DNA of 52,932 bases, from assembly GCA_964637725.1 (NCBI GenBank), contig CAZWXH010000001.1:1-52932 (forward strand), in the 5' to 3' direction. Positions 1-52,932 of this stretch are shown piece after piece. Both the position numbers and the translations under genes were made by a program. This DNA is from an uncultured Coprobacillus sp. (lineage in GTDB: Bacteria; Bacillota_I; Bacilli_A; Erysipelotrichales; Coprobacillaceae). The notes below the pieces were generated by a model. That model was not told where the DNA came from, made no database searches, and saw only the letters and a list, made by a program, of their open reading frames with translations. Position 1 is the first letter of the stretch. Each line of letters starts with the position of its first letter.

Positions 1-6
1 CTTTTT

Positions 7-1698
7 TCACACCTGATTTTCCACCCTTGACATCAATACCACGCACTCAACGGTACTTTCATTGTCCCAACAAAGTTCCTCTGTTTCAATTCCATCGTAA
101 AATACCGGGAATCGGAACTTTATGTGCTTCAAGAACCTGCCATCTTCCAGTTCTTTCTCATATAAGTCCACCTGTTCCACAAAGCTGTTTAGGAATTCCT
201 TCTTTTCCTTGTCTATGAATCTATCGTATAGTTTATCAAATAATAGAAGAAATTCATAGACATTATCGCCAGATATTTTCTGCTGGCGGATACTTAACAT
301 TCTGTCTTCCACCTCTGATATTGAATCCTCTAGTGTACTAATTTCATCATAGAATTTGTCCATTCGATTCTGCATATCCTGATATTTTCTATCATAGTGT
401 TTATCCATAATATCCAGAGCATCAATCTGATCTGCCAGCTTATTCTTAGAACCTACAAGCTGTTTCATCTGCTTACGCATATTGGTAAGTTCATTTTCCA
501 GTTCATCAGTATCTATGCTCTTGCCAATTTTACGCTTAATCTCTTCTTCAAACTTTGGATTCTTTACCAGCTTACGAATAACCTCTGCAACTGCATCATT
601 GACTTTATCCTCTCCCCACTGCTTGCGATAGGAACAATGATGTCCATCAACATAGGTTCTGTGCTTGCAGGCATAATAAAAATAATCCTTATACAGTGTT
701 CCATCTTTTCTCTTTTTACGATTTACGTTGCCATACATACCGCTTCCACAGATTGGACACTTAATAATTCCTGATAGAAGATGTTCATGCTCTAAACTAT
801 GCACTTTCTCATGGCTGACACCTGTATCTTCTCTCTTCTTTTGAGCTAATTTCCATTCTTCTTCTGAAATGATTGCTTCATGAATACCATCACTAAGCAT
901 ATATTCATCCTGCTTTACTACGTGGTAATCTGCTCGTGTACCAGCAATTTTCTCATTCTTTCGTCTGCCAAATGCCAGTTTGCCACAATAGATTGGATTA
1001 TCCAGAACACCTTTAATAAAAGATGATGCAAATGTATCTAAGGTGTTATTCTGTCTTTTCTTCTTACGATATCCATTCTGATTTAGATAGGAAGCTATTG
1101 CATTGATTCCCATATTTGTATTAATATATTTATCATAAATCAGACGGATAATATCAACTTCATCCTCAGCAATATGAAGTTCTCCATTCTCCAGTTTGTA
1201 ACCATAAGGAGCAAATCCACCATTCCACTTTCCCTCTCTTGCTTTTTGCTTACGTCCTTCCATTGTCTGGACAAGAATATTTTCACGTTCTATTTCAGCT
1301 ACCGCAGATAATACAGAGATCATTAACTTGCCAGCATCTTTAGAGCTGTCAATACCATCCTCTACACAGATAAGGTTTACACCAAAATCCTGCATTCTCT
1401 GTAAAGAACTAAGTACATCTGCAGCATTACGACCAAATCTTGAAAGTTTGAATACCAGAACAAAATCAACACTATCCTTCCCATCTTCAATATCACGTAG
1501 CATCTGCATGAACTCTGGTCTGCCCTCTACGCTCTTACCAGATTTACCTTCATCAGAGTATTCTCCTGCTATGACCACCTCTTGGAAATCTGCGTATTTA
1601 TGAAGTTTATCTTTCTGTGCATCCAAGCTGTAGCCATCTACCTGCATGGAAGTGGATACGCGAGTGTAGATGTAGCATTTAAGTTGTTTTTTCTTCAT
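7..1698 (-). CDS. Large serine recombinase (integrase/transposase of the element)
   Basis: N-terminal resolvase-type catalytic motif YTRVSTSMQ..DGYSLDAQ. 563 aa with a Cys-rich zinc-ribbon-like segment (CPICG..C..C) and a coiled-coil C-terminus, typical of large serine recombinases. AAAGGA RBS upstream of the ATG. Confidence 0.9.
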   Translation of the reverse strand: MKKKQLKCYIYTRVSTSMQVDGYSLDAQKDKLHKYADFQEVVIAGEYSDEGKSGKSVEGRPEFMQMLRDIEDGKDSVDFVLVFKLSRFGRNAADVLSSLQRMQDFGVNLICVEDGIDSSKDAGKLMISVLSAVAEIERENILVQTMEGRKQKAREGKWNGGFAPYGYKLENGELHIAEDEVDIIRLIYDKYINTNMGINAIASYLNQNGYRKKKRQNNTLDTFASSFIKGVLDNPIYCGKLAFGRRKNEKIAGTRADYHVVKQDEYMLSDGIHEAIISEEEWKLAQKKREDTGVSHEKVHSLEHEHLLSGIIKCPICGSGMYGNVNRKKRKDGTLYKDYFYYACKHRTYVDGHHCSYRKQWGEDKVNDAVAEVIRKLVKNPKFEEEIKRKIGKSIDTDELENELTNMRKQMKQLVGSKNKLADQIDALDIMDKHYDRKYQDMQNRMDKFYDEISTLEDSISEVEDRMLSIRQQKISGDNVYEFLLLFDKLYDRFIDKEKKEFLNSFVEQVDLYEKELEDGRFLKHIKFRFPVFYDGIETEELCWDNESTVECVVLMSRVENQV

Positions 1699-1764
1699 TT
1701 AAAAAATCCTTTCTTTATATTATCAATTTGCCTTTTTACCCAAAAATATCATTGTTAAAGGATA

Positions 1765-2619
1765 TCAATTTAAACTAATTTCATTTCTAGCTATCTCGAT
1801 TCTTTCTGCTTCAACTAATACGCTCATCTGATAATCAGCTATCTCTTTAAGAATTTCAAATCTTTCCTCTTTTGACTTTCCCTCTCTAATCATCTGTGCA
1901 TTATGTGTCTCCAAATTAGACAACACTGTTAATTCTGAAATCGATGCATAATCGCGAACATTAGTTTTCTTTGCCAATTCTGGATTAGCATCTCTCCAAG
2001 CCTTTGCAGTAAAACCAAATAATGCAACATTTAGTAAATCAGCTTCTTCTGAATATTTAAGCCAATGCAGATTTTCTTTAAAGTTACATTTAGGTATTAA
2101 ATAATTTTTCACAGCATCAGTCTGAATCAAATAATTGTTCTTTGAAAGAAATCTTTTCGCATCCCATTCAATCTTTTGAAGGTTATTCTCCTCTTCCTTA
2201 AGTCTTTGAAACTCCTTAATCATATATAATTTAAAAACAGGACTTATAGCAGATGCAAATTCAAAAGCAATATCCTTGTGTGCATATGTACCACCGTATC
2301 TTCCTTTTTTCACATATATTCCTATAGCACCTGTTTGCTCAACCCACTCTGAAACGCTTGGAGTAAATGTTAATAAGCCGGCATCTTTTTTAAAGTGTTC
2401 AGATTCGAACACTTTAAAATCTGGATTATAAATTTCTTCCCATGTTGTAAGAAACTCCAACGTAGATCTATTCCTTAACCAATTTCGTATCACATCTGCT
2501 GCTCTCGCTGAATCTGATTTAGCAGCTGCCATATCGGTAATACAAATATAATCTGATTCATCGCTTAATGCTACCGTAATTGGTGTATTTTGAACTGTAA
2601 TGACATTATTTTTCTTCAC
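1765..2619 (-). CDS. KilA-N domain-containing protein
   Basis: N-terminal segment (ITV..DYICITDMA..RNWLRNRSTLEFL) resembles the KilA-N DNA-binding fold. GTG start preceded by AAGGAGGA. Overlaps the stop of the upstream HTH gene. Confidence 0.6.
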   Translation of the reverse strand: MKKNNVITVQNTPITVALSDESDYICITDMAAAKSDSARAADVIRNWLRNRSTLEFLTTWEEIYNPDFKVFESEHFKKDAGLLTFTPSVSEWVEQTGAIGIYVKKGRYGGTYAHKDIAFEFASAISPVFKLYMIKEFQRLKEEENNLQKIEWDAKRFLSKNNYLIQTDAVKNYLIPKCNFKENLHWLKYSEEADLLNVALFGFTAKAWRDANPELAKKTNVRDYASISELTVLSNLETHNAQMIREGKSKEERFEILKEIADYQMSVLVEAERIEIARNEISLN

Positions 2620-2827
2620 TAAAATCGTCCTCCTTCTTCATTTGCTCCATTCTCACATAATATTCCAATAGCCTAAAGAGATAAGCTGGCACTCTTCTGT
2701 TTCCATGTTCCCAATCAGACACCGTCATATATGGAATTTCAAAATATTCACAGAACTGTCTTCGGTTCATCCCTGTACTTTTTCGTAGTTCAATCAATTT
2801 ATCTTTTAAATCCTTTTCCTCTTCCAT
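2606..2827 (-). CDS. Small helix-turn-helix (XRE-like) transcriptional regulator
   Basis: HTH-like segment LRKSTGMNRRQFCEYFEIPYMTVSDWEHG. I prefer the ATG at 2827 (GGAGAGGAG RBS 7 nt upstream) over the track start at 2857, which would sit about 5 nt from the predicted TSS. Confidence 0.65.
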   Translation of the reverse strand: MEEEKDLKDKLIELRKSTGMNRRQFCEYFEIPYMTVSDWEHGNRRVPAYLFRLLEYYVRMEQMKKEDDFSEEK

Positions 2828-2868
2828 CCATTTTCTCCTCTCCGTATTTTCACGCATTGCATATACTT

Positions 2869-2897
2869 ATTATACTTTTATTTTCCGGTTTGGTCAA
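2869..2897 (-). promoter_or_regulatory. Sigma-A type promoter for the HTH/KilA-N/recombinase operon
   Basis: Minus strand reads TTGACC, 17 nt spacer, TATAAT (-35 at 2892-2897, -10 at 2869-2874). Confidence 0.5.
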
Positions 2898-2988
2898 CGA
2901 GTAATATCTGGGGTTTTCAATGGGATTTTTATAGCAGATAACAATATCTGCCACCTGCTATATCCATTTCCTGCACTTCTCACCATAA

Positions 2989-3183
2989 CTATGCTGCTTT
3001 TTCTTGATAATCTCCTAACTTCTCTGCATAGGAAAATATTCTGTCTTCACTCGCTCTTGTATCAGGCTTCCACTTATCAAGTTTAATCCTTAACCCTGCA
3101 TAATACTCCTGCATGACAGAAGCACCATACTTCTCAATCATCCTTGCTAAGAAATCACAGCACCTTACAAAATCTGCATTCAT
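2989..3183 (-). CDS. Hypothetical small protein (64 aa from the preferred start)
   Basis: ORF with AAGGAAGGAGAGG RBS. The third ATG (3183) has the best spacing. No recognisable motif. Confidence 0.4.
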   Translation of the reverse strand: MNADFVRCCDFLARMIEKYGASVMQEYYAGLRIKLDKWKPDTRASEDRIFSYAEKLGDYQEKAA

Positions 3184-3260
3184 CCGCATCCTCTCCTTCC
3201 TTCTCATTACTTAATTCCACAGAATCTGTTACTATAATTCTATGGTAATTACACGCATAG

Positions 3261-3290
3261 CACATTGAATGTAAATTGAGTTGATTTTGA
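3261..3290 (+). repeat. Copy A of a ~30-nt direct repeat (CACATTGAATGTAAATTGAGTTGATTTTGA)
   Basis: Matches 7813-7842: 18 of the first 19 nt are identical, followed by a shared TGATTTT(T)GA with a 1-nt indel. Both copies are intergenic and inside the element. Confidence 0.55.
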
Positions 3291-3298
3291 GCATTTTC

Positions 3299-3327
3299 TT
3301 GTTGTGAACTTATGTTCGTGTTATAAT
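3299..3327 (+). promoter_or_regulatory. Extended -10 promoter for the STAND NTPase gene
   Basis: TTGTTG (3299-3304), 17 nt to TATAAT (3322-3327), preceded by TGt at 3319-3321. The predicted TSS lies downstream of the track's GTG start at 3304. Confidence 0.45.
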
Positions 3328-3384
3328 TCAGTTATATATTCGCTACGAATGCTGACAGACCGCTACATGGTCAGAAAGGACACT

Positions 3385-5694
3385 ATGATAAGATTAGATT
3401 TTCACTCGGTATCCACCATTCTTATGGATAATCAAAAGAATACAGATATTTCGCAAATAGATTTTATGTATCAACTTTTCGCCGCTTTTATGAATGATGA
3501 AAGCACCAATTTTGATTTTGACAATGGATTAGTCTGTCACTGGCTCAAAGGCGAAGTTCGTGTCAGTCCCAAAATCATAAATTACTATATTCCAAAAGCA
3601 CATCATCAATTGATGTACAATGATATGATAAATGAAGTCTTTCCTTTTATCAGTGATCCTGCTTCTGTCACTTTAGCAATTAAAGAATTGCTGATAGCTG
3701 ATGTTTCCATTTCTGAAACTGAACGAGAACGATTACTAGGTTTTCTCTCAGCGGATACAAGTGAATGCTATGCTGCATTTATCGCAGAAACACTGATTTT
3801 CGGAATGTCCCGGTGCTTTGTTAATGCTGGTAATGGTGCAAAAAATTCATCTCCACTGATTGATGATATTATCCTTACCACCAATCTCCCTACTCCTGCA
3901 CGAACCTTTGTAGCTCGTGAAGCTGAATTGACTGATATTGAAGAACTGTTGTCAGCGAATCCCCTTGTCTTTCTTACTGGCATTCCAGGTATCGGCAAAA
4001 GCGAAGTTGCAAAAGCCTATATGAAAGCACAGAAAAAGTATTATACGAACATTTTATATTTGGAATATATCGGAAGTTTCTATGAAATGATAGCTGATTT
4101 AGACTTTGTAGATGATACAGACGGATTGAGTGAGAAGGAACGCTTCCGAAAACATTTCCGATTTTTAAAAACTTTAAAAGCAGACACATTGATTGTGATT
4201 GACAACTTCAATACAACAGCCACAGAAGAATCTCTGTTAAATCAGATTTCTTCCTTGAAATGTACCATTCTTATAACAACGAGAAATCATTTTGCATTAG
4301 GAACAGAATATGCAATAGAATCCAGTAAAGAATTAGCATTACAGGTTCTGCAACAGAATGTAAAGACAAGTGCTCTCGATATTATCCACACCTACAGCAA
4401 TGAAATTGAATTACTGCTTGAAACTATTAACTACCACATCATGTCTGCTGGACTAATTGGGCGATTGTTGTCCTATAAGAACATGCTCCCTGCTGACTTA
4501 GCGAAGCATTTGCATGATAATGTGCTATTACCAGACAATCAAAATAAGCTGTCTATCAGCAAGGATAATGTCACTGTAAAATCAGAATATCAAAATATTA
4601 TGCAGGACTTACTCCAATATGGTGCACTTGCTCCTGCCCTGCAACAGACATTATCCATCATAGCACTTGCACCAGAAACTGGCTTTCCTCTTCGCTATCT
4701 TAGCAAATGGCATCACGATTGCACGAATGAAGTGGATGAACTAGAAGAACTTGGACTGCTTGAACTTAATCACCACTCAGCCACCCTAAATCCTTATATC
4801 AGAAAATTGGTGAATGCGGGTAAACATCTTGCCATCAGCAGTTGCAACGAGCTATGGAAAAATCTTCTTGCAGAATGTCAGGATGTGGACAGCGGTACTG
4901 CCACTTTAGCATTGCAGATAATAGATACAGCATTACGATTTGCACTGAAAGATGACAAGCAACTTTGGCTATCTGTCATACGCACTTCCTTGGAAAGTAA
5001 CCATTGCCTACACCGATATCGTTCCTACTCTAATCTGTTGAATGAATATGAGTACCTTTGCCTGGATCACAGCATCTGTGCTACTGATGACCAATATCTT
5101 CTGTTTCACTTCAAAGCAATCGAAGTAGCTGAAATTCATACAAATGTGAACAAAGCAATTCAATTTGAAGAAAAAGCAATTGCTATCGCAGGGAAAAACG
5201 GAACTTCACAGGTACTGAATTTCTCCACCTTGTACCTTGATATCGGAAGATATTATCATATACAGGGAAATCTTGGTAAGGCATTAGATTATACAAAGAA
5301 ATCAACTGGCATTTTACAGGAAACACAGATGCAGTATTCACCTAATGGCATTGCCAGTCTGGTTCAATATGCACGGTACTTATTTGAAAATAGACAGATA
5401 AATGAGACCATTCGCATTTATCAAAACTGCCTTGATATTATCAATGTCTGCTTCGGTGATACCAGCTTGACCTATGGCTATATTGCCCAGAATCTGGCTG
5501 CAATCCTTGCCAGCGTCAATAAGTCAAAAGCTGCACTTATATATTATGACAAAGCTATTATTGCATTGGAAAATCTGCTAGGGTCTGAGCATGAAGATGT
5601 TATGCTCTGTAAGGAACAGATGCATAAACTGTTGGCAACTACTACGCCTGTATTATTATCAGCACCAGCATTACCAATGAAAATAACTGCTTAA
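3385..5694 (+). CDS. STAND (NB-ARC-like) P-loop NTPase with an unknown N-terminal domain and a C-terminal TPR array
   Basis: Walker A LTGIPGIGKSEVAKAY, Walker B LIVIDNF, ILITTRN (RNBS-B-like). The C-terminal ~400 aa is helical-repeat/TPR-like (e.g. GKALDYTKKSTGILQE, YYDKAIIALENLLGSEH). The start at 3385 (AAAGGA RBS) is preferred over the track GTG at 3304 because of the promoter position. Confidence 0.75.
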   Translation: MIRLDFHSVSTILMDNQKNTDISQIDFMYQLFAAFMNDESTNFDFDNGLVCHWLKGEVRVSPKIINYYIPKAHHQLMYNDMINEVFPFISDPASVTLAIKELLIADVSISETERERLLGFLSADTSECYAAFIAETLIFGMSRCFVNAGNGAKNSSPLIDDIILTTNLPTPARTFVAREAELTDIEELLSANPLVFLTGIPGIGKSEVAKAYMKAQKKYYTNILYLEYIGSFYEMIADLDFVDDTDGLSEKERFRKHFRFLKTLKADTLIVIDNFNTTATEESLLNQISSLKCTILITTRNHFALGTEYAIESSKELALQVLQQNVKTSALDIIHTYSNEIELLLETINYHIMSAGLIGRLLSYKNMLPADLAKHLHDNVLLPDNQNKLSISKDNVTVKSEYQNIMQDLLQYGALAPALQQTLSIIALAPETGFPLRYLSKWHHDCTNEVDELEELGLLELNHHSATLNPYIRKLVNAGKHLAISSCNELWKNLLAECQDVDSGTATLALQIIDTALRFALKDDKQLWLSVIRTSLESNHCLHRYRSYSNLLNEYEYLCLDHSICATDDQYLLFHFKAIEVAEIHTNVNKAIQFEEKAIAIAGKNGTSQVLNFSTLYLDIGRYYHIQGNLGKALDYTKKSTGILQETQMQYSPNGIASLVQYARYLFENRQINETIRIYQNCLDIINVCFGDTSLTYGYIAQNLAAILASVNKSKAALIYYDKAIIALENLLGSEHEDVMLCKEQMHKLLATTTPVLLSAPALPMKITA

Positions 5695-5706
5695 TACACA
5701 CAACCT

Positions 5707-5735
5707 AAGGAGTTCATGCGTGAACTCCTTTTTTA
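5707..5735. terminator. Bidirectional intrinsic terminator between the convergent STAND and relaxase genes
   Basis: AAGGAGTTCA-tgcg-TGAACTCCTT (10-bp stem) followed by TTTTT. Confidence 0.7.
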
Positions 5736-7040
5736 TTACCTGCTTTTCGTTTTAATATCTCGCTGTACCGTCTGTTCTTCATACAATCTCCATTGTTCAT
5801 CATACCAGATATTGAACTGTTCCAGAAAATCATCTCGCTCCATTCCCGGATTCGAAGCTGAAAATTCCTTCATTGCCTCTGACAATTCTTTTGGTCGTGG
5901 ATATAATCTCAGTTCTTCCTCTGCCTCTTGTTCCGCTTCTATTGCAGCCACAGGATAATCTTCTGTAATATAAGAATCAACAAGATTCTCCGCTCTCAAA
6001 GCTGTTGCATCCATTTTGTCATTTAACGAACCTAATGCTTTATTCATTTCCTTAATGGCATTCGCCAACTGGCTAACAGCATTCTGTTCCTGTGGTTTCG
6101 TTTGTTCTTGCTGTTTATCCGTGATAACTCCAGAATACTTCTCCATCATTTCCTGCTTATGCTGTCCTTTTCTTTGAATTGCTTCTTTAATTCGCTCCTC
6201 AATTCGCCTTTTATCATAATCGTCACCTAATCGCTTTCCCCTGATAGCCTGCTTGCGATTTGGTTCTTTGAAGGAAATTGTCTTATTCGTGATTCTCACT
6301 TCGATTCCAAAGATATCATCCAATTTTTTCCCTAATTCATCCAAAGAAGAAACTGTTTCTATCTCCATATCAATAAAGGATCTCAGAAATTCCTTATCTG
6401 ACACAAAGTCAGCTACTTTACCAGTTCCTCTTTTCTGTACCCAATAATCTTCCCGAACCTTAGACGAAAATAAATCCACCTGATTCAAACCTCTGCTTCT
6501 ACATTCATCCATAACCCATTGCTTTCCGGCACGAAGCATTGCGTTGGTGCATTTATGCTTACAACCTTGCTTATACTCACAGGCTTTTTCATGCCACTCC
6601 TGTCTGACCGCCTGATGCTTACGAACAGAATTTGCAACGATATGTGCATGAATATTACCACTGCCATTATGTCCATCTGGATGCACCACAATGATTGTCT
6701 GATGACCTTCCAGAAAACGATCTGCAAATCTTTTTGCCATCTCCATTGCTTCTTCTGCTGTTATATCATCTTTTGGATCAAAGCTGATAATATAATCATG
6801 GCTCTTAATGTCGCTCCGACCACGATTCTTATGAAACTGATGATTTATTTCCATGCACTCCGCAGCAAAGGTTTCAAATTCACAGTTAATAGAAGCTTTT
6901 AGAATACCTTCTCTTGGTATCATTCTTCCCTGTTCATCCAGTAACGGTTTTCCAGTCTTTGCATCATGTTCAAAGCAAAGATACTGTTCTGCTCCAGAAT
7001 AGATTTTATTCTTACTTGCGATATGCTTTAAGATTGCCAC
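5736..7040 (-). CDS. Relaxase/mobilization nuclease (MobA/VirD2-type)
   Basis: Histidine triad region HPDGHNGSGNIHAHIV. An N-terminal relaxase-like ~250 aa is followed by a coiled/acidic C-terminus. GTG start with GGAGGTGG RBS. Sits immediately downstream of MobC. Confidence 0.8.
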   Translation of the reverse strand: MAILKHIASKNKIYSGAEQYLCFEHDAKTGKPLLDEQGRMIPREGILKASINCEFETFAAECMEINHQFHKNRGRSDIKSHDYIISFDPKDDITAEEAMEMAKRFADRFLEGHQTIIVVHPDGHNGSGNIHAHIVANSVRKHQAVRQEWHEKACEYKQGCKHKCTNAMLRAGKQWVMDECRSRGLNQVDLFSSKVREDYWVQKRGTGKVADFVSDKEFLRSFIDMEIETVSSLDELGKKLDDIFGIEVRITNKTISFKEPNRKQAIRGKRLGDDYDKRRIEERIKEAIQRKGQHKQEMMEKYSGVITDKQQEQTKPQEQNAVSQLANAIKEMNKALGSLNDKMDATALRAENLVDSYITEDYPVAAIEAEQEAEEELRLYPRPKELSEAMKEFSASNPGMERDDFLEQFNIWYDEQWRLYEEQTVQRDIKTKSR

Positions 7041-7078
7041 TTTACCACCTCCAACACCAATTTACTGAAAAGGAACCA

Positions 7079-7429
7079 CTAAGCCGCCAGTTTCTTCTCA
7101 TACATCATCTTTAGTTTCATAACGATATCATCCAGTTCCCTGCAATTATTTTCAAACCACCGTATAACTGTGCTGTCAGAGCCACCACTGTTCAGATGTC
7201 TTGCTATCTGGTTCATGTTATTCCCCAGTCTTCCAAATTCTGCACACATTGACCTATACTCCGCAAATAATTCTGGTGGGACAACTGTAACTTTTCTTGA
7301 TAATCCCTGTCTGATAAGATACTCTGACAATGACAGTCCTGCTTTCTCAGCCTTTGTCTGCATCTGAAGCTTTTCCTCTGGTGTTACCCTGAAATGAATA
7401 TCTTCTGTTTTATCTGTCTTAATTCCCAA
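7079..7429 (-). CDS. mobC: MobC-type relaxosome accessory protein
   Basis: RVTPEEK..AGLSLSEYLIRQGL and GRLGNNMNQIARHLN motifs are typical of the bacterial mobilisation (MobC) family. TTG start. Confidence 0.75.
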   Translation of the reverse strand: MGIKTDKTEDIHFRVTPEEKLQMQTKAEKAGLSLSEYLIRQGLSRKVTVVPPELFAEYRSMCAEFGRLGNNMNQIARHLNSGGSDSTVIRWFENNCRELDDIVMKLKMMYEKKLAA

Positions 7430-7469
7430 TCTTTCACCTTCCTTCTGTATATAACATTCACTTCAACAA

Positions 7470-7740
7470 TTCAAGTGCCGGATACGGCACATTACTTTCG
7501 CCGTCGTTTCACTCCTCCCTCCAGTCTACGTTCTCTCCCCTAAGGTCGATCACAAATAGTTCGCTCTGCTCACAATAACTCGCTGTGCTCGTGATACACT
7601 CTCTTCGTTCGTGAATACGCTTCCATTCTGTCGCGGCTAACTCTGCTGTGATAAATTTCAGAATAGTAAGAGCAAGTTTCGCCCTGTGTACACACAACGG
7701 GCAAAACTTGTTGGGGTTCTGCGCCCCCAAGCCCCGCTTT
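7470..7740. promoter_or_regulatory. Candidate oriT / relaxosome assembly region
   Basis: Non-coding, relatively GC-rich region upstream of mobC with several inverted repeats: GTGCCG-gata-CGGCAC (7475-7490), GCCC..TGTGTACACA..GGGC (7681-7702), CTTG-GGGG..CCCC-AAG (7707-7731). TGCGCCC (7720-7726) resembles the MOBQ nic core as I recall it. Confidence 0.4.
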
Positions 7741-7812
7741 ATACCGAATATTTTAATGGCTATTTCACAACCTTATTGATACAATATTAGAGTACAAAAA
7801 AATCACCCAATT

Positions 7813-7842
7813 CACATTGATTGTAAATTGAATGATTTTTGA
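7813..7842 (+). repeat. Copy B of the ~30-nt direct repeat (CACATTGATTGTAAATTGAATGATTTTTGA)
   Basis: See copy A at 3261-3290. Copy B lies at the transition from element backbone to the low-GC cargo. Confidence 0.55.
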
Positions 7843-7935
7843 ATAAATTTTTTCAGGCAAATTTAATTAACCTGTAGAATATGCATTTTAAATTTTCATA
7901 AAGAGTATGCTCAAATACCGAAATAATAATTTCCT

Positions 7936-8442
7936 TTAACCTTTTACTAGCGAATACATTTTCATGTCAATAACCTTACCGTTTTTTATTGCGTTACTTC
8001 TTAATGTCCCCTCGTAATAAAACCCACATTTTTCAAGTATTCTGCATGAAGCGTTATTATATGCAAACGGCTCTGCAAAGATTCTAATAATATCAGTATT
8101 ACTAAATATAAAACTGCTTACTTGTTTAATGGCACTAGTCCCTATACCTTGTCCCCAAAAATCTTCTGCAACATAGTACCCCATTTCTGCTGTTCGAGAG
8201 TGAATATTGTCCATACGAAATACACCTATGCTTCCAACGACCTTATTATCAACTGTTATAGCAAATGCATATTTAGTATTAACATCCTCGTTTAGCATCG
8301 CATTAATAAAATCCTTAGCATCATTTTCTGTATATGGATATGGTAATCCATCTCTTAAATTATCTTGAATTTTTCTATTATTTAAAGCTATAGAAAGTTC
8401 AGAGGCATCCTCAATTCTCCACATACGAATAGTACACTCCAT
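7936..8442 (-). CDS. GNAT family N-acetyltransferase (RimJ/RimL-like)
   Basis: Acetyl-CoA binding motif WGQGIGTSAI. Size is 168 aa. The C-terminus (NxASxRILEKCGF) is typical of the RimL/Acetyltransf_3 type. Confidence 0.75.
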   Translation of the reverse strand: MECTIRMWRIEDASELSIALNNRKIQDNLRDGLPYPYTENDAKDFINAMLNEDVNTKYAFAITVDNKVVGSIGVFRMDNIHSRTAEMGYYVAEDFWGQGIGTSAIKQVSSFIFSNTDIIRIFAEPFAYNNASCRILEKCGFYYEGTLRSNAIKNGKVIDMKMYSLVKG

Positions 8443-8484
8443 AAATTCCCTCCTTAAATTCTAAATATATTATTATATTAAAAT

Positions 8485-8895
8485 TTATATATCTTTGCTT
8501 TCAAATGGTTTATTCCACGAACCTATCTCAATTAAATTACCCTCAGGGTCAGCTATATAACAGGTCCTTTGTCCCCAAGGTTCTGTTGTAGGTTCAAGCA
8601 CTGATGTTGCACCATTGATAATTGCCTTTCTAAATTCCATATCCACTTCTTCAAACGTATCAACATAAAGTGCAATTTCCGAATGTCCATTTAATCCTTT
8701 AACATATTCGTATTTCTTGTTTGTCATATTTTCAAAATCTGTTCGTCCATAGAGTAAGAACAATGTGCCATCCTTAACTAAATACACATTTGATGTGTTT
8801 TCGCTTTCTTTTATATCAAAGCCTAATACATCTCTATAAAAACGAATCATAGTTCCCATATCATTTACTAATAGACCAATACCATCTAATCTCAT
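8485..8895 (-). CDS. VOC / glyoxalase-bleomycin resistance-dioxygenase superfamily protein
   Basis: 136 aa. Contains FYRDVLGF and ADPEGNLIEI motifs characteristic of the VOC fold. Confidence 0.7.
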   Translation of the reverse strand: MRLDGIGLLVNDMGTMIRFYRDVLGFDIKESENTSNVYLVKDGTLFLLYGRTDFENMTNKKYEYVKGLNGHSEIALYVDTFEEVDMEFRKAIINGATSVLEPTTEPWGQRTCYIADPEGNLIEIGSWNKPFESKDI

Positions 8896-9079
8896 ATAAG
8901 GTCACCTCCTAAATCAATACAAATTTATTGTCTTTCTTACTATTATCTCTTCTTTCGAGCAAATATTTCAATACTGTAGTCTATATCTACCTCGTACAAT
9001 CTAAAATGTTTGCTCAAATACTCGCATATCATAAATTTGATAGGATTAATTTATTTCTCGCTCTGCTCTAATGACATGG

Positions 9080-9571
9080 TTAGAAGCCAATTTTCACCCT
9101 GTTTTTCTTTCTTTTGTATATGGTCCGAGTGAATTTCATATCTTCCCCACCAGTCTGACCAACGTATATATCAAAATCATCTAGGTCAAACTCCGGAAAA
9201 AATACATCTCCCATATCCACAATTGTATCAATTTCAGTAATATACATTATATCTACCATGGGAAGTGCTTCCTTAAATAGACCATATCCTCCTGCTATAT
9301 AAATATTTTCATTATTTGCTGTATTTAATGCTTCACTCAACGAAGTAGCTGTAGTCAAATTTTCTCCAATAAAATTCTTTTTTCTAGATACGACAATATT
9401 CTTACGATTAGGAAGCGGATGACCTATTTCCTCGTAGGATTTTCGTCCCATTATAACGGTATTTCCTATTGTGAGTTCACGAAATTGTTGCTGTTCACCT
9501 TTTATTTTCCAAGGTATTTTTCCTTGTTTACCAATTACATTATTTTTCGAACGCGCTACTATTAATCCAAT
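9080..9571 (-). CDS. dfrF: Dihydrofolate reductase, DfrF-like (candidate trimethoprim-insensitive DHFR)
   Basis: MIGLIVARSKNNVIGK..IPWKIKGEQ..FRELT..VIMGRKSYEEIGHPLPNR..GGYGLFKEAL is a DHFR signature. The N-terminal ~60 aa closely resembles DfrF as I remember it; the C-terminal half diverges. Start moved to 9571 (GAGG RBS 9 nt upstream); the track start at 9601 lies at the predicted TSS. Confidence 0.8.
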   Translation of the reverse strand: MGLIVARSKNNVIGKQGKIPWKIKGEQQQFRELTIGNTVIMGRKSYEEIGHPLPNRKNIVVSRKKNFIGENLTTATSLSEALNTANNENIYIAGGYGLFKEALPMVDIMYITEIDTIVDMGDVFFPEFDLDDFDIYVGQTGGEDMKFTRTIYKRKKNRVKIGF

Positions 9572-9606
9572 CATTTTTTTAACCTCGCTTGTAAAATCCA
9601 TTTTCC

Positions 9607-9635
9607 ATTATAATAGTTTATAAATAATCTCCAAA
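9607..9635 (-). promoter_or_regulatory. Possible promoter for the dfr gene
   Basis: Minus strand has TATAAT at 9607-9612 and a weak -35 (TTTGGA) 17 nt upstream. Confidence 0.3.
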
Positions 9636-9711
9636 CCTAACCTAGAAGTTTTTCTTCTAGATTATGTTTTTCGTCTAAACTTATTTTATCATTTTCTATT
9701 AAATAATTCTA

Positions 9712-11115
9712 CTAAATCATCCCAAAATGCACCAGCGCATCCCTAATCGCCTTTTCTTTCTCCGTCGGACACTTCGGCTGCTTTGCATTCTCTGATTTAG
9801 GCTTATTAAAACTTTCTCCAACTTCGATTCCACATTTCTTTTTTACTTGTGCAATATAAAGATTTGATACCATCAATCCTGTTTCTTTTAGCACATATTG
9901 CTGAATCTCATTATAGGTAGCCTTCGTCTCCGCACTGGTTGCATCCAGCTCATCCAAGTTCAAATCCACCTCTATATGATGATCTGCTTTTAGTTGGGAC
10001 AAAAGAACTACCGTCTCAACATGTTCAGTTTGAGGAAACATATCATATAAATATATATCTTCAAACTTATATCCGATTCTTTCAAAATCCTTTAAATCCC
10101 TTGCTTGTGTTGAAGGATCACAAGAGACATAAACAACATTAAGTGGATTTAATATCTTGATTGCATTAATAAAATCACTTGTACTTCCTGCACGAGGAGG
10201 ATCCATAATTACACTATCGATATGTATGTTAGAAGATGCCATATCACGCATAAACTCAGTAGCATCTTTATTTTTAAATTGAATATTTTGGATCTTGTTC
10301 ATCTTAGCATTTAAAATAGCATCTTGATAAGCTTGTGTATTCAATTCTACTCCAATGACTTGTTTAACATGTTTCGCCACTATTAATCCAATAGTTCCAA
10401 TTCCACAATATGTATCCAAGACCACATCTGTTTCTTTAGGATTTAACAATTCAATGACCTTATTATATAGATGAGTACATTGTTCATGGTTAATTTGATA
10501 GAAAGATTGTGCAGATATTTTAAATGATAATCCACATAATTTATCAACAATAAAACCTTTTCCATACAATACTTTTTCTTGTGAAGATAAAACAACACTG
10601 GTCTTTCTTTTATTAATATTCATTAAAACAGTTTGTACTGTTGGACACTTCTTAATGAGTTCCTGACAAAAGTTTTTAGATCCCTTCATATTATCTTCAG
10701 TAGTGACTAAACAGACAAGCGTTTGATTAGTTACTATAGCACGTCTAATTAAAACATATTTTAAGAAACCCTTGTTTCTTTTTTCATCATATATTGAGAC
10801 TCTATATCTTTTTAATAATGATTGGATTTGATTAAGTACTTGATGTGTCACTTCATCATGTAATAAACATTGTTCCATTGGAACAATATTATGTGATGAT
10901 TCTTCATACATACCATAAAGATATTGAGCATTAAATGCTACGATAACTTTATTTCTATATTGATAAGGATGTTGCATACCATTTACTGGATGAACATTCA
11001 CTTGAAATGATTGAAATAACTTTTGACAATATTCTCTTTTTTCTAAAAGTTGTTTAGAGTAATCAATATGAATATATTGACAACTTCCACACTTTTTATA
11101 TATAGGACAATCCAT
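9712..11115 (-). CDS. TRAM-less 23S rRNA (uracil-5-)-methyltransferase (RumA/RlmCD family). The 3' end is chimeric with element DNA.
   Basis: N-terminal Fe-S cysteines (CPIYKKCGSC..C). SAM motif LDTYCGIGTIG. DPPRAG and catalytic SCDP..DMFPQTEHVE. After ..VVLLSQLK the ORF continues for ~90 aa of unrelated sequence in higher-GC DNA. Confidence 0.85.
   Translation of the reverse strand: MDCPIYKKCGSCQYIHIDYSKQLLEKREYCQKLFQSFQVNVHPVNGMQHPYQYRNKVIVAFNAQYLYGMYEESSHNIVPMEQCLLHDEVTHQVLNQIQSLLKRYRVSIYDEKRNKGFLKYVLIRRAIVTNQTLVCLVTTEDNMKGSKNFCQELIKKCPTVQTVLMNINKRKTSVVLSSQEKVLYGKGFIVDKLCGLSFKISAQSFYQINHEQCTHLYNKVIELLNPKETDVVLDTYCGIGTIGLIVAKHVKQVIGVELNTQAYQDAILNAKMNKIQNIQFKNKDATEFMRDMASSNIHIDSVIMDPPRAGSTSDFINAIKILNPLNVVYVSCDPSTQARDLKDFERIGYKFEDIYLYDMFPQTEHVETVVLLSQLKADHHIEVDLNLDELDATSAETKATYNEIQQYVLKETGLMVSNLYIAQVKKKCGIEVGESFNKPKSENAKQPKCPTEKEKAIRDALVHFGMI
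9975..10010. other. Approximate element/chromosome junction (att-derived site) within the methyltransferase ORF
   Basis: The conserved methyltransferase C-terminus (HVETVVLLS) ends here. The intact paralog at 41513 stops 5 residues after the equivalent position. Base composition changes here by eye. Confidence 0.5.
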
Positions 11116-11150
11116 ATAACACCTCTTTCATAAAAAGATTATGACATCTA

Positions 11151-11187
11151 AAAACAAAAAAGTAAAAGCTTTTTTTGCTTTTACTTT
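11151..11187 (-). terminator. Intrinsic terminator about 40 nt upstream of the rumA-like start
   Basis: Minus-strand AGUAAAAGC-aaaaaaa-GCUUUUACU (9-bp stem) followed by UUUUUUGUUUUU. Confidence 0.7.
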
Positions 11188-11270
11188 CCTTTCATACAAA
11201 ATTGGTGAGAAAAGGAATAAATATAAGGAATGAAGAATCTTCCAACTTTGTATAAAAGATTAATATGTAA

Positions 11271-11293
11271 ATAAAAAGGCATAGAATATGCCC
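11271..11293 (-). terminator. Intrinsic terminator (expression platform of the riboswitch-like element; also the first strong terminator downstream of the MATE gene)
   Basis: Minus-strand GGGCAUA-uuc-UAUGCCU followed by UUUUAUUU. Confidence 0.65.
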
Positions 11294-11299
11294 TTATTT

Positions 11300-11395
11300 C
11301 CAATAATGTTGATTGGCAACTGGCTGTCATTCTTAAGTAAGATTAGACCCTTTAGCTTTGCGTCACTACTTTTCAGTAGTTTTGCTATTTACATA
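11300..11395 (-). promoter_or_regulatory. c-di-GMP-I (GEMM-I)-like riboswitch aptamer
   Basis: Minus-strand RNA: AGCAAAAC-ACUACU-GAAA-AGUAGU-GACGCAAAGC-UAAAGGGUC..UCUU-acuu-AAGA..GAC-AGCCAGUUGCC. It shares with the class I consensus (Vc2-type) the GCAAA element, a GNRA-capped hairpin, the invariant GACGCAAAGC, a second hairpin and the closing AGC..GUUxCC. Confidence 0.65.
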
Positions 11396-11404
11396 TCTGT
11401 TTAT

Positions 11405-11413
11405 ATTATAACA
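11405..11413 (-). promoter_or_regulatory. Extended -10 promoter (TGtTATAAT) driving the riboswitch-like RNA
   Basis: Minus strand reads CAGTGTTATAATA. The predicted TSS is ~11398, just 5' of the aptamer. Confidence 0.45.
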
Positions 11414-11459
11414 CTGTCCTATTAAAATGATAGTGTTTTTAACAAAAATCACATTTTTT

Positions 11460-12785
11460 TTACACCAGTTGTCGATTCATCCATTTTCCATTATGATACC
11501 TAATCGCAAAGAATATACATCTTACACCCCAGTCTACAAACATAGCAATCCAAACACCAAGTAATCCTAGATTCATATATCTTCCTAATACATAACTTAA
11601 GAAAAATCTAAATGTCCACATAGAAGCAGCTGATACAATCATCGTGAATTTTGCATCATTAGCAGCACGTAATGCATTTGGGAATGTAAAAGAAATTGGC
11701 CATATGATAATACCGATAATAATGTGTAAAACAATACATTGATAAGCAAGTTCTGTTGTTTGTGATGATAATGAATAGAATGTTAATAGTTTTGGAACGA
11801 TAAACAAAACAGCAATATTCAAAACAAACATAGAAAGATAAGATATCTTCATTAATTTCTTAATATAATATTTTGCTTGTTTATAATCATTAGCTCCTAC
11901 ACACTGTCCGACAACAGTTACCATAGCAAGTCCTAAAGCACTGCCAGGAATAATCAGCAATGAACATACATTATTAGAAACCGCATTTGCGGCAATGGAA
12001 TAAGTTCCAAATGTAGCTATTAATCCTTGAACAAGAATCTTTCCAAATTGAAACATCCCATTTTCTAAACCTGAGGGAATTCCAATAGATAAAATCTTCT
12101 TTAAATATATCCATTCAAATTTCCATTTAAGAAAGTGTTCAACTCTAATATGTTCTTGGCTACGTGATAAAACAAATAAAACAACAATACATGCAACTGC
12201 TCTAGCAATCAATGTTGCTAAAACAGCACCAAAGACTCCCCAACCAAAATAAAAAATAAACAATGCATTTAAAACTATATTAATAGCATTCATAAGGGCA
12301 CTATTAACCATTGCTACCTTAGAGTTTCCAACCGCCCTAAACAAAGCCGCACCAGAGTTATATAAAGCTATAAAAGGATATGATAAAGCTGAAAAGAAAA
12401 AGTATATCTTGGCATTCTCCATAACTGCACTATCAACATGTCCAAATATCATTTCTAATAATTGTTGATTAAATATAACAACAACAATCATAATAAAAAA
12501 AGATAAAACAGCGGTAATAAGAATCAATTGTTTCGCTGATATTCTTGCTTTTTCATTAGCCTTTTGACCAATAAATTGAGCAGCAACTACAGCCCCACCG
12601 GTTCCTAAAGCCGCAAATATATTAATTAATAATAAATTAATACCGTCCACTAATGAAACAGCAGAAACAGCTGCCTCACCTACGCTTGATACCATGATTG
12701 TATCAGCAAATCCGACCATCACAACTAATATTTGTTCAATGATTAAAGGAATAATTAATCTTTTTAATGCTTGATTCGAAAACAT
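11460..12785 (-). CDS. MATE family efflux transporter
   Basis: 441 aa, ~12 TM segments. N-terminus ALKRLIIPLIIEQILVVMVGFADTIMVS is typical of MATE (NorM/DinF-like) proteins. Confidence 0.85.
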   Translation of the reverse strand: MFSNQALKRLIIPLIIEQILVVMVGFADTIMVSSVGEAAVSAVSLVDGINLLLINIFAALGTGGAVVAAQFIGQKANEKARISAKQLILITAVLSFFIMIVVVIFNQQLLEMIFGHVDSAVMENAKIYFFFSALSYPFIALYNSGAALFRAVGNSKVAMVNSALMNAINIVLNALFIFYFGWGVFGAVLATLIARAVACIVVLFVLSRSQEHIRVEHFLKWKFEWIYLKKILSIGIPSGLENGMFQFGKILVQGLIATFGTYSIAANAVSNNVCSLLIIPGSALGLAMVTVVGQCVGANDYKQAKYYIKKLMKISYLSMFVLNIAVLFIVPKLLTFYSLSSQTTELAYQCIVLHIIIGIIIWPISFTFPNALRAANDAKFTMIVSAASMWTFRFFLSYVLGRYMNLGLLGVWIAMFVDWGVRCIFFAIRYHNGKWMNRQLV

Positions 12786-12827
12786 AATAAACCTTCTTTC
12801 CCCGTTAAGACTATTATAGACTACATT

Positions 12828-13568
12828 CTATAAAAGACATTGTTCTTTCATTTTATGAAACTCTGACTTAGTTAATTGACGATATTCTCCCTCTTTTAAA
12901 TGTTCATCTAATAATAAATTACCAAAAGATATTCTCTTTAGTTCTTTAACTTCATTAAAACAAGATAAAAACATCTTTTTTATTTGATGATATTTACCTT
13001 CATAGATAGTAACATAACAATGATTCTCATCAATGATTTCTAGTTTTGAAGAGCGACACTTAATGTTTTTATCAATAATGACACCCTCTTCAAACTTCTT
13101 TATAATAGATTTATCTAACTTATTCTTTGTCGTTACATAATATGTTTTTTCAATATGATTATCAGGTAATAATAATTTCTTAATTATTGAGACATCATTG
13201 GTTAATAGTAATAAGCCTGTAGTCTCTTTATCTAAACGACCAATACACTTACATTGTTTATCTACGAGATCAACAACACAAGGATAATGTTTATCAAAAT
13301 TTGCACATACATACCCTTTAGGTTTATTTAACATATAATATACAAATGGTTGAGAATTTACTTTTTTCTCATCTACGTAGATAGCATCATTATGATGAAC
13401 TTGATACATTGGATTATCAACAACACCCCCATTAACAACAACATGTTTATGCTTGATTAATGTTTTACATTCCTTAACATTTCCTAAATTATTCTTCATC
13501 AATATATAATATAAATCTTTAATGAGAATTCCTTCCTCTCCAACAATCATTTGATCTTTCATTCCCAT
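12828..13568 (-). CDS. Pseudouridine synthase, RsuA/RluB family (S4 domain + catalytic domain)
   Basis: Catalytic motif GRLDKETTGLLLLTND. An S4-like N-terminus is present. The exact start is uncertain (Met at 13568, 13562 or 13550). Confidence 0.85.
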   Translation of the reverse strand: MGMKDQMIVGEEGILIKDLYYILMKNNLGNVKECKTLIKHKHVVVNGGVVDNPMYQVHHNDAIYVDEKKVNSQPFVYYMLNKPKGYVCANFDKHYPCVVDLVDKQCKCIGRLDKETTGLLLLTNDVSIIKKLLLPDNHIEKTYYVTTKNKLDKSIIKKFEEGVIIDKNIKCRSSKLEIIDENHCYVTIYEGKYHQIKKMFLSCFNEVKELKRISFGNLLLDEHLKEGEYRQLTKSEFHKMKEQCLL

Positions 13569-13803
13569 TATTCTTTACAACAATACAAACTTCACTACCC
13601 CTAGCATAGTTAGGTTCATTGATGAGAATATCTTGTAAAACCGATAAACGTTTATGTCCATCAATACAGTAGTACTGATCATTGACAATATCAACTTGAA
13701 TAGGAAAAGAAAAACCAATTCTCTTTATCGAATTATATAATTCTTGATTATAATCAAGATAATTAAATTTTATTTTAGAAATGTCTGTTTTAATAATACG
13801 CAT
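13519..13803 (-). CDS. Small ParB N-terminal/sulfiredoxin-like domain protein
   Basis: IKTDISKI..YCIDGHKRLSVL resembles the ParB-like nuclease/NTPase domain core. Start moved to 13803 (GGAGG RBS). The 3' end overlaps the pseudouridine synthase start by at least 32 nt. Confidence 0.5.
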   Translation of the reverse strand: MRIIKTDISKIKFNYLDYNQELYNSIKRIGFSFPIQVDIVNDQYYCIDGHKRLSVLQDILINEPNYARGSEVCIVVKNNGNERSNDCWRGRNSH

Positions 13804-13910
13804 TGATAATACCTCCAATGTGATTATAACATTATTTTTACTAGAAGAGAAAGTATTATCATCAAAGTCTTTTTCGTGATATAATAAGAGCATATATAGG
13901 AGGTTAGCAA

Positions 13911-14660
13911 ATGAATATATTATTAAGTCGTATACTTACATATTTAAATGGAACTCTCTTTCATGATTATCATTATAAAATCTGTACCTTTATTATCTTC
14001 AATTATTTAGAAATGGAAGATATGAGCGAAGAAGAGTTTTTAGAAAAAGGTTGTTTTAAAAAAGAAGAACTCTATTCTTTTATAGCATTATTAGGTTTTA
14101 ACCAATATGAAGAATTTAGAGAAACTCTTTTTAATCATTATCAAACAAGACTAAACCAAATTAGAGTCAGAATGGTTGGGGTTGATACCAGAGATTATAT
14201 TCAAAAGATGGATAAAGATTGTACTGATGAAGAAATGGAAAAGACTATTTCTGAAATTTGTAAAAAATTATATAAAGCAAAAAGAATTATTGTATTTGGT
14301 GCTTTGTACCCTATTTCTATTGCGATTGAACTTCAAACTGATATGATTACTTTTGGTAAACCATTTATTCAATACCATAATTATGATCCAATTGTTATGG
14401 ATGAAAATGATGTTGCGATTGTGATTAGTGCAACCGGAAGATTCTTAGAAGGATTTAAGAAATCCAAAGAAGATGTTCATATTGAAAAAGCCCAACAAAT
14501 ATTAATTACGCAAAATAAAAAGTATATAACTAGTGAATCAACAGATAATTGTAAAGTTATTTATGTTCCTGGTAAATTTGATAGTATTAACTTCAACTAT
14601 CAAATTATGACTATCTGTGATTTAATTCGTTTACATTATTTTCAACAATATTATTTATAA
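13911..14660 (+). CDS. MurR/RpiR-family-like transcriptional regulator (HTH_6 + SIS-like domain)
   Basis: The N-terminal pattern (..ICTFIIFNYLE..MSEEEFLEKGCF..LYSFIALLGFNQYEEFR) matches the RpiR HTH layout. The C-terminal IIVFGA..VAIVISATGR is SIS-like. Confidence 0.55.
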   Translation: MNILLSRILTYLNGTLFHDYHYKICTFIIFNYLEMEDMSEEEFLEKGCFKKEELYSFIALLGFNQYEEFRETLFNHYQTRLNQIRVRMVGVDTRDYIQKMDKDCTDEEMEKTISEICKKLYKAKRIIVFGALYPISIAIELQTDMITFGKPFIQYHNYDPIVMDENDVAIVISATGRFLEGFKKSKEDVHIEKAQQILITQNKKYITSESTDNCKVIYVPGKFDSINFNYQIMTICDLIRLHYFQQYYL

Positions 14661-14681
14661 GAAGCATTTGCTTCTTTTTTT
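14661..14681 (+). terminator. Intrinsic terminator after the RpiR-like gene
   Basis: GAAGCA-tt-TGCTTC followed by TTTTTTT. Confidence 0.6.
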
Positions 14682-14759
14682 ATTAAATATAAGAATTTTT
14701 TATTAAATGATAATTTTTTTCGAAATATAAGCAAAGATAGTAGAAATCTGATGAAAAAG

Positions 14760-14768
14760 TGTTATAAT
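14760..14768 (+). promoter_or_regulatory. Extended -10 promoter (TGtTATAAT) upstream of purC
   Basis: TGTTATAAT lies about 30 nt upstream of the purC ATG, with the GGAGG RBS in between. Confidence 0.4.
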
Positions 14769-14797
14769 GATTACGTTATTCAAGATGGAGGTATAAG

Positions 14798-15481
14798 ATG
14801 AAGAAAACATACGAAGGTAAAACAAAAGATGTATATGAATTAGATAACGGAAACGTTGTGTTAAAATTCAAAGATGATTGTACTGGTAAAGATGGAGTTT
14901 TTGATCCAGGTGAAAACACTGTTGGATTAACTATTGATGGTATCGGGAAAGCAAACCTTGAAACTTCAGTTCATTTCTTTGAAATCTTAAAAGATGCGGG
15001 AATTAAGACTCATTATGTTGATGCTAATATTGATGATGCAACAATGGAAGTACTTCCAGCAAAAGTATTCGGTAAAGGTTTAGAAGTAATCTGTCGTTTA
15101 GTTGCTACAGGAAGCTTTATTCGTCGTTATGGTTCATTAATTGAAGATGGTACTGAATTAACTGGTGGATTAGTAGAATGTACATTAAAAGATGATGATA
15201 ATGGAGATCCATTAATTACTAAAGATGCTTTAGTTGCATTAAATGTTATGTCAGCTTCTCAATATGATAGTTTAAAAGAACAAACATTAAAAATTACTCA
15301 AATTGTTGCTGATGATTTAAAATCAAAAGGATTAAAACTTTATGATATTAAATTTGAATTTGGATACAATAATGATGAAGTCATCTTAATTGATGAAATT
15401 GCATCAGGAAATATGCGTGTATATAAAGATGGTAAAATTGTTGAACCTGTTGATTTAACAAACTTTATCTTAAACAAATAA
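14798..15481 (+). CDS. purC: Phosphoribosylaminoimidazole-succinocarboxamide (SAICAR) synthase
   Basis: [22 protein letters not shown] and LIDEI motifs. Size is 227 aa. Confidence 0.85.
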
Positions 15482-15489
15482 AAAAAAGA

Positions 15490-15513
15490 GGCTGTGGAAT
15501 ATTTTCCATAGCC
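15490..15513. terminator. Bidirectional terminator between purC and the ABC ATPase gene
   Basis: GGCTGTGGAA-tatt-TTCCATAGCC, flanked by an A-run upstream and T-rich sequence downstream. Confidence 0.65.
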
Positions 15514-15517
15514 TTTC

Positions 15518-16306
15518 TTATTGTTTTAATAAAATACGATCGTTATAATCATGAGTTGAAGATGAATATAAATGAATTAATTCATCAACACTCATTTTTT
15601 CTCTTTCTTTACCTTCTACAACTGCGATAATTTGACCATCTTTCATGATCATTGTTTTGTTACCATACTTAAGAGCATCTTCCATGTTATGAGTAATCAT
15701 TAATGTTGTAATTTGATGTTCATTAACAAGTTTAGATGATATATTCAATACTTTTTGAGCAGTCTTAGGATCTAAGGCAGCTGTATGTTCATCAAGTAAT
15801 AATAATTCAGGAGTAACATAAGTTGCCATTAAAAGCGTTAAGGCTTGGCGTTGACCACCAGATAAAGTATTAACTTTAACATCTAGTCTATCTTCTAATC
15901 CTAAGTCTAATTCTTTTAAAGCTTTTTTAAATGAATCTCTTTGTTTATGAGAAAATACTGAAAGACTAAAATGTTTTCCTCTTTGTGATGATAAGATAAG
16001 ATTTTCCTCAATTGTCATAGAGGGTGCTGTCCCTTTTAAAGGATCTTGGAATAATCTTCCAATAAAAGAAGAACGTTTATACTCTGGCATATTTGAGAGA
16101 TCTTGACCGTTTAATAGCACTTGACCAGAAGTCATGTCTACAGCTCCAGATATACTTTGAAATAAAGTTGATTTCCCAGCCCCATTGCTTCCGATAATAG
16201 TGACAAAATCACCTTTTTCTAAAGTCAGATTAATTGATGAAAGAGCAACTTTCTCATTAACTGTTCCTTCGTTAAAAACGACGGAAACATCTTTAAGTTC
16301 TAACAT
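15518..16306 (-). CDS. ABC transporter ATP-binding protein
   Basis: Walker A GSNGAGKST, signature LSGGQRQ, Walker B LLLLDE. Confidence 0.9.
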   Translation of the reverse strand: MLELKDVSVVFNEGTVNEKVALSSINLTLEKGDFVTIIGSNGAGKSTLFQSISGAVDMTSGQVLLNGQDLSNMPEYKRSSFIGRLFQDPLKGTAPSMTIEENLILSSQRGKHFSLSVFSHKQRDSFKKALKELDLGLEDRLDVKVNTLSGGQRQALTLLMATYVTPELLLLDEHTAALDPKTAQKVLNISSKLVNEHQITTLMITHNMEDALKYGNKTMIMKDGQIIAVVEGKEREKMSVDELIHLYSSSTHDYNDRILLKQ

Positions 16307-17163
16307 TTTCTTTTCCTCCTTTTTATGCTTGCAGAAGCAATAGCTATCACAACTAAGATAGCAGATAATAGTTTTAAATCACCTGAAGGAAGTCCTAATT
16401 GTAGTGCTAGTGTTAATATTGCACGATAGAAGATGGCACCAAAAACAACTGCTAATAATTGAAAACCAATCTTATCTTTCTTTATGAGAGTTGTCCCGAC
16501 AATAATACTTGCAAGACCAATAACCATCATCCCTATTCCACTGCCAATATCAGAGAATGATTGATGTTGAGCAAATATAGCCCCACTTAAAGATACAAAA
16601 CCATTAGCTATTGCTAAACCTAATATCTTCATCTTATTGGTATCGATTGAACTTGCTCTTACCATATCTTCATTATCACCACATGCTCTTAAAGCAAGAC
16701 CAAGTTGAGTTCTTAAAAAATAATAAAGAAACAAACAGATCAATATTACTATAACAGCAATGATAATGACTTTATGATAAGGATCAAAGCTTTCAAACAT
16801 CGAAAATATTGTAGTACTTTCAAACAAAGAGATGTTAGGTAAATCACCCATGACTCTTAGATTAATAGAATAGAGTCCCGTCATTGTCAATATTCCAGCA
16901 AGCAAAGGCATAATATTAAACTTTGTTATTAATAACCCTGTTACAACTCCTGCCAAGCAGCCAGCAACAAATGAAAGGAACAATCCTAAATATGGCATAG
17001 AATTGACTGCACAGATAGCACTCACTGCACACCCTAGTGTAAAACTTCCATCTACAGTTAAGTCTGGTAAATTTAAAATTTTATAGCTTATAAACAGTCC
17101 TAGTGACATAATCGCAAACATGCCACCAAGCTCTAATGCTCCTAAAACGATCGTTGAATTCAT
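16300..17163 (-). CDS. ABC transporter permease
   Basis: 287 aa polytopic membrane protein between the binding protein and the ATPase. Overlaps the ATPase start by 7 nt. Confidence 0.8.
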   Translation of the reverse strand: MNSTIVLGALELGGMFAIMSLGLFISYKILNLPDLTVDGSFTLGCAVSAICAVNSMPYLGLFLSFVAGCLAGVVTGLLITKFNIMPLLAGILTMTGLYSINLRVMGDLPNISLFESTTIFSMFESFDPYHKVIIIAVIVILICLFLYYFLRTQLGLALRACGDNEDMVRASSIDTNKMKILGLAIANGFVSLSGAIFAQHQSFSDIGSGIGMMVIGLASIIVGTTLIKKDKIGFQLLAVVFGAIFYRAILTLALQLGLPSGDLKLLSAILVVIAIASASIKRRKRKC

Positions 17164-17173
17164 ATCTATCCCT

Positions 17174-18163
17174 CTATTTCATTAAAGATAATGCTTTATC
17201 ATTTTTTATACTATCTGGTAGTGTAATATTTAAATCTTTTAATACTTTTTCATTTACATAAATATTTAAATTTTCTTTATATACTTTAACAGGTATATCA
17301 GTTACCTTTGTACCTTTTAAAACCTTATCAACCATATTGGCTGTTTCCTTACCTAAGTCATCATAGTTAATACCTACACTTAGAAATCCACCATCTTGAA
17401 CCATTGAATCAGCTCCAACATATAAAGGAATCTTTGCTTTACTACAAGCTGGTCCAACCACATTCATAGCTTTAGCAACTGTATTATCATTAGGTGCAAA
17501 TATGGCATCACATTTACTCGTTAATACATTGATTGCTGTTTGAACCTCATTAACAGAAGTAACTGTTGCTTCTACTAATTCAATATCTTTACTATCTGCA
17601 TAAGCTTTAGCCTTATTAATATTTGTTACTGAATTAATCTCTCCTTTGTTATAAATAACTCCTAGTTTCTTTAAATTAGGATTCACTTGCAATGCTCTTT
17701 CTAAAATTAACTCAACTTGAATTTCATCACTAGTCCCTGTTATATTCTTATCTGGCTTTTCTAATGAAGTCATTAAGTTCGCCCCAACAGGATCACTTAC
17801 AGCTGCAAAGACTACTGGAATATCCTTAGATAACTTAGCTGCTGCTTGAGCTACTGGTGTTGCTATTGCCATAACAACATCAGGATTACTAGCTTTAAAA
17901 CTATCAATAATACTACTAGCGGTATTATTATCCCCTTGGGCATTTTTAAAGATATATTCAATATTTTCTTTATCCTTATAACCTAACGCTTCCATTTGTT
18001 TATCAAATGCATCTTTAATTGTATTTAATGAAGTATGTTCAACTAGTTGAATAATAGCAACCTTCTTCATACTTTCATTATCTTTTTCACTTCCACATCC
18101 TACTAACATTGTTACAGCTAATCCAGCTGCTAATAAACCTTTAATTAATTGTTTTGTTTTCAT
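17174..18163 (-). CDS. ABC transporter substrate-binding lipoprotein (ABC_sub_bind/COG2984-like; candidate aromatic amino acid/Trp uptake)
   Basis: Lipobox LVGC. Alternating beta-alpha periplasmic binding protein pattern. Preceded by a T-box leader. Confidence 0.75.
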   Translation of the reverse strand: MKTKQLIKGLLAAGLAVTMLVGCGSEKDNESMKKVAIIQLVEHTSLNTIKDAFDKQMEALGYKDKENIEYIFKNAQGDNNTASSIIDSFKASNPDVVMAIATPVAQAAAKLSKDIPVVFAAVSDPVGANLMTSLEKPDKNITGTSDEIQVELILERALQVNPNLKKLGVIYNKGEINSVTNINKAKAYADSKDIELVEATVTSVNEVQTAINVLTSKCDAIFAPNDNTVAKAMNVVGPACSKAKIPLYVGADSMVQDGGFLSVGINYDDLGKETANMVDKVLKGTKVTDIPVKVYKENLNIYVNEKVLKDLNITLPDSIKNDKALSLMK

Positions 18164-18264
18164 AATATATTCTCCTCATATTTTAAGTTTTTTGTTCTAT
18201 TCAATTATAAAGAGCTACACCATCGTTTCATTTTCATTTTATTTCCCCCTCTTGTTAGCATATA

Positions 18265-18490
18265 AACAAAAAACACCTGTCCTATAAAAAGGACAGATGT
18301 TAAAATCTGCGGTACCACCTTAATTGGTTATAAATAACCCACTCAGTAAAAATGCTAACACATTTTCGCTTTATAACGTAAGCTCACGTCGCAGGATACT
18401 CGAATTTCTTTCCCCTTTGCCCTCGTAGGTCCATTTGCTTAACTGCCACTACCTAGATTCCACCACCCTAGGCTCTCTTTGAGTACATCT
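18265..18490 (-). promoter_or_regulatory. T-box leader (tRNA-sensing riboswitch), probable Trp specifier
   Basis: Minus strand shows a 5' AGAGAG motif. The T-box sequence AAGGUGGUACCGCAG has its GGUGGUACCGCAG core at 18307-18319. The terminator is ACAUCUGUCC-uuuuuaua-GGACAGGUGU plus UUUUUU (18265-18300). Candidate specifier UGG-A at 18431-18433 lies directly 5' of the closing helix CCUA. Confidence 0.8.
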
Positions 18491-18526
18491 TTAAACGTTA
18501 TCTCCTACTCATTAGTTTATGATATA

Positions 18527-18555
18527 AAATTACCACATATTGAATTTAGAGTCAA
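18527..18555 (-). promoter_or_regulatory. Possible promoter for the T-box/ABC operon
   Basis: Minus-strand TTGACT (18550-18555), 17 nt, TAATTT preceded by TGg. Confidence 0.3.
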
Positions 18556-18613
18556 CACATTTTATAAATATTGTAAATATACTTTTTTGAGACATCTTAC
18601 CTTCACAAGTTAT

Positions 18614-19018
18614 CTAATGAGGAATATCATCCATATTTTTGTCTTCAAAGCTATAATGATCTTCAACACCACCAACCTTGAATAATACATATTGGCTATC
18701 ATTAATCCAATATTCTCCTGATAAAATTCCATTTTCTTCTTTTAATTTTTTCATTATTCCTTTGCATTCAGCATCTTTAATAATTTTATTCACCGTCGTT
18801 TCGTCCAATTCATTAGCGCCTGCTGAACCTGCTAAAGAAAGCTGATATTTTGAAGCTTTAATTTGTGCAACAACAGACCTTGTTTCAGCTACATATTTAT
18901 CCTGATCAACATCATCAAAATAATTCATCAAGCCTGGAACAGTTAATGCCATTAATACAGCTAATAGACAAACTGATACAATGATTTCAACTAATGTAAA
19001 ACCTTTTTTGTTATTCAT
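18614..19018 (-). CDS. Type IV pilin-like protein (second pilin, distal end of the locus)
   Basis: Class III signal peptide MNNKKG/FTLVEIIV with Glu at +5. Confidence 0.8.
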   Translation of the reverse strand: MNNKKGFTLVEIIVSVCLLAVLMALTVPGLMNYFDDVDQDKYVAETRSVVAQIKASKYQLSLAGSAGANELDETTVNKIIKDAECKGIMKKLKEENGILSGEYWINDSQYVLFKVGGVEDHYSFEDKNMDDIPH

Positions 19019-19019
19019 C

Positions 19020-20075
19020 TTAAATCATTGTACGCAATTCATTTTCATCATTAGTATATCTAATTGCGCTTTCCTTAGTAATTAAGTTTTGTCTAACTAG
19101 CTGAGATAAACTCATATTTAATGATTGCATTCCAATACTTCCACCAGTTTGAATCATACTGTTAATTTGATGAACTTTATTTTCTCTAATCAAGTTTTTA
19201 ATTGCACTATTAGCAATCATAATCTCTAACGAAGGAACTCTTGAGTTCCCATCTACAGTGGGAATTAATTGTTGCGTAACAACAGCATTTAATACCCCTG
19301 ATAGTTGAGCACGAATTTGTTCTTGTTTGTGGGGTGGAAAAACATCAATGATACAATCTATTGTTTTTGCAGCACCAATTGTATGAAGTGTAGAAAAAAC
19401 TAAATGACCTGTTTCAGCTAGTGTTATTACAGAAGCAATTGTTTCATAGTCTCTCATTTCCCCAACTAAAATAACATCAGGATCTTCACGCATTGCACTT
19501 CTTAAAGCTGTATCAAAACTCTCAACATCAGTTTCTACCTCACGTTGATGAATTAATGCTTGTTGTTGTTGATATACATATTCAATTGGATCCTCTATTG
19601 TTAGTATATGACATGGTTTTGTTTTGTTGATTTCATTTATCATGGCTGCTAAAGTTGTAGACTTACCACTACCAGTTGGTCCAGTAACTAAAACCAGACC
19701 TCTTTCATCTTCAGTTAAAGTTTTCATCATTGTAGGTAGTTTTAATTCTTCTAAATTTCTTATTGTTTCATAAATAATTCTAATAGCAGCACAACTATAA
19801 CCAAGTTCTTTATAAACATTAACCCTATAACGTTGTGTGTTTTCAACATAAACAAAATCAATATCTTTACCATTTTTAAATTGTTCTAATTGTTTAGGAG
19901 TTAACATTCCATAAATCATATCTTCAACATCACTTTGTTGTAATTGATGTTCATATGGAAATAACTTTCCATTATTTCTATAGACTATATGATTAGAACC
20001 ACCAAGATGAACATCAGAATAACCATTATTTCTTGCTAAATGTAAAATATCATTTAATTGATCCATTCCATTCAT
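19020..20075 (-). CDS. pilT: Type IV pilus retraction ATPase PilT
   Basis: 351 aa. Walker A GPTGSGKST. Asp/His box region GEMRD..TGHLVFSTLHT. Lacks the long N-terminal domain of PilB. Confidence 0.85.
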   Translation of the reverse strand: MNGMDQLNDILHLARNNGYSDVHLGGSNHIVYRNNGKLFPYEHQLQQSDVEDMIYGMLTPKQLEQFKNGKDIDFVYVENTQRYRVNVYKELGYSCAAIRIIYETIRNLEELKLPTMMKTLTEDERGLVLVTGPTGSGKSTTLAAMINEINKTKPCHILTIEDPIEYVYQQQQALIHQREVETDVESFDTALRSAMREDPDVILVGEMRDYETIASVITLAETGHLVFSTLHTIGAAKTIDCIIDVFPPHKQEQIRAQLSGVLNAVVTQQLIPTVDGNSRVPSLEIMIANSAIKNLIRENKVHQINSMIQTGGSIGMQSLNMSLSQLVRQNLITKESAIRYTNDENELRTMI

Positions 20076-20078
20076 CTC

Positions 20079-21752
20079 CTATCTTTCATAGAAAGAAATC
20101 TTTAATAATTCTTCAACAGATGTCTTTCCTTCTTCAACAAGTCTTAAAGTTTCATCAAATAATGAAGAATAATCTTGATTTCTGAGTACATAATCATAGA
20201 TATCTTGAATATCTCTTTTTTCAGTAATCATTTTCTTTATATTTTTATCAACATAAATCATTTCATGAACAGCAATTCTACCTTTATATCCAGTATGATG
20301 ACATGCTGGACAACCAACACTTTCATAAACAAAAGGAATTTCTTTTTTCATAATGCGTTTATCTTCATCAGTAGAAGCTACTTTTTTCATACAATGTGGA
20401 CATAATTTTTTTACTAATCTTTGTGCCACAATACCAACTAAACTATTTGCGACCATATATGGTTCAATACCCATATCTTGTAATCTGACAATAGTACTTA
20501 TAGCATCATTTGTATGAAGTGTAGAAACAACCAAGTGACCTGTAATCGCTGCTCTAACCGATGTAGATGCAGTCTCAGCATCTCTTGTCTCCCCTACCAT
20601 AATAATATCAGGATCTTGACGTAAGATAGCTTTTAACCCAGTTTCAAAAGTCAAACCAGCAACATTATTAACTTGCATTTGATTAATATGATCAAGATTC
20701 TTTTCAACAGGATCTTCAATTGTTAAAATATTAACCTGCTTCCTCGCTAGTTTTTCCATAATCATATAAAGTGTCGTTGTTTTACCAGAACCAGTAGGAC
20801 CTGTCACATAGATAATACCATTTGGACTATCCATCATACGAAGCATTGTCTTATATTTCTTTTCTTGCATACCAAAATGACTCGCATAATCAATCGGTGT
20901 ATTAGAATTTAAATATCTCATAACAATCTTTTCACCATGAACAGTAGGAACTATTGATACACGAAGATTCATTTTATCATCATTAATTGTAATAACAAAA
21001 TGTCCATCTTGAGGAATTCTTTTTTCAGAAATATTAAGATTTGCAAGTATTTTTGTTCTAACAACTAATGCATTATGAATATTCTTTTGTAATTTCATTG
21101 ATTCAATTAACATACCATCAATTCTCATACGAACTAATGTTTCATTCTCATAAGGTTCAATATGAATATCAGAAACATTAGTACTAAAACCTTTAGTTAA
21201 TAAAGAGTTTAGTAATTTAACAACTGGTGTGTCGTCATTTTCTGAATTATATATTTCTTGATCACTCAATTCAAACATAGATGTATCATTATTGACATTA
21301 TCAGCAGCAGCTCTCGCCTTTACCTCTGAATAGTAATAAGAAATTGCCTCTTTTACCGATTCTTCAATTGCCAAGCATATAATTAAGTCCATTCCAGTAA
21401 CTAAGCGAATATCCTCAAATCCATAAAAATTCATTGGATCACTTGTCACAACTACTAATTCATTATTACGAATTTCAGTCGCAATAATATTGTATTTAGT
21501 TGCTAAAGTAGAAGGAATCTTACTTACTGCATTGATATCAACATTAACACTATTTATATCAATAAATGGTTCTCCTAATTTAGTTGATAGAGCTTGTAAT
21601 GTTTGTTCCTCAGTCACAAACCCTAAATCAATTAAATGTTGACCCAATCTCTTACTTCTATCATTCTTTTGTGCTTCTAATGCTTGAACTAACTGTTCTT
21701 CATTAATATAACCTTGTTCTTTTAATACTTCACCTATCGGTATAGCTTTCAT
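20079..21752 (-). CDS. pilB: Type IV pilus assembly (extension) ATPase PilB/GspE family
   Basis: Walker A GPTGSGKTT. GETRD..TGHLVVSTLHTND. Tetracysteine CPHC..CPAC. N-terminal T2SSE_N/MshEN-like domain. Confidence 0.9.
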   Translation of the reverse strand: MKAIPIGEVLKEQGYINEEQLVQALEAQKNDRSKRLGQHLIDLGFVTEEQTLQALSTKLGEPFIDINSVNVDINAVSKIPSTLATKYNIIATEIRNNELVVVTSDPMNFYGFEDIRLVTGMDLIICLAIEESVKEAISYYYSEVKARAAADNVNNDTSMFELSDQEIYNSENDDTPVVKLLNSLLTKGFSTNVSDIHIEPYENETLVRMRIDGMLIESMKLQKNIHNALVVRTKILANLNISEKRIPQDGHFVITINDDKMNLRVSIVPTVHGEKIVMRYLNSNTPIDYASHFGMQEKKYKTMLRMMDSPNGIIYVTGPTGSGKTTTLYMIMEKLARKQVNILTIEDPVEKNLDHINQMQVNNVAGLTFETGLKAILRQDPDIIMVGETRDAETASTSVRAAITGHLVVSTLHTNDAISTIVRLQDMGIEPYMVANSLVGIVAQRLVKKLCPHCMKKVASTDEDKRIMKKEIPFVYESVGCPACHHTGYKGRIAVHEMIYVDKNIKKMITEKRDIQDIYDYVLRNQDYSSLFDETLRLVEEGKTSVEELLKISFYER

Positions 21753-21785
21753 ACTAGCCCTCCTATTATACGAATCTATTCATTA

Positions 21786-23246
21786 TTATGAATTCTTCCA
21801 ATAATCATTTTGATATTGTAAATATGCTGAACTGTCAAATAAAATTGTTTGCTGCGAAGTTTGCCAATAATTGAGGCTTCCTGGATTTACTTTCAAACAC
21901 GCATTTTTTATATAAGAACTCTTTGTATCAAATAAAATATCTATTTTCATCCAACCACTATCAGGTGATCCGCCTGGAACAAGGCTTCTTTCTACATCAT
22001 CAATTTTAAAATATAAATCAAAATATGTTTGATCATTGTAATTGTTTTTAATTTTAACTATATCACCTTGCTTATAACTTTTGGTATTATCAAACAAGTC
22101 AATTCCATTTCTAGTTGGGTCTTTAAGCGAAGTCAAATTTTCAGGGAAAAACATTTCTAATATATTGCCTTTTTTATAAATAGATGTTGATATATATTCT
22201 TTAGAATCTAAATCACTTGTATCTAAAATAAGTTCCCAAACGCAATAATTGTTATACGGATCATCATCGATTAATACATTAATATTAAACCAATTTAACA
22301 AATAATTAGAAGAATCACACCAAACATTATCAGTTGCACGAAAATATTTGTTGTTATACATCACTATATCGCCTTTGGAATAACTACTATACATTTTATT
22401 CTCACTACTTGTAAAAGTAGGCCATGTCCAGTTTTTGTTTAGCCTTTTCCAATAACGAGTTTTCCCAGGCATATATTCAGATTCATTCGAGGATTCAGTT
22501 GCCTCCCACCATTCACCATTCCACCATACTATTTCTCCCTTTTGATATACATACCTGCCTTTAGGATTAAATAACCCCTTACAGTTTTCTGTTGAAATAT
22601 TTTGTATAATGTCAGCAACTGTTCCCGTTCTTCCGTTTTCAGGCTGACTATTTGTTGGTGGGATATACTTCTTATTGTAATAAATTCTATACCCATCTTT
22701 ATATTCATCATCATCACTTTCTTCAGAAATTGATTTATATTCACTTGGATATAGAGGTTCATTTTGTATTTCACTAGAAACACTTAAATTTAATAACATG
22801 AGAGTATCTCTAGAAGTATACGTATCTTCTCTTCCGTCATTTAATATATATCTAATATCAACTCTTACTTTATTTTGATAGTTTGCTTTTACAACCATCT
22901 TAAAATCTCTACCAGAATAAAAACCATCGCTAAAAACATCTATACCATCTCTATAAAGTTTATAATCTTTAATATAGAAATAGTGCCAGTTAGCATCATT
23001 TTGATAATCAGGAATATGGTTACTACTTGAATTCAATATTCTTACATCAGTAGCATATTCTATTTCTTCTCTTACAAATTCAATAACTGAGTCAACAGTC
23101 CTTTTATCTAAATCACGTTCAGAAGAAGTGTTTAATAAATTAGTTGAAGACAATATTAAAGTACCAGCTAACATTAATATAATTGATGCTAGCGCAATAG
23201 AAACAATAATTTCTACTAATGTAAAACCTTTTTTATTATGGTACAT
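21786..23246 (-). CDS. Large minor pilin (486 aa) with C-terminal CBM5/12-like repeats
   Basis: Prepilin leader MYHNKKG/FTLVEIIV. The C-terminal half has repeated Y-x-K/Q-G-D/E-I-V..N-G/N..W/F..A..P..W modules. Confidence 0.8.
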   Translation of the reverse strand: MYHNKKGFTLVEIIVSIALASIILMLAGTLILSSTNLLNTSSERDLDKRTVDSVIEFVREEIEYATDVRILNSSSNHIPDYQNDANWHYFYIKDYKLYRDGIDVFSDGFYSGRDFKMVVKANYQNKVRVDIRYILNDGREDTYTSRDTLMLLNLSVSSEIQNEPLYPSEYKSISEESDDDEYKDGYRIYYNKKYIPPTNSQPENGRTGTVADIIQNISTENCKGLFNPKGRYVYQKGEIVWWNGEWWEATESSNESEYMPGKTRYWKRLNKNWTWPTFTSSENKMYSSYSKGDIVMYNNKYFRATDNVWCDSSNYLLNWFNINVLIDDDPYNNYCVWELILDTSDLDSKEYISTSIYKKGNILEMFFPENLTSLKDPTRNGIDLFDNTKSYKQGDIVKIKNNYNDQTYFDLYFKIDDVERSLVPGGSPDSGWMKIDILFDTKSSYIKNACLKVNPGSLNYWQTSQQTILFDSSAYLQYQNDYWKNS

Positions 23247-23263
23247 AATATTTCACCTCCATA

Positions 23264-24262
23264 TTATTTAACAACTTTAACGAATATAATACCTGCATCT
23301 CTAGTTACAGAATCATTTATAAATTCAAGCTCATTGAATTTAGCAAATTCATAAGTATTTATAACATCACCTTTTAAGTTATTTAAAACAGCATATGAAT
23401 AATTTCCTTGGACCGGTAATTGATCCGGATGTATTTTTCCACCAGCCTCTGGAAGCGGAATAATTGTCACATTCTCATTTAAATCAGTAATATGTATGAT
23501 AGTCCTTTCGGGAACATAATAGCCAAATAATATTGCACTGGTATGCTTTATTGAACTTCCCAAATATGATATATAAACCCATCTTATTTTTTTAGAATTA
23601 CCAACTAACTCTTTATATGTTTGTTCGAGAACAGTGAGTCCTCCATTAATAATATCTTTATTTGGATTTAACAGTGAATCAAAATAATTTGGAACATCCT
23701 TTGTGAATACATTATCAGCAGATAGATTATCCTTGACTGCGTTCGTTTCACTTCCTATCCTCTGATAAAATGAAAACTTATTTGTATTTGGAAATATTTG
23801 ACTGTATTGGTAAACGATGTCACTTAATTTAGTGGCAACTCTATACTCAACATCTAAATCATCTAAATTTGGTTCTTCAGGTTGTTGTACTTCTCCAGGT
23901 AACATTTCTGCTTTTTTTGTAGGATCAAATGCAAACAATTTAATTGATATAGGATTGATAACTTGAGTATAATAATCCGTAACATTTATAGGAGGATTAG
24001 CTGGATCATTCACAACTCCTTCACCATATTTAGATCCATCACTAAATTCAAATATCATCTTAGTTTCTGAACCATCCTCAACATCAATTCTATTAACTAA
24101 CTCATTATACAATCTATTTGTTTCACTCTTGATTGTAGAACTCTCAGTGAAAATATTAACAATATTAAATATACCTAAAATCAACATAGAACCAGCAATC
24201 GCTATAATCATAAATGTAATAACTGATTCAATAACAGTAAATCCTTTTCTATTCAGTCTCAT
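23264..24262 (-). CDS. Minor pilin-like protein (~332 aa)
   Basis: MRLNRKG/FTVIESV prepilin motif. Start moved to 24262 (GGAG RBS spacing), overlapping the stop of the upstream gene. Confidence 0.7.
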   Translation of the reverse strand: MRLNRKGFTVIESVITFMIIAIAGSMLILGIFNIVNIFTESSTIKSETNRLYNELVNRIDVEDGSETKMIFEFSDGSKYGEGVVNDPANPPINVTDYYTQVINPISIKLFAFDPTKKAEMLPGEVQQPEEPNLDDLDVEYRVATKLSDIVYQYSQIFPNTNKFSFYQRIGSETNAVKDNLSADNVFTKDVPNYFDSLLNPNKDIINGGLTVLEQTYKELVGNSKKIRWVYISYLGSSIKHTSAILFGYYVPERTIIHITDLNENVTIIPLPEAGGKIHPDQLPVQGNYSYAVLNNLKGDVINTYEFAKFNELEFINDSVTRDAGIIFVKVVK

Positions 24263-24710
24263 CGAATTCATCTCCGATCTTTGAATAAACTTTTTTATAC
24301 CAAGTTCCATCTTTCTTTTTCATCGTTAATTGAACTTCTTGTTCAATAGCATCATAAGTAGATGTCACCTTTATAAGAATTTCTTCTTTATTATTATATT
24401 CAATAACAACATTTACATCTATCCCATATGGAGAACCATTAGGTAATGTAACCTCAGTAATATTAACAGATGAATCCTTACTAGTAGGAATAAACTTAGT
24501 ATTATTATCAGCAATTTGTCCTGCAATCGTTTCTGCAACAGACAAACCAGTTAGATAAGCTTGTTTACGACTATGCTCATCAATTGATCTTTTTTGATTA
24601 GAAGTCGCTATTGTTAAAACAATCCCTAAAATGACAAGAATAAGCATAACAATAGAGACTGCCATTATTAAAATAGATCCTTTTTCATTAAGCTTTTTCA
24701 TCATTTTCAC
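24249..24710 (-). CDS. PilX/PilK-like pseudopilin (no Glu+5)
   Basis: N-terminus KGSILIMAVSIVMLILVILGIV followed by QAYLTGLSVAETIAGQ resembles the PilX N-terminal domain. Confidence 0.55.
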   Translation of the reverse strand: MKMMKKLNEKGSILIMAVSIVMLILVILGIVLTIATSNQKRSIDEHSRKQAYLTGLSVAETIAGQIADNNTKFIPTSKDSSVNITEVTLPNGSPYGIDVNVVIEYNNKEEILIKVTSTYDAIEQEVQLTMKKKDGTWYKKVYSKIGDEFDETE

Positions 24711-24716
24711 CTTCTT

Positions 24717-25325
24717 TTACTTTTTAAACATATAAACAACAATAGTTATTGATGTATTAGAATCATCAGAATCTCCACCATAATTAAAATTAGAGATTTC
24801 TATACCTTTCATATCATCTAAGTAAGCAACAACATTAGATATTTGTTCAAATGTTCCTTTTACTGAAACTGTAACAGTCGCTTGAACTAAATTACTTGAA
24901 ATAGTCGTATCTTTTTCTTCTTCACTTTTATTTGTCTGATCTTGTTGGTTAAGTACCACATTAGCATCATTATTAATACTTAATGATATAGGTTTTAATC
25001 TATGAGACAAAAAAGCAGTTGTTAATAATTTATCAATTTTTTCATTACTCATTAATGGATTATATTTAGCAATAATTGCTTCATAATTATCCTTTTTGAT
25101 TTTTAATTGATCAGGAGCATCAAGATAATCTTTTAATTGTTTTTCTAATGTTGGCTTTTGAGCAACGATAGAATCATATTGAGCAGAAGTTGCTATATAT
25201 GAATCGATCGTTGGTGTAATCACAAAAAACCAACCTGCAACGACAATAAGGAAACAAATAAGAATATATAACAATCTTTTTTCTCTACCAGATAATTGAG
25301 CATATATTTCTTTCATATTACTCAC
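24717..25325 (-). CDS. pilO: PilO-like pilus alignment protein
   Basis: Single N-terminal TM then a coiled-coil. Position after the PilM/PilN-like genes. Confidence 0.55.
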   Translation of the reverse strand: MSNMKEIYAQLSGREKRLLYILICFLIVVAGWFFVITPTIDSYIATSAQYDSIVAQKPTLEKQLKDYLDAPDQLKIKKDNYEAIIAKYNPLMSNEKIDKLLTTAFLSHRLKPISLSINNDANVVLNQQDQTNKSEEEKDTTISSNLVQATVTVSVKGTFEQISNVVAYLDDMKGIEISNFNYGGDSDDSNTSITIVVYMFKK

Positions 25326-25965
25326 CCACCTTTTTATCTAAAGATATTTTTACATTAAATCCATAGTCAACTTTTGCTTGTTCAACAATAATTGGATTTC
25401 CATTTTCATCAACCAATCCAGTTGTATCTATTGATTTAGATTCATTGATCTGATATCCAGAATATGACACATCAGTATATTCACTATGTTTCTTTAAAGT
25501 TGTAACATATTTTTCAATGTTTTGAACATTTTGTGAAGTTAATGAAGCAGTTAATAAATTAGTGTTTCTATCAAAAGAGATAGTTTTTAATGAAATTCCA
25601 TTTAATAAATCAGTTTTTAGATATGTAATACTTTTCTTAGTTAGGGTTGGTAACCCTGATAAAGAATTATCTAATTGTTCTAATGAAGTATAAATACTTT
25701 CTAATGAATGAAGTTCATTATATGGCTTTTGATCAGTAGAATCGATTTTTAATTGAATGACTTCATTATCAAGAATAGCATTATTTAACTTATCAGTCAT
25801 ATCCATCTTCATTAAATAGATAGTCCCAAAAGCAATCGCAATAATACCAACTAAAATCATTGGAACAGCCATTATTTTCATTGTATTAGATAGTTGGGAA
25901 CTCCCATCTTTTCTATTATAAGCAGCAAGTAGATCTAATTCTTTCTTTGAGATCTTATAAGACAT
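25318..25965 (-). CDS. pilN: PilN-like pilus alignment protein
   Basis: Bitopic protein with one TM (MAVPMILVGIIAIAFGTIYL), between the PilM-like and PilO-like genes. Overlapping stop/start. Confidence 0.5.
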   Translation of the reverse strand: MSYKISKKELDLLAAYNRKDGSSQLSNTMKIMAVPMILVGIIAIAFGTIYLMKMDMTDKLNNAILDNEVIQLKIDSTDQKPYNELHSLESIYTSLEQLDNSLSGLPTLTKKSITYLKTDLLNGISLKTISFDRNTNLLTASLTSQNVQNIEKYVTTLKKHSEYTDVSYSGYQINESKSIDTTGLVDENGNPIIVEQAKVDYGFNVKISLDKKVGE

Positions 25966-25977
25966 ATTATTCCCCTC

Positions 25978-26880
25978 CTATCTTCTAAGTAAATATCCAA
26001 CTGGATAAACATAATTGTTAATATCAAATTGTTCATTATTATCTTTAACAGCATAAATAGATTTACTATTAGGTAACACTTTTGCTGAAATATCTAAAGT
26101 TGAACGAATTCTTTCAAATACATGACCTTGTATATCTGAATCTAAACCAAATATATAGATATCATTCATAATTTGATCTCTATGGCTAGAAGTCGCAAAT
26201 TGTTTTAACTGAGAAACAGTACTGACAATCTCTGTTTCAAACTCTTCAGTTCCCTTATTCGCAAAAATACGAGATCGATTTGTTAAACTATAATCATTGT
26301 TTGCGAATAAAACACTGACAACGTTATTACCATCAACATGCATTAAAGCATATGTTTTATCAATAAACCCTGTTAAATTCTTAGTTAATGATATTAAGAC
26401 ATTAACTGCATAATCAATAGATAAAATCTCAATACCAACATCACCAAAAGCATCAAGATAATCTTTTATAAATTTTCTTTCAACACCTACACATAATATT
26501 TGACTTGCTTTTTTATTCTTTTCATCTTCATTTAAAAAAGCATAATCAAATATTAAATCTTCACTATTACTATCTATTAAAGATAATTCATCTTTCACAA
26601 ATTGTAAAACTTCCTTTTGTTTCATCGTTGGAATAACAGCAGGTTTTGCTAAAATCTTTGTACTATCAACAATCAACTTAACTTCTTTAATTCCTTTTGA
26701 AGTTAAAGTCTTTAAAACATTTTTCAGTTCAATATCATTAATAATAACACCATTAAGCATTGTCCCTTCTTTTAAAGGCAAATGATAATAATCTAAAACA
26801 CGAACAACATCTCTTTTCATTTCTCCTACAACAACTTGTATATCTTCATTTGAAATATAAATAATATTTTCCTTATTCAT
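25978..26880 (-). CDS. pilM: PilM-like actin-fold pilus assembly protein
   Basis: 300 aa cytoplasmic protein directly downstream of pilC. The call rests mainly on size and position; the ATP-binding motifs are weak. Confidence 0.55.
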   Translation of the reverse strand: MNKENIIYISNEDIQVVVGEMKRDVVRVLDYYHLPLKEGTMLNGVIINDIELKNVLKTLTSKGIKEVKLIVDSTKILAKPAVIPTMKQKEVLQFVKDELSLIDSNSEDLIFDYAFLNEDEKNKKASQILCVGVERKFIKDYLDAFGDVGIEILSIDYAVNVLISLTKNLTGFIDKTYALMHVDGNNVVSVLFANNDYSLTNRSRIFANKGTEEFETEIVSTVSQLKQFATSSHRDQIMNDIYIFGLDSDIQGHVFERIRSTLDISAKVLPNSKSIYAVKDNNEQFDINNYVYPVGYLLRR

Positions 26881-26891
26881 GTTTTATCCTC

Positions 26892-28085
26892 CTAGCTTCC
26901 TGCGCCAACACTTCCATATAATGAATATAACGGAAGCATAACTGAAATAATAACAATACCAATAATAAAACCTAATATAATAATCATTAAAGGCTGGAGT
27001 AAAGTTACCATCTTTTCAGTTGCCATTTCAGCCTCATAATCAAAATCATCTGCTATGTTTGTTAACATATCATCTAACTTACCACTTTCTTCACCTATAT
27101 AGATAGAACTTGCAAGCTTATCATCAAATCCATCTACAGAAGCAATGGCTTGAGATAAATTCATACCATCACGAACATTCTTAATTACTTCATCAAATTG
27201 AGATTCGATATAAGTATTATTAATCGTTGACTTAGCAAGTGTTAATGAGTTCAACATAGAAACACCACTTGTATATAAAGAACTCATACTTCTCGCAAAT
27301 CTAGCTGTATAAATAATACTTGTTAAATGACCAGCTTTAGGCATTTTGACTTTAAACTCATCCCATTTTAATCTAACACTAGTGACTCTTAGTGACATTG
27401 TAATGACACAAATTAAAATTAAAGTAGCAATAATAAACCATACCCAATGAGCAGTTAATGCTCTAGAAATCGCAAACATGACTTGGGTAACCATAGGAAC
27501 ATCATGTCCCTCAAACATTTCAAAGAAATTAGGTAAAATAGCAGTAAATACTGCAATAACAACAAATACAGTCACAACAACTAAGATCATTGGATACATC
27601 ATTGCACTTCTAACTTTTCCTTGAAGCTTATAATCTTTATTAAATTGAACTCCTAACTTTAATGATGTTACATCCATCATACCAGTAGATTCAGCTGACC
27701 TAAACATATTAATCATTAATAGAGGAAAAGCATTTCCTTGAGCTTCTAAAGCAGCTGATAAAGAAAAACCTTGTTGTAACTTAACATAAACATCTTTATA
27801 AATCTTTTGAAGAAGAACATTTGGTGTTCTTTTCACTATAATATTCATAGCCATAATTAAAGAAATACCTGATGACAACATAGTTCCAAGTTCTCTACAA
27901 AAATCAGATAAATCATTTGTCTTAATCTTCTTATTATTTGATTTCTCAACAATCTCTTTTGCTTGTAAAAGATATAAATTCTCAGAACGCAATAAAGCGA
28001 CAAGTTCTTCTCGAGAATTTGTCTCAACCTTACCATTAAATTTCTTAGAATTTATATCCTTTGCAATATACTTGAACATTGCCAT
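26892..28085 (-). CDS. pilC: Type IV pilus platform protein PilC/GspF family
   Basis: 397 aa with two repeated GspF-like cytoplasmic domains and three TM segments. Confidence 0.85.
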   Translation of the reverse strand: MAMFKYIAKDINSKKFNGKVETNSREELVALLRSENLYLLQAKEIVEKSNNKKIKTNDLSDFCRELGTMLSSGISLIMAMNIIVKRTPNVLLQKIYKDVYVKLQQGFSLSAALEAQGNAFPLLMINMFRSAESTGMMDVTSLKLGVQFNKDYKLQGKVRSAMMYPMILVVVTVFVVIAVFTAILPNFFEMFEGHDVPMVTQVMFAISRALTAHWVWFIIATLILICVITMSLRVTSVRLKWDEFKVKMPKAGHLTSIIYTARFARSMSSLYTSGVSMLNSLTLAKSTINNTYIESQFDEVIKNVRDGMNLSQAIASVDGFDDKLASSIYIGEESGKLDDMLTNIADDFDYEAEMATEKMVTLLQPLMIIILGFIIGIVIISVMLPLYSLYGSVGAGS

Positions 28086-28097
28086 AAATTCACTCCC

Positions 28098-28865
28098 CTA
28101 TCTTAACCCAAACATTCCTAAATACATATCTAGAATACTTTGACCATACAACAAAGCAACAAACATTCCAAAACAAATATAAGGACCAAAAGCAATATGT
28201 CCCTTTTTATCAATCTTATGACTGATTAATAAATAACCAGCATAAATACCAGCAATCACCACAGCAATAAACATTCCTACTAATACCATTTGCCATCCTA
28301 AGAATAAACCACATACAGCAAGTAACTTGATATCCCCTCCACCAAATGAATCAGGAATAATCAAATTCAAAACATATAAAGGTGCACTAATCACAAAAAA
28401 ACCAATAGCACGATCAACTATACTCATATCCATAAAACCAATACTTATTAAAGCAACAAATAAACAGCTTATAACTAAACCATTAGGTATAATCATTATA
28501 TCATAGTCAATCATAAAAATCGCTAATAAAATTATCGAAAATGCAAAAGAAATCAATGTCATAGCATCAATTCCATACCTTTGGAAGCATAAACATGCTA
28601 AAACACCACCAATAAACTCAATTATTGGATATCTAGCCGATATTGGTTCACCACAAAATCTACATTTACCACGTAAAAACAACCAACTCAATACTGGTAT
28701 CATATCATATGGCTTTAGCGTATTATGACATTTTGGGCAAAAACTTCTCCCTTTTGTAAAGTCTAATTCCAGAGGTACACGATAGATGACAACATTAATA
28801 AAACTTGCAATACATGTCCCTATCACAAAAGCATAAACATATAAAAATATCATTATTGGTTCCAT
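28098..28865 (-). CDS. pilD: Prepilin peptidase (A24 family) PilD
   Basis: N-terminal CPKC..CRFC zinc motif. Polytopic membrane protein with GGGDIKL and a second Asp region. Confidence 0.9.
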   Translation of the reverse strand: MEPIMIFLYVYAFVIGTCIASFINVVIYRVPLELDFTKGRSFCPKCHNTLKPYDMIPVLSWLFLRGKCRFCGEPISARYPIIEFIGGVLACLCFQRYGIDAMTLISFAFSIILLAIFMIDYDIMIIPNGLVISCLFVALISIGFMDMSIVDRAIGFFVISAPLYVLNLIIPDSFGGGDIKLLAVCGLFLGWQMVLVGMFIAVVIAGIYAGYLLISHKIDKKGHIAFGPYICFGMFVALLYGQSILDMYLGMFGLR

Positions 28866-28893
28866 TCTATCTTCCTCCCTATTAAAGTATGAA

Positions 28894-28912
28894 ACCCTCT
28901 CAAAGAGAGGGT
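28894..28912 (-). terminator. Hairpin (probable partial terminator/attenuator) between pilA and pilD
   Basis: Minus-strand ACCCUCUC-uuu-GAGAGGGU followed by UUCAUACUUU, 20 nt after the pilA stop. Confidence 0.55.
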
Positions 28913-28932
28913 AACAATTTTAAATATAAAAT

Positions 28933-29379
28933 TTAAGGTGCAGCAGTAATAACAACATCTCCATTAGGAGTCAATACTGCTTTTTCTCCACCAGTAAAAA
29001 TAATTGTATAAGTCGTCACTGTTGAGACATCTCCGCCTGCAGCAAGTCCTGCTACATCGATATCTTTTATCAAAGTCTTCTTCCCTGTTTCAGATTTATT
29101 AACTTCTTCCATTGCTTTTTTTAAAGCTCCATCTTTACCTGTATCTAAGTCATCAGCAACAATACCAGCAGCAGAAGCTTGCGCCTTAGCTAACTCAGTT
29201 TGAGAACTAATAAATGCTCCTCGAGCCGTAGACATATATTTAGCATTATCTGCCTCCCCCATGTATTTCAATACTGAAGGCACAGCAACAGCCATTAATA
29301 CAGCTAAGATAACTACAACAACAATAATTTCAATTAACGTAAAACCTTTTTTATTCTTCATAAGTTTTTTGATATTCAT
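28933..29379 (-). CDS. pilA: Major type IV pilin PilA
   Basis: Leader MNIKKLMKNKKG/FTLIEIIVVVVILAVLMAVAVP. 148 aa. First gene of the locus, with a strong GGGAGGA RBS. Confidence 0.85.
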   Translation of the reverse strand: MNIKKLMKNKKGFTLIEIIVVVVILAVLMAVAVPSVLKYMGEADNAKYMSTARGAFISSQTELAKAQASAAGIVADDLDTGKDGALKKAMEEVNKSETGKKTLIKDIDVAGLAAGGDVSTVTTYTIIFTGGEKAVLTPNGDVVITAAP

Positions 29380-29405
29380 ATTAATATCCTCCCTTTCATA
29401 CTAAA

Positions 29406-29434
29406 ATTATAGTCCAATTAATATATAAAAGCAA
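29406..29434 (-). promoter_or_regulatory. Candidate pilA promoter
   Basis: Minus-strand TTGCTT, 17 nt, TATAAT, about 25 nt upstream of the pilA start. Confidence 0.4.
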
Positions 29435-29578
29435 TGAGTTTCATTCAATATTAATAGATTTTTATCAAGTTTTTTTGTAATTTTCATAAAACTTTTTAAG
29501 TATCATGCTTATTAAGTGTTGAAAATGAAGTTATTTTGATAATATGTCATGAATAATTTTACTATAATAGAAATTCGA

Positions 29579-29608
29579 TTGCTATATGACTCAATGGTAT
29601 TGTATAAT
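29579..29608 (+). promoter_or_regulatory. Candidate promoter of the divergent EAL gene
   Basis: TTGCTA, 18 nt, TATAAT (29603-29608). GAGGTG RBS follows. Confidence 0.35.
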
Positions 29609-29627
29609 GGAAACATAGAGGTGAGAC

Positions 29628-32624
29628 ATGATGACAACTCCATCAAAGAAAACAAATAATAACAATTATAATTACTCTAAAGACTGTGATTCTATGGTTT
29701 ATAGAGGAGATAATGTTAATCATATTAGAACATTATTTCATATGATTTCTATCTTTATTAAAGTTGATGATATAGCAACTTTTATTTTGGATGATAATCA
29801 AAAAATCTCTGGTTTTTATGATTTACATCAAACTATATTTGATAAGGATTTTTTTGTTTATTATCATGCTTATTTAAAAGAAGCAGAAAATCCTATTCAA
29901 TTAATTAATGAGTATTTTAATACTAAGAATTATATAGCGATTTGTTCTTTAGTGAATGAACAAGAAGTTGTTGGATATATTGTTTTCAAAAGAGTTGAAA
30001 AAGCTTTTAATATGGACGAAATAAATATAATGACTCAATGTTCTCATGTATACAGTCAATATTGTCTCGATATTAACCAATATAAGAATACAAACTTTGA
30101 AAAGAGTATTTATCATACAATGATTAATAACATTGATTCAAATGTCTATGTTACTGATCCTTACACATATGAAGTCTTATTCATGAATGAAGCGATGAAA
30201 AAGATTTATAATATTGAAAACCCTGTTGGAAAAAAATGTTGGGAACTTTTTAAGTGTGGTAGAGATAAGCCATGTGATGAATGTCCAGTTCCACGACTTC
30301 TTGAATCCCCTACTGATTCTTATACATGGGAAGAATCAAGTGATTATAACCAAAAGAATTATTTAAATCATGATTGTTTGATTGAATGGTTTGATCATTC
30401 TTTGGTTCATTTTCAACATTCTGTTGATATAACACATTTAAAGGAAATAACATTTGATGCTTCTTATGATGAACTTACTGGTATTTTTAATCGTAAAACA
30501 GGAAAAAGAATGTTGAAGAGTCAGTTGAATTTAGCAGCTGACAACAATAAAGAAACAATTGTTTGTTTATTAGATGTCAATGATCTAAAGAAGATCAATG
30601 ATTCTTTTAATCATTCAAAAGGTGATGAAGCACTTCGTCTTATTTCTTCACATGTCAAAAAACATATGAAAGAAAATGATGTTTTCTTTAGATTAAGTGG
30701 TGATGAATTTATAGCTTCTTTCTATGATTATAGTTATAGTGAAGTAAATAGTATAATGCGTAATACTTTAAGAGACTTAAGGCAATATGCTTTAAAGAAG
30801 AAGTTAGAGTATGATTTATCATTTTGTTATGGATTATATATAGTTGATGATTCTTACAATCTTACTGTTAATGAAATTATCAGCAATGCTGATGAGAAAA
30901 TGTATGAATGGAAAAAGAAAGCTCATTTAAGAAATGCTCAAAAAGAGTTAAAGAATAAACAGCCTATTGGTGAAGTCTTTGATTATAATGAAAAATTATT
31001 ATATAGTGCCCTTTCTAAGAGTACTGATGATTATATCTTTATCTGTAATATGAAGACTGGTGTTTTTAAATACACCCCTAATATGGTTGAAGAATTCAAC
31101 TTCCCTGCTCAAGTTTTACACAATGCTGCAGCAATTTTTGGCGCTAAAATTCATATGGCAGATAAATATGAATTTTTAAATGCTAATCAACAAATTACTG
31201 ATGGTAAATCAGATAGTCATATTGTTGAGTATCGTGCTTTAAACAAAGATAATGAATATGTTTGGTTACGTTGTCGTGGACATGTTGAATATGATGAAAA
31301 TAATGAAGCGGCTATATTCGCTGGTTTTATATCTAATCTTGGTCGTAAAAACTATCGTGATATATTAACAGGACTTTATAATAGATTTGAATTTGAGAAG
31401 GTTACTAATCAAAACATTGATGAAGAATATACTGTTATATTAATCAATATTAATGACTTCAAGAGTATTAACAATCTATATAATCGTGAATTTGGCGATA
31501 ATGTTCTTCGTATTATTGGTCAAAATCTTCAAACAATACTTGCTAATAAAGCCACTGTTTATAAATTAGATGGTGATGAGTTTGCGATTTTAACGAAGGA
31601 AACAAGTATTAAAAAAATTAAGAGTTTATATAATGAAATCTTGTCATATATTAATGAAAATCATACATATGATGATAAATCTTATATTCTCTCTATTACT
31701 GCTGGAGTTGCGCAAGCCCCTAAAGATGGTAATTCTTATTTAGATATTCAAAGAAGTTGTGAAATAGCATTACAATTTGGAAAACATAACACCAGAGATA
31801 AATTAACTTTCTATAGTGAAAAGATCAACACAAAAAGAACTTATCAAGTTCAACTTGTGAATACATTAAAACAATGTATTCAAAATAACTTTGAAAATTT
31901 CTTCCTTGTTTATCAACCAATTATTGATATCAAAAATCATTATATATGTAAAATTGAAGCTCTTTGTCGTTGGAAAGTTCCAATGTTTGTTGATATTGGT
32001 CCTGATCGTTTTATTCCACTATTAGAAGATACTGGCGATATCATTGAACTAGGATATTGGATTTTTGAAGAAGCTATCTCACATCTTAAAAAATGTTTAG
32101 AAACAAAACCTGATTTATCAATTAGTATTAATGTCTCATATATCCAACTCTCTGAAGGACAGTTTGTTAATAAGATTATGAATATCATTAATAAATATGA
32201 TGTTCCCTATCAAAATATTATTATTGAATTAACCGAGACATCAATCGCCAAGAATTCTCAATTTATCATAAAAGCTATCAACCAACTCAGAAGTCTAGGT
32301 ATAAAGATAGCTATGGATGATTTTGGAACAGGTTATTCTTCTCTTGCATTACTTAAAGATGAACCATTGGACATTGTGAAAATAGATCAATCTTTTGTTA
32401 AAGGTATTGAATCAAATAGCTTTAATCGAACATTTGTCAAACTTATTATTGAACTCTGTCATCAACTTCATCTTGCAGTCTTAATTGAAGGTGTTGAAAC
32501 AAAAGCTGAATTAGATGAACTTCTTTTACTGGATCCTGATTATATTCAAGGATACTACTTTAGTAAACCCTTATTAGAAGAAGAACATATAAAATCACTA
32601 CAAAATCAAGAAGTCACTTTATAA
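29628..32624 (+). CDS. Multidomain c-di-GMP phosphodiesterase: GAF-like / Cys-rich PAS-like / degenerate GGDEF (SGDEF) / PAS / degenerate GGDEF (DGDEF) / EAL
   Basis: EAL signature set is intact (EALCRW, INVS, ELTE, DDFGTGYSS, KIDQSF, EGVE, QGYYF). The GGDEF sites read RLSGDEF and KLDGDEF. Cys cluster CWELFKCGRDKPCDEC. Confidence 0.85.
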   Translation: MMTTPSKKTNNNNYNYSKDCDSMVYRGDNVNHIRTLFHMISIFIKVDDIATFILDDNQKISGFYDLHQTIFDKDFFVYYHAYLKEAENPIQLINEYFNTKNYIAICSLVNEQEVVGYIVFKRVEKAFNMDEINIMTQCSHVYSQYCLDINQYKNTNFEKSIYHTMINNIDSNVYVTDPYTYEVLFMNEAMKKIYNIENPVGKKCWELFKCGRDKPCDECPVPRLLESPTDSYTWEESSDYNQKNYLNHDCLIEWFDHSLVHFQHSVDITHLKEITFDASYDELTGIFNRKTGKRMLKSQLNLAADNNKETIVCLLDVNDLKKINDSFNHSKGDEALRLISSHVKKHMKENDVFFRLSGDEFIASFYDYSYSEVNSIMRNTLRDLRQYALKKKLEYDLSFCYGLYIVDDSYNLTVNEIISNADEKMYEWKKKAHLRNAQKELKNKQPIGEVFDYNEKLLYSALSKSTDDYIFICNMKTGVFKYTPNMVEEFNFPAQVLHNAAAIFGAKIHMADKYEFLNANQQITDGKSDSHIVEYRALNKDNEYVWLRCRGHVEYDENNEAAIFAGFISNLGRKNYRDILTGLYNRFEFEKVTNQNIDEEYTVILININDFKSINNLYNREFGDNVLRIIGQNLQTILANKATVYKLDGDEFAILTKETSIKKIKSLYNEILSYINENHTYDDKSYILSITAGVAQAPKDGNSYLDIQRSCEIALQFGKHNTRDKLTFYSEKINTKRTYQVQLVNTLKQCIQNNFENFFLVYQPIIDIKNHYICKIEALCRWKVPMFVDIGPDRFIPLLEDTGDIIELGYWIFEEAISHLKKCLETKPDLSISINVSYIQLSEGQFVNKIMNIINKYDVPYQNIIIELTETSIAKNSQFIIKAINQLRSLGIKIAMDDFGTGYSSLALLKDEPLDIVKIDQSFVKGIESNSFNRTFVKLIIELCHQLHLAVLIEGVETKAELDELLLLDPDYIQGYYFSKPLLEEEHIKSLQNQEVTL

Positions 32625-32636
32625 AAAAGTGACTTC
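32610..32636 (+). terminator. Intrinsic terminator overlapping the EAL gene stop
   Basis: GAAGTCACTT-tataaaa-AAGTGACTTC followed by AT-rich/T-rich sequence. Confidence 0.55.
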
Positions 32637-32735
32637 TAATATTTTATATTTTGGTTATAATATGTAGAAATAAATATAACCATTTGTATTGATTTATTTC
32701 ATAGATGAATTAAAATATATAACAGAGGTGATGAC

Positions 32736-33554
32736 ATGGATATTCTTATAGATACAATTAAAGATACAATACTCATTATTCCTATTCTATTTTTAATGTA
32801 TTTATGTTTGGAATACTTCGAACATAAAACACTAAAGAAAGACTATTCAACATACTTATATAAATATGGTCCCTTATTCGCATCATTTGTGGGGGTTATT
32901 CCCCAATGTGGTTTCAGCGTCCTGGCAAGTTTACTCTTTATAGAAAAAAAGATAACTCTTGGAACACTTATAAGTGTATTCATAGCAACAAGTGATGAAG
33001 CCATCCCTATTCTAATCACAAATCCAGATTTCTATCCTTCAATGTTTGCATTAATAATTATTAAACTTATCATTGCAATTGTCATAGGATATATTGTAGA
33101 TATATTATTTCAAAGACAAATGTATCAAGGAAAGACTCATATCAAGATTGATAACCATCAACATTCATTAGTTTATGAAGCTTTAGTAAGAACAATGAAA
33201 ATATATATTGTCATATTTATGATTAATGTTATCTTATCATTCATTATTGAACTTATTGGAACTGATCAGTTATCTTATATTCTCTTAAACAATAGTATGG
33301 TTCAACCTGTTATTGCAGCTTTGTTTGGCTTTATTCCAAATTGTAGTGCAAGTATTATTATGAGTCAACTCTTTATGAATCAATCATTGAGTTTAGCTTC
33401 CTTATTAGCAGGACTAATTAGTAATGCTGGTCTTGGAATTCTTGTCTTAGTTCAAAACAAAGTGAGACCTTCAATGATTTTTAGAATTTGTATGATTTTA
33501 TTTATATCATCATTAATTATTGGTTTACCTTTACAATGGTTCTATCTTCATTGA
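32736..33554 (+). CDS. Polytopic membrane protein, ArsP_2-like putative 10-TM metal/metalloid exporter family
   Basis: Duplicated IPQCGFS / IPNCSASI motifs in a ~10-TM protein. Family assignment is from memory of that signature. Confidence 0.5.
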   Translation: MDILIDTIKDTILIIPILFLMYLCLEYFEHKTLKKDYSTYLYKYGPLFASFVGVIPQCGFSVLASLLFIEKKITLGTLISVFIATSDEAIPILITNPDFYPSMFALIIIKLIIAIVIGYIVDILFQRQMYQGKTHIKIDNHQHSLVYEALVRTMKIYIVIFMINVILSFIIELIGTDQLSYILLNNSMVQPVIAALFGFIPNCSASIIMSQLFMNQSLSLASLLAGLISNAGLGILVLVQNKVRPSMIFRICMILFISSLIIGLPLQWFYLH

Positions 33555-33576
33555 TAGACCATTTTTTATATAATAA

Positions 33577-33603
33577 AAGATACTTGATAAATCCAAGTAT
33601 CTT
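33577..33603. terminator. Bidirectional terminator between convergent genes
   Basis: AAGATACTTG-ataaatc-CAAGTATCTT. Confidence 0.55.
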
Positions 33604-33611
33604 GATAATCT

Positions 33612-34397
33612 TTATAATTTATGATATATAGGTTTCATTTTATCAAAAGTACAATAATATTCAAAACCTAAGTTCTTTAATTCTTTTAAAACAAAATCAA
33701 TCTTACATCCAACATGACTTTCTTCATGAGTATCAGAACCTATTGTAATAATTTTACCACCTAACTTTTTATAAAGTCTTAAGATATCTCTTGAAGGTGT
33801 TAAATCTTCTAACTCATAACGAAAACTTGATGTATTCACTTCAATACCTTTATCATGTTGAATCACATGCTTTAAGATCTTTGTAATAATATCTTCGACT
33901 TTACTATCAGGATAAGTCCCCTGTTGATCATATCTCTTAATCATATCTAAATGACCTAATACACTATAAGAATCAAAATGAGTAATCACATCATAGATAG
34001 CTTCATAATATCCTCTATTGTATTCTTCTTGAGTTTTTCCTTTTTGATACTCTTGTGTCCAGAATTCTTTATCACCAACTTGATGATTAGATAAGATAAT
34101 AAAATCAAAAGGATACATAGAAAAATCCCTATTGTATAATTCAATTGTTTCTCTTTGAACTCCAAATTCACAACCAAACTTTATCACTATTTGATCTTTA
34201 TACTTCTCTTTTAATGTTTGATAACCACGATAGTAATCTTCATAATTAACTACATAATCACCCATAGTTCCATAATCACTATGTTCAGTGATACATATTT
34301 CATCTATCCCTTCCTTAATTGCTTTATGAATTAACTCTTCTATCTCATACGTTGAGTCATTGCTGTAATTAGTATGCATATGATAATCTGCCAACAT
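33612..34397 (-). CDS. Histidinol-phosphatase HisJ family (PHP domain)
   Basis: DYHMHTNYSNDS start motif, ITEH, GHLD and GSDTH metal-binding motifs. Confidence 0.8.
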   Translation of the reverse strand: MLADYHMHTNYSNDSTYEIEELIHKAIKEGIDEICITEHSDYGTMGDYVVNYEDYYRGYQTLKEKYKDQIVIKFGCEFGVQRETIELYNRDFSMYPFDFIILSNHQVGDKEFWTQEYQKGKTQEEYNRGYYEAIYDVITHFDSYSVLGHLDMIKRYDQQGTYPDSKVEDIITKILKHVIQHDKGIEVNTSSFRYELEDLTPSRDILRLYKKLGGKIITIGSDTHEESHVGCKIDFVLKELKNLGFEYYCTFDKMKPIYHKL

Positions 34398-34545
34398 AAT
34401 ATCATCCTCCTTTTTCTATATTATATATGAATTTAAATATATTACTATTTATTATCTCATTTTGAAAATAATCAATCAAAATATGAAAATATAATTACTA
34501 ATTCTCATTTTAAGATATAATAAGGACAAACAAGGAGGATATATT

Positions 34546-35565
34546 ATGTTAAATATTGGTTATATTGGAAATGGAAAAAGCGCAAATCGTTATCATATTC
34601 CTTTTGTCTTACAAAGACCAGATAAAATGAAAGTGAAAATGATTTACACCCGTGATCATTCTAAAGATGTATGGGAAGATATACCAGGTGTCATCTATAC
34701 TGAAAATATTGATGAACTGTTAAATGATAAAGATATTCATGTGATTGTTTTATCGACCCCTTCTACTACTCATTATGAGCTTGCTAAAATGGTGTTAAAT
34801 GCTAATAAAAACTGTGTCGTGGAAAAACCATTCACAAACACTCTTGCTGAAGCTCAAGAGTTATTTGAACTTGCTAAGTCAAAAAACTTAATGATTCAAT
34901 GTTATCAAAATAGAAGATTTGATAGTGACTTTTTAACAGTTCAAAAAGTTATTGAATCTCATATCTTAGGAGACTTATTAGAATTAGAAATGCATTTTGA
35001 CTACTATCGTCCAGAAACTCCTGAATCTGTTCATGAGTTCAACCCTATTAATTCTTATTTATATGGACATGGTTGTCATACATTAGATCAAGTCATTAGT
35101 TATTTTGGTGAACCTGATGCAGTTAACTATGATGTGAGACAACTACTTGGGACAGGTCGTATGAATGATTATTTTGATTTAGATTTATATTATGGGACTT
35201 TAAAAGTTTCAGTTAAATCAAGTTACTATCGAATTAAAGAAAGACCTAGTTTTATTATCTATGGTAAAAAAGGAATGTTTGTTAAGGAAAAGAAAGACAA
35301 ACAAGAAGAACATCTTAAATTATTCCATATGCCAGATAATGATGATTTTGGTGTAGACTTACCTCATGAATATGGTACTGCCACTTATTACGATGAACAA
35401 AATATCTACCATGAAGAAAAAGTCATTTCTGCCGTTGGTGATTATGGTCGTTACTATGATGCATTATATGAAACAATAATCAACAAAAAAGAAAAGTTAG
35501 TTACTGATGAACAAACTCTTCTACAAATTAAAATATTAGAAAAAGGCGTAAAAAATATGAAGTAA
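34546..35565 (+). CDS. Gfo/Idh/MocA family oxidoreductase
   Basis: N-terminal Rossmann motif IGYIGNGKSANRYH and the EKP motif (VVEKPF). Confidence 0.8.
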   Translation: MLNIGYIGNGKSANRYHIPFVLQRPDKMKVKMIYTRDHSKDVWEDIPGVIYTENIDELLNDKDIHVIVLSTPSTTHYELAKMVLNANKNCVVEKPFTNTLAEAQELFELAKSKNLMIQCYQNRRFDSDFLTVQKVIESHILGDLLELEMHFDYYRPETPESVHEFNPINSYLYGHGCHTLDQVISYFGEPDAVNYDVRQLLGTGRMNDYFDLDLYYGTLKVSVKSSYYRIKERPSFIIYGKKGMFVKEKKDKQEEHLKLFHMPDNDDFGVDLPHEYGTATYYDEQNIYHEEKVISAVGDYGRYYDALYETIINKKEKLVTDEQTLLQIKILEKGVKNMK

Positions 35566-35580
35566 GTGCATTTGCACTTA
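35563..35580. terminator. Short palindromic hairpin overlapping both convergent stop codons
   Basis: TAAGTGCA-tt-TGCACTTA. The effective stem is shorter once a viable loop is allowed. Confidence 0.35.
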
Positions 35581-35835
35581 CTTCTTTTCAAATTTAGAAT
35601 TGATATAAAACATTGTTTTATCATAATCTTGATAGCTAGCAACTAACCATTTTGTTGCTAAATACTCATTGACAATATTTAAAATATCATCAATATCATA
35701 TGCTTCACCATGACATCTAAGTTGTAACCCACAACATGAGCAACCTCCAACAGCATGTAAAGAATAATCAATATTTTTGTTTTTTAATATTTGATTCATT
35801 TCTGTAATCATTAGAAAATCTACTGTTGCTTTCAT
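35578..35835 (-). CDS. Hypothetical small Cys-rich protein (85 aa)
   Basis: ORF with GGGTGA RBS before the ATG at 35835. GGCSCCG motif. No family recognised. Confidence 0.45.
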   Translation of the reverse strand: MKATVDFLMITEMNQILKNKNIDYSLHAVGGCSCCGLQLRCHGEAYDIDDILNIVNEYLATKWLVASYQDYDKTMFYINSKFEKK

Positions 35836-35865
35836 CTCTATCACCCAATTACATTATATCATATT

Positions 35866-36138
35866 TTAAGAATTTAGCTTCATTAATGATAATCCTAACA
35901 TTAAACCTCTTTTAAATTGAACAAAAGCATATTCAAAATAAAAACTATTAAAGCTCTTTTCCAATTGTTCAAATTGTTCTAATGTTAATGTCACATTACC
36001 ATCATGAAAGTGATTGGTTATATCTTCCATTAAATCAAAATATGAGTCATCAACATTATAAAGCATCTCAATCTCTTCATCAGCTAAAATAATATCTGAA
36101 GTATAAATATCACGAATCGCGCTTTCCTGATTTAACAT
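35866..36138 (-). CDS. Hypothetical small acidic protein (~90 aa)
   Basis: ORF with AGGAGGG RBS. Start placed at 36138 for spacing. No family recognised. Confidence 0.45.
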   Translation of the reverse strand: MLNQESAIRDIYTSDIILADEEIEMLYNVDDSYFDLMEDITNHFHDGNVTLTLEQFEQLEKSFNSFYFEYAFVQFKRGLMLGLSLMKLNS

Positions 36139-36203
36139 ATACATCCCTCCTTGCATTCATTATAACAAATTTATGAAAAGTTTGCTATAAGAAAATATAT
36201 GAA

Positions 36204-36647
36204 TCATGATGAAATCACACAACTCATATATACAATTGAAGGATATTCAATAAAACCATTCTTCTTATAAAATTTATCACTTAGATATCCTCTTGTTGTA
36301 TTTAAAGAAATTCTTTTAACATCACAAGAAATCATCACTTGTTTCACCTGATTTAAAAACTGACTTCCTAGCCCTTGTCCTTGATATAAAGAAGAAATAC
36401 AAAAATCATCAACCCATAATTCTTTATAATCCAAGAAAGTCATAACTCTTCCAAACATCATTCCTACTAATTTATCATTATCAAAACATACATATCCAAA
36501 TGCATATTGTGAGGACATTATTTCTTTAATTCTTGATTCAACTTGTTCATCAGTCCATAATTCATTCCATGGTTCTTGTAAAAAGCATTCTTTAAATAAA
36601 TGTATACATATTAATAAATCTTCTTGATCATATTTTCTATATTTCAT
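36204..36647 (-). CDS. GNAT family N-acetyltransferase
   Basis: YQGQGLGSQFL acetyl-CoA motif. Size is 147 aa. Confidence 0.75.
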   Translation of the reverse strand: MKYRKYDQEDLLICIHLFKECFLQEPWNELWTDEQVESRIKEIMSSQYAFGYVCFDNDKLVGMMFGRVMTFLDYKELWVDDFCISSLYQGQGLGSQFLNQVKQVMISCDVKRISLNTTRGYLSDKFYKKNGFIEYPSIVYMSCVISS

Positions 36648-36750
36648 AGTTATCCCTCTTTCTACTTTTAAGTTTATTTTATCATAAATAAACTTATATC
36701 AACATATCTTTATTATTTTCATTTTCTGAAAGGTATTTATATTCAAAGTA

Positions 36751-36759
36751 TGTTATAAT
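36751..36759 (+). promoter_or_regulatory. Extended -10 promoter (TGtTATAAT) for the membrane GGDEF gene
   Basis: TGTTATAAT lies about 25 nt upstream of the ATG at 36784. Confidence 0.4.
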
Positions 36760-36783
36760 TTGTAAAATAACGGGGGTATCAAC

Positions 36784-37872
36784 ATGGGAAAACAATGGAA
36801 TACAATTATTTACTCAAATATATTACCGATAATACTTTTGAGCGTTTTTTTAATTATTATCATATACAATTCAGTGTTTAATAAAAACAAAACAAAACTT
36901 TTTATATTATCTACTCTTATTATCATAATGATGTTAATTGTTAAGAGTGCTGATTATTTACTAAGTTATCAAGAAGGAGAAATATACGCATCATTAAGAA
37001 ATGTCACAACATTTATTAATTTCTCTTCTGCTCCACTTGTTCCTTTATTCCTTTATAAAATATCAAGTCAAAAGACAAATACATTTAAATTATATATTCC
37101 ACTTATATCAAATATTATTGTTTGTTTATTAAGTATTCCTTTTGGTTATATCTTTAGTATAAATTCAATGAATGTTTATGAACGTGGTCCACTATTCTTT
37201 TTTCCATTTGTGATAACAATCTTTTATTTATTCATAGTCATTATCCAAAATAAAGATCAATTATTAAAAAGTAAAAATTCAGAGAGAATATTTCTTTTGT
37301 TTACAATTATTCTTATTTCTGTATTTATGTTAATTGAAGTCGTATTTGGTTTTTATTTTGTTTCTTGGACTTCAGCAGCAATTGTCTTTCCTTTATATTA
37401 CTTATTACTCAATGTTAATCATTCAATTATTGATCCCCTTACTAATGCCTATAATCGTCTTATGTATACAATGGATTTAGAAAAAATGAATAAGAATCAC
37501 AATTACTTAATTGCGCTTTTAGATCTCAATTACTTTAAAAATGTTAATGATCAATATGGTCATGATGCTGGTGATCAAGCTCTCATTTATTTCACAAAGA
37601 CCGTGAGTCATTATATTCCTAAATCTGTCTCACTATATCGTATTGGTGGTGATGAGTTTGTCTTGTTATCTAAAAAGGATATTGATATAGAAAAGATATC
37701 ACAGTGTTTAAATGAGGCCCGTAAAGATACACAAAAACATTTGGCTGACTTTTCTTATGGTATCGATATCTTCGATCATTCAACTTCACTTAATGATTTT
37801 CTTAATCACATCGATCAACTCATGTATGAAAACAAAAAAATAGATAAACAAAGAAAACAACAACTTATTTGA
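36784..37872 (+). CDS. Membrane-anchored diguanylate cyclase (multi-TM N-terminus + GGDEF)
   Basis: About 6 TM segments, then DPLTNAYNR..NDQYGHDAGD..RIGGDEF (intact GGDEF). No RxxD I-site upstream. Confidence 0.85.
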   Translation: MGKQWNTIIYSNILPIILLSVFLIIIIYNSVFNKNKTKLFILSTLIIIMMLIVKSADYLLSYQEGEIYASLRNVTTFINFSSAPLVPLFLYKISSQKTNTFKLYIPLISNIIVCLLSIPFGYIFSINSMNVYERGPLFFFPFVITIFYLFIVIIQNKDQLLKSKNSERIFLLFTIILISVFMLIEVVFGFYFVSWTSAAIVFPLYYLLLNVNHSIIDPLTNAYNRLMYTMDLEKMNKNHNYLIALLDLNYFKNVNDQYGHDAGDQALIYFTKTVSHYIPKSVSLYRIGGDEFVLLSKKDIDIEKISQCLNEARKDTQKHLADFSYGIDIFDHSTSLNDFLNHIDQLMYENKKIDKQRKQQLI

Positions 37873-37880
37873 GTTGTTGT
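37857..37880. terminator. Hairpin terminator overlapping the convergent stops of the GGDEF and DUF89 genes
   Basis: ACAACAACT-tatttg-AGTTGTTGT followed by CTTTTT. Confidence 0.6.
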
Positions 37881-38731
37881 CTTTTTAATACCATAGATTT
37901 CTCTGGTGCTCCAATATATTGAGCAATTACATCACATTTTATCATCAACATAAAATATATGTTTTTATGTTCATCACTAAGACTTTCATAATTCGCTTGC
38001 CCTTTTGAAATCACAAAATCAGCCTTATGATAAATCGCCTTAAAATCATCATGAGTGCGATGTATTATTGTTCCAAGTGAATCATCACCATTACTAATAA
38101 TGTTTGCATAATCGTCCATATGAACCTTATAAGCATCTGCTTCAATAGAGTCATTAACAATTGGATAACCTCTAACACCAAAGTAAATATCAAGATTAGG
38201 ATTCAATTCTTTTATTTTCATAATCAAAATCTTATCTAAACAAATTTCACCACAATTATCACCAATATATAATAATGTTTGAGATGATAAAATATCATTT
38301 TTTAAATCTTCTATATCATTAAAATATAATTTGTTTTTATCAATTTCTTTAAAGTGATTCATAATATCATCTTCATTATGATTATGAATAGGATTAAAAT
38401 CAATAATATTACCCATAACCGAAAAAAGAACAGCCTTATAAAACGGATCATCACTTTGATTAATCTTCATTAAAAAATCATCACTCATCTTTAAAAATAA
38501 TTCATTGTAATCATTTCTGATCTTTAAATAAGGATCATCATTATGAATATGTTGCTTTAACATCTTAAATGTAGAACCAATAATTTCAGGATTCGTCTTA
38601 GAAAAATCTTCTTGACTTAAATATTCAAAAACTCTTTTATAAAGTTCTTCTCTATTATGAGCATTCGTCATACAAGCAACCTTGATGACTTGATTAATTA
38701 AACAAGGTAAACATTTTTCATTCATTTTCAT
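37865..38731 (-). CDS. DUF89 family protein (damage-control phosphatase ARMT1-like)
   Basis: N-terminal CLPCLINQ motif and C-terminal KGQANYESL-type motif are typical of DUF89. Start moved to 38731 (AGGAGA RBS overlapping the def stop). Confidence 0.7.
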   Translation of the reverse strand: MKMNEKCLPCLINQVIKVACMTNAHNREELYKRVFEYLSQEDFSKTNPEIIGSTFKMLKQHIHNDDPYLKIRNDYNELFLKMSDDFLMKINQSDDPFYKAVLFSVMGNIIDFNPIHNHNEDDIMNHFKEIDKNKLYFNDIEDLKNDILSSQTLLYIGDNCGEICLDKILIMKIKELNPNLDIYFGVRGYPIVNDSIEADAYKVHMDDYANIISNGDDSLGTIIHRTHDDFKAIYHKADFVISKGQANYESLSDEHKNIYFMLMIKCDVIAQYIGAPEKSMVLKRQQLK

Positions 38732-38742
38732 ATTAAATTCTC

Positions 38743-39153
38743 CTATATTAAGATACCATGACAATGATCAATTTCATGTTGAATTATTTGTGCTTCAAGA
38801 CCAGTATATGTTTTGATTTTCTTTTTGAAGTGATTATCAAAATATTCTACTTTTATTTTTTTATATCTTTTTGTTTCTTTCTCACCATTATGAGATAAAC
38901 AACGCTCTTTACAAATATACAATCCCTCTTGTTTAATAATAAGAGGATTAAACATCACCATATAATCATCATTATCAATAAAAGCAATAATTGATTTTAA
39001 TTCCCCGATCATATTTGCGGCTAAACCAACACAATGATCTTGATGATGTTTTAAAGTATCTAATAAATCATTAGCAATCTCAATATCTTGAATCGTAGCT
39101 TCTTGTGATACTTGTTTTAATATAAAATTATCTTTAATAATGTCTTTAATCAT
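38743..39153 (-). CDS. Peptide deformylase-like protein (short, divergent paralog)
   Basis: HExxH motif QHEIDHCHG is present. Motif 1 reads VGLAANM (Gln replaced). Motif 2 reads ERCLS instead of EGCLS. Confidence 0.7.
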   Translation of the reverse strand: MIKDIIKDNFILKQVSQEATIQDIEIANDLLDTLKHHQDHCVGLAANMIGELKSIIAFIDNDDYMVMFNPLIIKQEGLYICKERCLSHNGEKETKRYKKIKVEYFDNHFKKKIKTYTGLEAQIIQHEIDHCHGILI

Positions 39154-39321
39154 TTTATCAACCTCTTCTCTTATTTATATAATACTTTTTCTAATCAAAA
39201 GTGTCAATTTCATAACAATGATTTAAAAATATTGAGTCTATGCACTGACACGATTGCTTTCATAAAATAATTAGTTTAAAATATAATTAGATATAGAATA
39301 TTTGAGAAAGGAGAAGTCAAA

Positions 39322-41046
39322 ATGGATCAGTTAGGACTTAGTCAAAATGACTCTTTAGAAGAACAATTAAAACAATGTAAAGAAATAGTGACAATGTTTT
39401 CTAATACCAGCATTGGTGGTGTCGCAAAAATGTCTATTAAAGATATGAGTATTATAACGGCAACTGATGGATATTATCAATTAACTGGTTATTCAAGAGC
39501 AGAAAGCTTACTTCCTCCTTTTTCTAATTGTGGTATGAATTTAGTTATCAAGGAAGACTTAGAAGAACTTCAAGATAAGGTCAATTATCTGATAACTGAA
39601 AACAAACCTATTAAAGTTGATTATCGCATTAGAAAGAAAGATGGTTCTATTGCATGGAACTCAGGATTATGTTCAAGTGTTCAAAGTAATGAAGATGGTC
39701 AATATATTGAAGTCTTCTTCCTAGATACTACGCAAGATAAAAATAATGAAATACAACTGATTAGTCTTATTGATAACCTAACAAGCGGACTTATCAGAAT
39801 GAAGTTTAATTCCAAAATTGAAATTCTTTATGCGAATAATGAATTTTATAGACAAATTGGATATACGTATGATGAATTCAATTCCATAACTCTTAATAAT
39901 GATTTTTCTTTAATTGTTTATGAAGAAGACCTTGCTTATATAAAAACAGAAATCAATGAATTTATCGCATCACATAAAAATAGAAAAACGATGAGTTATC
40001 GAATTGTTACAAAGAATAATCAAATCAAATGGATTAAAATGCAGATTTCTAGACTCTATGAAGAAATAGAAAATGAATTAATCTTTCAATGTATTCTTAC
40101 AGATATTACTAAGGATAAAGAAAAAGAGAAACAGATTCTTTTAAACGAAGAAAAGTTTCGGATTATTTCTGAACAAACCCGTGATATCATCTTTGATTGG
40201 AATATTCATACTGATGAAATCACTTATTCGCCTGTTTATCAAAAGGTTTTTGGATCTCCTCCACCTAAGTCAATGACTTCTTTAAAACTACTTAAAAGTG
40301 ATATTATTCATAATGATGATAAAGAGATTTTAAAAACAATGATTCAAGATATTAAGTATAATGTTCCCTACTCTGATTGTAGAATCAGATTACGAAAAGG
40401 TGATGGTACATTCTTTTGGGCACTTCATAGAGCAACTGCCATTAGAGAAGATGAAAATAGTCCTGAAGCTGATTATGTTATTGGTATTGTTAGTGATGTT
40501 AATGATTTAATGGAAGATACTATTAATCTTAAGATAAAAGCAGAACATGATGATTTAACAGGTTTATTAAATAGAGCTACTGGACAAACCATTATTGAAA
40601 ATATTTTAACTTATTCTAAATCAAATACATCACATGTTTTTATTCAATTTGATATTGATAAATTTAAGCAGATCAATGATTTTATGGGCCATGCCGCAGG
40701 TGATCTTGCTTTAAAATTAATTTCTTCACAAATTAAAGAAATCTTTAAAAAAACAGATGTTCTCATTCGTATGGGTGGCGATGAGTTTGCGGTATTTATC
40801 AAGGATATTCATAATATTAATACTATCCACAAAAGAATCGAAACTCTACGTGATACAATTTTCAGTGATTTTCAATTCGAAGAAAAAATCTATCCACTAT
40901 CAATAAGTATAGGAGCAGCATTTTGGCCTCAAGATGGTAGCACATTTGACGAACTCTATAAAAATGCCGATATAGCGATGTATCAAGCAAAACGAAATGG
41001 TGGAAATAAGTATGTAATATTTAATGATGAATTAAAGAAAACCTAA
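39322..41046 (+). CDS. Cytoplasmic PAS-PAS-PAS-GGDEF diguanylate cyclase
   Basis: Three PAS/PAC-like segments, then DDLTGLLNR..NDFMGHAAGD..RMGGDEF (intact). Confidence 0.85.
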   Translation: MDQLGLSQNDSLEEQLKQCKEIVTMFSNTSIGGVAKMSIKDMSIITATDGYYQLTGYSRAESLLPPFSNCGMNLVIKEDLEELQDKVNYLITENKPIKVDYRIRKKDGSIAWNSGLCSSVQSNEDGQYIEVFFLDTTQDKNNEIQLISLIDNLTSGLIRMKFNSKIEILYANNEFYRQIGYTYDEFNSITLNNDFSLIVYEEDLAYIKTEINEFIASHKNRKTMSYRIVTKNNQIKWIKMQISRLYEEIENELIFQCILTDITKDKEKEKQILLNEEKFRIISEQTRDIIFDWNIHTDEITYSPVYQKVFGSPPPKSMTSLKLLKSDIIHNDDKEILKTMIQDIKYNVPYSDCRIRLRKGDGTFFWALHRATAIREDENSPEADYVIGIVSDVNDLMEDTINLKIKAEHDDLTGLLNRATGQTIIENILTYSKSNTSHVFIQFDIDKFKQINDFMGHAAGDLALKLISSQIKEIFKKTDVLIRMGGDEFAVFIKDIHNINTIHKRIETLRDTIFSDFQFEEKIYPLSISIGAAFWPQDGSTFDELYKNADIAMYQAKRNGGNKYVIFNDELKKT

Positions 41047-41069
41047 GTAGATACAAGTATCTACTTAGG
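41042..41069. terminator. Bidirectional terminator (12-bp stem) between the GGDEF gene and arsC
   Basis: CCTAAGTAGATA-caag-TATCTACTTAGG followed by TTATTT. Confidence 0.7.
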
Positions 41070-41073
41070 TTAT

Positions 41074-41490
41074 TTACTTAAATTCACCTTTTTTTATGCG
41101 CTGAGATAAATCAATAATATTGTTATAAATATTATCAATAACTTTAATATATTCTTCATCAGACTTATGACTGGGATCATCTAGTCCCCAATCTTCACGA
41201 TGTTGACATGGTAGAAATGGACAATCGACATTACATCCCATTGTAATCACAATATCAACTTCTGGTATATCCTTAATTAATTTTGAATATTGCGTTTTTT
41301 CCATATCAATATTATAGATTGATTTCATGAGTCTTACTGCATCTTGATTGATTTGATCTTTTGTTTCTGTACCAGCTGAGTAGCTTTCAAAAACATCTAA
41401 AGCTAAATGTTTACCCAACGCTTCAGCTATTTGACTACGACATGAATTATGTACGCAAACAAAGGCTACTTTTAATTTATTAACGTCCAT
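41074..41490 (-). CDS. arsC: Arsenate reductase (thioredoxin-coupled, LMW-PTPase fold)
   Basis: VAFVCVHNSCRSQIAEA P-loop (CX5R) plus downstream Cys pair (GCNVDCP). Start moved to 41490 (AAGGA RBS); the track's N-terminal extension overlaps rlmCD and looks non-coding. Confidence 0.8.
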   Translation of the reverse strand: MDVNKLKVAFVCVHNSCRSQIAEALGKHLALDVFESYSAGTETKDQINQDAVRLMKSIYNIDMEKTQYSKLIKDIPEVDIVITMGCNVDCPFLPCQHREDWGLDDPSHKSDEEYIKVIDNIYNNIIDLSQRIKKGEFK

Positions 41491-41512
41491 TATTATTTCC
41501 TTTCTAATAACA

Positions 41513-42865
41513 CTATTTAACTGCTGATAATCGAACAATGCTTTCGATATGATGACTTTGTGGGAACATATCCACAGGTTGACATATATCTGCACTATAA
41601 CCATTATCTTGAAGATAAGCAATATCCCTAGCTTGTGTTGCGACATCACAAGAGATGTAAACAATTCTATCTGGTCTAAGGGTTATAAGTTGACTAAGAA
41701 AAAGTTGTGAACAGCCTTTTCTTGGTGGATCAATCATAACAACATCGATATGCTTATTTTCCTTAGCAAAATCGACCATAAATTCACCAGCATCTTGACA
41801 AGAAAAATCAACATTATTGATATGATTTCTAATGGCATTATCTTTAGCATCTTTAATCGCTTGTTCAACTATTTCAACACCATATACATGTTCTACATAT
41901 TTAGCTAAAGATAAAGAAATTGTCCCTATTCCACAATAGGCATCAATTACTATATCAGTAGGTTTAAAATCAGCATATTCAATAGCTTTAGAATAAAGGT
42001 GTTGAACTTGAATTGGATTCACTTGATAAAATGATTTCAATGAAATACGATAAGTATTTTCAAGCAAAATATCTTCGATATAACCATTGCCATATAATAC
42101 TTTTTCTTCATCACCTAAAATAACATTATCATGTCTTTTGTTAATATTATGAATAACAGTTGTTAAATTAGGAAACTCTCTCGTTAATATTTCTATCATA
42201 TAATCAAAACCATTGATTTTATTATGATAGCTAATAATTGCTAACATATATTGATTTGTTGCATTTGCAGACTTAACTAGTATATGTCTAATATTTCCTT
42301 TATGAGCGACCTTATCATAAGCTACTTCATGATTTTCTTCTAATAGAGCTCTTACTCGATTGACAAGTCTATTTGATTCATCATCTTGGATAAAGCAAGT
42401 CTTCATAGGAATGATTTCATTTGTATGTTGTTTATAAAAACCGGTCACTAAATGTTTTTGATTATTTCCTACTGGCACTTGAACTTTATTTCTATAAAAC
42501 CAAGGATTATCCATCATTAAGCATGGTAAGACTTCCACTTGACAATGACCTATTCTTTCCATTGTATCCTTAACTCTTTTTGTCTTTAGATTTTGTTGAC
42601 CTAGCATTGATAAATGTTGCAGATGACATCCTCCACATTGTTTAAACAAAGGGCAACGGACATCTTCTCTATATTCACTTGAATGACTGAGTTCCACTAA
42701 TCTACCAACAGCATAGTTTTTTAAAACTTTGACAATCTTTATCTTTCCAATTTCATCAACTAACATATTCTTAACAAATATAGGAAAAAGATCAACCTTT
42801 ACAATCCCTTGTCCATCATGGGTATAATCAATACACTTTCCTTCTACATAATCATTCTTTTTCAT
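41513..42865 (-). CDS. rlmCD: 23S rRNA (uracil-5-)-methyltransferase RlmCD/RumA with N-terminal TRAM domain (intact paralog)
   Basis: TRAM-like N-terminus. Fe-S cysteines CPLFKQCGGC. IDAYCGIGTI, DPPRKG, SCDV..DMFPQSHHIE. The ATG at 42865 follows a GGAGGA RBS. Confidence 0.85.
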   Translation of the reverse strand: MKKNDYVEGKCIDYTHDGQGIVKVDLFPIFVKNMLVDEIGKIKIVKVLKNYAVGRLVELSHSSEYREDVRCPLFKQCGGCHLQHLSMLGQQNLKTKRVKDTMERIGHCQVEVLPCLMMDNPWFYRNKVQVPVGNNQKHLVTGFYKQHTNEIIPMKTCFIQDDESNRLVNRVRALLEENHEVAYDKVAHKGNIRHILVKSANATNQYMLAIISYHNKINGFDYMIEILTREFPNLTTVIHNINKRHDNVILGDEEKVLYGNGYIEDILLENTYRISLKSFYQVNPIQVQHLYSKAIEYADFKPTDIVIDAYCGIGTISLSLAKYVEHVYGVEIVEQAIKDAKDNAIRNHINNVDFSCQDAGEFMVDFAKENKHIDVVMIDPPRKGCSQLFLSQLITLRPDRIVYISCDVATQARDIAYLQDNGYSADICQPVDMFPQSHHIESIVRLSAVK

Positions 42866-42875
42866 GTTTTCCTCC

Positions 42876-42899
42876 AAAAAAAACGAGCCCTGCTCGTTT
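42876..42899 (-). terminator. Intrinsic terminator whose U-tract abuts the rlmCD Shine-Dalgarno
   Basis: Minus-strand AAACGAGC-agg-GCUCGUUU plus UUUUU, then GGAGGAAAACAUG. Confidence 0.6.
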
Positions 42900-43624
42900 T
42901 ATTTTATCGTTGCCTCAGCAGCGTTTTTACTTTCTTCGTGTTTAACTGATGCAAGAGTATACGCAAATGCATCATTTTGTGTATGTTTTGTTCCATAGAT
43001 TGGGAAATCTCCACTATCAGTCGATGTTAAATATAGATTCACTTCAAATTGAGCTACATTATTAATCTTACTAAATAATGTACTATATTTCTTACCTTCT
43101 TCTTTTGTTTTTCCCACTAAACCATCTAATGTTAAAACTGCCTCTTCAGCAATTTCTTGAGCTTTTTTAGTATCCATACCTGCTTTAAAATCAATATCAA
43201 CTTTTAATTGACGACATTGAATTTCAAAATCAATCTTATTGATTTCAGTATACTTTTGTTTTGTAGTATCAGCAGCAGAAGTCATTAAGTCTTTATTAAT
43301 CTCAACAACGCCTTCACATCTATTTCCAAACACAGGTCCATCATTATCCGATAAAGCAAAGATATAAACCATAAATGCTATAAATAAAACAGATAATCCA
43401 ATAAGGACATAATGCCACCATTTCCATACAAATTTCTTTTTCTTTTTTGCCATAGAATAGTTATCCTCTCCTACAAAGTCTTCTGTTTCTTCATCCATAA
43501 TAAAATCATCTTCAACTTCGACTTGATTTTCTTTGATACTTTCTAATTTATCAATCAAAGAAAGATCTTCAACACTCTCTTGTTTGTTATCTTCATCATC
43601 TTCAAATGTAAATTTTTTTGCCAT
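42899..43624 (-). CDS. Hypothetical bitopic membrane protein (acidic N-terminus, one TM, extracellular domain)
   Basis: ORF with AGGTGA RBS. TM segment WWHYVLIGLSVLFIAFMVYIFAL. No family recognised. Confidence 0.5.
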   Translation of the reverse strand: MAKKFTFEDDEDNKQESVEDLSLIDKLESIKENQVEVEDDFIMDEETEDFVGEDNYSMAKKKKKFVWKWWHYVLIGLSVLFIAFMVYIFALSDNDGPVFGNRCEGVVEINKDLMTSAADTTKQKYTEINKIDFEIQCRQLKVDIDFKAGMDTKKAQEIAEEAVLTLDGLVGKTKEEGKKYSTLFSKINNVAQFEVNLYLTSTDSGDFPIYGTKHTQNDAFAYTLASVKHEESKNAAEATIK

Positions 43625-43679
43625 ATTTATCACCTAACTTTTCTATATTGTAACAAAAACCTTACCAAATGTATAGCAA

Positions 43680-45113
43680 TTATTGTACTCTTTCCTTTAA
43701 TAAGGCAATCAATATTTGACTAGTCATTGAAGGATTGGCTTGTCCACCAGTCTTTTTCATGATTTGTCCAACTAAGAATCCTACTGCTCTATCCTTACCA
43801 GCTGCATAATCTTGAATTGATTGTTCATTATTATCTAAGACTTCATTAATAATGATTTTCAATTCTTCTGGATTAGATATTTGTTTCATACCTTTTTCTT
43901 CAATAATGATTTCGGGATCTTTTCCTTCATTCATTAAACATTCAAAAACAATCTTTGCTTGCTTAGAAGAAATTGTTCCTTCTTGAATAAGATTAATCAT
44001 TTTTCCTAAATATAAAGGTGTTAATTGTGTCTCTGATAAAGATTTGTTTTCCTTATTTAAATAAGCTTGAACTTCTCCTAACAACCAGTTACATACAAGT
44101 TTATAATGTTCACATGTTGAAATAACGTCTTCATAGAAATCAGATATTTCTTTATTAGAAACCAAGATATGTGCATCGGTTTTTGGTAATTGGTGTTGTG
44201 TTATATAAATTGCTTCTCTTTCTTCAGCCATAACGGGAAGATTTTCTTTAATATCCAATACCCATTGATGATCAATACGAATTGGTAATATATTTGGTTC
44301 CGGATAATATTTATAATCAACTGCATCACCTTTATCACGCATCATCACAGTTTCTTTAGTTTCTTCATCAAATCGTCTTGTTTGTTGAAGTACTGCTGCT
44401 CCACTAATTAAGAGTTGTTCTTGTCTTTGAGCTTCAAATTCAACAGCTTTTTGGACATTAGAAATAGAATTTAAGTTTTTAATTTCTGTACGTGTGCCAT
44501 ACTTTTCACTGCCATAAGGACGAATTGAAATATTGACATCACAACGCATTGAACCTTCTTCCATTTTAGCGTCTGATACATCTGTATAAAGAAAAATTTG
44601 ACGTAATTTTTCTAAATAGGCAGCTGCTTGAGCCCCACTTCTAATGTTTGGCTTCGTAACGATTTCAATAAGTGGAATCCCCGCACGGTTATAGTCAATT
44701 AGTGAATAATCATCAAAATGGAATTGTTTTGCAGTATCTTCTTCCATATGTAGACGTTCTATTTCTACTCGTGTGATATTTCCATCTACCTCTATATCAA
44801 TATAACCATTTCTACCAATTGGTCTTCTATCTTGAGTGATTTGAAATCCTTTTGGTAAATCAGAATAGTAATAATTTTTACGATCAAAGCATAGTAGTTC
44901 ATCAATTTCCATATGTAATGCATGACAAACTCTAATTGCGTATTCTACTCCTCTTTTATTTAAAGAAGGCATCGTTCCACTCATTCCTAAATCAATTTCA
45001 TTAACCATCGTGTTAACGTCTTCGCCAAAAGTAACACGAGAGGCAGAAAACATCTTTGAATTGGTTTTTAATTCACAATGGACTTCTAATCCAATAACTT
45101 GTTCAAAATTCAT
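43680..45113 (-). CDS. gatB: Asp/Glu-tRNA amidotransferase subunit B
   Basis: MNFEQVIGLEVHCEL N-terminus. 477 aa. gatCAB order. Confidence 0.95.
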   Translation of the reverse strand: MNFEQVIGLEVHCELKTNSKMFSASRVTFGEDVNTMVNEIDLGMSGTMPSLNKRGVEYAIRVCHALHMEIDELLCFDRKNYYYSDLPKGFQITQDRRPIGRNGYIDIEVDGNITRVEIERLHMEEDTAKQFHFDDYSLIDYNRAGIPLIEIVTKPNIRSGAQAAAYLEKLRQIFLYTDVSDAKMEEGSMRCDVNISIRPYGSEKYGTRTEIKNLNSISNVQKAVEFEAQRQEQLLISGAAVLQQTRRFDEETKETVMMRDKGDAVDYKYYPEPNILPIRIDHQWVLDIKENLPVMAEEREAIYITQHQLPKTDAHILVSNKEISDFYEDVISTCEHYKLVCNWLLGEVQAYLNKENKSLSETQLTPLYLGKMINLIQEGTISSKQAKIVFECLMNEGKDPEIIIEEKGMKQISNPEELKIIINEVLDNNEQSIQDYAAGKDRAVGFLVGQIMKKTGGQANPSMTSQILIALLKERVQ

Positions 45114-45115
45114 CT

Positions 45116-46558
45116 CTACCCCTCCTTTGAATATTGATTCTTATATGTTAATGCATTTTCTAATGCATAAGCCACATTAAATACTGTTTGTTCTTCAAAT
45201 AAACGACCTGTTAAGTTAATTGCTATTGGCATCTTATCTACAAAACCAGATGGTAATGATAAACTTGGTGTTCCAGCAAAATTAGCTAAACAAAGATGAT
45301 TTTCTACGATTAAGTATTCATCACTGAATTGATTGTCGTTTGCTTCATCTATTAAAGGTGCTATACCTCCACAATTAGGTGTTAAGATAACATCATAATC
45401 ATTATAAATTTTATTTAATTCATCGACGATTAATCTTCTCACTCTTTGTGCTTTTCTAAACATTTTTTCTTGGTTTTGTGTTGCCAAAGCAAGATTTCCA
45501 AGAATAAAACGTCTTTTGATATGAGCCCCAAATCCATGAGTTCTTGAATTAATCATAACTTCATCAGTTGTACTTCCATCTTGACGATTTCCATAATTAA
45601 TACCATCTAAACAAGCATGATTACTTGTTGCCTCAGAATTTGCAATAATAGTATAAGTTGGAAGTAATGAACGCATTAATTCTATTGGCATAGTCACTTC
45701 TTCAACTGTTGCCCCTAATGATTTTAATGTCTCAACAACCACTTTGAAATTATCTAAAACAGCCGTGTTTTTAACTTCATCAACAACTGTTTTTAAAACT
45801 GCAATCTTAATATTTTTTATATCATCATTTAAGTCATTTAAATAATGAGGTACTGCATTTTGACTTGAAGTCATATCACGATCATCTCGTCCTGATAAAG
45901 CTTCAGTAACAATCGTCATATCTCTAACATTTCTAGTGAATGCACCTAATTGATCTAAACTTGAAGCATAAGGAATAACACCATAACGTGAAATACGTCC
46001 CCATGTCGGTTTAAACCCAACAACTCCACAATAACCTGCCGGTTTACGAATTGAGTCTCCAGTATCGCTTCCTAACGCAAATGGAACCACTCCACTTCCA
46101 ACTATTGCCGCACTTCCTCCAGAAGATCCTCCTGAAATACGTGTGACATCCCAAGGATTAGAAACTGGTCCTGTCACTGCTGACTTATTTGTTCCACCCA
46201 TAGCAAGTTCATCCATTGAAGCTTTCGCTACAAGACATGCTCCTTGTTGTTCTAACTTATCAACAACAAAAGCATTATAGATAGGAATATAATTCTCTAA
46301 CATACGACTAGAAGCTGTTGTTCTTATTCCTTTTGTATTATAGTTATCTTTTAATACATAAGGAATTCCACTTAATAAACTATCAAAAGTCGCACTTGAT
46401 AAATCTTGAAGTGCCTTTTCTTTAGTCATTGTAACCAAAGCATTTAATCTCTTTTGTTGAACATCAATTTCATTAAATAACTCTTCATAATAATCCTGAG
46501 CATTAAATGCTGATGAAGATAATAATTCATGAAGTTCTTCGATTGTATATTGAATCAT
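45116..46558 (-). CDS. gatA: Asp/Glu-tRNA amidotransferase subunit A
   Basis: Amidase signature GGSSGGSAA. 480 aa. Confidence 0.95.
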   Translation of the reverse strand: MIQYTIEELHELLSSSAFNAQDYYEELFNEIDVQQKRLNALVTMTKEKALQDLSSATFDSLLSGIPYVLKDNYNTKGIRTTASSRMLENYIPIYNAFVVDKLEQQGACLVAKASMDELAMGGTNKSAVTGPVSNPWDVTRISGGSSGGSAAIVGSGVVPFALGSDTGDSIRKPAGYCGVVGFKPTWGRISRYGVIPYASSLDQLGAFTRNVRDMTIVTEALSGRDDRDMTSSQNAVPHYLNDLNDDIKNIKIAVLKTVVDEVKNTAVLDNFKVVVETLKSLGATVEEVTMPIELMRSLLPTYTIIANSEATSNHACLDGINYGNRQDGSTTDEVMINSRTHGFGAHIKRRFILGNLALATQNQEKMFRKAQRVRRLIVDELNKIYNDYDVILTPNCGGIAPLIDEANDNQFSDEYLIVENHLCLANFAGTPSLSLPSGFVDKMPIAINLTGRLFEEQTVFNVAYALENALTYKNQYSKEG

Positions 46559-46849
46559 TTAACCCACCACCTTTGGTACTTTTACTTGATTATCTTGAAC
46601 ACTCTGAGCATTCTTTAAAGCATCTTCTCTATCAATCATATGAATCTCATCATCATCTCTTAAGAATGTTGTTTCAATAACGTAGGGATAAGCCAAAGGC
46701 TCTACACCCTCTGTATCAATAACTTCTAACGCTTGAACATGACTCATAAAGACTTCATATTCCTTAACCAATGCTTCCATTTCATCATCAGTAATATGAA
46801 ACATTGTTTTATAACCTAAATCTTTTAACATTTTTTCTGTATCGTTCAT
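46559..46849 (-). CDS. gatC: Asp/Glu-tRNA amidotransferase subunit C
   Basis: 96 aa, immediately upstream of gatA with abutting stop/start. Confidence 0.9.
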   Translation of the reverse strand: MNDTEKMLKDLGYKTMFHITDDEMEALVKEYEVFMSHVQALEVIDTEGVEPLAYPYVIETTFLRDDDEIHMIDREDALKNAQSVQDNQVKVPKVVG

Positions 46850-46858
46850 AAATTCCTC

Positions 46859-49974
<3,116 letters not shown>

Positions 49975-50040
49975 TTAAGCTATAAATAAAACACAAAAAA
50001 TAAAATTATTAGACTATCCAAAAACATGTTAAAAAAGATA

Positions 50041-50068
50041 AAAAGTCGAATCTATTGATTTGACTTTT
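50041..50068 (-). terminator. Terminator after pcrA
   Basis: Minus-strand AAAAGUCAAAUC-aaua-GAUUCGACUUUU followed by UAUCUUUUUU. Confidence 0.55.
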
Positions 50069-52217
50069 AACTTGATAATTTTCTTAAAGCTTTATGTTGC
50101 GCCATTAATGTCTTAATCCCATGAGGAACTGAAAAAGCAATATCTAAAGTATTTCCACTTACCTTAACAATCACACCTTTACCAAAGACATCATGTTCTA
50201 CAAAATCACCTTGTTTCCATATTTCAACTTCATTATCACCAATCATTTCTTCAACACTCACACCTAAATGAAGATATTCTTTTGCTTTGAACTTTGAAGG
50301 ATTTCCCACGTGTTCAACTCTATCTCTACCTATTTCATCAATAAAACGTGATGCCATTTTAGGTGAATTTGTAACAAAATTAAAGCCTTGGCTATCAGTC
50401 AAATATAAACATTTTTTCGCTCTTGTAAAAGCAACATAAGCCAGTCGTCTTTCTTCTTCTAAACCATCTTCTCCCGCTTCAGAAACACTTCTAAAACTAG
50501 GAAAAACATCTTCCGATAAACCAACAACAAAAACATAATTAAACTCTAATCCTTTAGCCATATGAATACTCATTAATGAAACATACTCATCATCAAAGAC
50601 ATCATCTTGTGATGTATATAAAGCAATATCTTGTAAATAACTTTCAAATGTGGCTGTTTCAGGATGTGTATTCATATAATTAGAAATAGAAGCTTTTAAT
50701 TCCATTAAGTTTTGTATACGATTATCATCTTGATCATTCTTTAACATTTCAAAGTAGCCAACATCAATCAATAACTTTTCAAAAATATCAGGTAAAGATA
50801 ATGATGATTGTCTTGCTTCTTCAATACATTTAACAAATTCAGTTAAATGCTTTTTTACTTTTGTTGATAAACCTATCTCATCTCCATATAAACATAATGC
50901 TTCATAATCAGTTAATCCATATGAAATCGCTTTGTTTTGAATTTTTTGTAAAGTCTTTTCACCAATCCCACGAGCTGGAACATTCACAATTCTTTCAAAA
51001 GATAAATCATCGTTAATAACCATTAATCGAATATAACTTAAAGCATCTTTAACTTCCTTACGATTAAAGAATTTCAAACCACCAAATATTTTATAATCTA
51101 TTTGTCTTTGAATGAGTTTTTGTTCAAAAGAACGTGATAAGTAATTGGCGCGATATAAAATCGCAAAATCATGATAATTCACACCTTCTACTTTCGATAT
51201 AATTTCTTCTATTTTATCACAAACAAAATTAGCTTCTGCTTCTTCATCCACTGCTGAATAATGAATAACTTTAGCTCCTTCACTATCTTCTGTAAATAAG
51301 TCTTTTTCCATACGATTCTTATTTTTTCTAATTAAATTATTAGAAATATCAAGAATAGTCTTTGTCGAACGATAGTTTTGATCGAGTATAACAGTTTTCA
51401 CATCAGGATAATCTTTATGAAAGTTCATTATAAAATTAACATCTGATCCTCTAAATGAATAAATCGTTTGATCTGGATCACCAACTACACATAATATAGA
51501 TTGTCCCGATAAATATCTTATTAATTTATAATCAATTTCCCCAACATCTTGGAATTCATCAACATGAATAAATTGAAATTGTTTTTGCCATCTTTCTAAT
51601 ATTTCTGGATATTTTTCAAATAGTTCAACTGTCTTTAATAATAAATCATCAAAATCTAACATAAAATGTTCTTCTTTATATTGTTCATAAACTTCATATG
51701 CTTTGGCTTTCTTTTGTTCTCCAATAAAATCTCCCGCAAAAGATTTTGCTCTTTTGGGTGATACCGAAGCCATCTTACAAGATGATATATAATTTATACA
51801 ACTTTTATAACTAATTGTCTTAGGATCAATTTCTAATTCTTTGAACTTTTTCTTTAATAAAGCTTTTTGATCTTCTTCATCCATAATGACAAAATTATTA
51901 GGATAATTCAATGCTCTAATGTTTTGTCTTAAAATACGGACACATAGTGAATGAATTGTACATAGTAACGAACCAGAAGCATATTCACCTAATAATGACA
52001 TAACTCTTTCTTTCATTTCATTTGCAGCTTTATTTGTAAAAGTAATAGCCAAAATATGACGAGGATCAACACCAGCATTTTCAATAAGATAAGCAATTCG
52101 ATAAGTTAAGACTCTCGTCTTACCACTCCCAGCACCCGCAATAATACGTAAGTGTGAATCTAGGTATGTCGCTGCCTCTTTTTGTCTAGGATTTAATAAT
52201 TCATCTAAGTTCATCAT
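50067..52217 (-). CDS. pcrA: ATP-dependent DNA helicase PcrA (UvrD family)
   Basis: AGAGSGKTRVLT Walker A. VDEFQD. Helicase motifs throughout. pcrA-ligA synteny. Confidence 0.95.
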   Translation of the reverse strand: MMNLDELLNPRQKEAATYLDSHLRIIAGAGSGKTRVLTYRIAYLIENAGVDPRHILAITFTNKAANEMKERVMSLLGEYASGSLLCTIHSLCVRILRQNIRALNYPNNFVIMDEEDQKALLKKKFKELEIDPKTISYKSCINYISSCKMASVSPKRAKSFAGDFIGEQKKAKAYEVYEQYKEEHFMLDFDDLLLKTVELFEKYPEILERWQKQFQFIHVDEFQDVGEIDYKLIRYLSGQSILCVVGDPDQTIYSFRGSDVNFIMNFHKDYPDVKTVILDQNYRSTKTILDISNNLIRKNKNRMEKDLFTEDSEGAKVIHYSAVDEEAEANFVCDKIEEIISKVEGVNYHDFAILYRANYLSRSFEQKLIQRQIDYKIFGGLKFFNRKEVKDALSYIRLMVINDDLSFERIVNVPARGIGEKTLQKIQNKAISYGLTDYEALCLYGDEIGLSTKVKKHLTEFVKCIEEARQSSLSLPDIFEKLLIDVGYFEMLKNDQDDNRIQNLMELKASISNYMNTHPETATFESYLQDIALYTSQDDVFDDEYVSLMSIHMAKGLEFNYVFVVGLSEDVFPSFRSVSEAGEDGLEEERRLAYVAFTRAKKCLYLTDSQGFNFVTNSPKMASRFIDEIGRDRVEHVGNPSKFKAKEYLHLGVSVEEMIGDNEVEIWKQGDFVEHDVFGKGVIVKVSGNTLDIAFSVPHGIKTLMAQHKALRKLSS

Positions 52218-52272
52218 ATCTCACCTCTCGTTTATCCATTATAGCATAGTTCGACTTTCATAGAAATAAAGA

Positions 52273-52296
52273 AAGTGATGAATTTCTTCATCACTT
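52273..52296 (-). terminator. Hairpin terminator overlapping the histidine phosphatase stop
   Basis: AAGTGATGAA-tttc-TTCATCACTT. Confidence 0.5.
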
Positions 52297-52872
52297 ATCT
52301 AAACTACTAAAATCATGATTATGAATTTCTACCAATCTAAAGACATGATTTTCATATTCAAATTTTAAGATACAACAATTATAAAATCTTTCTGTTTTTA
52401 AGACTTTGGCATATGCTTCCCAAGCACGATAAAATTGAGCACATGCTGCTCCATGAGAGACAGCTAAGACAACTTGATGATCATCTTGTTCCATAATTTG
52501 AGTGAGGGTATCAGAAACTCTTTGACGAACTTCATCCTCTCCTTCTCCTTGAAATGTTTTAAAGAAATCACCATAAGGAAGTGGTGGATTTAAATCTTCA
52601 CTTTCCCCTTCAAATAAACCAAAATTCCATTCTTTTAATCCTTTGATTCTTAAGTAAGGCATATCGGTAATTTGTTCTAAAGTATCACTAGCCCTTTCAC
52701 TTGTTGAACTATAGGCATGATCAAAGGTAATGTTATTATCATTAAAATATGTTTTATCAATACGTGCTTGACTGATCCCTAATTCTGTTAATGGTGCATC
52801 ACACCATCCTTGAATTTTTCTTCTCACATTAAATAATGTTTGTCCATGTCTCATTAAATATAAAGTTTTCAT
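52291..52872 (-). CDS. Histidine phosphatase family protein (phosphoglycerate mutase-like)
   Basis: LYLMRHGQT catalytic RHG motif and a downstream SHG motif. Confidence 0.85.
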   Translation of the reverse strand: MKTLYLMRHGQTLFNVRRKIQGWCDAPLTELGISQARIDKTYFNDNNITFDHAYSSTSERASDTLEQITDMPYLRIKGLKEWNFGLFEGESEDLNPPLPYGDFFKTFQGEGEDEVRQRVSDTLTQIMEQDDHQVVLAVSHGAACAQFYRAWEAYAKVLKTERFYNCCILKFEYENHVFRLVEIHNHDFSSLDK

Positions 52873-52932
52873 CTTTCTTCCTCCTCGTATAATATGTACG
52901 TAATCAGTTAGTGAAGTTTTATTAATTCACTC

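Follow-up and report, generated by a model that had tools for sequence, protein, structure and literature searches.

A c-di-GMP-I riboswitch aptamer in the conserved leader of a rumA-like RNA methyltransferase gene: a candidate transcription attenuator

INTRODUCTION

Riboswitches that respond to c-di-GMP are known mainly upstream of genes for motility, adhesion, pili, secretion and signalling. Those of Rfam family RF01051 include Vc2 of Vibrio cholerae and Cd1 of C. difficile. The leader described here, which precedes a rumA-like gene in an uncultured member of the Erysipelotrichales, resembles them in the parts of its aptamer—a first hairpin with a GAAA tetraloop, GACGCAAAGC, a second hairpin of the receptor type, and a 3′ GCC—and in its location, in a 5′ UTR and followed by a terminator. 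In other respects it departs from them. Its aptamer is closed by a helix of 12 bp whose 3′ strand lies 46–52 nt after the GCC, with two hairpins inserted in between. The expression platform, of about 150 nt, houses an extra conserved domain, and the gene that it would regulate encodes an RNA methyltransferase.

The closest precedent is Bc1 of the Bacillus cereus group (Bacillus thuringiensis), a class I aptamer upstream of mcpE, with two rho-independent terminators in a long platform (PMC11218506). Bc1 is the only dual-terminator c-di-GMP-I riboswitch to have been studied; c-di-GMP unfolded its first terminator, T1, while the second, T2, stayed folded, and expression was unresponsive (PMC11218506). 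In the window, our leader likewise comprises a class I aptamer, a long platform and two terminator-like hairpins, which we also term ‘T1’ and ‘T2’, the downstream one being robust. The Bc1 terminators are only 28 bp apart (PMC11218506), however, whereas these are 85 nt apart with a conserved hairpin domain (H3) between them. Here, moreover, T1 sits within the helix that closes the aptamer, only two of the six lineages give it a terminator-like form, and the downstream gene is a different one.

Two other kinds of element invite comparison. The 23S-methyl RNA motif (RF01065), known from Firmicutes of the order Lactobacillales, is a two-hairpin leader, the second hairpin being a terminator, upstream of genes of the 23S rRNA uracil-methyltransferase type, for which autoregulation has been proposed (PMC1950547). 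In our leader, too, H3 and T2 covary, T2 has a U tract, and the gene matches TIGR00479, but the likeness is one of architecture only: the organisms are Erysipelotrichales rather than Lactobacillales, and the two hairpins come after a riboswitch aptamer. For C. difficile, finally, c-di-GMP-I riboswitches that are orphans or linked to an ncRNA have been listed (PMC11477304). Like these orphans, the aptamer here leads into a terminator that no ORF directly follows; unlike them, it has a conserved protein-coding gene 20–49 nt after the last terminator in every lineage.

Full-text literature searches found no paper that links a c-di-GMP riboswitch to rumA or to rRNA methyltransferase genes. What is new here is the setting of a known aptamer class: a P1 helix that is, unusually, split, a further conserved domain, and a regulated gene of a new class. 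A conserved riboswitch before an RNA uracil-methyltransferase gene would connect c-di-GMP to the modification of RNA or of ribosomes. The architecture is informative for riboswitch mechanism as well, with its closing helix interrupted by ∼50 nt of hairpins, its second conserved domain, and a terminator that is, thermodynamically, always on. And since one of the carriers, Longibaculum muris DSM 29487, is a cultured type strain, the predictions that follow are directly testable.

THE APTAMER AND ITS DOWNSTREAM GENE

In the window, by which we mean the whole stretch of DNA analysed (52,932 nt), the minus strand from 11396 to 11312 matches RF01051 with a score of 77.4 bits, the gathering score being 35 bits; for the 52.9-kb window in its entirety, E = 1.5e-13. 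The match is full-length, covering model positions 1–87 of 87. A sequence-only reading of this DNA had proposed a class I c-di-GMP aptamer on this strand, and the covariance-model check that it suggested bears the proposal out. The motifs that it listed are all present: GCAAA, ACUACU-GAAA-AGUAGU, GACGCAAAGC and AGCCAGUUGCC. When the aptamer is aligned to the RF01051 consensus, ACUACU-GAAA-AGUAGU, GACGCAAAGC, GGGUCUAA and AAUGAC can be recognized in it, and the expected anatomy is complete: a first hairpin with a GNRA tetraloop, an AAA linker, and a second hairpin with a receptor-like CUAA / AUG. The G of aGCAAA, the middle A of CGCAAAG and the first C of UGCC align to invariant consensus positions; in our own reading (helped by PMC11218506), we take these to be the equivalents of G20, A47 and C92 of Vc2.

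Orthologous aptamers occur upstream of rumA in five other lineages. Together with that of the window they score 69.4–81.5 bits, all of them full-length, and three compensatory pairs are found in the first hairpin among the six. Judged by its sequence, the element is a genuine c-di-GMP-I riboswitch aptamer and an ordinary member of RF01051. The window has only one other Rfam match, a T-box at 18521..18286.

The gene downstream of the aptamer (9712..11115, minus strand) encodes a 467-aa RNA (uracil-C5)-methyltransferase of the rumA family (TIGR00479, PF05958, COG2265-type), preceded by the Shine–Dalgarno sequence AAGAGGUG (11120..11127, minus strand). The protein scores 319.9 bits with TIGR00479, for which the cut-off is 183.55. 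Since only profile positions 57–432 match, it is without the N-terminal TRAM domain; direct reading shows that the N-terminal CxxxxxCxxC cysteines are retained. Residues 1–374 (11115–9994) form the conserved core, relatives matching residues 1–∼375 only, and residues 375–467 are a C-terminal extension that stems from an integrated mobile element. The closest solved structure is that of SP_1029 of S. pneumoniae (5XJ1), which we take to be RlmCD. The closest named relatives, with 65–73% identity, are from Candidatus Stoquefichus, Massilimicrobiota, Longibaculum and Coprobacillus. A second paralogue in the window (41513..42877) is full-length with TRAM, and matches TIGR00479 positions 2–432.

DISTRIBUTION AND GENE CONTEXT

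Of 19 rumA loci taken from species-representative genomes and scanned with Rfam, two have a c-di-GMP-I aptamer immediately before rumA: Longibaculum muris DSM 29487 (L007; 76.4 bits) and an Erysipelotrichaceae MAG (L016; 81.5 bits). A DNA scan of metagenomes for the exact aptamer core returned 63 loci, and those with rumA downstream comprised the window species, the Longibaculum type and a further lineage, L076 (79.2 bits). Contigs of additional RumA homologues contributed L132 (76.5 bits) and L136 (69.4 bits). The cores of these last two differ slightly, so the metagenome scan, which required an exact core, missed them, and the six lineages, all gut Erysipelotrichales, are therefore a minimum in an under-sampled distribution. 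The RumA proteins of the leader-carrying lineages are 62–71% identical to that of the window, and across this distance the aptamer core is almost invariant.

In nearer relatives (Stoquefichus, Massilimicrobiota and others) the leader is absent; a gene for an M20 peptidase abuts rumA there, with a gap of ∼40 nt. It follows that H3 and T2 do not exist in those relatives without the aptamer.

What lies downstream of the element is constant, and what lies upstream is not. In all six lineages the aptamer occupies a cis-regulatory 5′ UTR position, with an orthologous, TRAM-less rumA directly downstream in the same orientation. The upstream gene, on the other hand, is a MatE transporter in the window only (12785..11460, minus strand); it is a GH1-like gene with a terminator of its own in L007 and L132, and a pseudouridine synthase gene in L016. 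The element is thus linked to rumA rather than to MATE, and the orphan status that the sequence-only reading had supposed is not borne out. Of the three interpretations that this reading had offered, the one that survives is an unusual regulator of an rRNA methyltransferase, which synteny and structure conservation both support. Another, a 3′-UTR element of the MATE gene, we consider extremely improbable. No terminator was found in the window between the MATE stop codon (11460) and the element, as such a reading would have it, but MATE is upstream in this lineage alone, the upstream gene of L007 ends in its own terminator, and the element has a conserved promoter, described below.

PROMOTER AND TERMINATORS

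The extended −10 sequence TGTTATAAT (11405..11413, minus strand), which had been pointed out previously, is confirmed by reading, and TGnTAnAAT is kept in all six lineages. In each, the box sits exactly 5 nt before the conserved CAGATATG and the invariant CAGAUAUGUAAAU, although the five intervening nucleotides themselves vary. From this fixed spacing we predict that transcription starts at ∼11398, the A of CAG, about 7 nt after the extended −10, so that the RNA would have its 5′ end at the A/G of CAGAUAUG. The −35 sequence is weak (CTATCA, 3/6), and the promoter is absent from the list produced by a simple promoter scan.

A terminator scan located two terminator-like sites on the minus strand, T1 (11295..11275) and T2 (11190..11156), in agreement with the two that had been described; in the 1.5-kb region it called 3 sites, against 0.3 expected from shuffles. 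The two hairpins are not equivalent. T1 consists of AAGGGCAUA-UUC-UAUGCCUUU followed by UUAUUUAC, and its hairpin, which we call H2, has a dG of -8.4 in the window and -11.4 in L136, with a U-rich tail in both. In the other four lineages the dG of H2 is only -3.3 to -4.3, and the tail is CAUUUACAU, with no U tract. T1 is terminator-like, then, in just two of the six lineages, and its ‘U tract’ is the conserved 3′ strand of a long-range helix, P0, within which the hairpin is nested in all six. What stood of the earlier claim of two terminators is thus T2 in every lineage, and T1 in the window and L136.

T2 (11150..11189, minus strand) has a stem of 13–14 bp, formed by GGAAAGUAAAAGC-A7-GCUUUUACUUUUU, and a U tract. 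It is kept in six of six lineages, has 5–6 U among the nine nucleotides of its tail, and shows two compensatory pairs; its dG is -12.6 in the window, -14.2 in L136, and -11.9 to -14.2 in the other four. Its distance from the ATG of rumA is 41–49 nt in the window, L136 and L076, and 20–25 nt in L007, L132 and L016.

This distance bears on where rumA transcripts begin. The sequence-only reading had given the gene a promoter of its own, and in the window a possible secondary promoter, TTTACT-17-TGtCATAAT, does overlap the 3′ arm of T2 (11138..11166, minus strand). Promoter-like sequences occur between T2 and the Shine–Dalgarno sequence in L136 too, and in these two lineages expression of rumA could be partly leader-independent. 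The secondary promoter is not conserved, however, and cannot be general: because T2 is only 20–25 nt from the ATG in L007, L132 and L016, there is no space for an equivalent after it. Since, in addition, the upstream gene of L007 has its own terminator, rumA there would be transcribed from the riboswitch promoter, through T2. We infer the same for L132 and L016, and this is our main argument for regulation in cis.

It also bears on another of the earlier interpretations, a c-di-GMP-responsive small RNA, which in full would be a stand-alone, c-di-GMP-binding sRNA of ∼125 nt (to T1) or ∼245 nt (to T2), acting in trans or as a ligand sponge, with rumA expressed from its own promoter. Such a reading draws on the strength of T2, which is found in every lineage and forms in every folding model, so that the terminated leader should be the main product; on the promoter-like site between T2 and the Shine–Dalgarno sequence in the window; and on the orphan or ncRNA-preceding c-di-GMP-I riboswitches listed for C. 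difficile (PMC11477304). We think it unlikely nonetheless, given that, whatever gene lies upstream, the element always directly precedes one and the same orthologous gene and shares its orientation, and that three of the six lineages have no promoter space between T2 and the ATG.

STRUCTURE OF THE LEADER

The 5′ leader of the rumA-like gene is about 285 nt long. Promoter, aptamer and a structured leader of ∼235 nt are common to the window and the five other lineages. Minimum free energy (MFE) folds of the first four leaders share one architecture, and helix tables show that the same helices pair in all six lineages.

The outermost of these helices is P0. Its 5′ strand (GAUAUGUAAAUA; 11386..11397, minus strand) is the extreme 5′ end of the RNA, directly 5′ of the aptamer core, and pairs with 11273–11262. 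Its 3′ strand (UAUUUACAUAUU; 11262..11273, minus strand) is identified by both the MFE folds and the helix tables. Thus AUAUGUAAAU pairs with AUUUACAUAU ∼110 nt downstream, in a 12-bp long-range helix that encloses the aptamer and two hairpins, Ha and H2. P0 pairs over 11–12 bp in all six lineages and appears in each of the four MFE folds. When 45 distinct c-di-GMP-I loci that share this core are compared, the longest 5′-flank helix is the P0 of the rumA-type leaders, and its 3′ strand is unusually far from the aptamer, 46–52 nt after the GCC. The innermost pair of P0 uses the nucleotide just 5′ of the aptamer's G20 equivalent, and it covaries, being A–U in the window and L136, and G–C in L007, L132 and L016. 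Because of this covarying pair next to the G20 equivalent, we read P0 as the P1 helix of the aptamer, split by the insertion of Ha and H2 between the C92 equivalent and the 3′ strand of P1. The analogy is with the P1 helix of the Vc2 structures.

Both inserted hairpins are kept, in different ways. Ha (CCAAU-loop-AUUGG; 11300..11316, minus strand) is present in all six lineages, as CCAU/AUGG in L016, and its 5′ arm takes in the CC of the aptamer's conserved 3′ GCC. H2, the ‘terminator 1’ of the sequence-only reading, which the terminator scan also found (11275..11295, minus strand), has a different sequence in each lineage and forms a hairpin in every one; the U-rich tail that follows it is the 3′ strand of P0.

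Between P0 and T2 lies the H3 hairpin domain (11189..11258, minus strand). Seen in the MFE folds, it is built on a base helix, CUUUUAUACAAAGUUGG / CCAAUUUUGUAUGAAAG, that has compensatory changes in L136, L076 and L016. In its loop it carries a conserved motif, UUCCUUUUC at 11217–11209 in the window and CCCUUUC in the other five lineages. The stems that close this motif loop differ in sequence among the relatives, with pairing kept.

For the leader as a whole, covariation was scored on a MAFFT alignment (A3), the structure count leaving out H2 and the inner part of H3. With six related sequences the figures are indicative rather than proof: of 54 pairs scored, 97.5% of cells are standard pairs and 8 pairs are changed on both sides; none of 500 shuffles reaches the observed values, and when the 3′ partners are slid by 1–3 columns, 37–42% pair.

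The leader does not appear to encode a protein. Throughout its length, including the 85 nt between H2 and T2, there are only short ORFs, none with a Shine–Dalgarno sequence, much as the earlier description of the region between the hairpins had it. Such ORFs raise the question of erm-like attenuation, in which a ribosome stalled on a leader peptide across H3 would control T2. All four leaders examined do have a short ORF through H3 that reads CCCUUUC as Pro-Phe, and three of these four stop at the UGA of GUAUGA just before T2. We regard the idea as very improbable all the same, for, besides their want of a Shine–Dalgarno sequence, the ORFs have non-homologous starts (in Ha, H2, P0 or H3), and their frame with respect to the motif varies between lineages.

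REGULATION OF THE rumA-LIKE GENE

Taking synteny, promoter spacing and conserved structure together, we consider that the leader is probably a cis-acting, c-di-GMP-responsive transcription attenuator of the rumA-like gene. To express the methyltransferase, RNA polymerase would have to read through T2, which lies just before the ribosome-binding site.

How c-di-GMP might influence this can be sketched from short repeats. GUAAA occurs in both the 5′ strand of P0 and the 5′ arm of T2 (as GUAAG in the T2 arm of L136 and L076), and UUUAC in both the 3′ strand of P0 and the 3′ arm of T2 (as UUUGC in the P0 strand of L076). The UUUAC of the P0 3′ strand may therefore pair, alternatively, with the GUAAA of the T2 5′ arm, an option open to all six lineages. 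For four leaders, minimal constructs show these two segments pairing so as to lengthen H3, in each of the four, with a gain of -1.7 to -4.7 kcal/mol; the extending pairs are UUUAC:GUAAA in three leaders (UUUGC:GUAAG in L076) and UAUU:AGUA in the window.

The attenuator that we envisage would have the segment layout 1:2 / 2:3 / 3:4, with H3 inserted between segments 2 and 3. The start of the RNA, AUAUGUAAAU, would pair later with AUUUACAUAU, so that P0 closes the aptamer as P1 does elsewhere, with Ha and H2 inserted. Binding of c-di-GMP would lock P0 and sequester its 3′ strand; with this strand unavailable, T2 would form and the gene would be OFF. Without ligand, the UUUAC of the P0 3′ strand would pair instead with the GUAAA of the T2 5′ arm, extending H3 coaxially, and hinder T2. 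In the window and L136 only, H2 with its U-rich tail may add a first, partial site of termination.

That high c-di-GMP favours termination, however, is a tentative assignment, and we would put its chances somewhat short of even. By nearest-neighbour folding T2 forms in every model, even with the 5′ strand of P0 blocked, and P0 is favoured over its alternatives by 4–8 kcal/mol without a ligand term. Neither folds of truncated RNAs nor folds in which the T2 3′ arm or the P0 5′ strand was blocked yielded a strong antiterminator that would exclude T2. When the T2 5′ arm was scanned for duplexes with the leader, no strong partner was found at a conserved position either; the one conserved alternative is the weak UUUAC:GUAAA. 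A terminator that always forms, a closing helix preferred without ligand, and the lack of a strong antiterminator together mean that the direction of the switch is weakly supported.

The same folds lend themselves to a different account, a leader locked in the manner of Bc1. T2 would then terminate constitutively and leave rumA at a low basal level, while c-di-GMP remodels only the upstream part (H2/T1 and P0), or affects translation or stability, with hardly any net consequence for transcription. T2 stays closed in all the thermodynamic models, and Bc1 provides a precedent in which T1 unfolds with c-di-GMP but T2 remains folded and the downstream gene does not respond (PMC11218506). Two observations make this account improbable in our view. 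The aptamer core is nearly invariant although the RumA proteins are only 62–71% identical, which argues for selection on ligand sensing; and, with T1 terminator-like in only two of six lineages, the two-terminator logic of Bc1 is not the conserved feature here.

A further alternative retains the attenuator and gives it a second input. The methyltransferase would regulate its own synthesis by binding the H3 loop, AU(U/C)CCUUU, as a mimic of its rRNA target, and the aptamer would add control by c-di-GMP. The motif does resemble nucleotides 1938–1944 (AUUCCUU) of the 23S rRNA of E. coli, which surround U1939, the target of RumA. It is kept in six lineages, and covarying stems present it in the five relatives. 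H3 and T2, moreover, are arranged as in the 23S-methyl motif, where a pair of large hairpins, the second of them a terminator, precedes a gene for a 23S-type methyltransferase (PMC1950547). If this were true, a second messenger of lifestyle switching would directly tune the modification of ribosomal RNA. We think the chances of it slim. The likeness to rRNA was noticed post hoc, and the motif equally resembles the 3′ end of 16S rRNA (the anti-SD) and can pair with GAAAG near T2. Nor is there a match to RF01065, at E ≤ 10 in the leaders of the window, L007, L016 and L076, or at E ≤ 1 in those of L132 and L136, and we have accordingly rejected membership of H3 and T2 in the 23S-methyl family at these permissive thresholds. 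Permissive Rfam scans (E ≤ 10) for a second known aptamer in the leader, such as one of the SAM or SAH class, gave none besides c-di-GMP-I. We also discarded another role for the H3 motif, in which CCCUUUC pairs with the Shine–Dalgarno sequence in the manner of an anti-SD: this fits L007 and L132, but not L016 or L076.

The transcription attenuator is the reading that we prefer. As had been remarked before, the window is rich in c-di-GMP enzymes and contains a pilus locus. Its genes include three for GGDEF/EAL proteins, and the PilB of its type IV pilus locus has an MshEN domain; from these we conclude that the organism uses c-di-GMP. The MatE protein encoded upstream of the leader is found, identical, on four gut-type metagenome contigs, three of which run on into this leader, with one substitution at most.

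The site upstream of rumA and the H3 loop motif

In the riboswitch-free rumA loci of relatives (L126-L131 and L133-L135), a gene for an M20-family peptidase immediately precedes rumA, and the gene order is MATE-Smr-M20-rumA or pseudouridine synthase-M20-rumA. The lineages that carry the c-di-GMP-I riboswitch leader have no peptidase gene at this position. Judged from gene order, the leader and the M20 peptidase gene look like alternative occupants of one site.

Within the leader, the loop of hairpin domain H3 presents a conserved motif, CCCUUUC (UUCCUUUUC in the window; 11209-11217, minus strand), with equivalent loops in the other five leader-bearing lineages (L007, Longibaculum muris DSM 29487; L016; L076; L132; L136). 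The stems that present it differ in sequence among these relatives. Possible pairing partners are GAAAG at the junction of H3 and terminator T2, or AGGG in the aptamer; pairing with the Shine-Dalgarno sequence can form in some lineages only. The motif also resembles, equally, positions 1938-1944 of 23S rRNA and the 3' end of 16S rRNA. Among these pairings and rRNA likenesses, we found no explanation valid for all six lineages.

A mobile element at the 3' end of rumA

At its 3' end, the rumA-like gene runs into an integrated mobile element (window positions 1-9993) and forms a fusion with it. The C-terminal 93 residues of the window protein (residues 375-467; 9993-9715) come from the element side, and most rumA orthologues lack them. 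Downstream of rumA there are genes for a large serine recombinase (7..1698) and for DHFR, glyoxalase, GNAT, NikA/MobC, relaxase and KilA-N proteins. In L001, a contig of the same species, rumA is followed by another element (RepA_N/DUF6017), and the two RumA proteins are only 91.6% identical. This agrees with what is known of rumA as a target for integrating elements, one example being CTn5 in C. difficile 630 delta-erm (PMC4320837).

Other features of the window

The sequence-only reading pointed to many c-di-GMP enzymes and a pilus locus in the window, with the riboswitch not placed before pilA. Products of the type IV pilus cluster (19020-24310, minus strand) include a PilT-like protein, a PilB-like protein that carries an MshEN domain, and one bearing the N-terminal methylation motif. 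The genes for three GGDEF/EAL proteins lie at 29628..32624, 36784..37872 and 39322..41046. In the Rfam scan of the window, no c-di-GMP-I or c-di-GMP-II riboswitch in the vicinity of the pilus cluster scored as high as the gathering threshold. The PAS-GGDEF gene at 39322..41046 adjoins a second rumA paralogue (41513-42877, minus strand). This paralogue encodes 454 aa, has a TRAM domain at its N terminus and matches TIGR00479 over the full length (441 bits); the Rfam scan found no RNA element upstream of it.

A T-box leader (18286-18521, minus strand; 106.1 bits against a gathering score of 93) precedes an ABC transporter operon (ABC_sub_bind, 18163..17174; permease, 17163..16300; ATPase, 16306..15518) rather than an aminoacyl-tRNA synthetase gene. 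Finally, a 124-aa ORF without a Pfam match (13519-13893, minus strand) shares 50 nt with the beginning of the gene for the pseudouridine synthase (12828-13568, minus strand); in several related contigs a like pair is called, a 94-aa gene and then the synthase.

Follow-up and report, generated by a model that had tools for sequence, protein, structure and literature searches.

We describe here a 486-aa protein that, judging from its sequence, is a minor pilin encoded in a complete, PilT-containing type IV pilus operon, and whose C-terminal half is, according to family profiles and models, homologous to carbohydrate-binding modules of families 5 and 12 (CBM5/12), with the corresponding fold predicted. 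The interpretation we favor, to which we give a probability of roughly 60%, is that this protein is a modular minor pilin of a PilB/PilC/PilMNO pilus and would act as a four-module, multivalent glycan adhesin at the tip of a fiber retracted by PilT. We infer its incorporation into the pilus, its location at the tip and its adhesive function; the CBM5/12-type tail probably makes for a sticky pilus tip.

The Pilus Operon and the Pilin Head

The operon lies in the window, that is, the whole stretch of 52,932 nucleotides from an uncultured Coprobacillus sp., a Gram-positive bacterium of gut type, that was analyzed here. Its genes follow the order pilin, PilD, PilC, PilM, PilN, PilO, three minor pilins, PilB, PilT and pilin (table 1), and include a cognate prepilin peptidase (PilD) together with the assembly machinery (PilB, PilC, PilM/N/O and PilT). 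Pfam matches were N_methyl, A24_N_bact plus Peptidase_A24 (PilD), T2SSF, PilM_2 and T2SSM in the upstream part, and T2SSE plus MshEN, T2SSE and N_methyl in the downstream part. The intergenic gaps flanking the gene of the 486-aa pilin (hereafter the target) measure 17–33 nt, and a ribosome-binding site (GGAGGTG) is found 8 nt 5' of its ATG. No c-di-GMP riboswitch like that at pilA1 of Clostridioides difficile was found ahead of the pilus operon. The DNA of the window is AT-rich.

Three candidate core minor pilins stand beside each other, rather than four, and all of their matches to the core-pilin families are weak. The ComGG/GspK-like one (153 aa) has the sequence KGSILIMAV, with no E5, and resembles the syntenic proteins of L014 (351 aa) and L015 (159 aa); it is a candidate for the tip cap. 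The 348-aa minor pilin is evolving very fast, showing weak N-terminal similarity to syntenic genes in L014 and L015 and no homologue except itself among 5.8 billion proteins.

The target starts with a class III signal peptide, in which a short basic leader, ending in Gly, gives way to some 20 hydrophobic residues with Glu at +5. The leader MYHNKKG precedes FTLVE (MYHNKKG, then FTLVEIIVSIALASIILMLAG), and the predicted cleavage after G7 places F at +1 and E at +5. The protein passes the cut-offs of both Pfam N_methyl (29.3 vs. 21.2 bits) and TIGR02532 (25.2 vs. 16.3 bits). In the AlphaFold2 (AF2) model, a helix of 53 residues (10–62) is followed by strands between residues 67 and 150, a predicted lollipop fold, and Foldseek matched this head with the pilin of Streptococcus sanguinis PilB (7b7p, E = 7e-4). 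The linker has a pI of 4.4 and a low conservation except for Y190, with pLDDT values below 50 at residues 177–182 and 196–203. Since the full-length AF2 model reached a pTM of only 0.55, how the domains are placed relative to each other is uncertain. Such an organization, with a pilin module, a linker and extra modules that are not specific to pili, corresponds to the modular pilins defined by Raynaud et al. (2021).

With respect to pilin class, the target does not reach the family models of the GspJ/PilW/ComGF class: the match to ComGF NF041002 is weak (26.2 bits vs. a cut-off of 80) and Pfam T2SSJ gave no match. Its assignment to the GspJ/ComGF class rests on this weak match and on the names "PulJ/GspJ family" and "FimT family" given by NCBI to its homologues.

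Table 1. Location of the target, its parts and the surrounding pilus genes in the window
Feature	Position	Strand	Evidence
486-aa modular minor pilin gene (target)	21786..23246, stop codon included	-	ORF list, RBS, relatives
Class III (prepilin) signal peptide and start of alpha1-N helix, residues 1–26	23168..23246	-	Pfam N_methyl, TIGR02532
Remainder of pilin module, residues ~27–165: alpha1 helix to residue 62, then antiparallel beta-sheet	22752..23167	-	AF2, Foldseek, pilin-only homologue
Acidic, partly disordered linker, residues ~166–207, with SEESDDDEYKD and conserved strand YRIYYNKKY	22626..22751	-	pLDDT, pI, conservation
First tandem pair: M1 (~222–272) and M2 (~273–342)	22221..22583	-	Family profile, Foldseek, Pfam
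Inter-pair segment, residues ~343–381	22104..22220	-	Poor conservation
Second tandem pair: M3 (~382–438) and M4 (~439–486)	21789..22103	-	Sub-model, Foldseek, hhalign
348-aa minor pilin, G-F-T-V-I-E motif	23264..24310	-	Weak N_methyl match
153-aa ComGG/GspK-like minor pilin without Glu5	24249..24710	-	Weak NCBIfam ComGG_2 match
Upstream operon part: 148-aa pilin, prepilin peptidase PilD, platform protein PilC, PilM, PilN, PilO	24717..29379	-	Pfam
Downstream operon part: extension ATPase PilB (557 aa), retraction ATPase PilT (351 aa), 134-aa pilin	18614..21752	-	Pfam

Tandem Modules and Their Homology to CBM5/12

The sequence-only reading of this DNA had described a 486-aa pilin with a prepilin N-terminus, a pilin-size head and an acidic linker, all of which the present analysis confirms. 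The segment that it singled out, positions 21837–22574, corresponds to residues 225–470, and every peptide it quoted is present in the target: SEESDDDEYKD at residue 174, YVYQKGEIVWWNGEWWEAT at 232, PGKTRYWKRL at 260, YSKGDIVMYNNKYFRATDNVW at 289, YKQGDIVKIKNN at 391, YFDLYFKI at 408 and PGGSPDSGWMKI at 424. The strict motif Y..G[DE]I[VI] occurred three times across the six frames of the 52.9-kb window, always within the target ORF, and in none of 20,000 shuffles of the target protein was it found three times or more. The repeat is therefore not a product of chance, but the homologous modules number four instead of the three that had been recognized, and they are organized as two tandem pairs. 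When the modules were aligned with each other (hhalign, profile–profile), probabilities ranged from 83% to 98%. The segment between the pairs has a mean pairwise identity of 13%, compared with about 30% elsewhere. In the target protein M4 is degenerate, with the near-invariant G-D replaced by N-A. With a pI of 4.9, the C-terminal region is acidic on the whole, and for this reason a DNA-binding role was set aside.

The homology of these modules to CBM5/12 was evident mainly at the level of the family. The target alone scored 22.0 bits against Pfam CBM_5_12 (PF02839; E = 1.7e-4), below the cut-off of 26.2, its best stretch being residues 287–304; scanned singly, M2 and M3 gave E-values of 0.008 and 0.12, and M1 and M4 gave no match. 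A phmmer search of the PDB with the single target protein likewise returned nothing significant, with a marginal match to Anabaena All3316. Because the single-protein Pfam/NCBIfam match was sub-threshold and the per-module scans were weaker still, we relied on family profiles. Among 20 relatives of the target, 15 do match PF02839, with a best E-value of 2.5e-8. A profile of 106 family sequences aligned with the CBM12 pair of Vibrio chitooligosaccharide deacetylases (COD) at E = 4e-11, in a single alignment across both modules, and also matched the chitinase CBMs 2rts, 1ed7 and 4tx8. The same profile retrieved giant arrays of PF02839, with Pfam E-values down to 1e-135.

Structural comparison of the AF models points in the same direction. 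Foldseek superposed the first pair on the Vibrio COD CBM12 pair (4ny2/8yh4) over 121 columns with an rmsd of 3.0 Å, and the second pair over 110 columns with an rmsd of 4.3 Å and a probability of about 1; the sub-model of the second pair has a pLDDT of 85 and a pTM of 0.80. The target model also matched 1ed7 at a TMt of 0.67. The core Tyr (234, 289, 391 and 445) and core Trp (266, 337, 432 and 483) of this predicted small beta fold are conserved in 94–111 of the 111 family members.

Ligand-Contacting Residues

The pattern Y...GD/E-I-V...W had been read as the signature of CBM5/12. Homology of the family and the predicted fold uphold this assignment, but what the motif marks are the Tyr and Trp of its hydrophobic core, not the residues that bind ligands (PMC8449059). 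In CBM5, the importance of a consecutive Y-W/W-W pair was demonstrated by mutagenesis and NMR (PMC8449059). This pair is present in 6% of the pilin family modules, and an aromatic residue at most three residues before the conserved Pro in 27% of them. The "W-x-P" Trp of the Vibrio COD CBM12 alignment is likewise missing from most of the family; it corresponds to Trp687 of Bacillus circulans ChiA1. At the positions of the CBM5/CBM12 surface aromatics the family consensus is polar, and the surface platform expected from either type, namely Y-W/W-W with a third aromatic for CBM5 or the Trp before Pro for CBM12, is not recovered in the family. The family has aromatics of its own, F/Y239, Y241 and W246 in M1 and Y301 in M2, which could form a different platform.

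These observations bear on the ligand. The modules may be bona fide chitin-binding CBM5/12, in which case the pilus would attach to chitin in fungal walls, of dietary or arthropod origin, or in the peritrophic matrix. Their closest solved relatives, by both profile and fold, are indeed CBM12 and CBM5 of chitin-active enzymes, and in M1 of the target a Tyr precedes the conserved Pro by two residues (E-Y-M-P-G), at the position of the Trp in the "DWaP" of Vibrio COD. Nevertheless, only about 9 of the 111 members have an aromatic at this position of M1, the CBM5 pair is as rare as stated above, and neither a chitinase nor any other glycoside hydrolase gene was found within the 53-kb window. Moreover, the fold is also common in phage fiber-like proteins, for which chitin is not an expected target. 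We therefore regard a specialization for chitin as unlikely. The earlier proposal of a chitin lectin keeps its basis in homology and predicted fold, but not in the surface aromatics; as these are not conserved, chitin becomes one candidate among several, along with insoluble polysaccharides of other kinds, glycans on the surface of the host or of microbes, and other cells. With a motif that reflects the fold core and binding aromatics that are mostly absent, chitin, mucin or any other specific ligand is no more than a candidate.

Distribution and History of the Family

The same architecture was found in 20 close relatives and in more than 100 sequence clusters, and all named members belong to the Erysipelotrichales. 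The pilus-operon synteny of the target is shared by GCA_977040915.1, and the Kandleria homologue is likewise located within a pilus cluster. Kandleria vitulina (WP_029070434.1) and Stoquefichus are among the cultivable carriers. When contigs were scanned with a generic prepilin peptide as the sole pattern, mostly unrelated pilins were recovered, L001 and L002 being the only true family members. The assembly index contained no exact match to the target protein. In Angelakisella, a pilin-only homologue of 178 aa lies directly upstream of pilB, the same operon position as that of the target, suggesting that the modules were grafted onto a pre-existing minor pilin.

It is also conceivable that the four modules have a purely structural or assembly role, as a bulky cap stabilizing or priming the tip complex or in passage through the thick cell wall, and have no external ligand. 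In favor of this explanation, the positions conserved in the family lie almost all in the fold core (Y, G-D, V and W), the operon has this gene as a fixed component and not an accessory one, and modules and pilin head evolve equally fast. However, related lineages have the pilin-only homologue in the same operon position, so that assembly as such does not require the extension; in Kandleria, a short pilin-head paralogue exists alongside the long modular form; and in every characterized context the CBM5/12 fold is a binding module. We consider a structural role alone to be decidedly improbable. That the target is instead a pseudopilin of a secretion-type or competence-type filament, and not a subunit of an adhesive retractile pilus, might be suspected from the weak matches that the three minor pilins together give to ComGF, ComGE and ComGG of NCBIfam and from the PulJ/GspJ naming of homologues, but it is very hard to reconcile with matches that all fall far below their cut-offs, with the PilM/N/O proteins and PilT retraction ATPase typical of type IVa pili, with two candidate major pilins, and with an acidic C-terminal region that is unfavorable for DNA binding.

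Discussion

According to the interpretation we favor, that of a multivalent glycan adhesin, PilD from the same operon would cut the prepilin after Gly7, and the protein would then enter, by its hydrophobic alpha1 helix and small pilin head, a pilus built by PilB, PilC and PilMNO. An acidic linker of about 40 residues would lead to some 280 residues of four CBM5/12-fold modules, each pair being like the double CBM12 unit of Vibrio. The most likely location of the protein would be the priming complex at the pilus tip, with its modules displayed outwards, where they may constitute a multivalent adhesin for a polysaccharide or a glycan-rich surface; retraction driven by PilT would then pull the cell onto the bound surface. 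Display at or near the tip is a reasonable expectation by analogy, considering the adjoining E5-less, ComGG/GspK-like pilin.

The idea that no such pilin fusion had been described in Gram-positive bacteria proved too broad. PilC of S. sanguinis is a characterized lectin-bearing modular minor pilin from a Gram-positive species (PMC9934059, Shahin et al. 2023), and the combination of pilin and CBM5/12 (IPR012902-IPR003610) has a single entry in Dataset S1 of Raynaud et al. (2021; PMC8179133). The target shares with S. sanguinis PilC and PilB its association with Gram-positive type IVa pili, a small pilin module, a short linker and bulky C-terminal binding modules, as well as being encoded beside other minor pilins and a proposed place in the tip complex. 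The extra modules are different, consisting of an Ig-like fold plus a ConA-like lectin in PilC, a vWA domain in PilB and four CBM5/12-fold modules in two pairs in the target, and no sequence relationship is detectable beyond the prepilin motif. Furthermore, crystal structures and measured ligands are available for PilC and PilB, whereas the target is known from its sequence and predicted models.

The best match in both sequence profile and structure, the latter for both pairs of the target, is the CBM12 pair of Vibrio chitooligosaccharide deacetylases (VcCDA 4ny2, VpCOD 3wx7 and VhCOD 8yh4; PMC12506485), which has the core pattern Y-x-x-G-D/E-x-V-x-Y-x-G-x-x-Y...P...W in common with the target. 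In Vibrio, however, the pair is attached to a secreted CE4 enzyme and not to a pilin, and its modules keep the Trp before the conserved Pro ("DWaP", "DWTP") that the pilin family lacks. Similarly, the PF02839 modules of chitinases and LPMOs (such as B. circulans ChiA1 1ed7 and CjCBM5 6z40) resemble those of the target in their size of 45–70 residues, core Tyr and Trp, G-D turn and predicted fold, but they contact chitin through a surface Y-W/W-W pair and a third aromatic that are not conserved in the pilin family.

The nearest non-pilin relatives of the target modules are found in phage-fiber-like arrays. These giant, partly collagen-like arrays and phage tail-fiber-type proteins (P0072, P0117 and P0144; BFVD) were retrieved by the pilin family profile through M1–M2, with E-values down to 1e-83, and also match in structure. 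Like the pilin family, they have tandem modules in which the canonical chitin-binding aromatics are equally rare; unlike the target, they have no prepilin N-terminus and contain 7 to 30 module copies, and they are likely to be receptor-binding fibers rather than pilus subunits. Fibers of Agrobacterium phages 7-7-1 and Milano (9rkv, 8fqc) were also structural matches to the target modules. With respect to pilus-mediated attachment to polysaccharides, Ruminococcus albus is another Gram-positive bacterium of the gut, an anaerobe with type IV pili, which attach to cellulose, an insoluble polysaccharide (PMC6916266). That work was centered on the major pilin GP25, which is not known to bind cellulose itself, and describes no CBM-bearing minor pilin (PMC6916266).

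A more specific version of the adhesin model, which we advance tentatively and with low confidence, is that the target represents a tip adhesin conserved in the Erysipelotrichales, whose two double units would recognize a gut-relevant glycan through a new, non-canonical surface made of the family-specific aromatics in place of the classical W-W or W-x-P sites. Glycans that may be named in this context are the chitin or glucan of fungal walls, mucin and the surface polysaccharide of another bacterium.

As a concept, the present finding is incremental, given that modular lectin pilins are known and that a database survey has already recorded one case of the pilin-CBM5/12 architecture. The target would nonetheless extend the modular-pilin principle of S. 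sanguinis by a carbohydrate-type module of a fourth kind, which would also be the first tandem, multivalent one. In more than 100 sequence clusters, the C-terminal modules are overlooked by the public annotations "PulJ/GspJ family", "FimT family" and "prepilin-type domain protein". The guts of humans and animals harbor abundant Erysipelotrichales, an order that has been little studied, and the target provides a concrete candidate for their attachment to particles, mucus and microbes. If the modules do bind through a non-canonical surface, a retractile, multivalent grappling hook would set where these common gut commensals attach.

The modular pilin and its operon

The 486-aa minor pilin is encoded behind a GGAGGTG ribosome-binding site and begins with a class III prepilin signal (MYHNKKG/FTLVEIIVS...). 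Both Pfam N_methyl (29.3 bits; cut-off 21.2) and TIGR02532 (25.2 bits; cut-off 16.3) matched above their cut-offs, which bears out the prepilin N-terminus proposed in the sequence-only reading, and all peptides quoted there were located at the expected sites of the open reading frame (ORF), in which nucleotides 21837-22574 correspond to residues 225-470. The gene is the ninth of 12 in a compact operon, with gaps of 17 and 33 nt on its two sides. The adjoining 348-aa minor pilin has no detectable homologue but itself among 5.8 billion clustered proteins, and syntenic genes of like size in related operons (311 aa in locus L014; 293 aa in L015, from Kandleria vitulina) resemble it only N-terminally; this pilin is evolving extremely fast.

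Features of the pilus region and of the remaining window
Feature	Coordinates	Strand
Operon gene 1, pilin, 148 aa		-
Operon gene 2, PilD		-
Operon gene 3, PilC		-
Operon gene 4, PilM		-
Operon gene 5, PilN		-
Operon gene 6, PilO		-
Operon gene 7, ComGG/GspK-like minor pilin, E5-less, 153 aa		-
Operon gene 8, minor pilin, 348 aa	23264-24310	-
Operon gene 9, modular minor pilin, 486 aa	21786..23246	-
Operon gene 10, PilB		-
Operon gene 11, PilT		-
Operon gene 12, pilin, 134 aa		-
PAS-GGDEF-EAL, 998 aa, divergent from first pilin gene	29628-32624	+
GGDEF, 362 aa	36784-37872	+
PAS-GGDEF, 574 aa	39322-41046	+
c-di-GMP-I riboswitch (77 bits, E 1.5e-13)	11312-11396	-
RNA (uracil-5)-methyltransferase-like ORF, 467 aa	9712-11115	
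T-box leader with terminator (106 bits)	18286-18521	-
ABC substrate-binding protein and transporter operon	15518-18163	
Probable edge of integrated mobilisable element	1-7040	

Three c-di-GMP turnover proteins are clustered beside the pilus operon. A riboswitch was looked for ahead of the operon and none was found, in contrast to pilA1 of C. difficile, which has one ahead. The c-di-GMP-I riboswitch found elsewhere lies just downstream of a MatE gene and about 200 nt upstream of the methyltransferase-like ORF, an unusual gene for c-di-GMP control; a small unannotated ORF may exist between them. The T-box leader precedes the ABC transporter operon, which is immediately downstream of the pilus operon. 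The first 7,040 nt are higher in G+C (36-39% vs about 29%). With genes for a large serine recombinase, a KilA-N protein, an AAA/TPR protein and a MobA/VirD2-type relaxase, they probably belong to the margin of a mobilisable element that has integrated here.

Four CBM5/12-like modules

Translated in six frames, the 52.9-kb window contains the strict motif Y..G[DE]I[VI] three times, always inside this ORF, and none of 20,000 shuffles of the protein contained three copies, so the repeats are real and not due to chance. An alignment of 111 family members confirmed them and raised their number from the three or more first noticed to four (about residues 222-272, 273-342, 382-438 and 439-486). In each, Y-x-x-G-D-[IV]-V is preceded by an aromatic some six residues earlier and followed by a turn, by one or two aromatics, in most cases by Pro-Gly, and by a closing Trp. 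Profile-profile comparisons among the four modules gave probabilities of 83-98%; in the fourth module of the window protein, the near-invariant G-D is replaced by N-A.

Searched alone, the protein reached 22.0 bits (E 1.7e-4) against Pfam CBM_5_12, under the 26.2 cut-off, and of the separately scanned modules only the second (E 0.008) and third (E 0.12) gave any hit to the model. The proposed CBM5/12 identity was recovered with the family instead: PF02839 matched 15 of 20 close relatives (best E 2.5e-8), and a 106-member profile retrieved, at E 4e-11, the two tandem CBM12 modules at the C-terminus of Vibrio chitooligosaccharide deacetylases (COD), one alignment spanning modules 1 and 2, with weaker matches to the chitinase CBMs 2rts, 1ed7 and 4tx8. 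As judged from sequence, evidence for CBM5/12 homology is much stronger for the family than for the single protein.

The family profile also retrieves giant proteins with 7-30 matching stretches each, and the four scanned against Pfam are plain PF02839 arrays (E 1e-27 down to 1e-135). Some of these giants, P0072 (4341 aa) and P0159 (5585 aa) among them, are built from as many as 30 CBM5/12 double units in tandem; collagen-like G-x-y stretches occur in some, and the N-terminus of one weakly matches Mtd_N (phage tropism determinant).

In the full-length AlphaFold2 model (pLDDT 77.5, pTM 0.55), an N-terminal helix of 53 residues and a beta-sheet make up the pilin module; the linker has stretches of low confidence at 177-182 and 196-203, and the model further shows a succession of short beta-strands. 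In the PDB, Foldseek ranked the Vibrio COD structures highest (121 aligned columns with an rmsd of about 3.0 A; E 2e-4) and also matched the PilB pilin of S. sanguinis (7b7p), the chitin-binding domain of ChiA1 (1ed7, TMt 0.67), fibre proteins of Agrobacterium phages and All3316 of Anabaena. Modelled by themselves (pLDDT 85, pTM 0.80), residues 343-486 matched the COD CBM12 pair over 110 columns, with an rmsd of 4.3 A and a probability of about 1, as well as those phage fibres. Among predicted viral structures, the best matches were phage proteins whose annotation reads chitin-binding type-3, ChiA1-BD or CBM5/12. The CBM-like fold expected for the C-terminal half is thus found in both models, which, with the Foldseek matches, predict a pilin module, then an acidic linker, then CBM12-like modules in two tandem pairs. 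All3316 (PDB 7b5h chain AE), a baseplate-associated protein of a contractile injection system, matches family module 1 by sequence profile (E 9e-6) and fold, and represents another non-chitinase setting.

Distribution and origin of the family

Of the 150 representatives that an exhaustive search recovered at E <= 1e-30, about 105 are full-length proteins of 430-760 aa with both pilin and repeats. The named members come only from Erysipelotrichales (Kandleria vitulina, Candidatus Stoquefichus massiliensis and Erysipelotrichaceae MAGs) and carry no annotation beyond 'PulJ/GspJ family', 'FimT family' or 'prepilin-type'. A 512-aa homologue in GCA_977040915.1 has the same surrounding gene order, and the 647-aa homologue of K. 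vitulina likewise lies within a pilus cluster. In Angelakisella (Oscillospiraceae), a homologous minor pilin of 178 aa, directly upstream of pilB, consists of the pilin module alone, consistent with a model in which modules were grafted onto a pre-existing minor pilin.

K. vitulina also encodes a 174-aa paralogue of the pilin head (L015, JHWI01000011.1, 16570-17094; E 1e-11 over residues 46-174), with an ordinary-looking transmembrane N-terminus and not a prepilin motif. Its position immediately before pilB is that of the modular pilin in the window, and the 647-aa modular form lies elsewhere in the same cluster.

Possible function and ligand

The prepilin signature, the operon, the repeats, the CBM5/12 homology and the predicted fold are results of this analysis. 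We infer that the protein resides in pili, at the tip, and is adhesive. PilD would process the prepilin, and the pilin module would enter the filament with the two adjoining minor pilins, most likely as a tip-priming complex by analogy with those described for the Com pilus and S. sanguinis PilABC (PMC12153270, PMC9934059). The flexible acidic linker would allow the four modules to project outward and bind a polysaccharide or glycan-rich surface multivalently, and retraction by PilT would pull the cell onto it. We give this adhesin model a probability of about 0.6.

On the ligand, the initial chitin/glycan-lectin interpretation weakens. The chitin contact of CBM12 is a Trp just before a conserved Pro, seen as 'DWaP' and 'DWTP' in the aligned Vibrio modules and equivalent to Trp687 of ChiA1. 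In CBM5/CBM12, the conserved starting Tyr and ending Trp are hydrophobic-core residues, and the contacts to chitin are made in CBM5 by two consecutive surface aromatics, Y-W/W-W, and a third one (PMC8449059). The motif first taken as the CBM5/12 signature is made up of the core residues. The pilin family is polar at the chitin-binding positions: 6% of its modules have a Y-W/W-W pair, and 27% have an aromatic among the three residues that precede the Pro. Module 1 here does have a pre-Pro Tyr (E-Y-M-P-G), which only about 9 of the 111 family members have. The window contains no gene for a chitinase or any other glycoside hydrolase. Chitin specifically we consider an unlikely ligand. Chitin-binding aromatics are just as scarce in the giant PF02839 arrays, which are partly collagen-like and phage-fibre-like, and because of this shared rarity the pilin modules belong to a branch of the CBM5/12 superfamily without established ligands.

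Family-specific extra aromatics (239, 241 and 246 in module 1; 301 in module 2) should lie on the outer face of the first hairpin and may form a binding platform or an inter-module packing interface. That the four modules are a purely structural cap we consider improbable, and a non-pilus pseudopilin role very improbable.

Modular pilins are an established concept, as illustrated among Gram-positive bacteria by the characterised S. sanguinis PilB, with a vWA module (PMC8179133), and by PilC, whose ConA-like lectin module binds sialylated glycans and glycosaminoglycans (PMC9934059). A 2021 InterPro survey recorded 264 modular pilin architectures, some carbohydrate-binding, and its list contains one protein with IPR012902-IPR003610, that is, pilin and CBM5/12 (PMC8179133). 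What is new is a pilin family lacking canonical chitin-binding residues, the arrangement of four modules as two COD-like tandem pairs on a pilin, and a large Erysipelotrichales family, conserved within the operon, that is defined by the pilin-CBM5/12 fusion.
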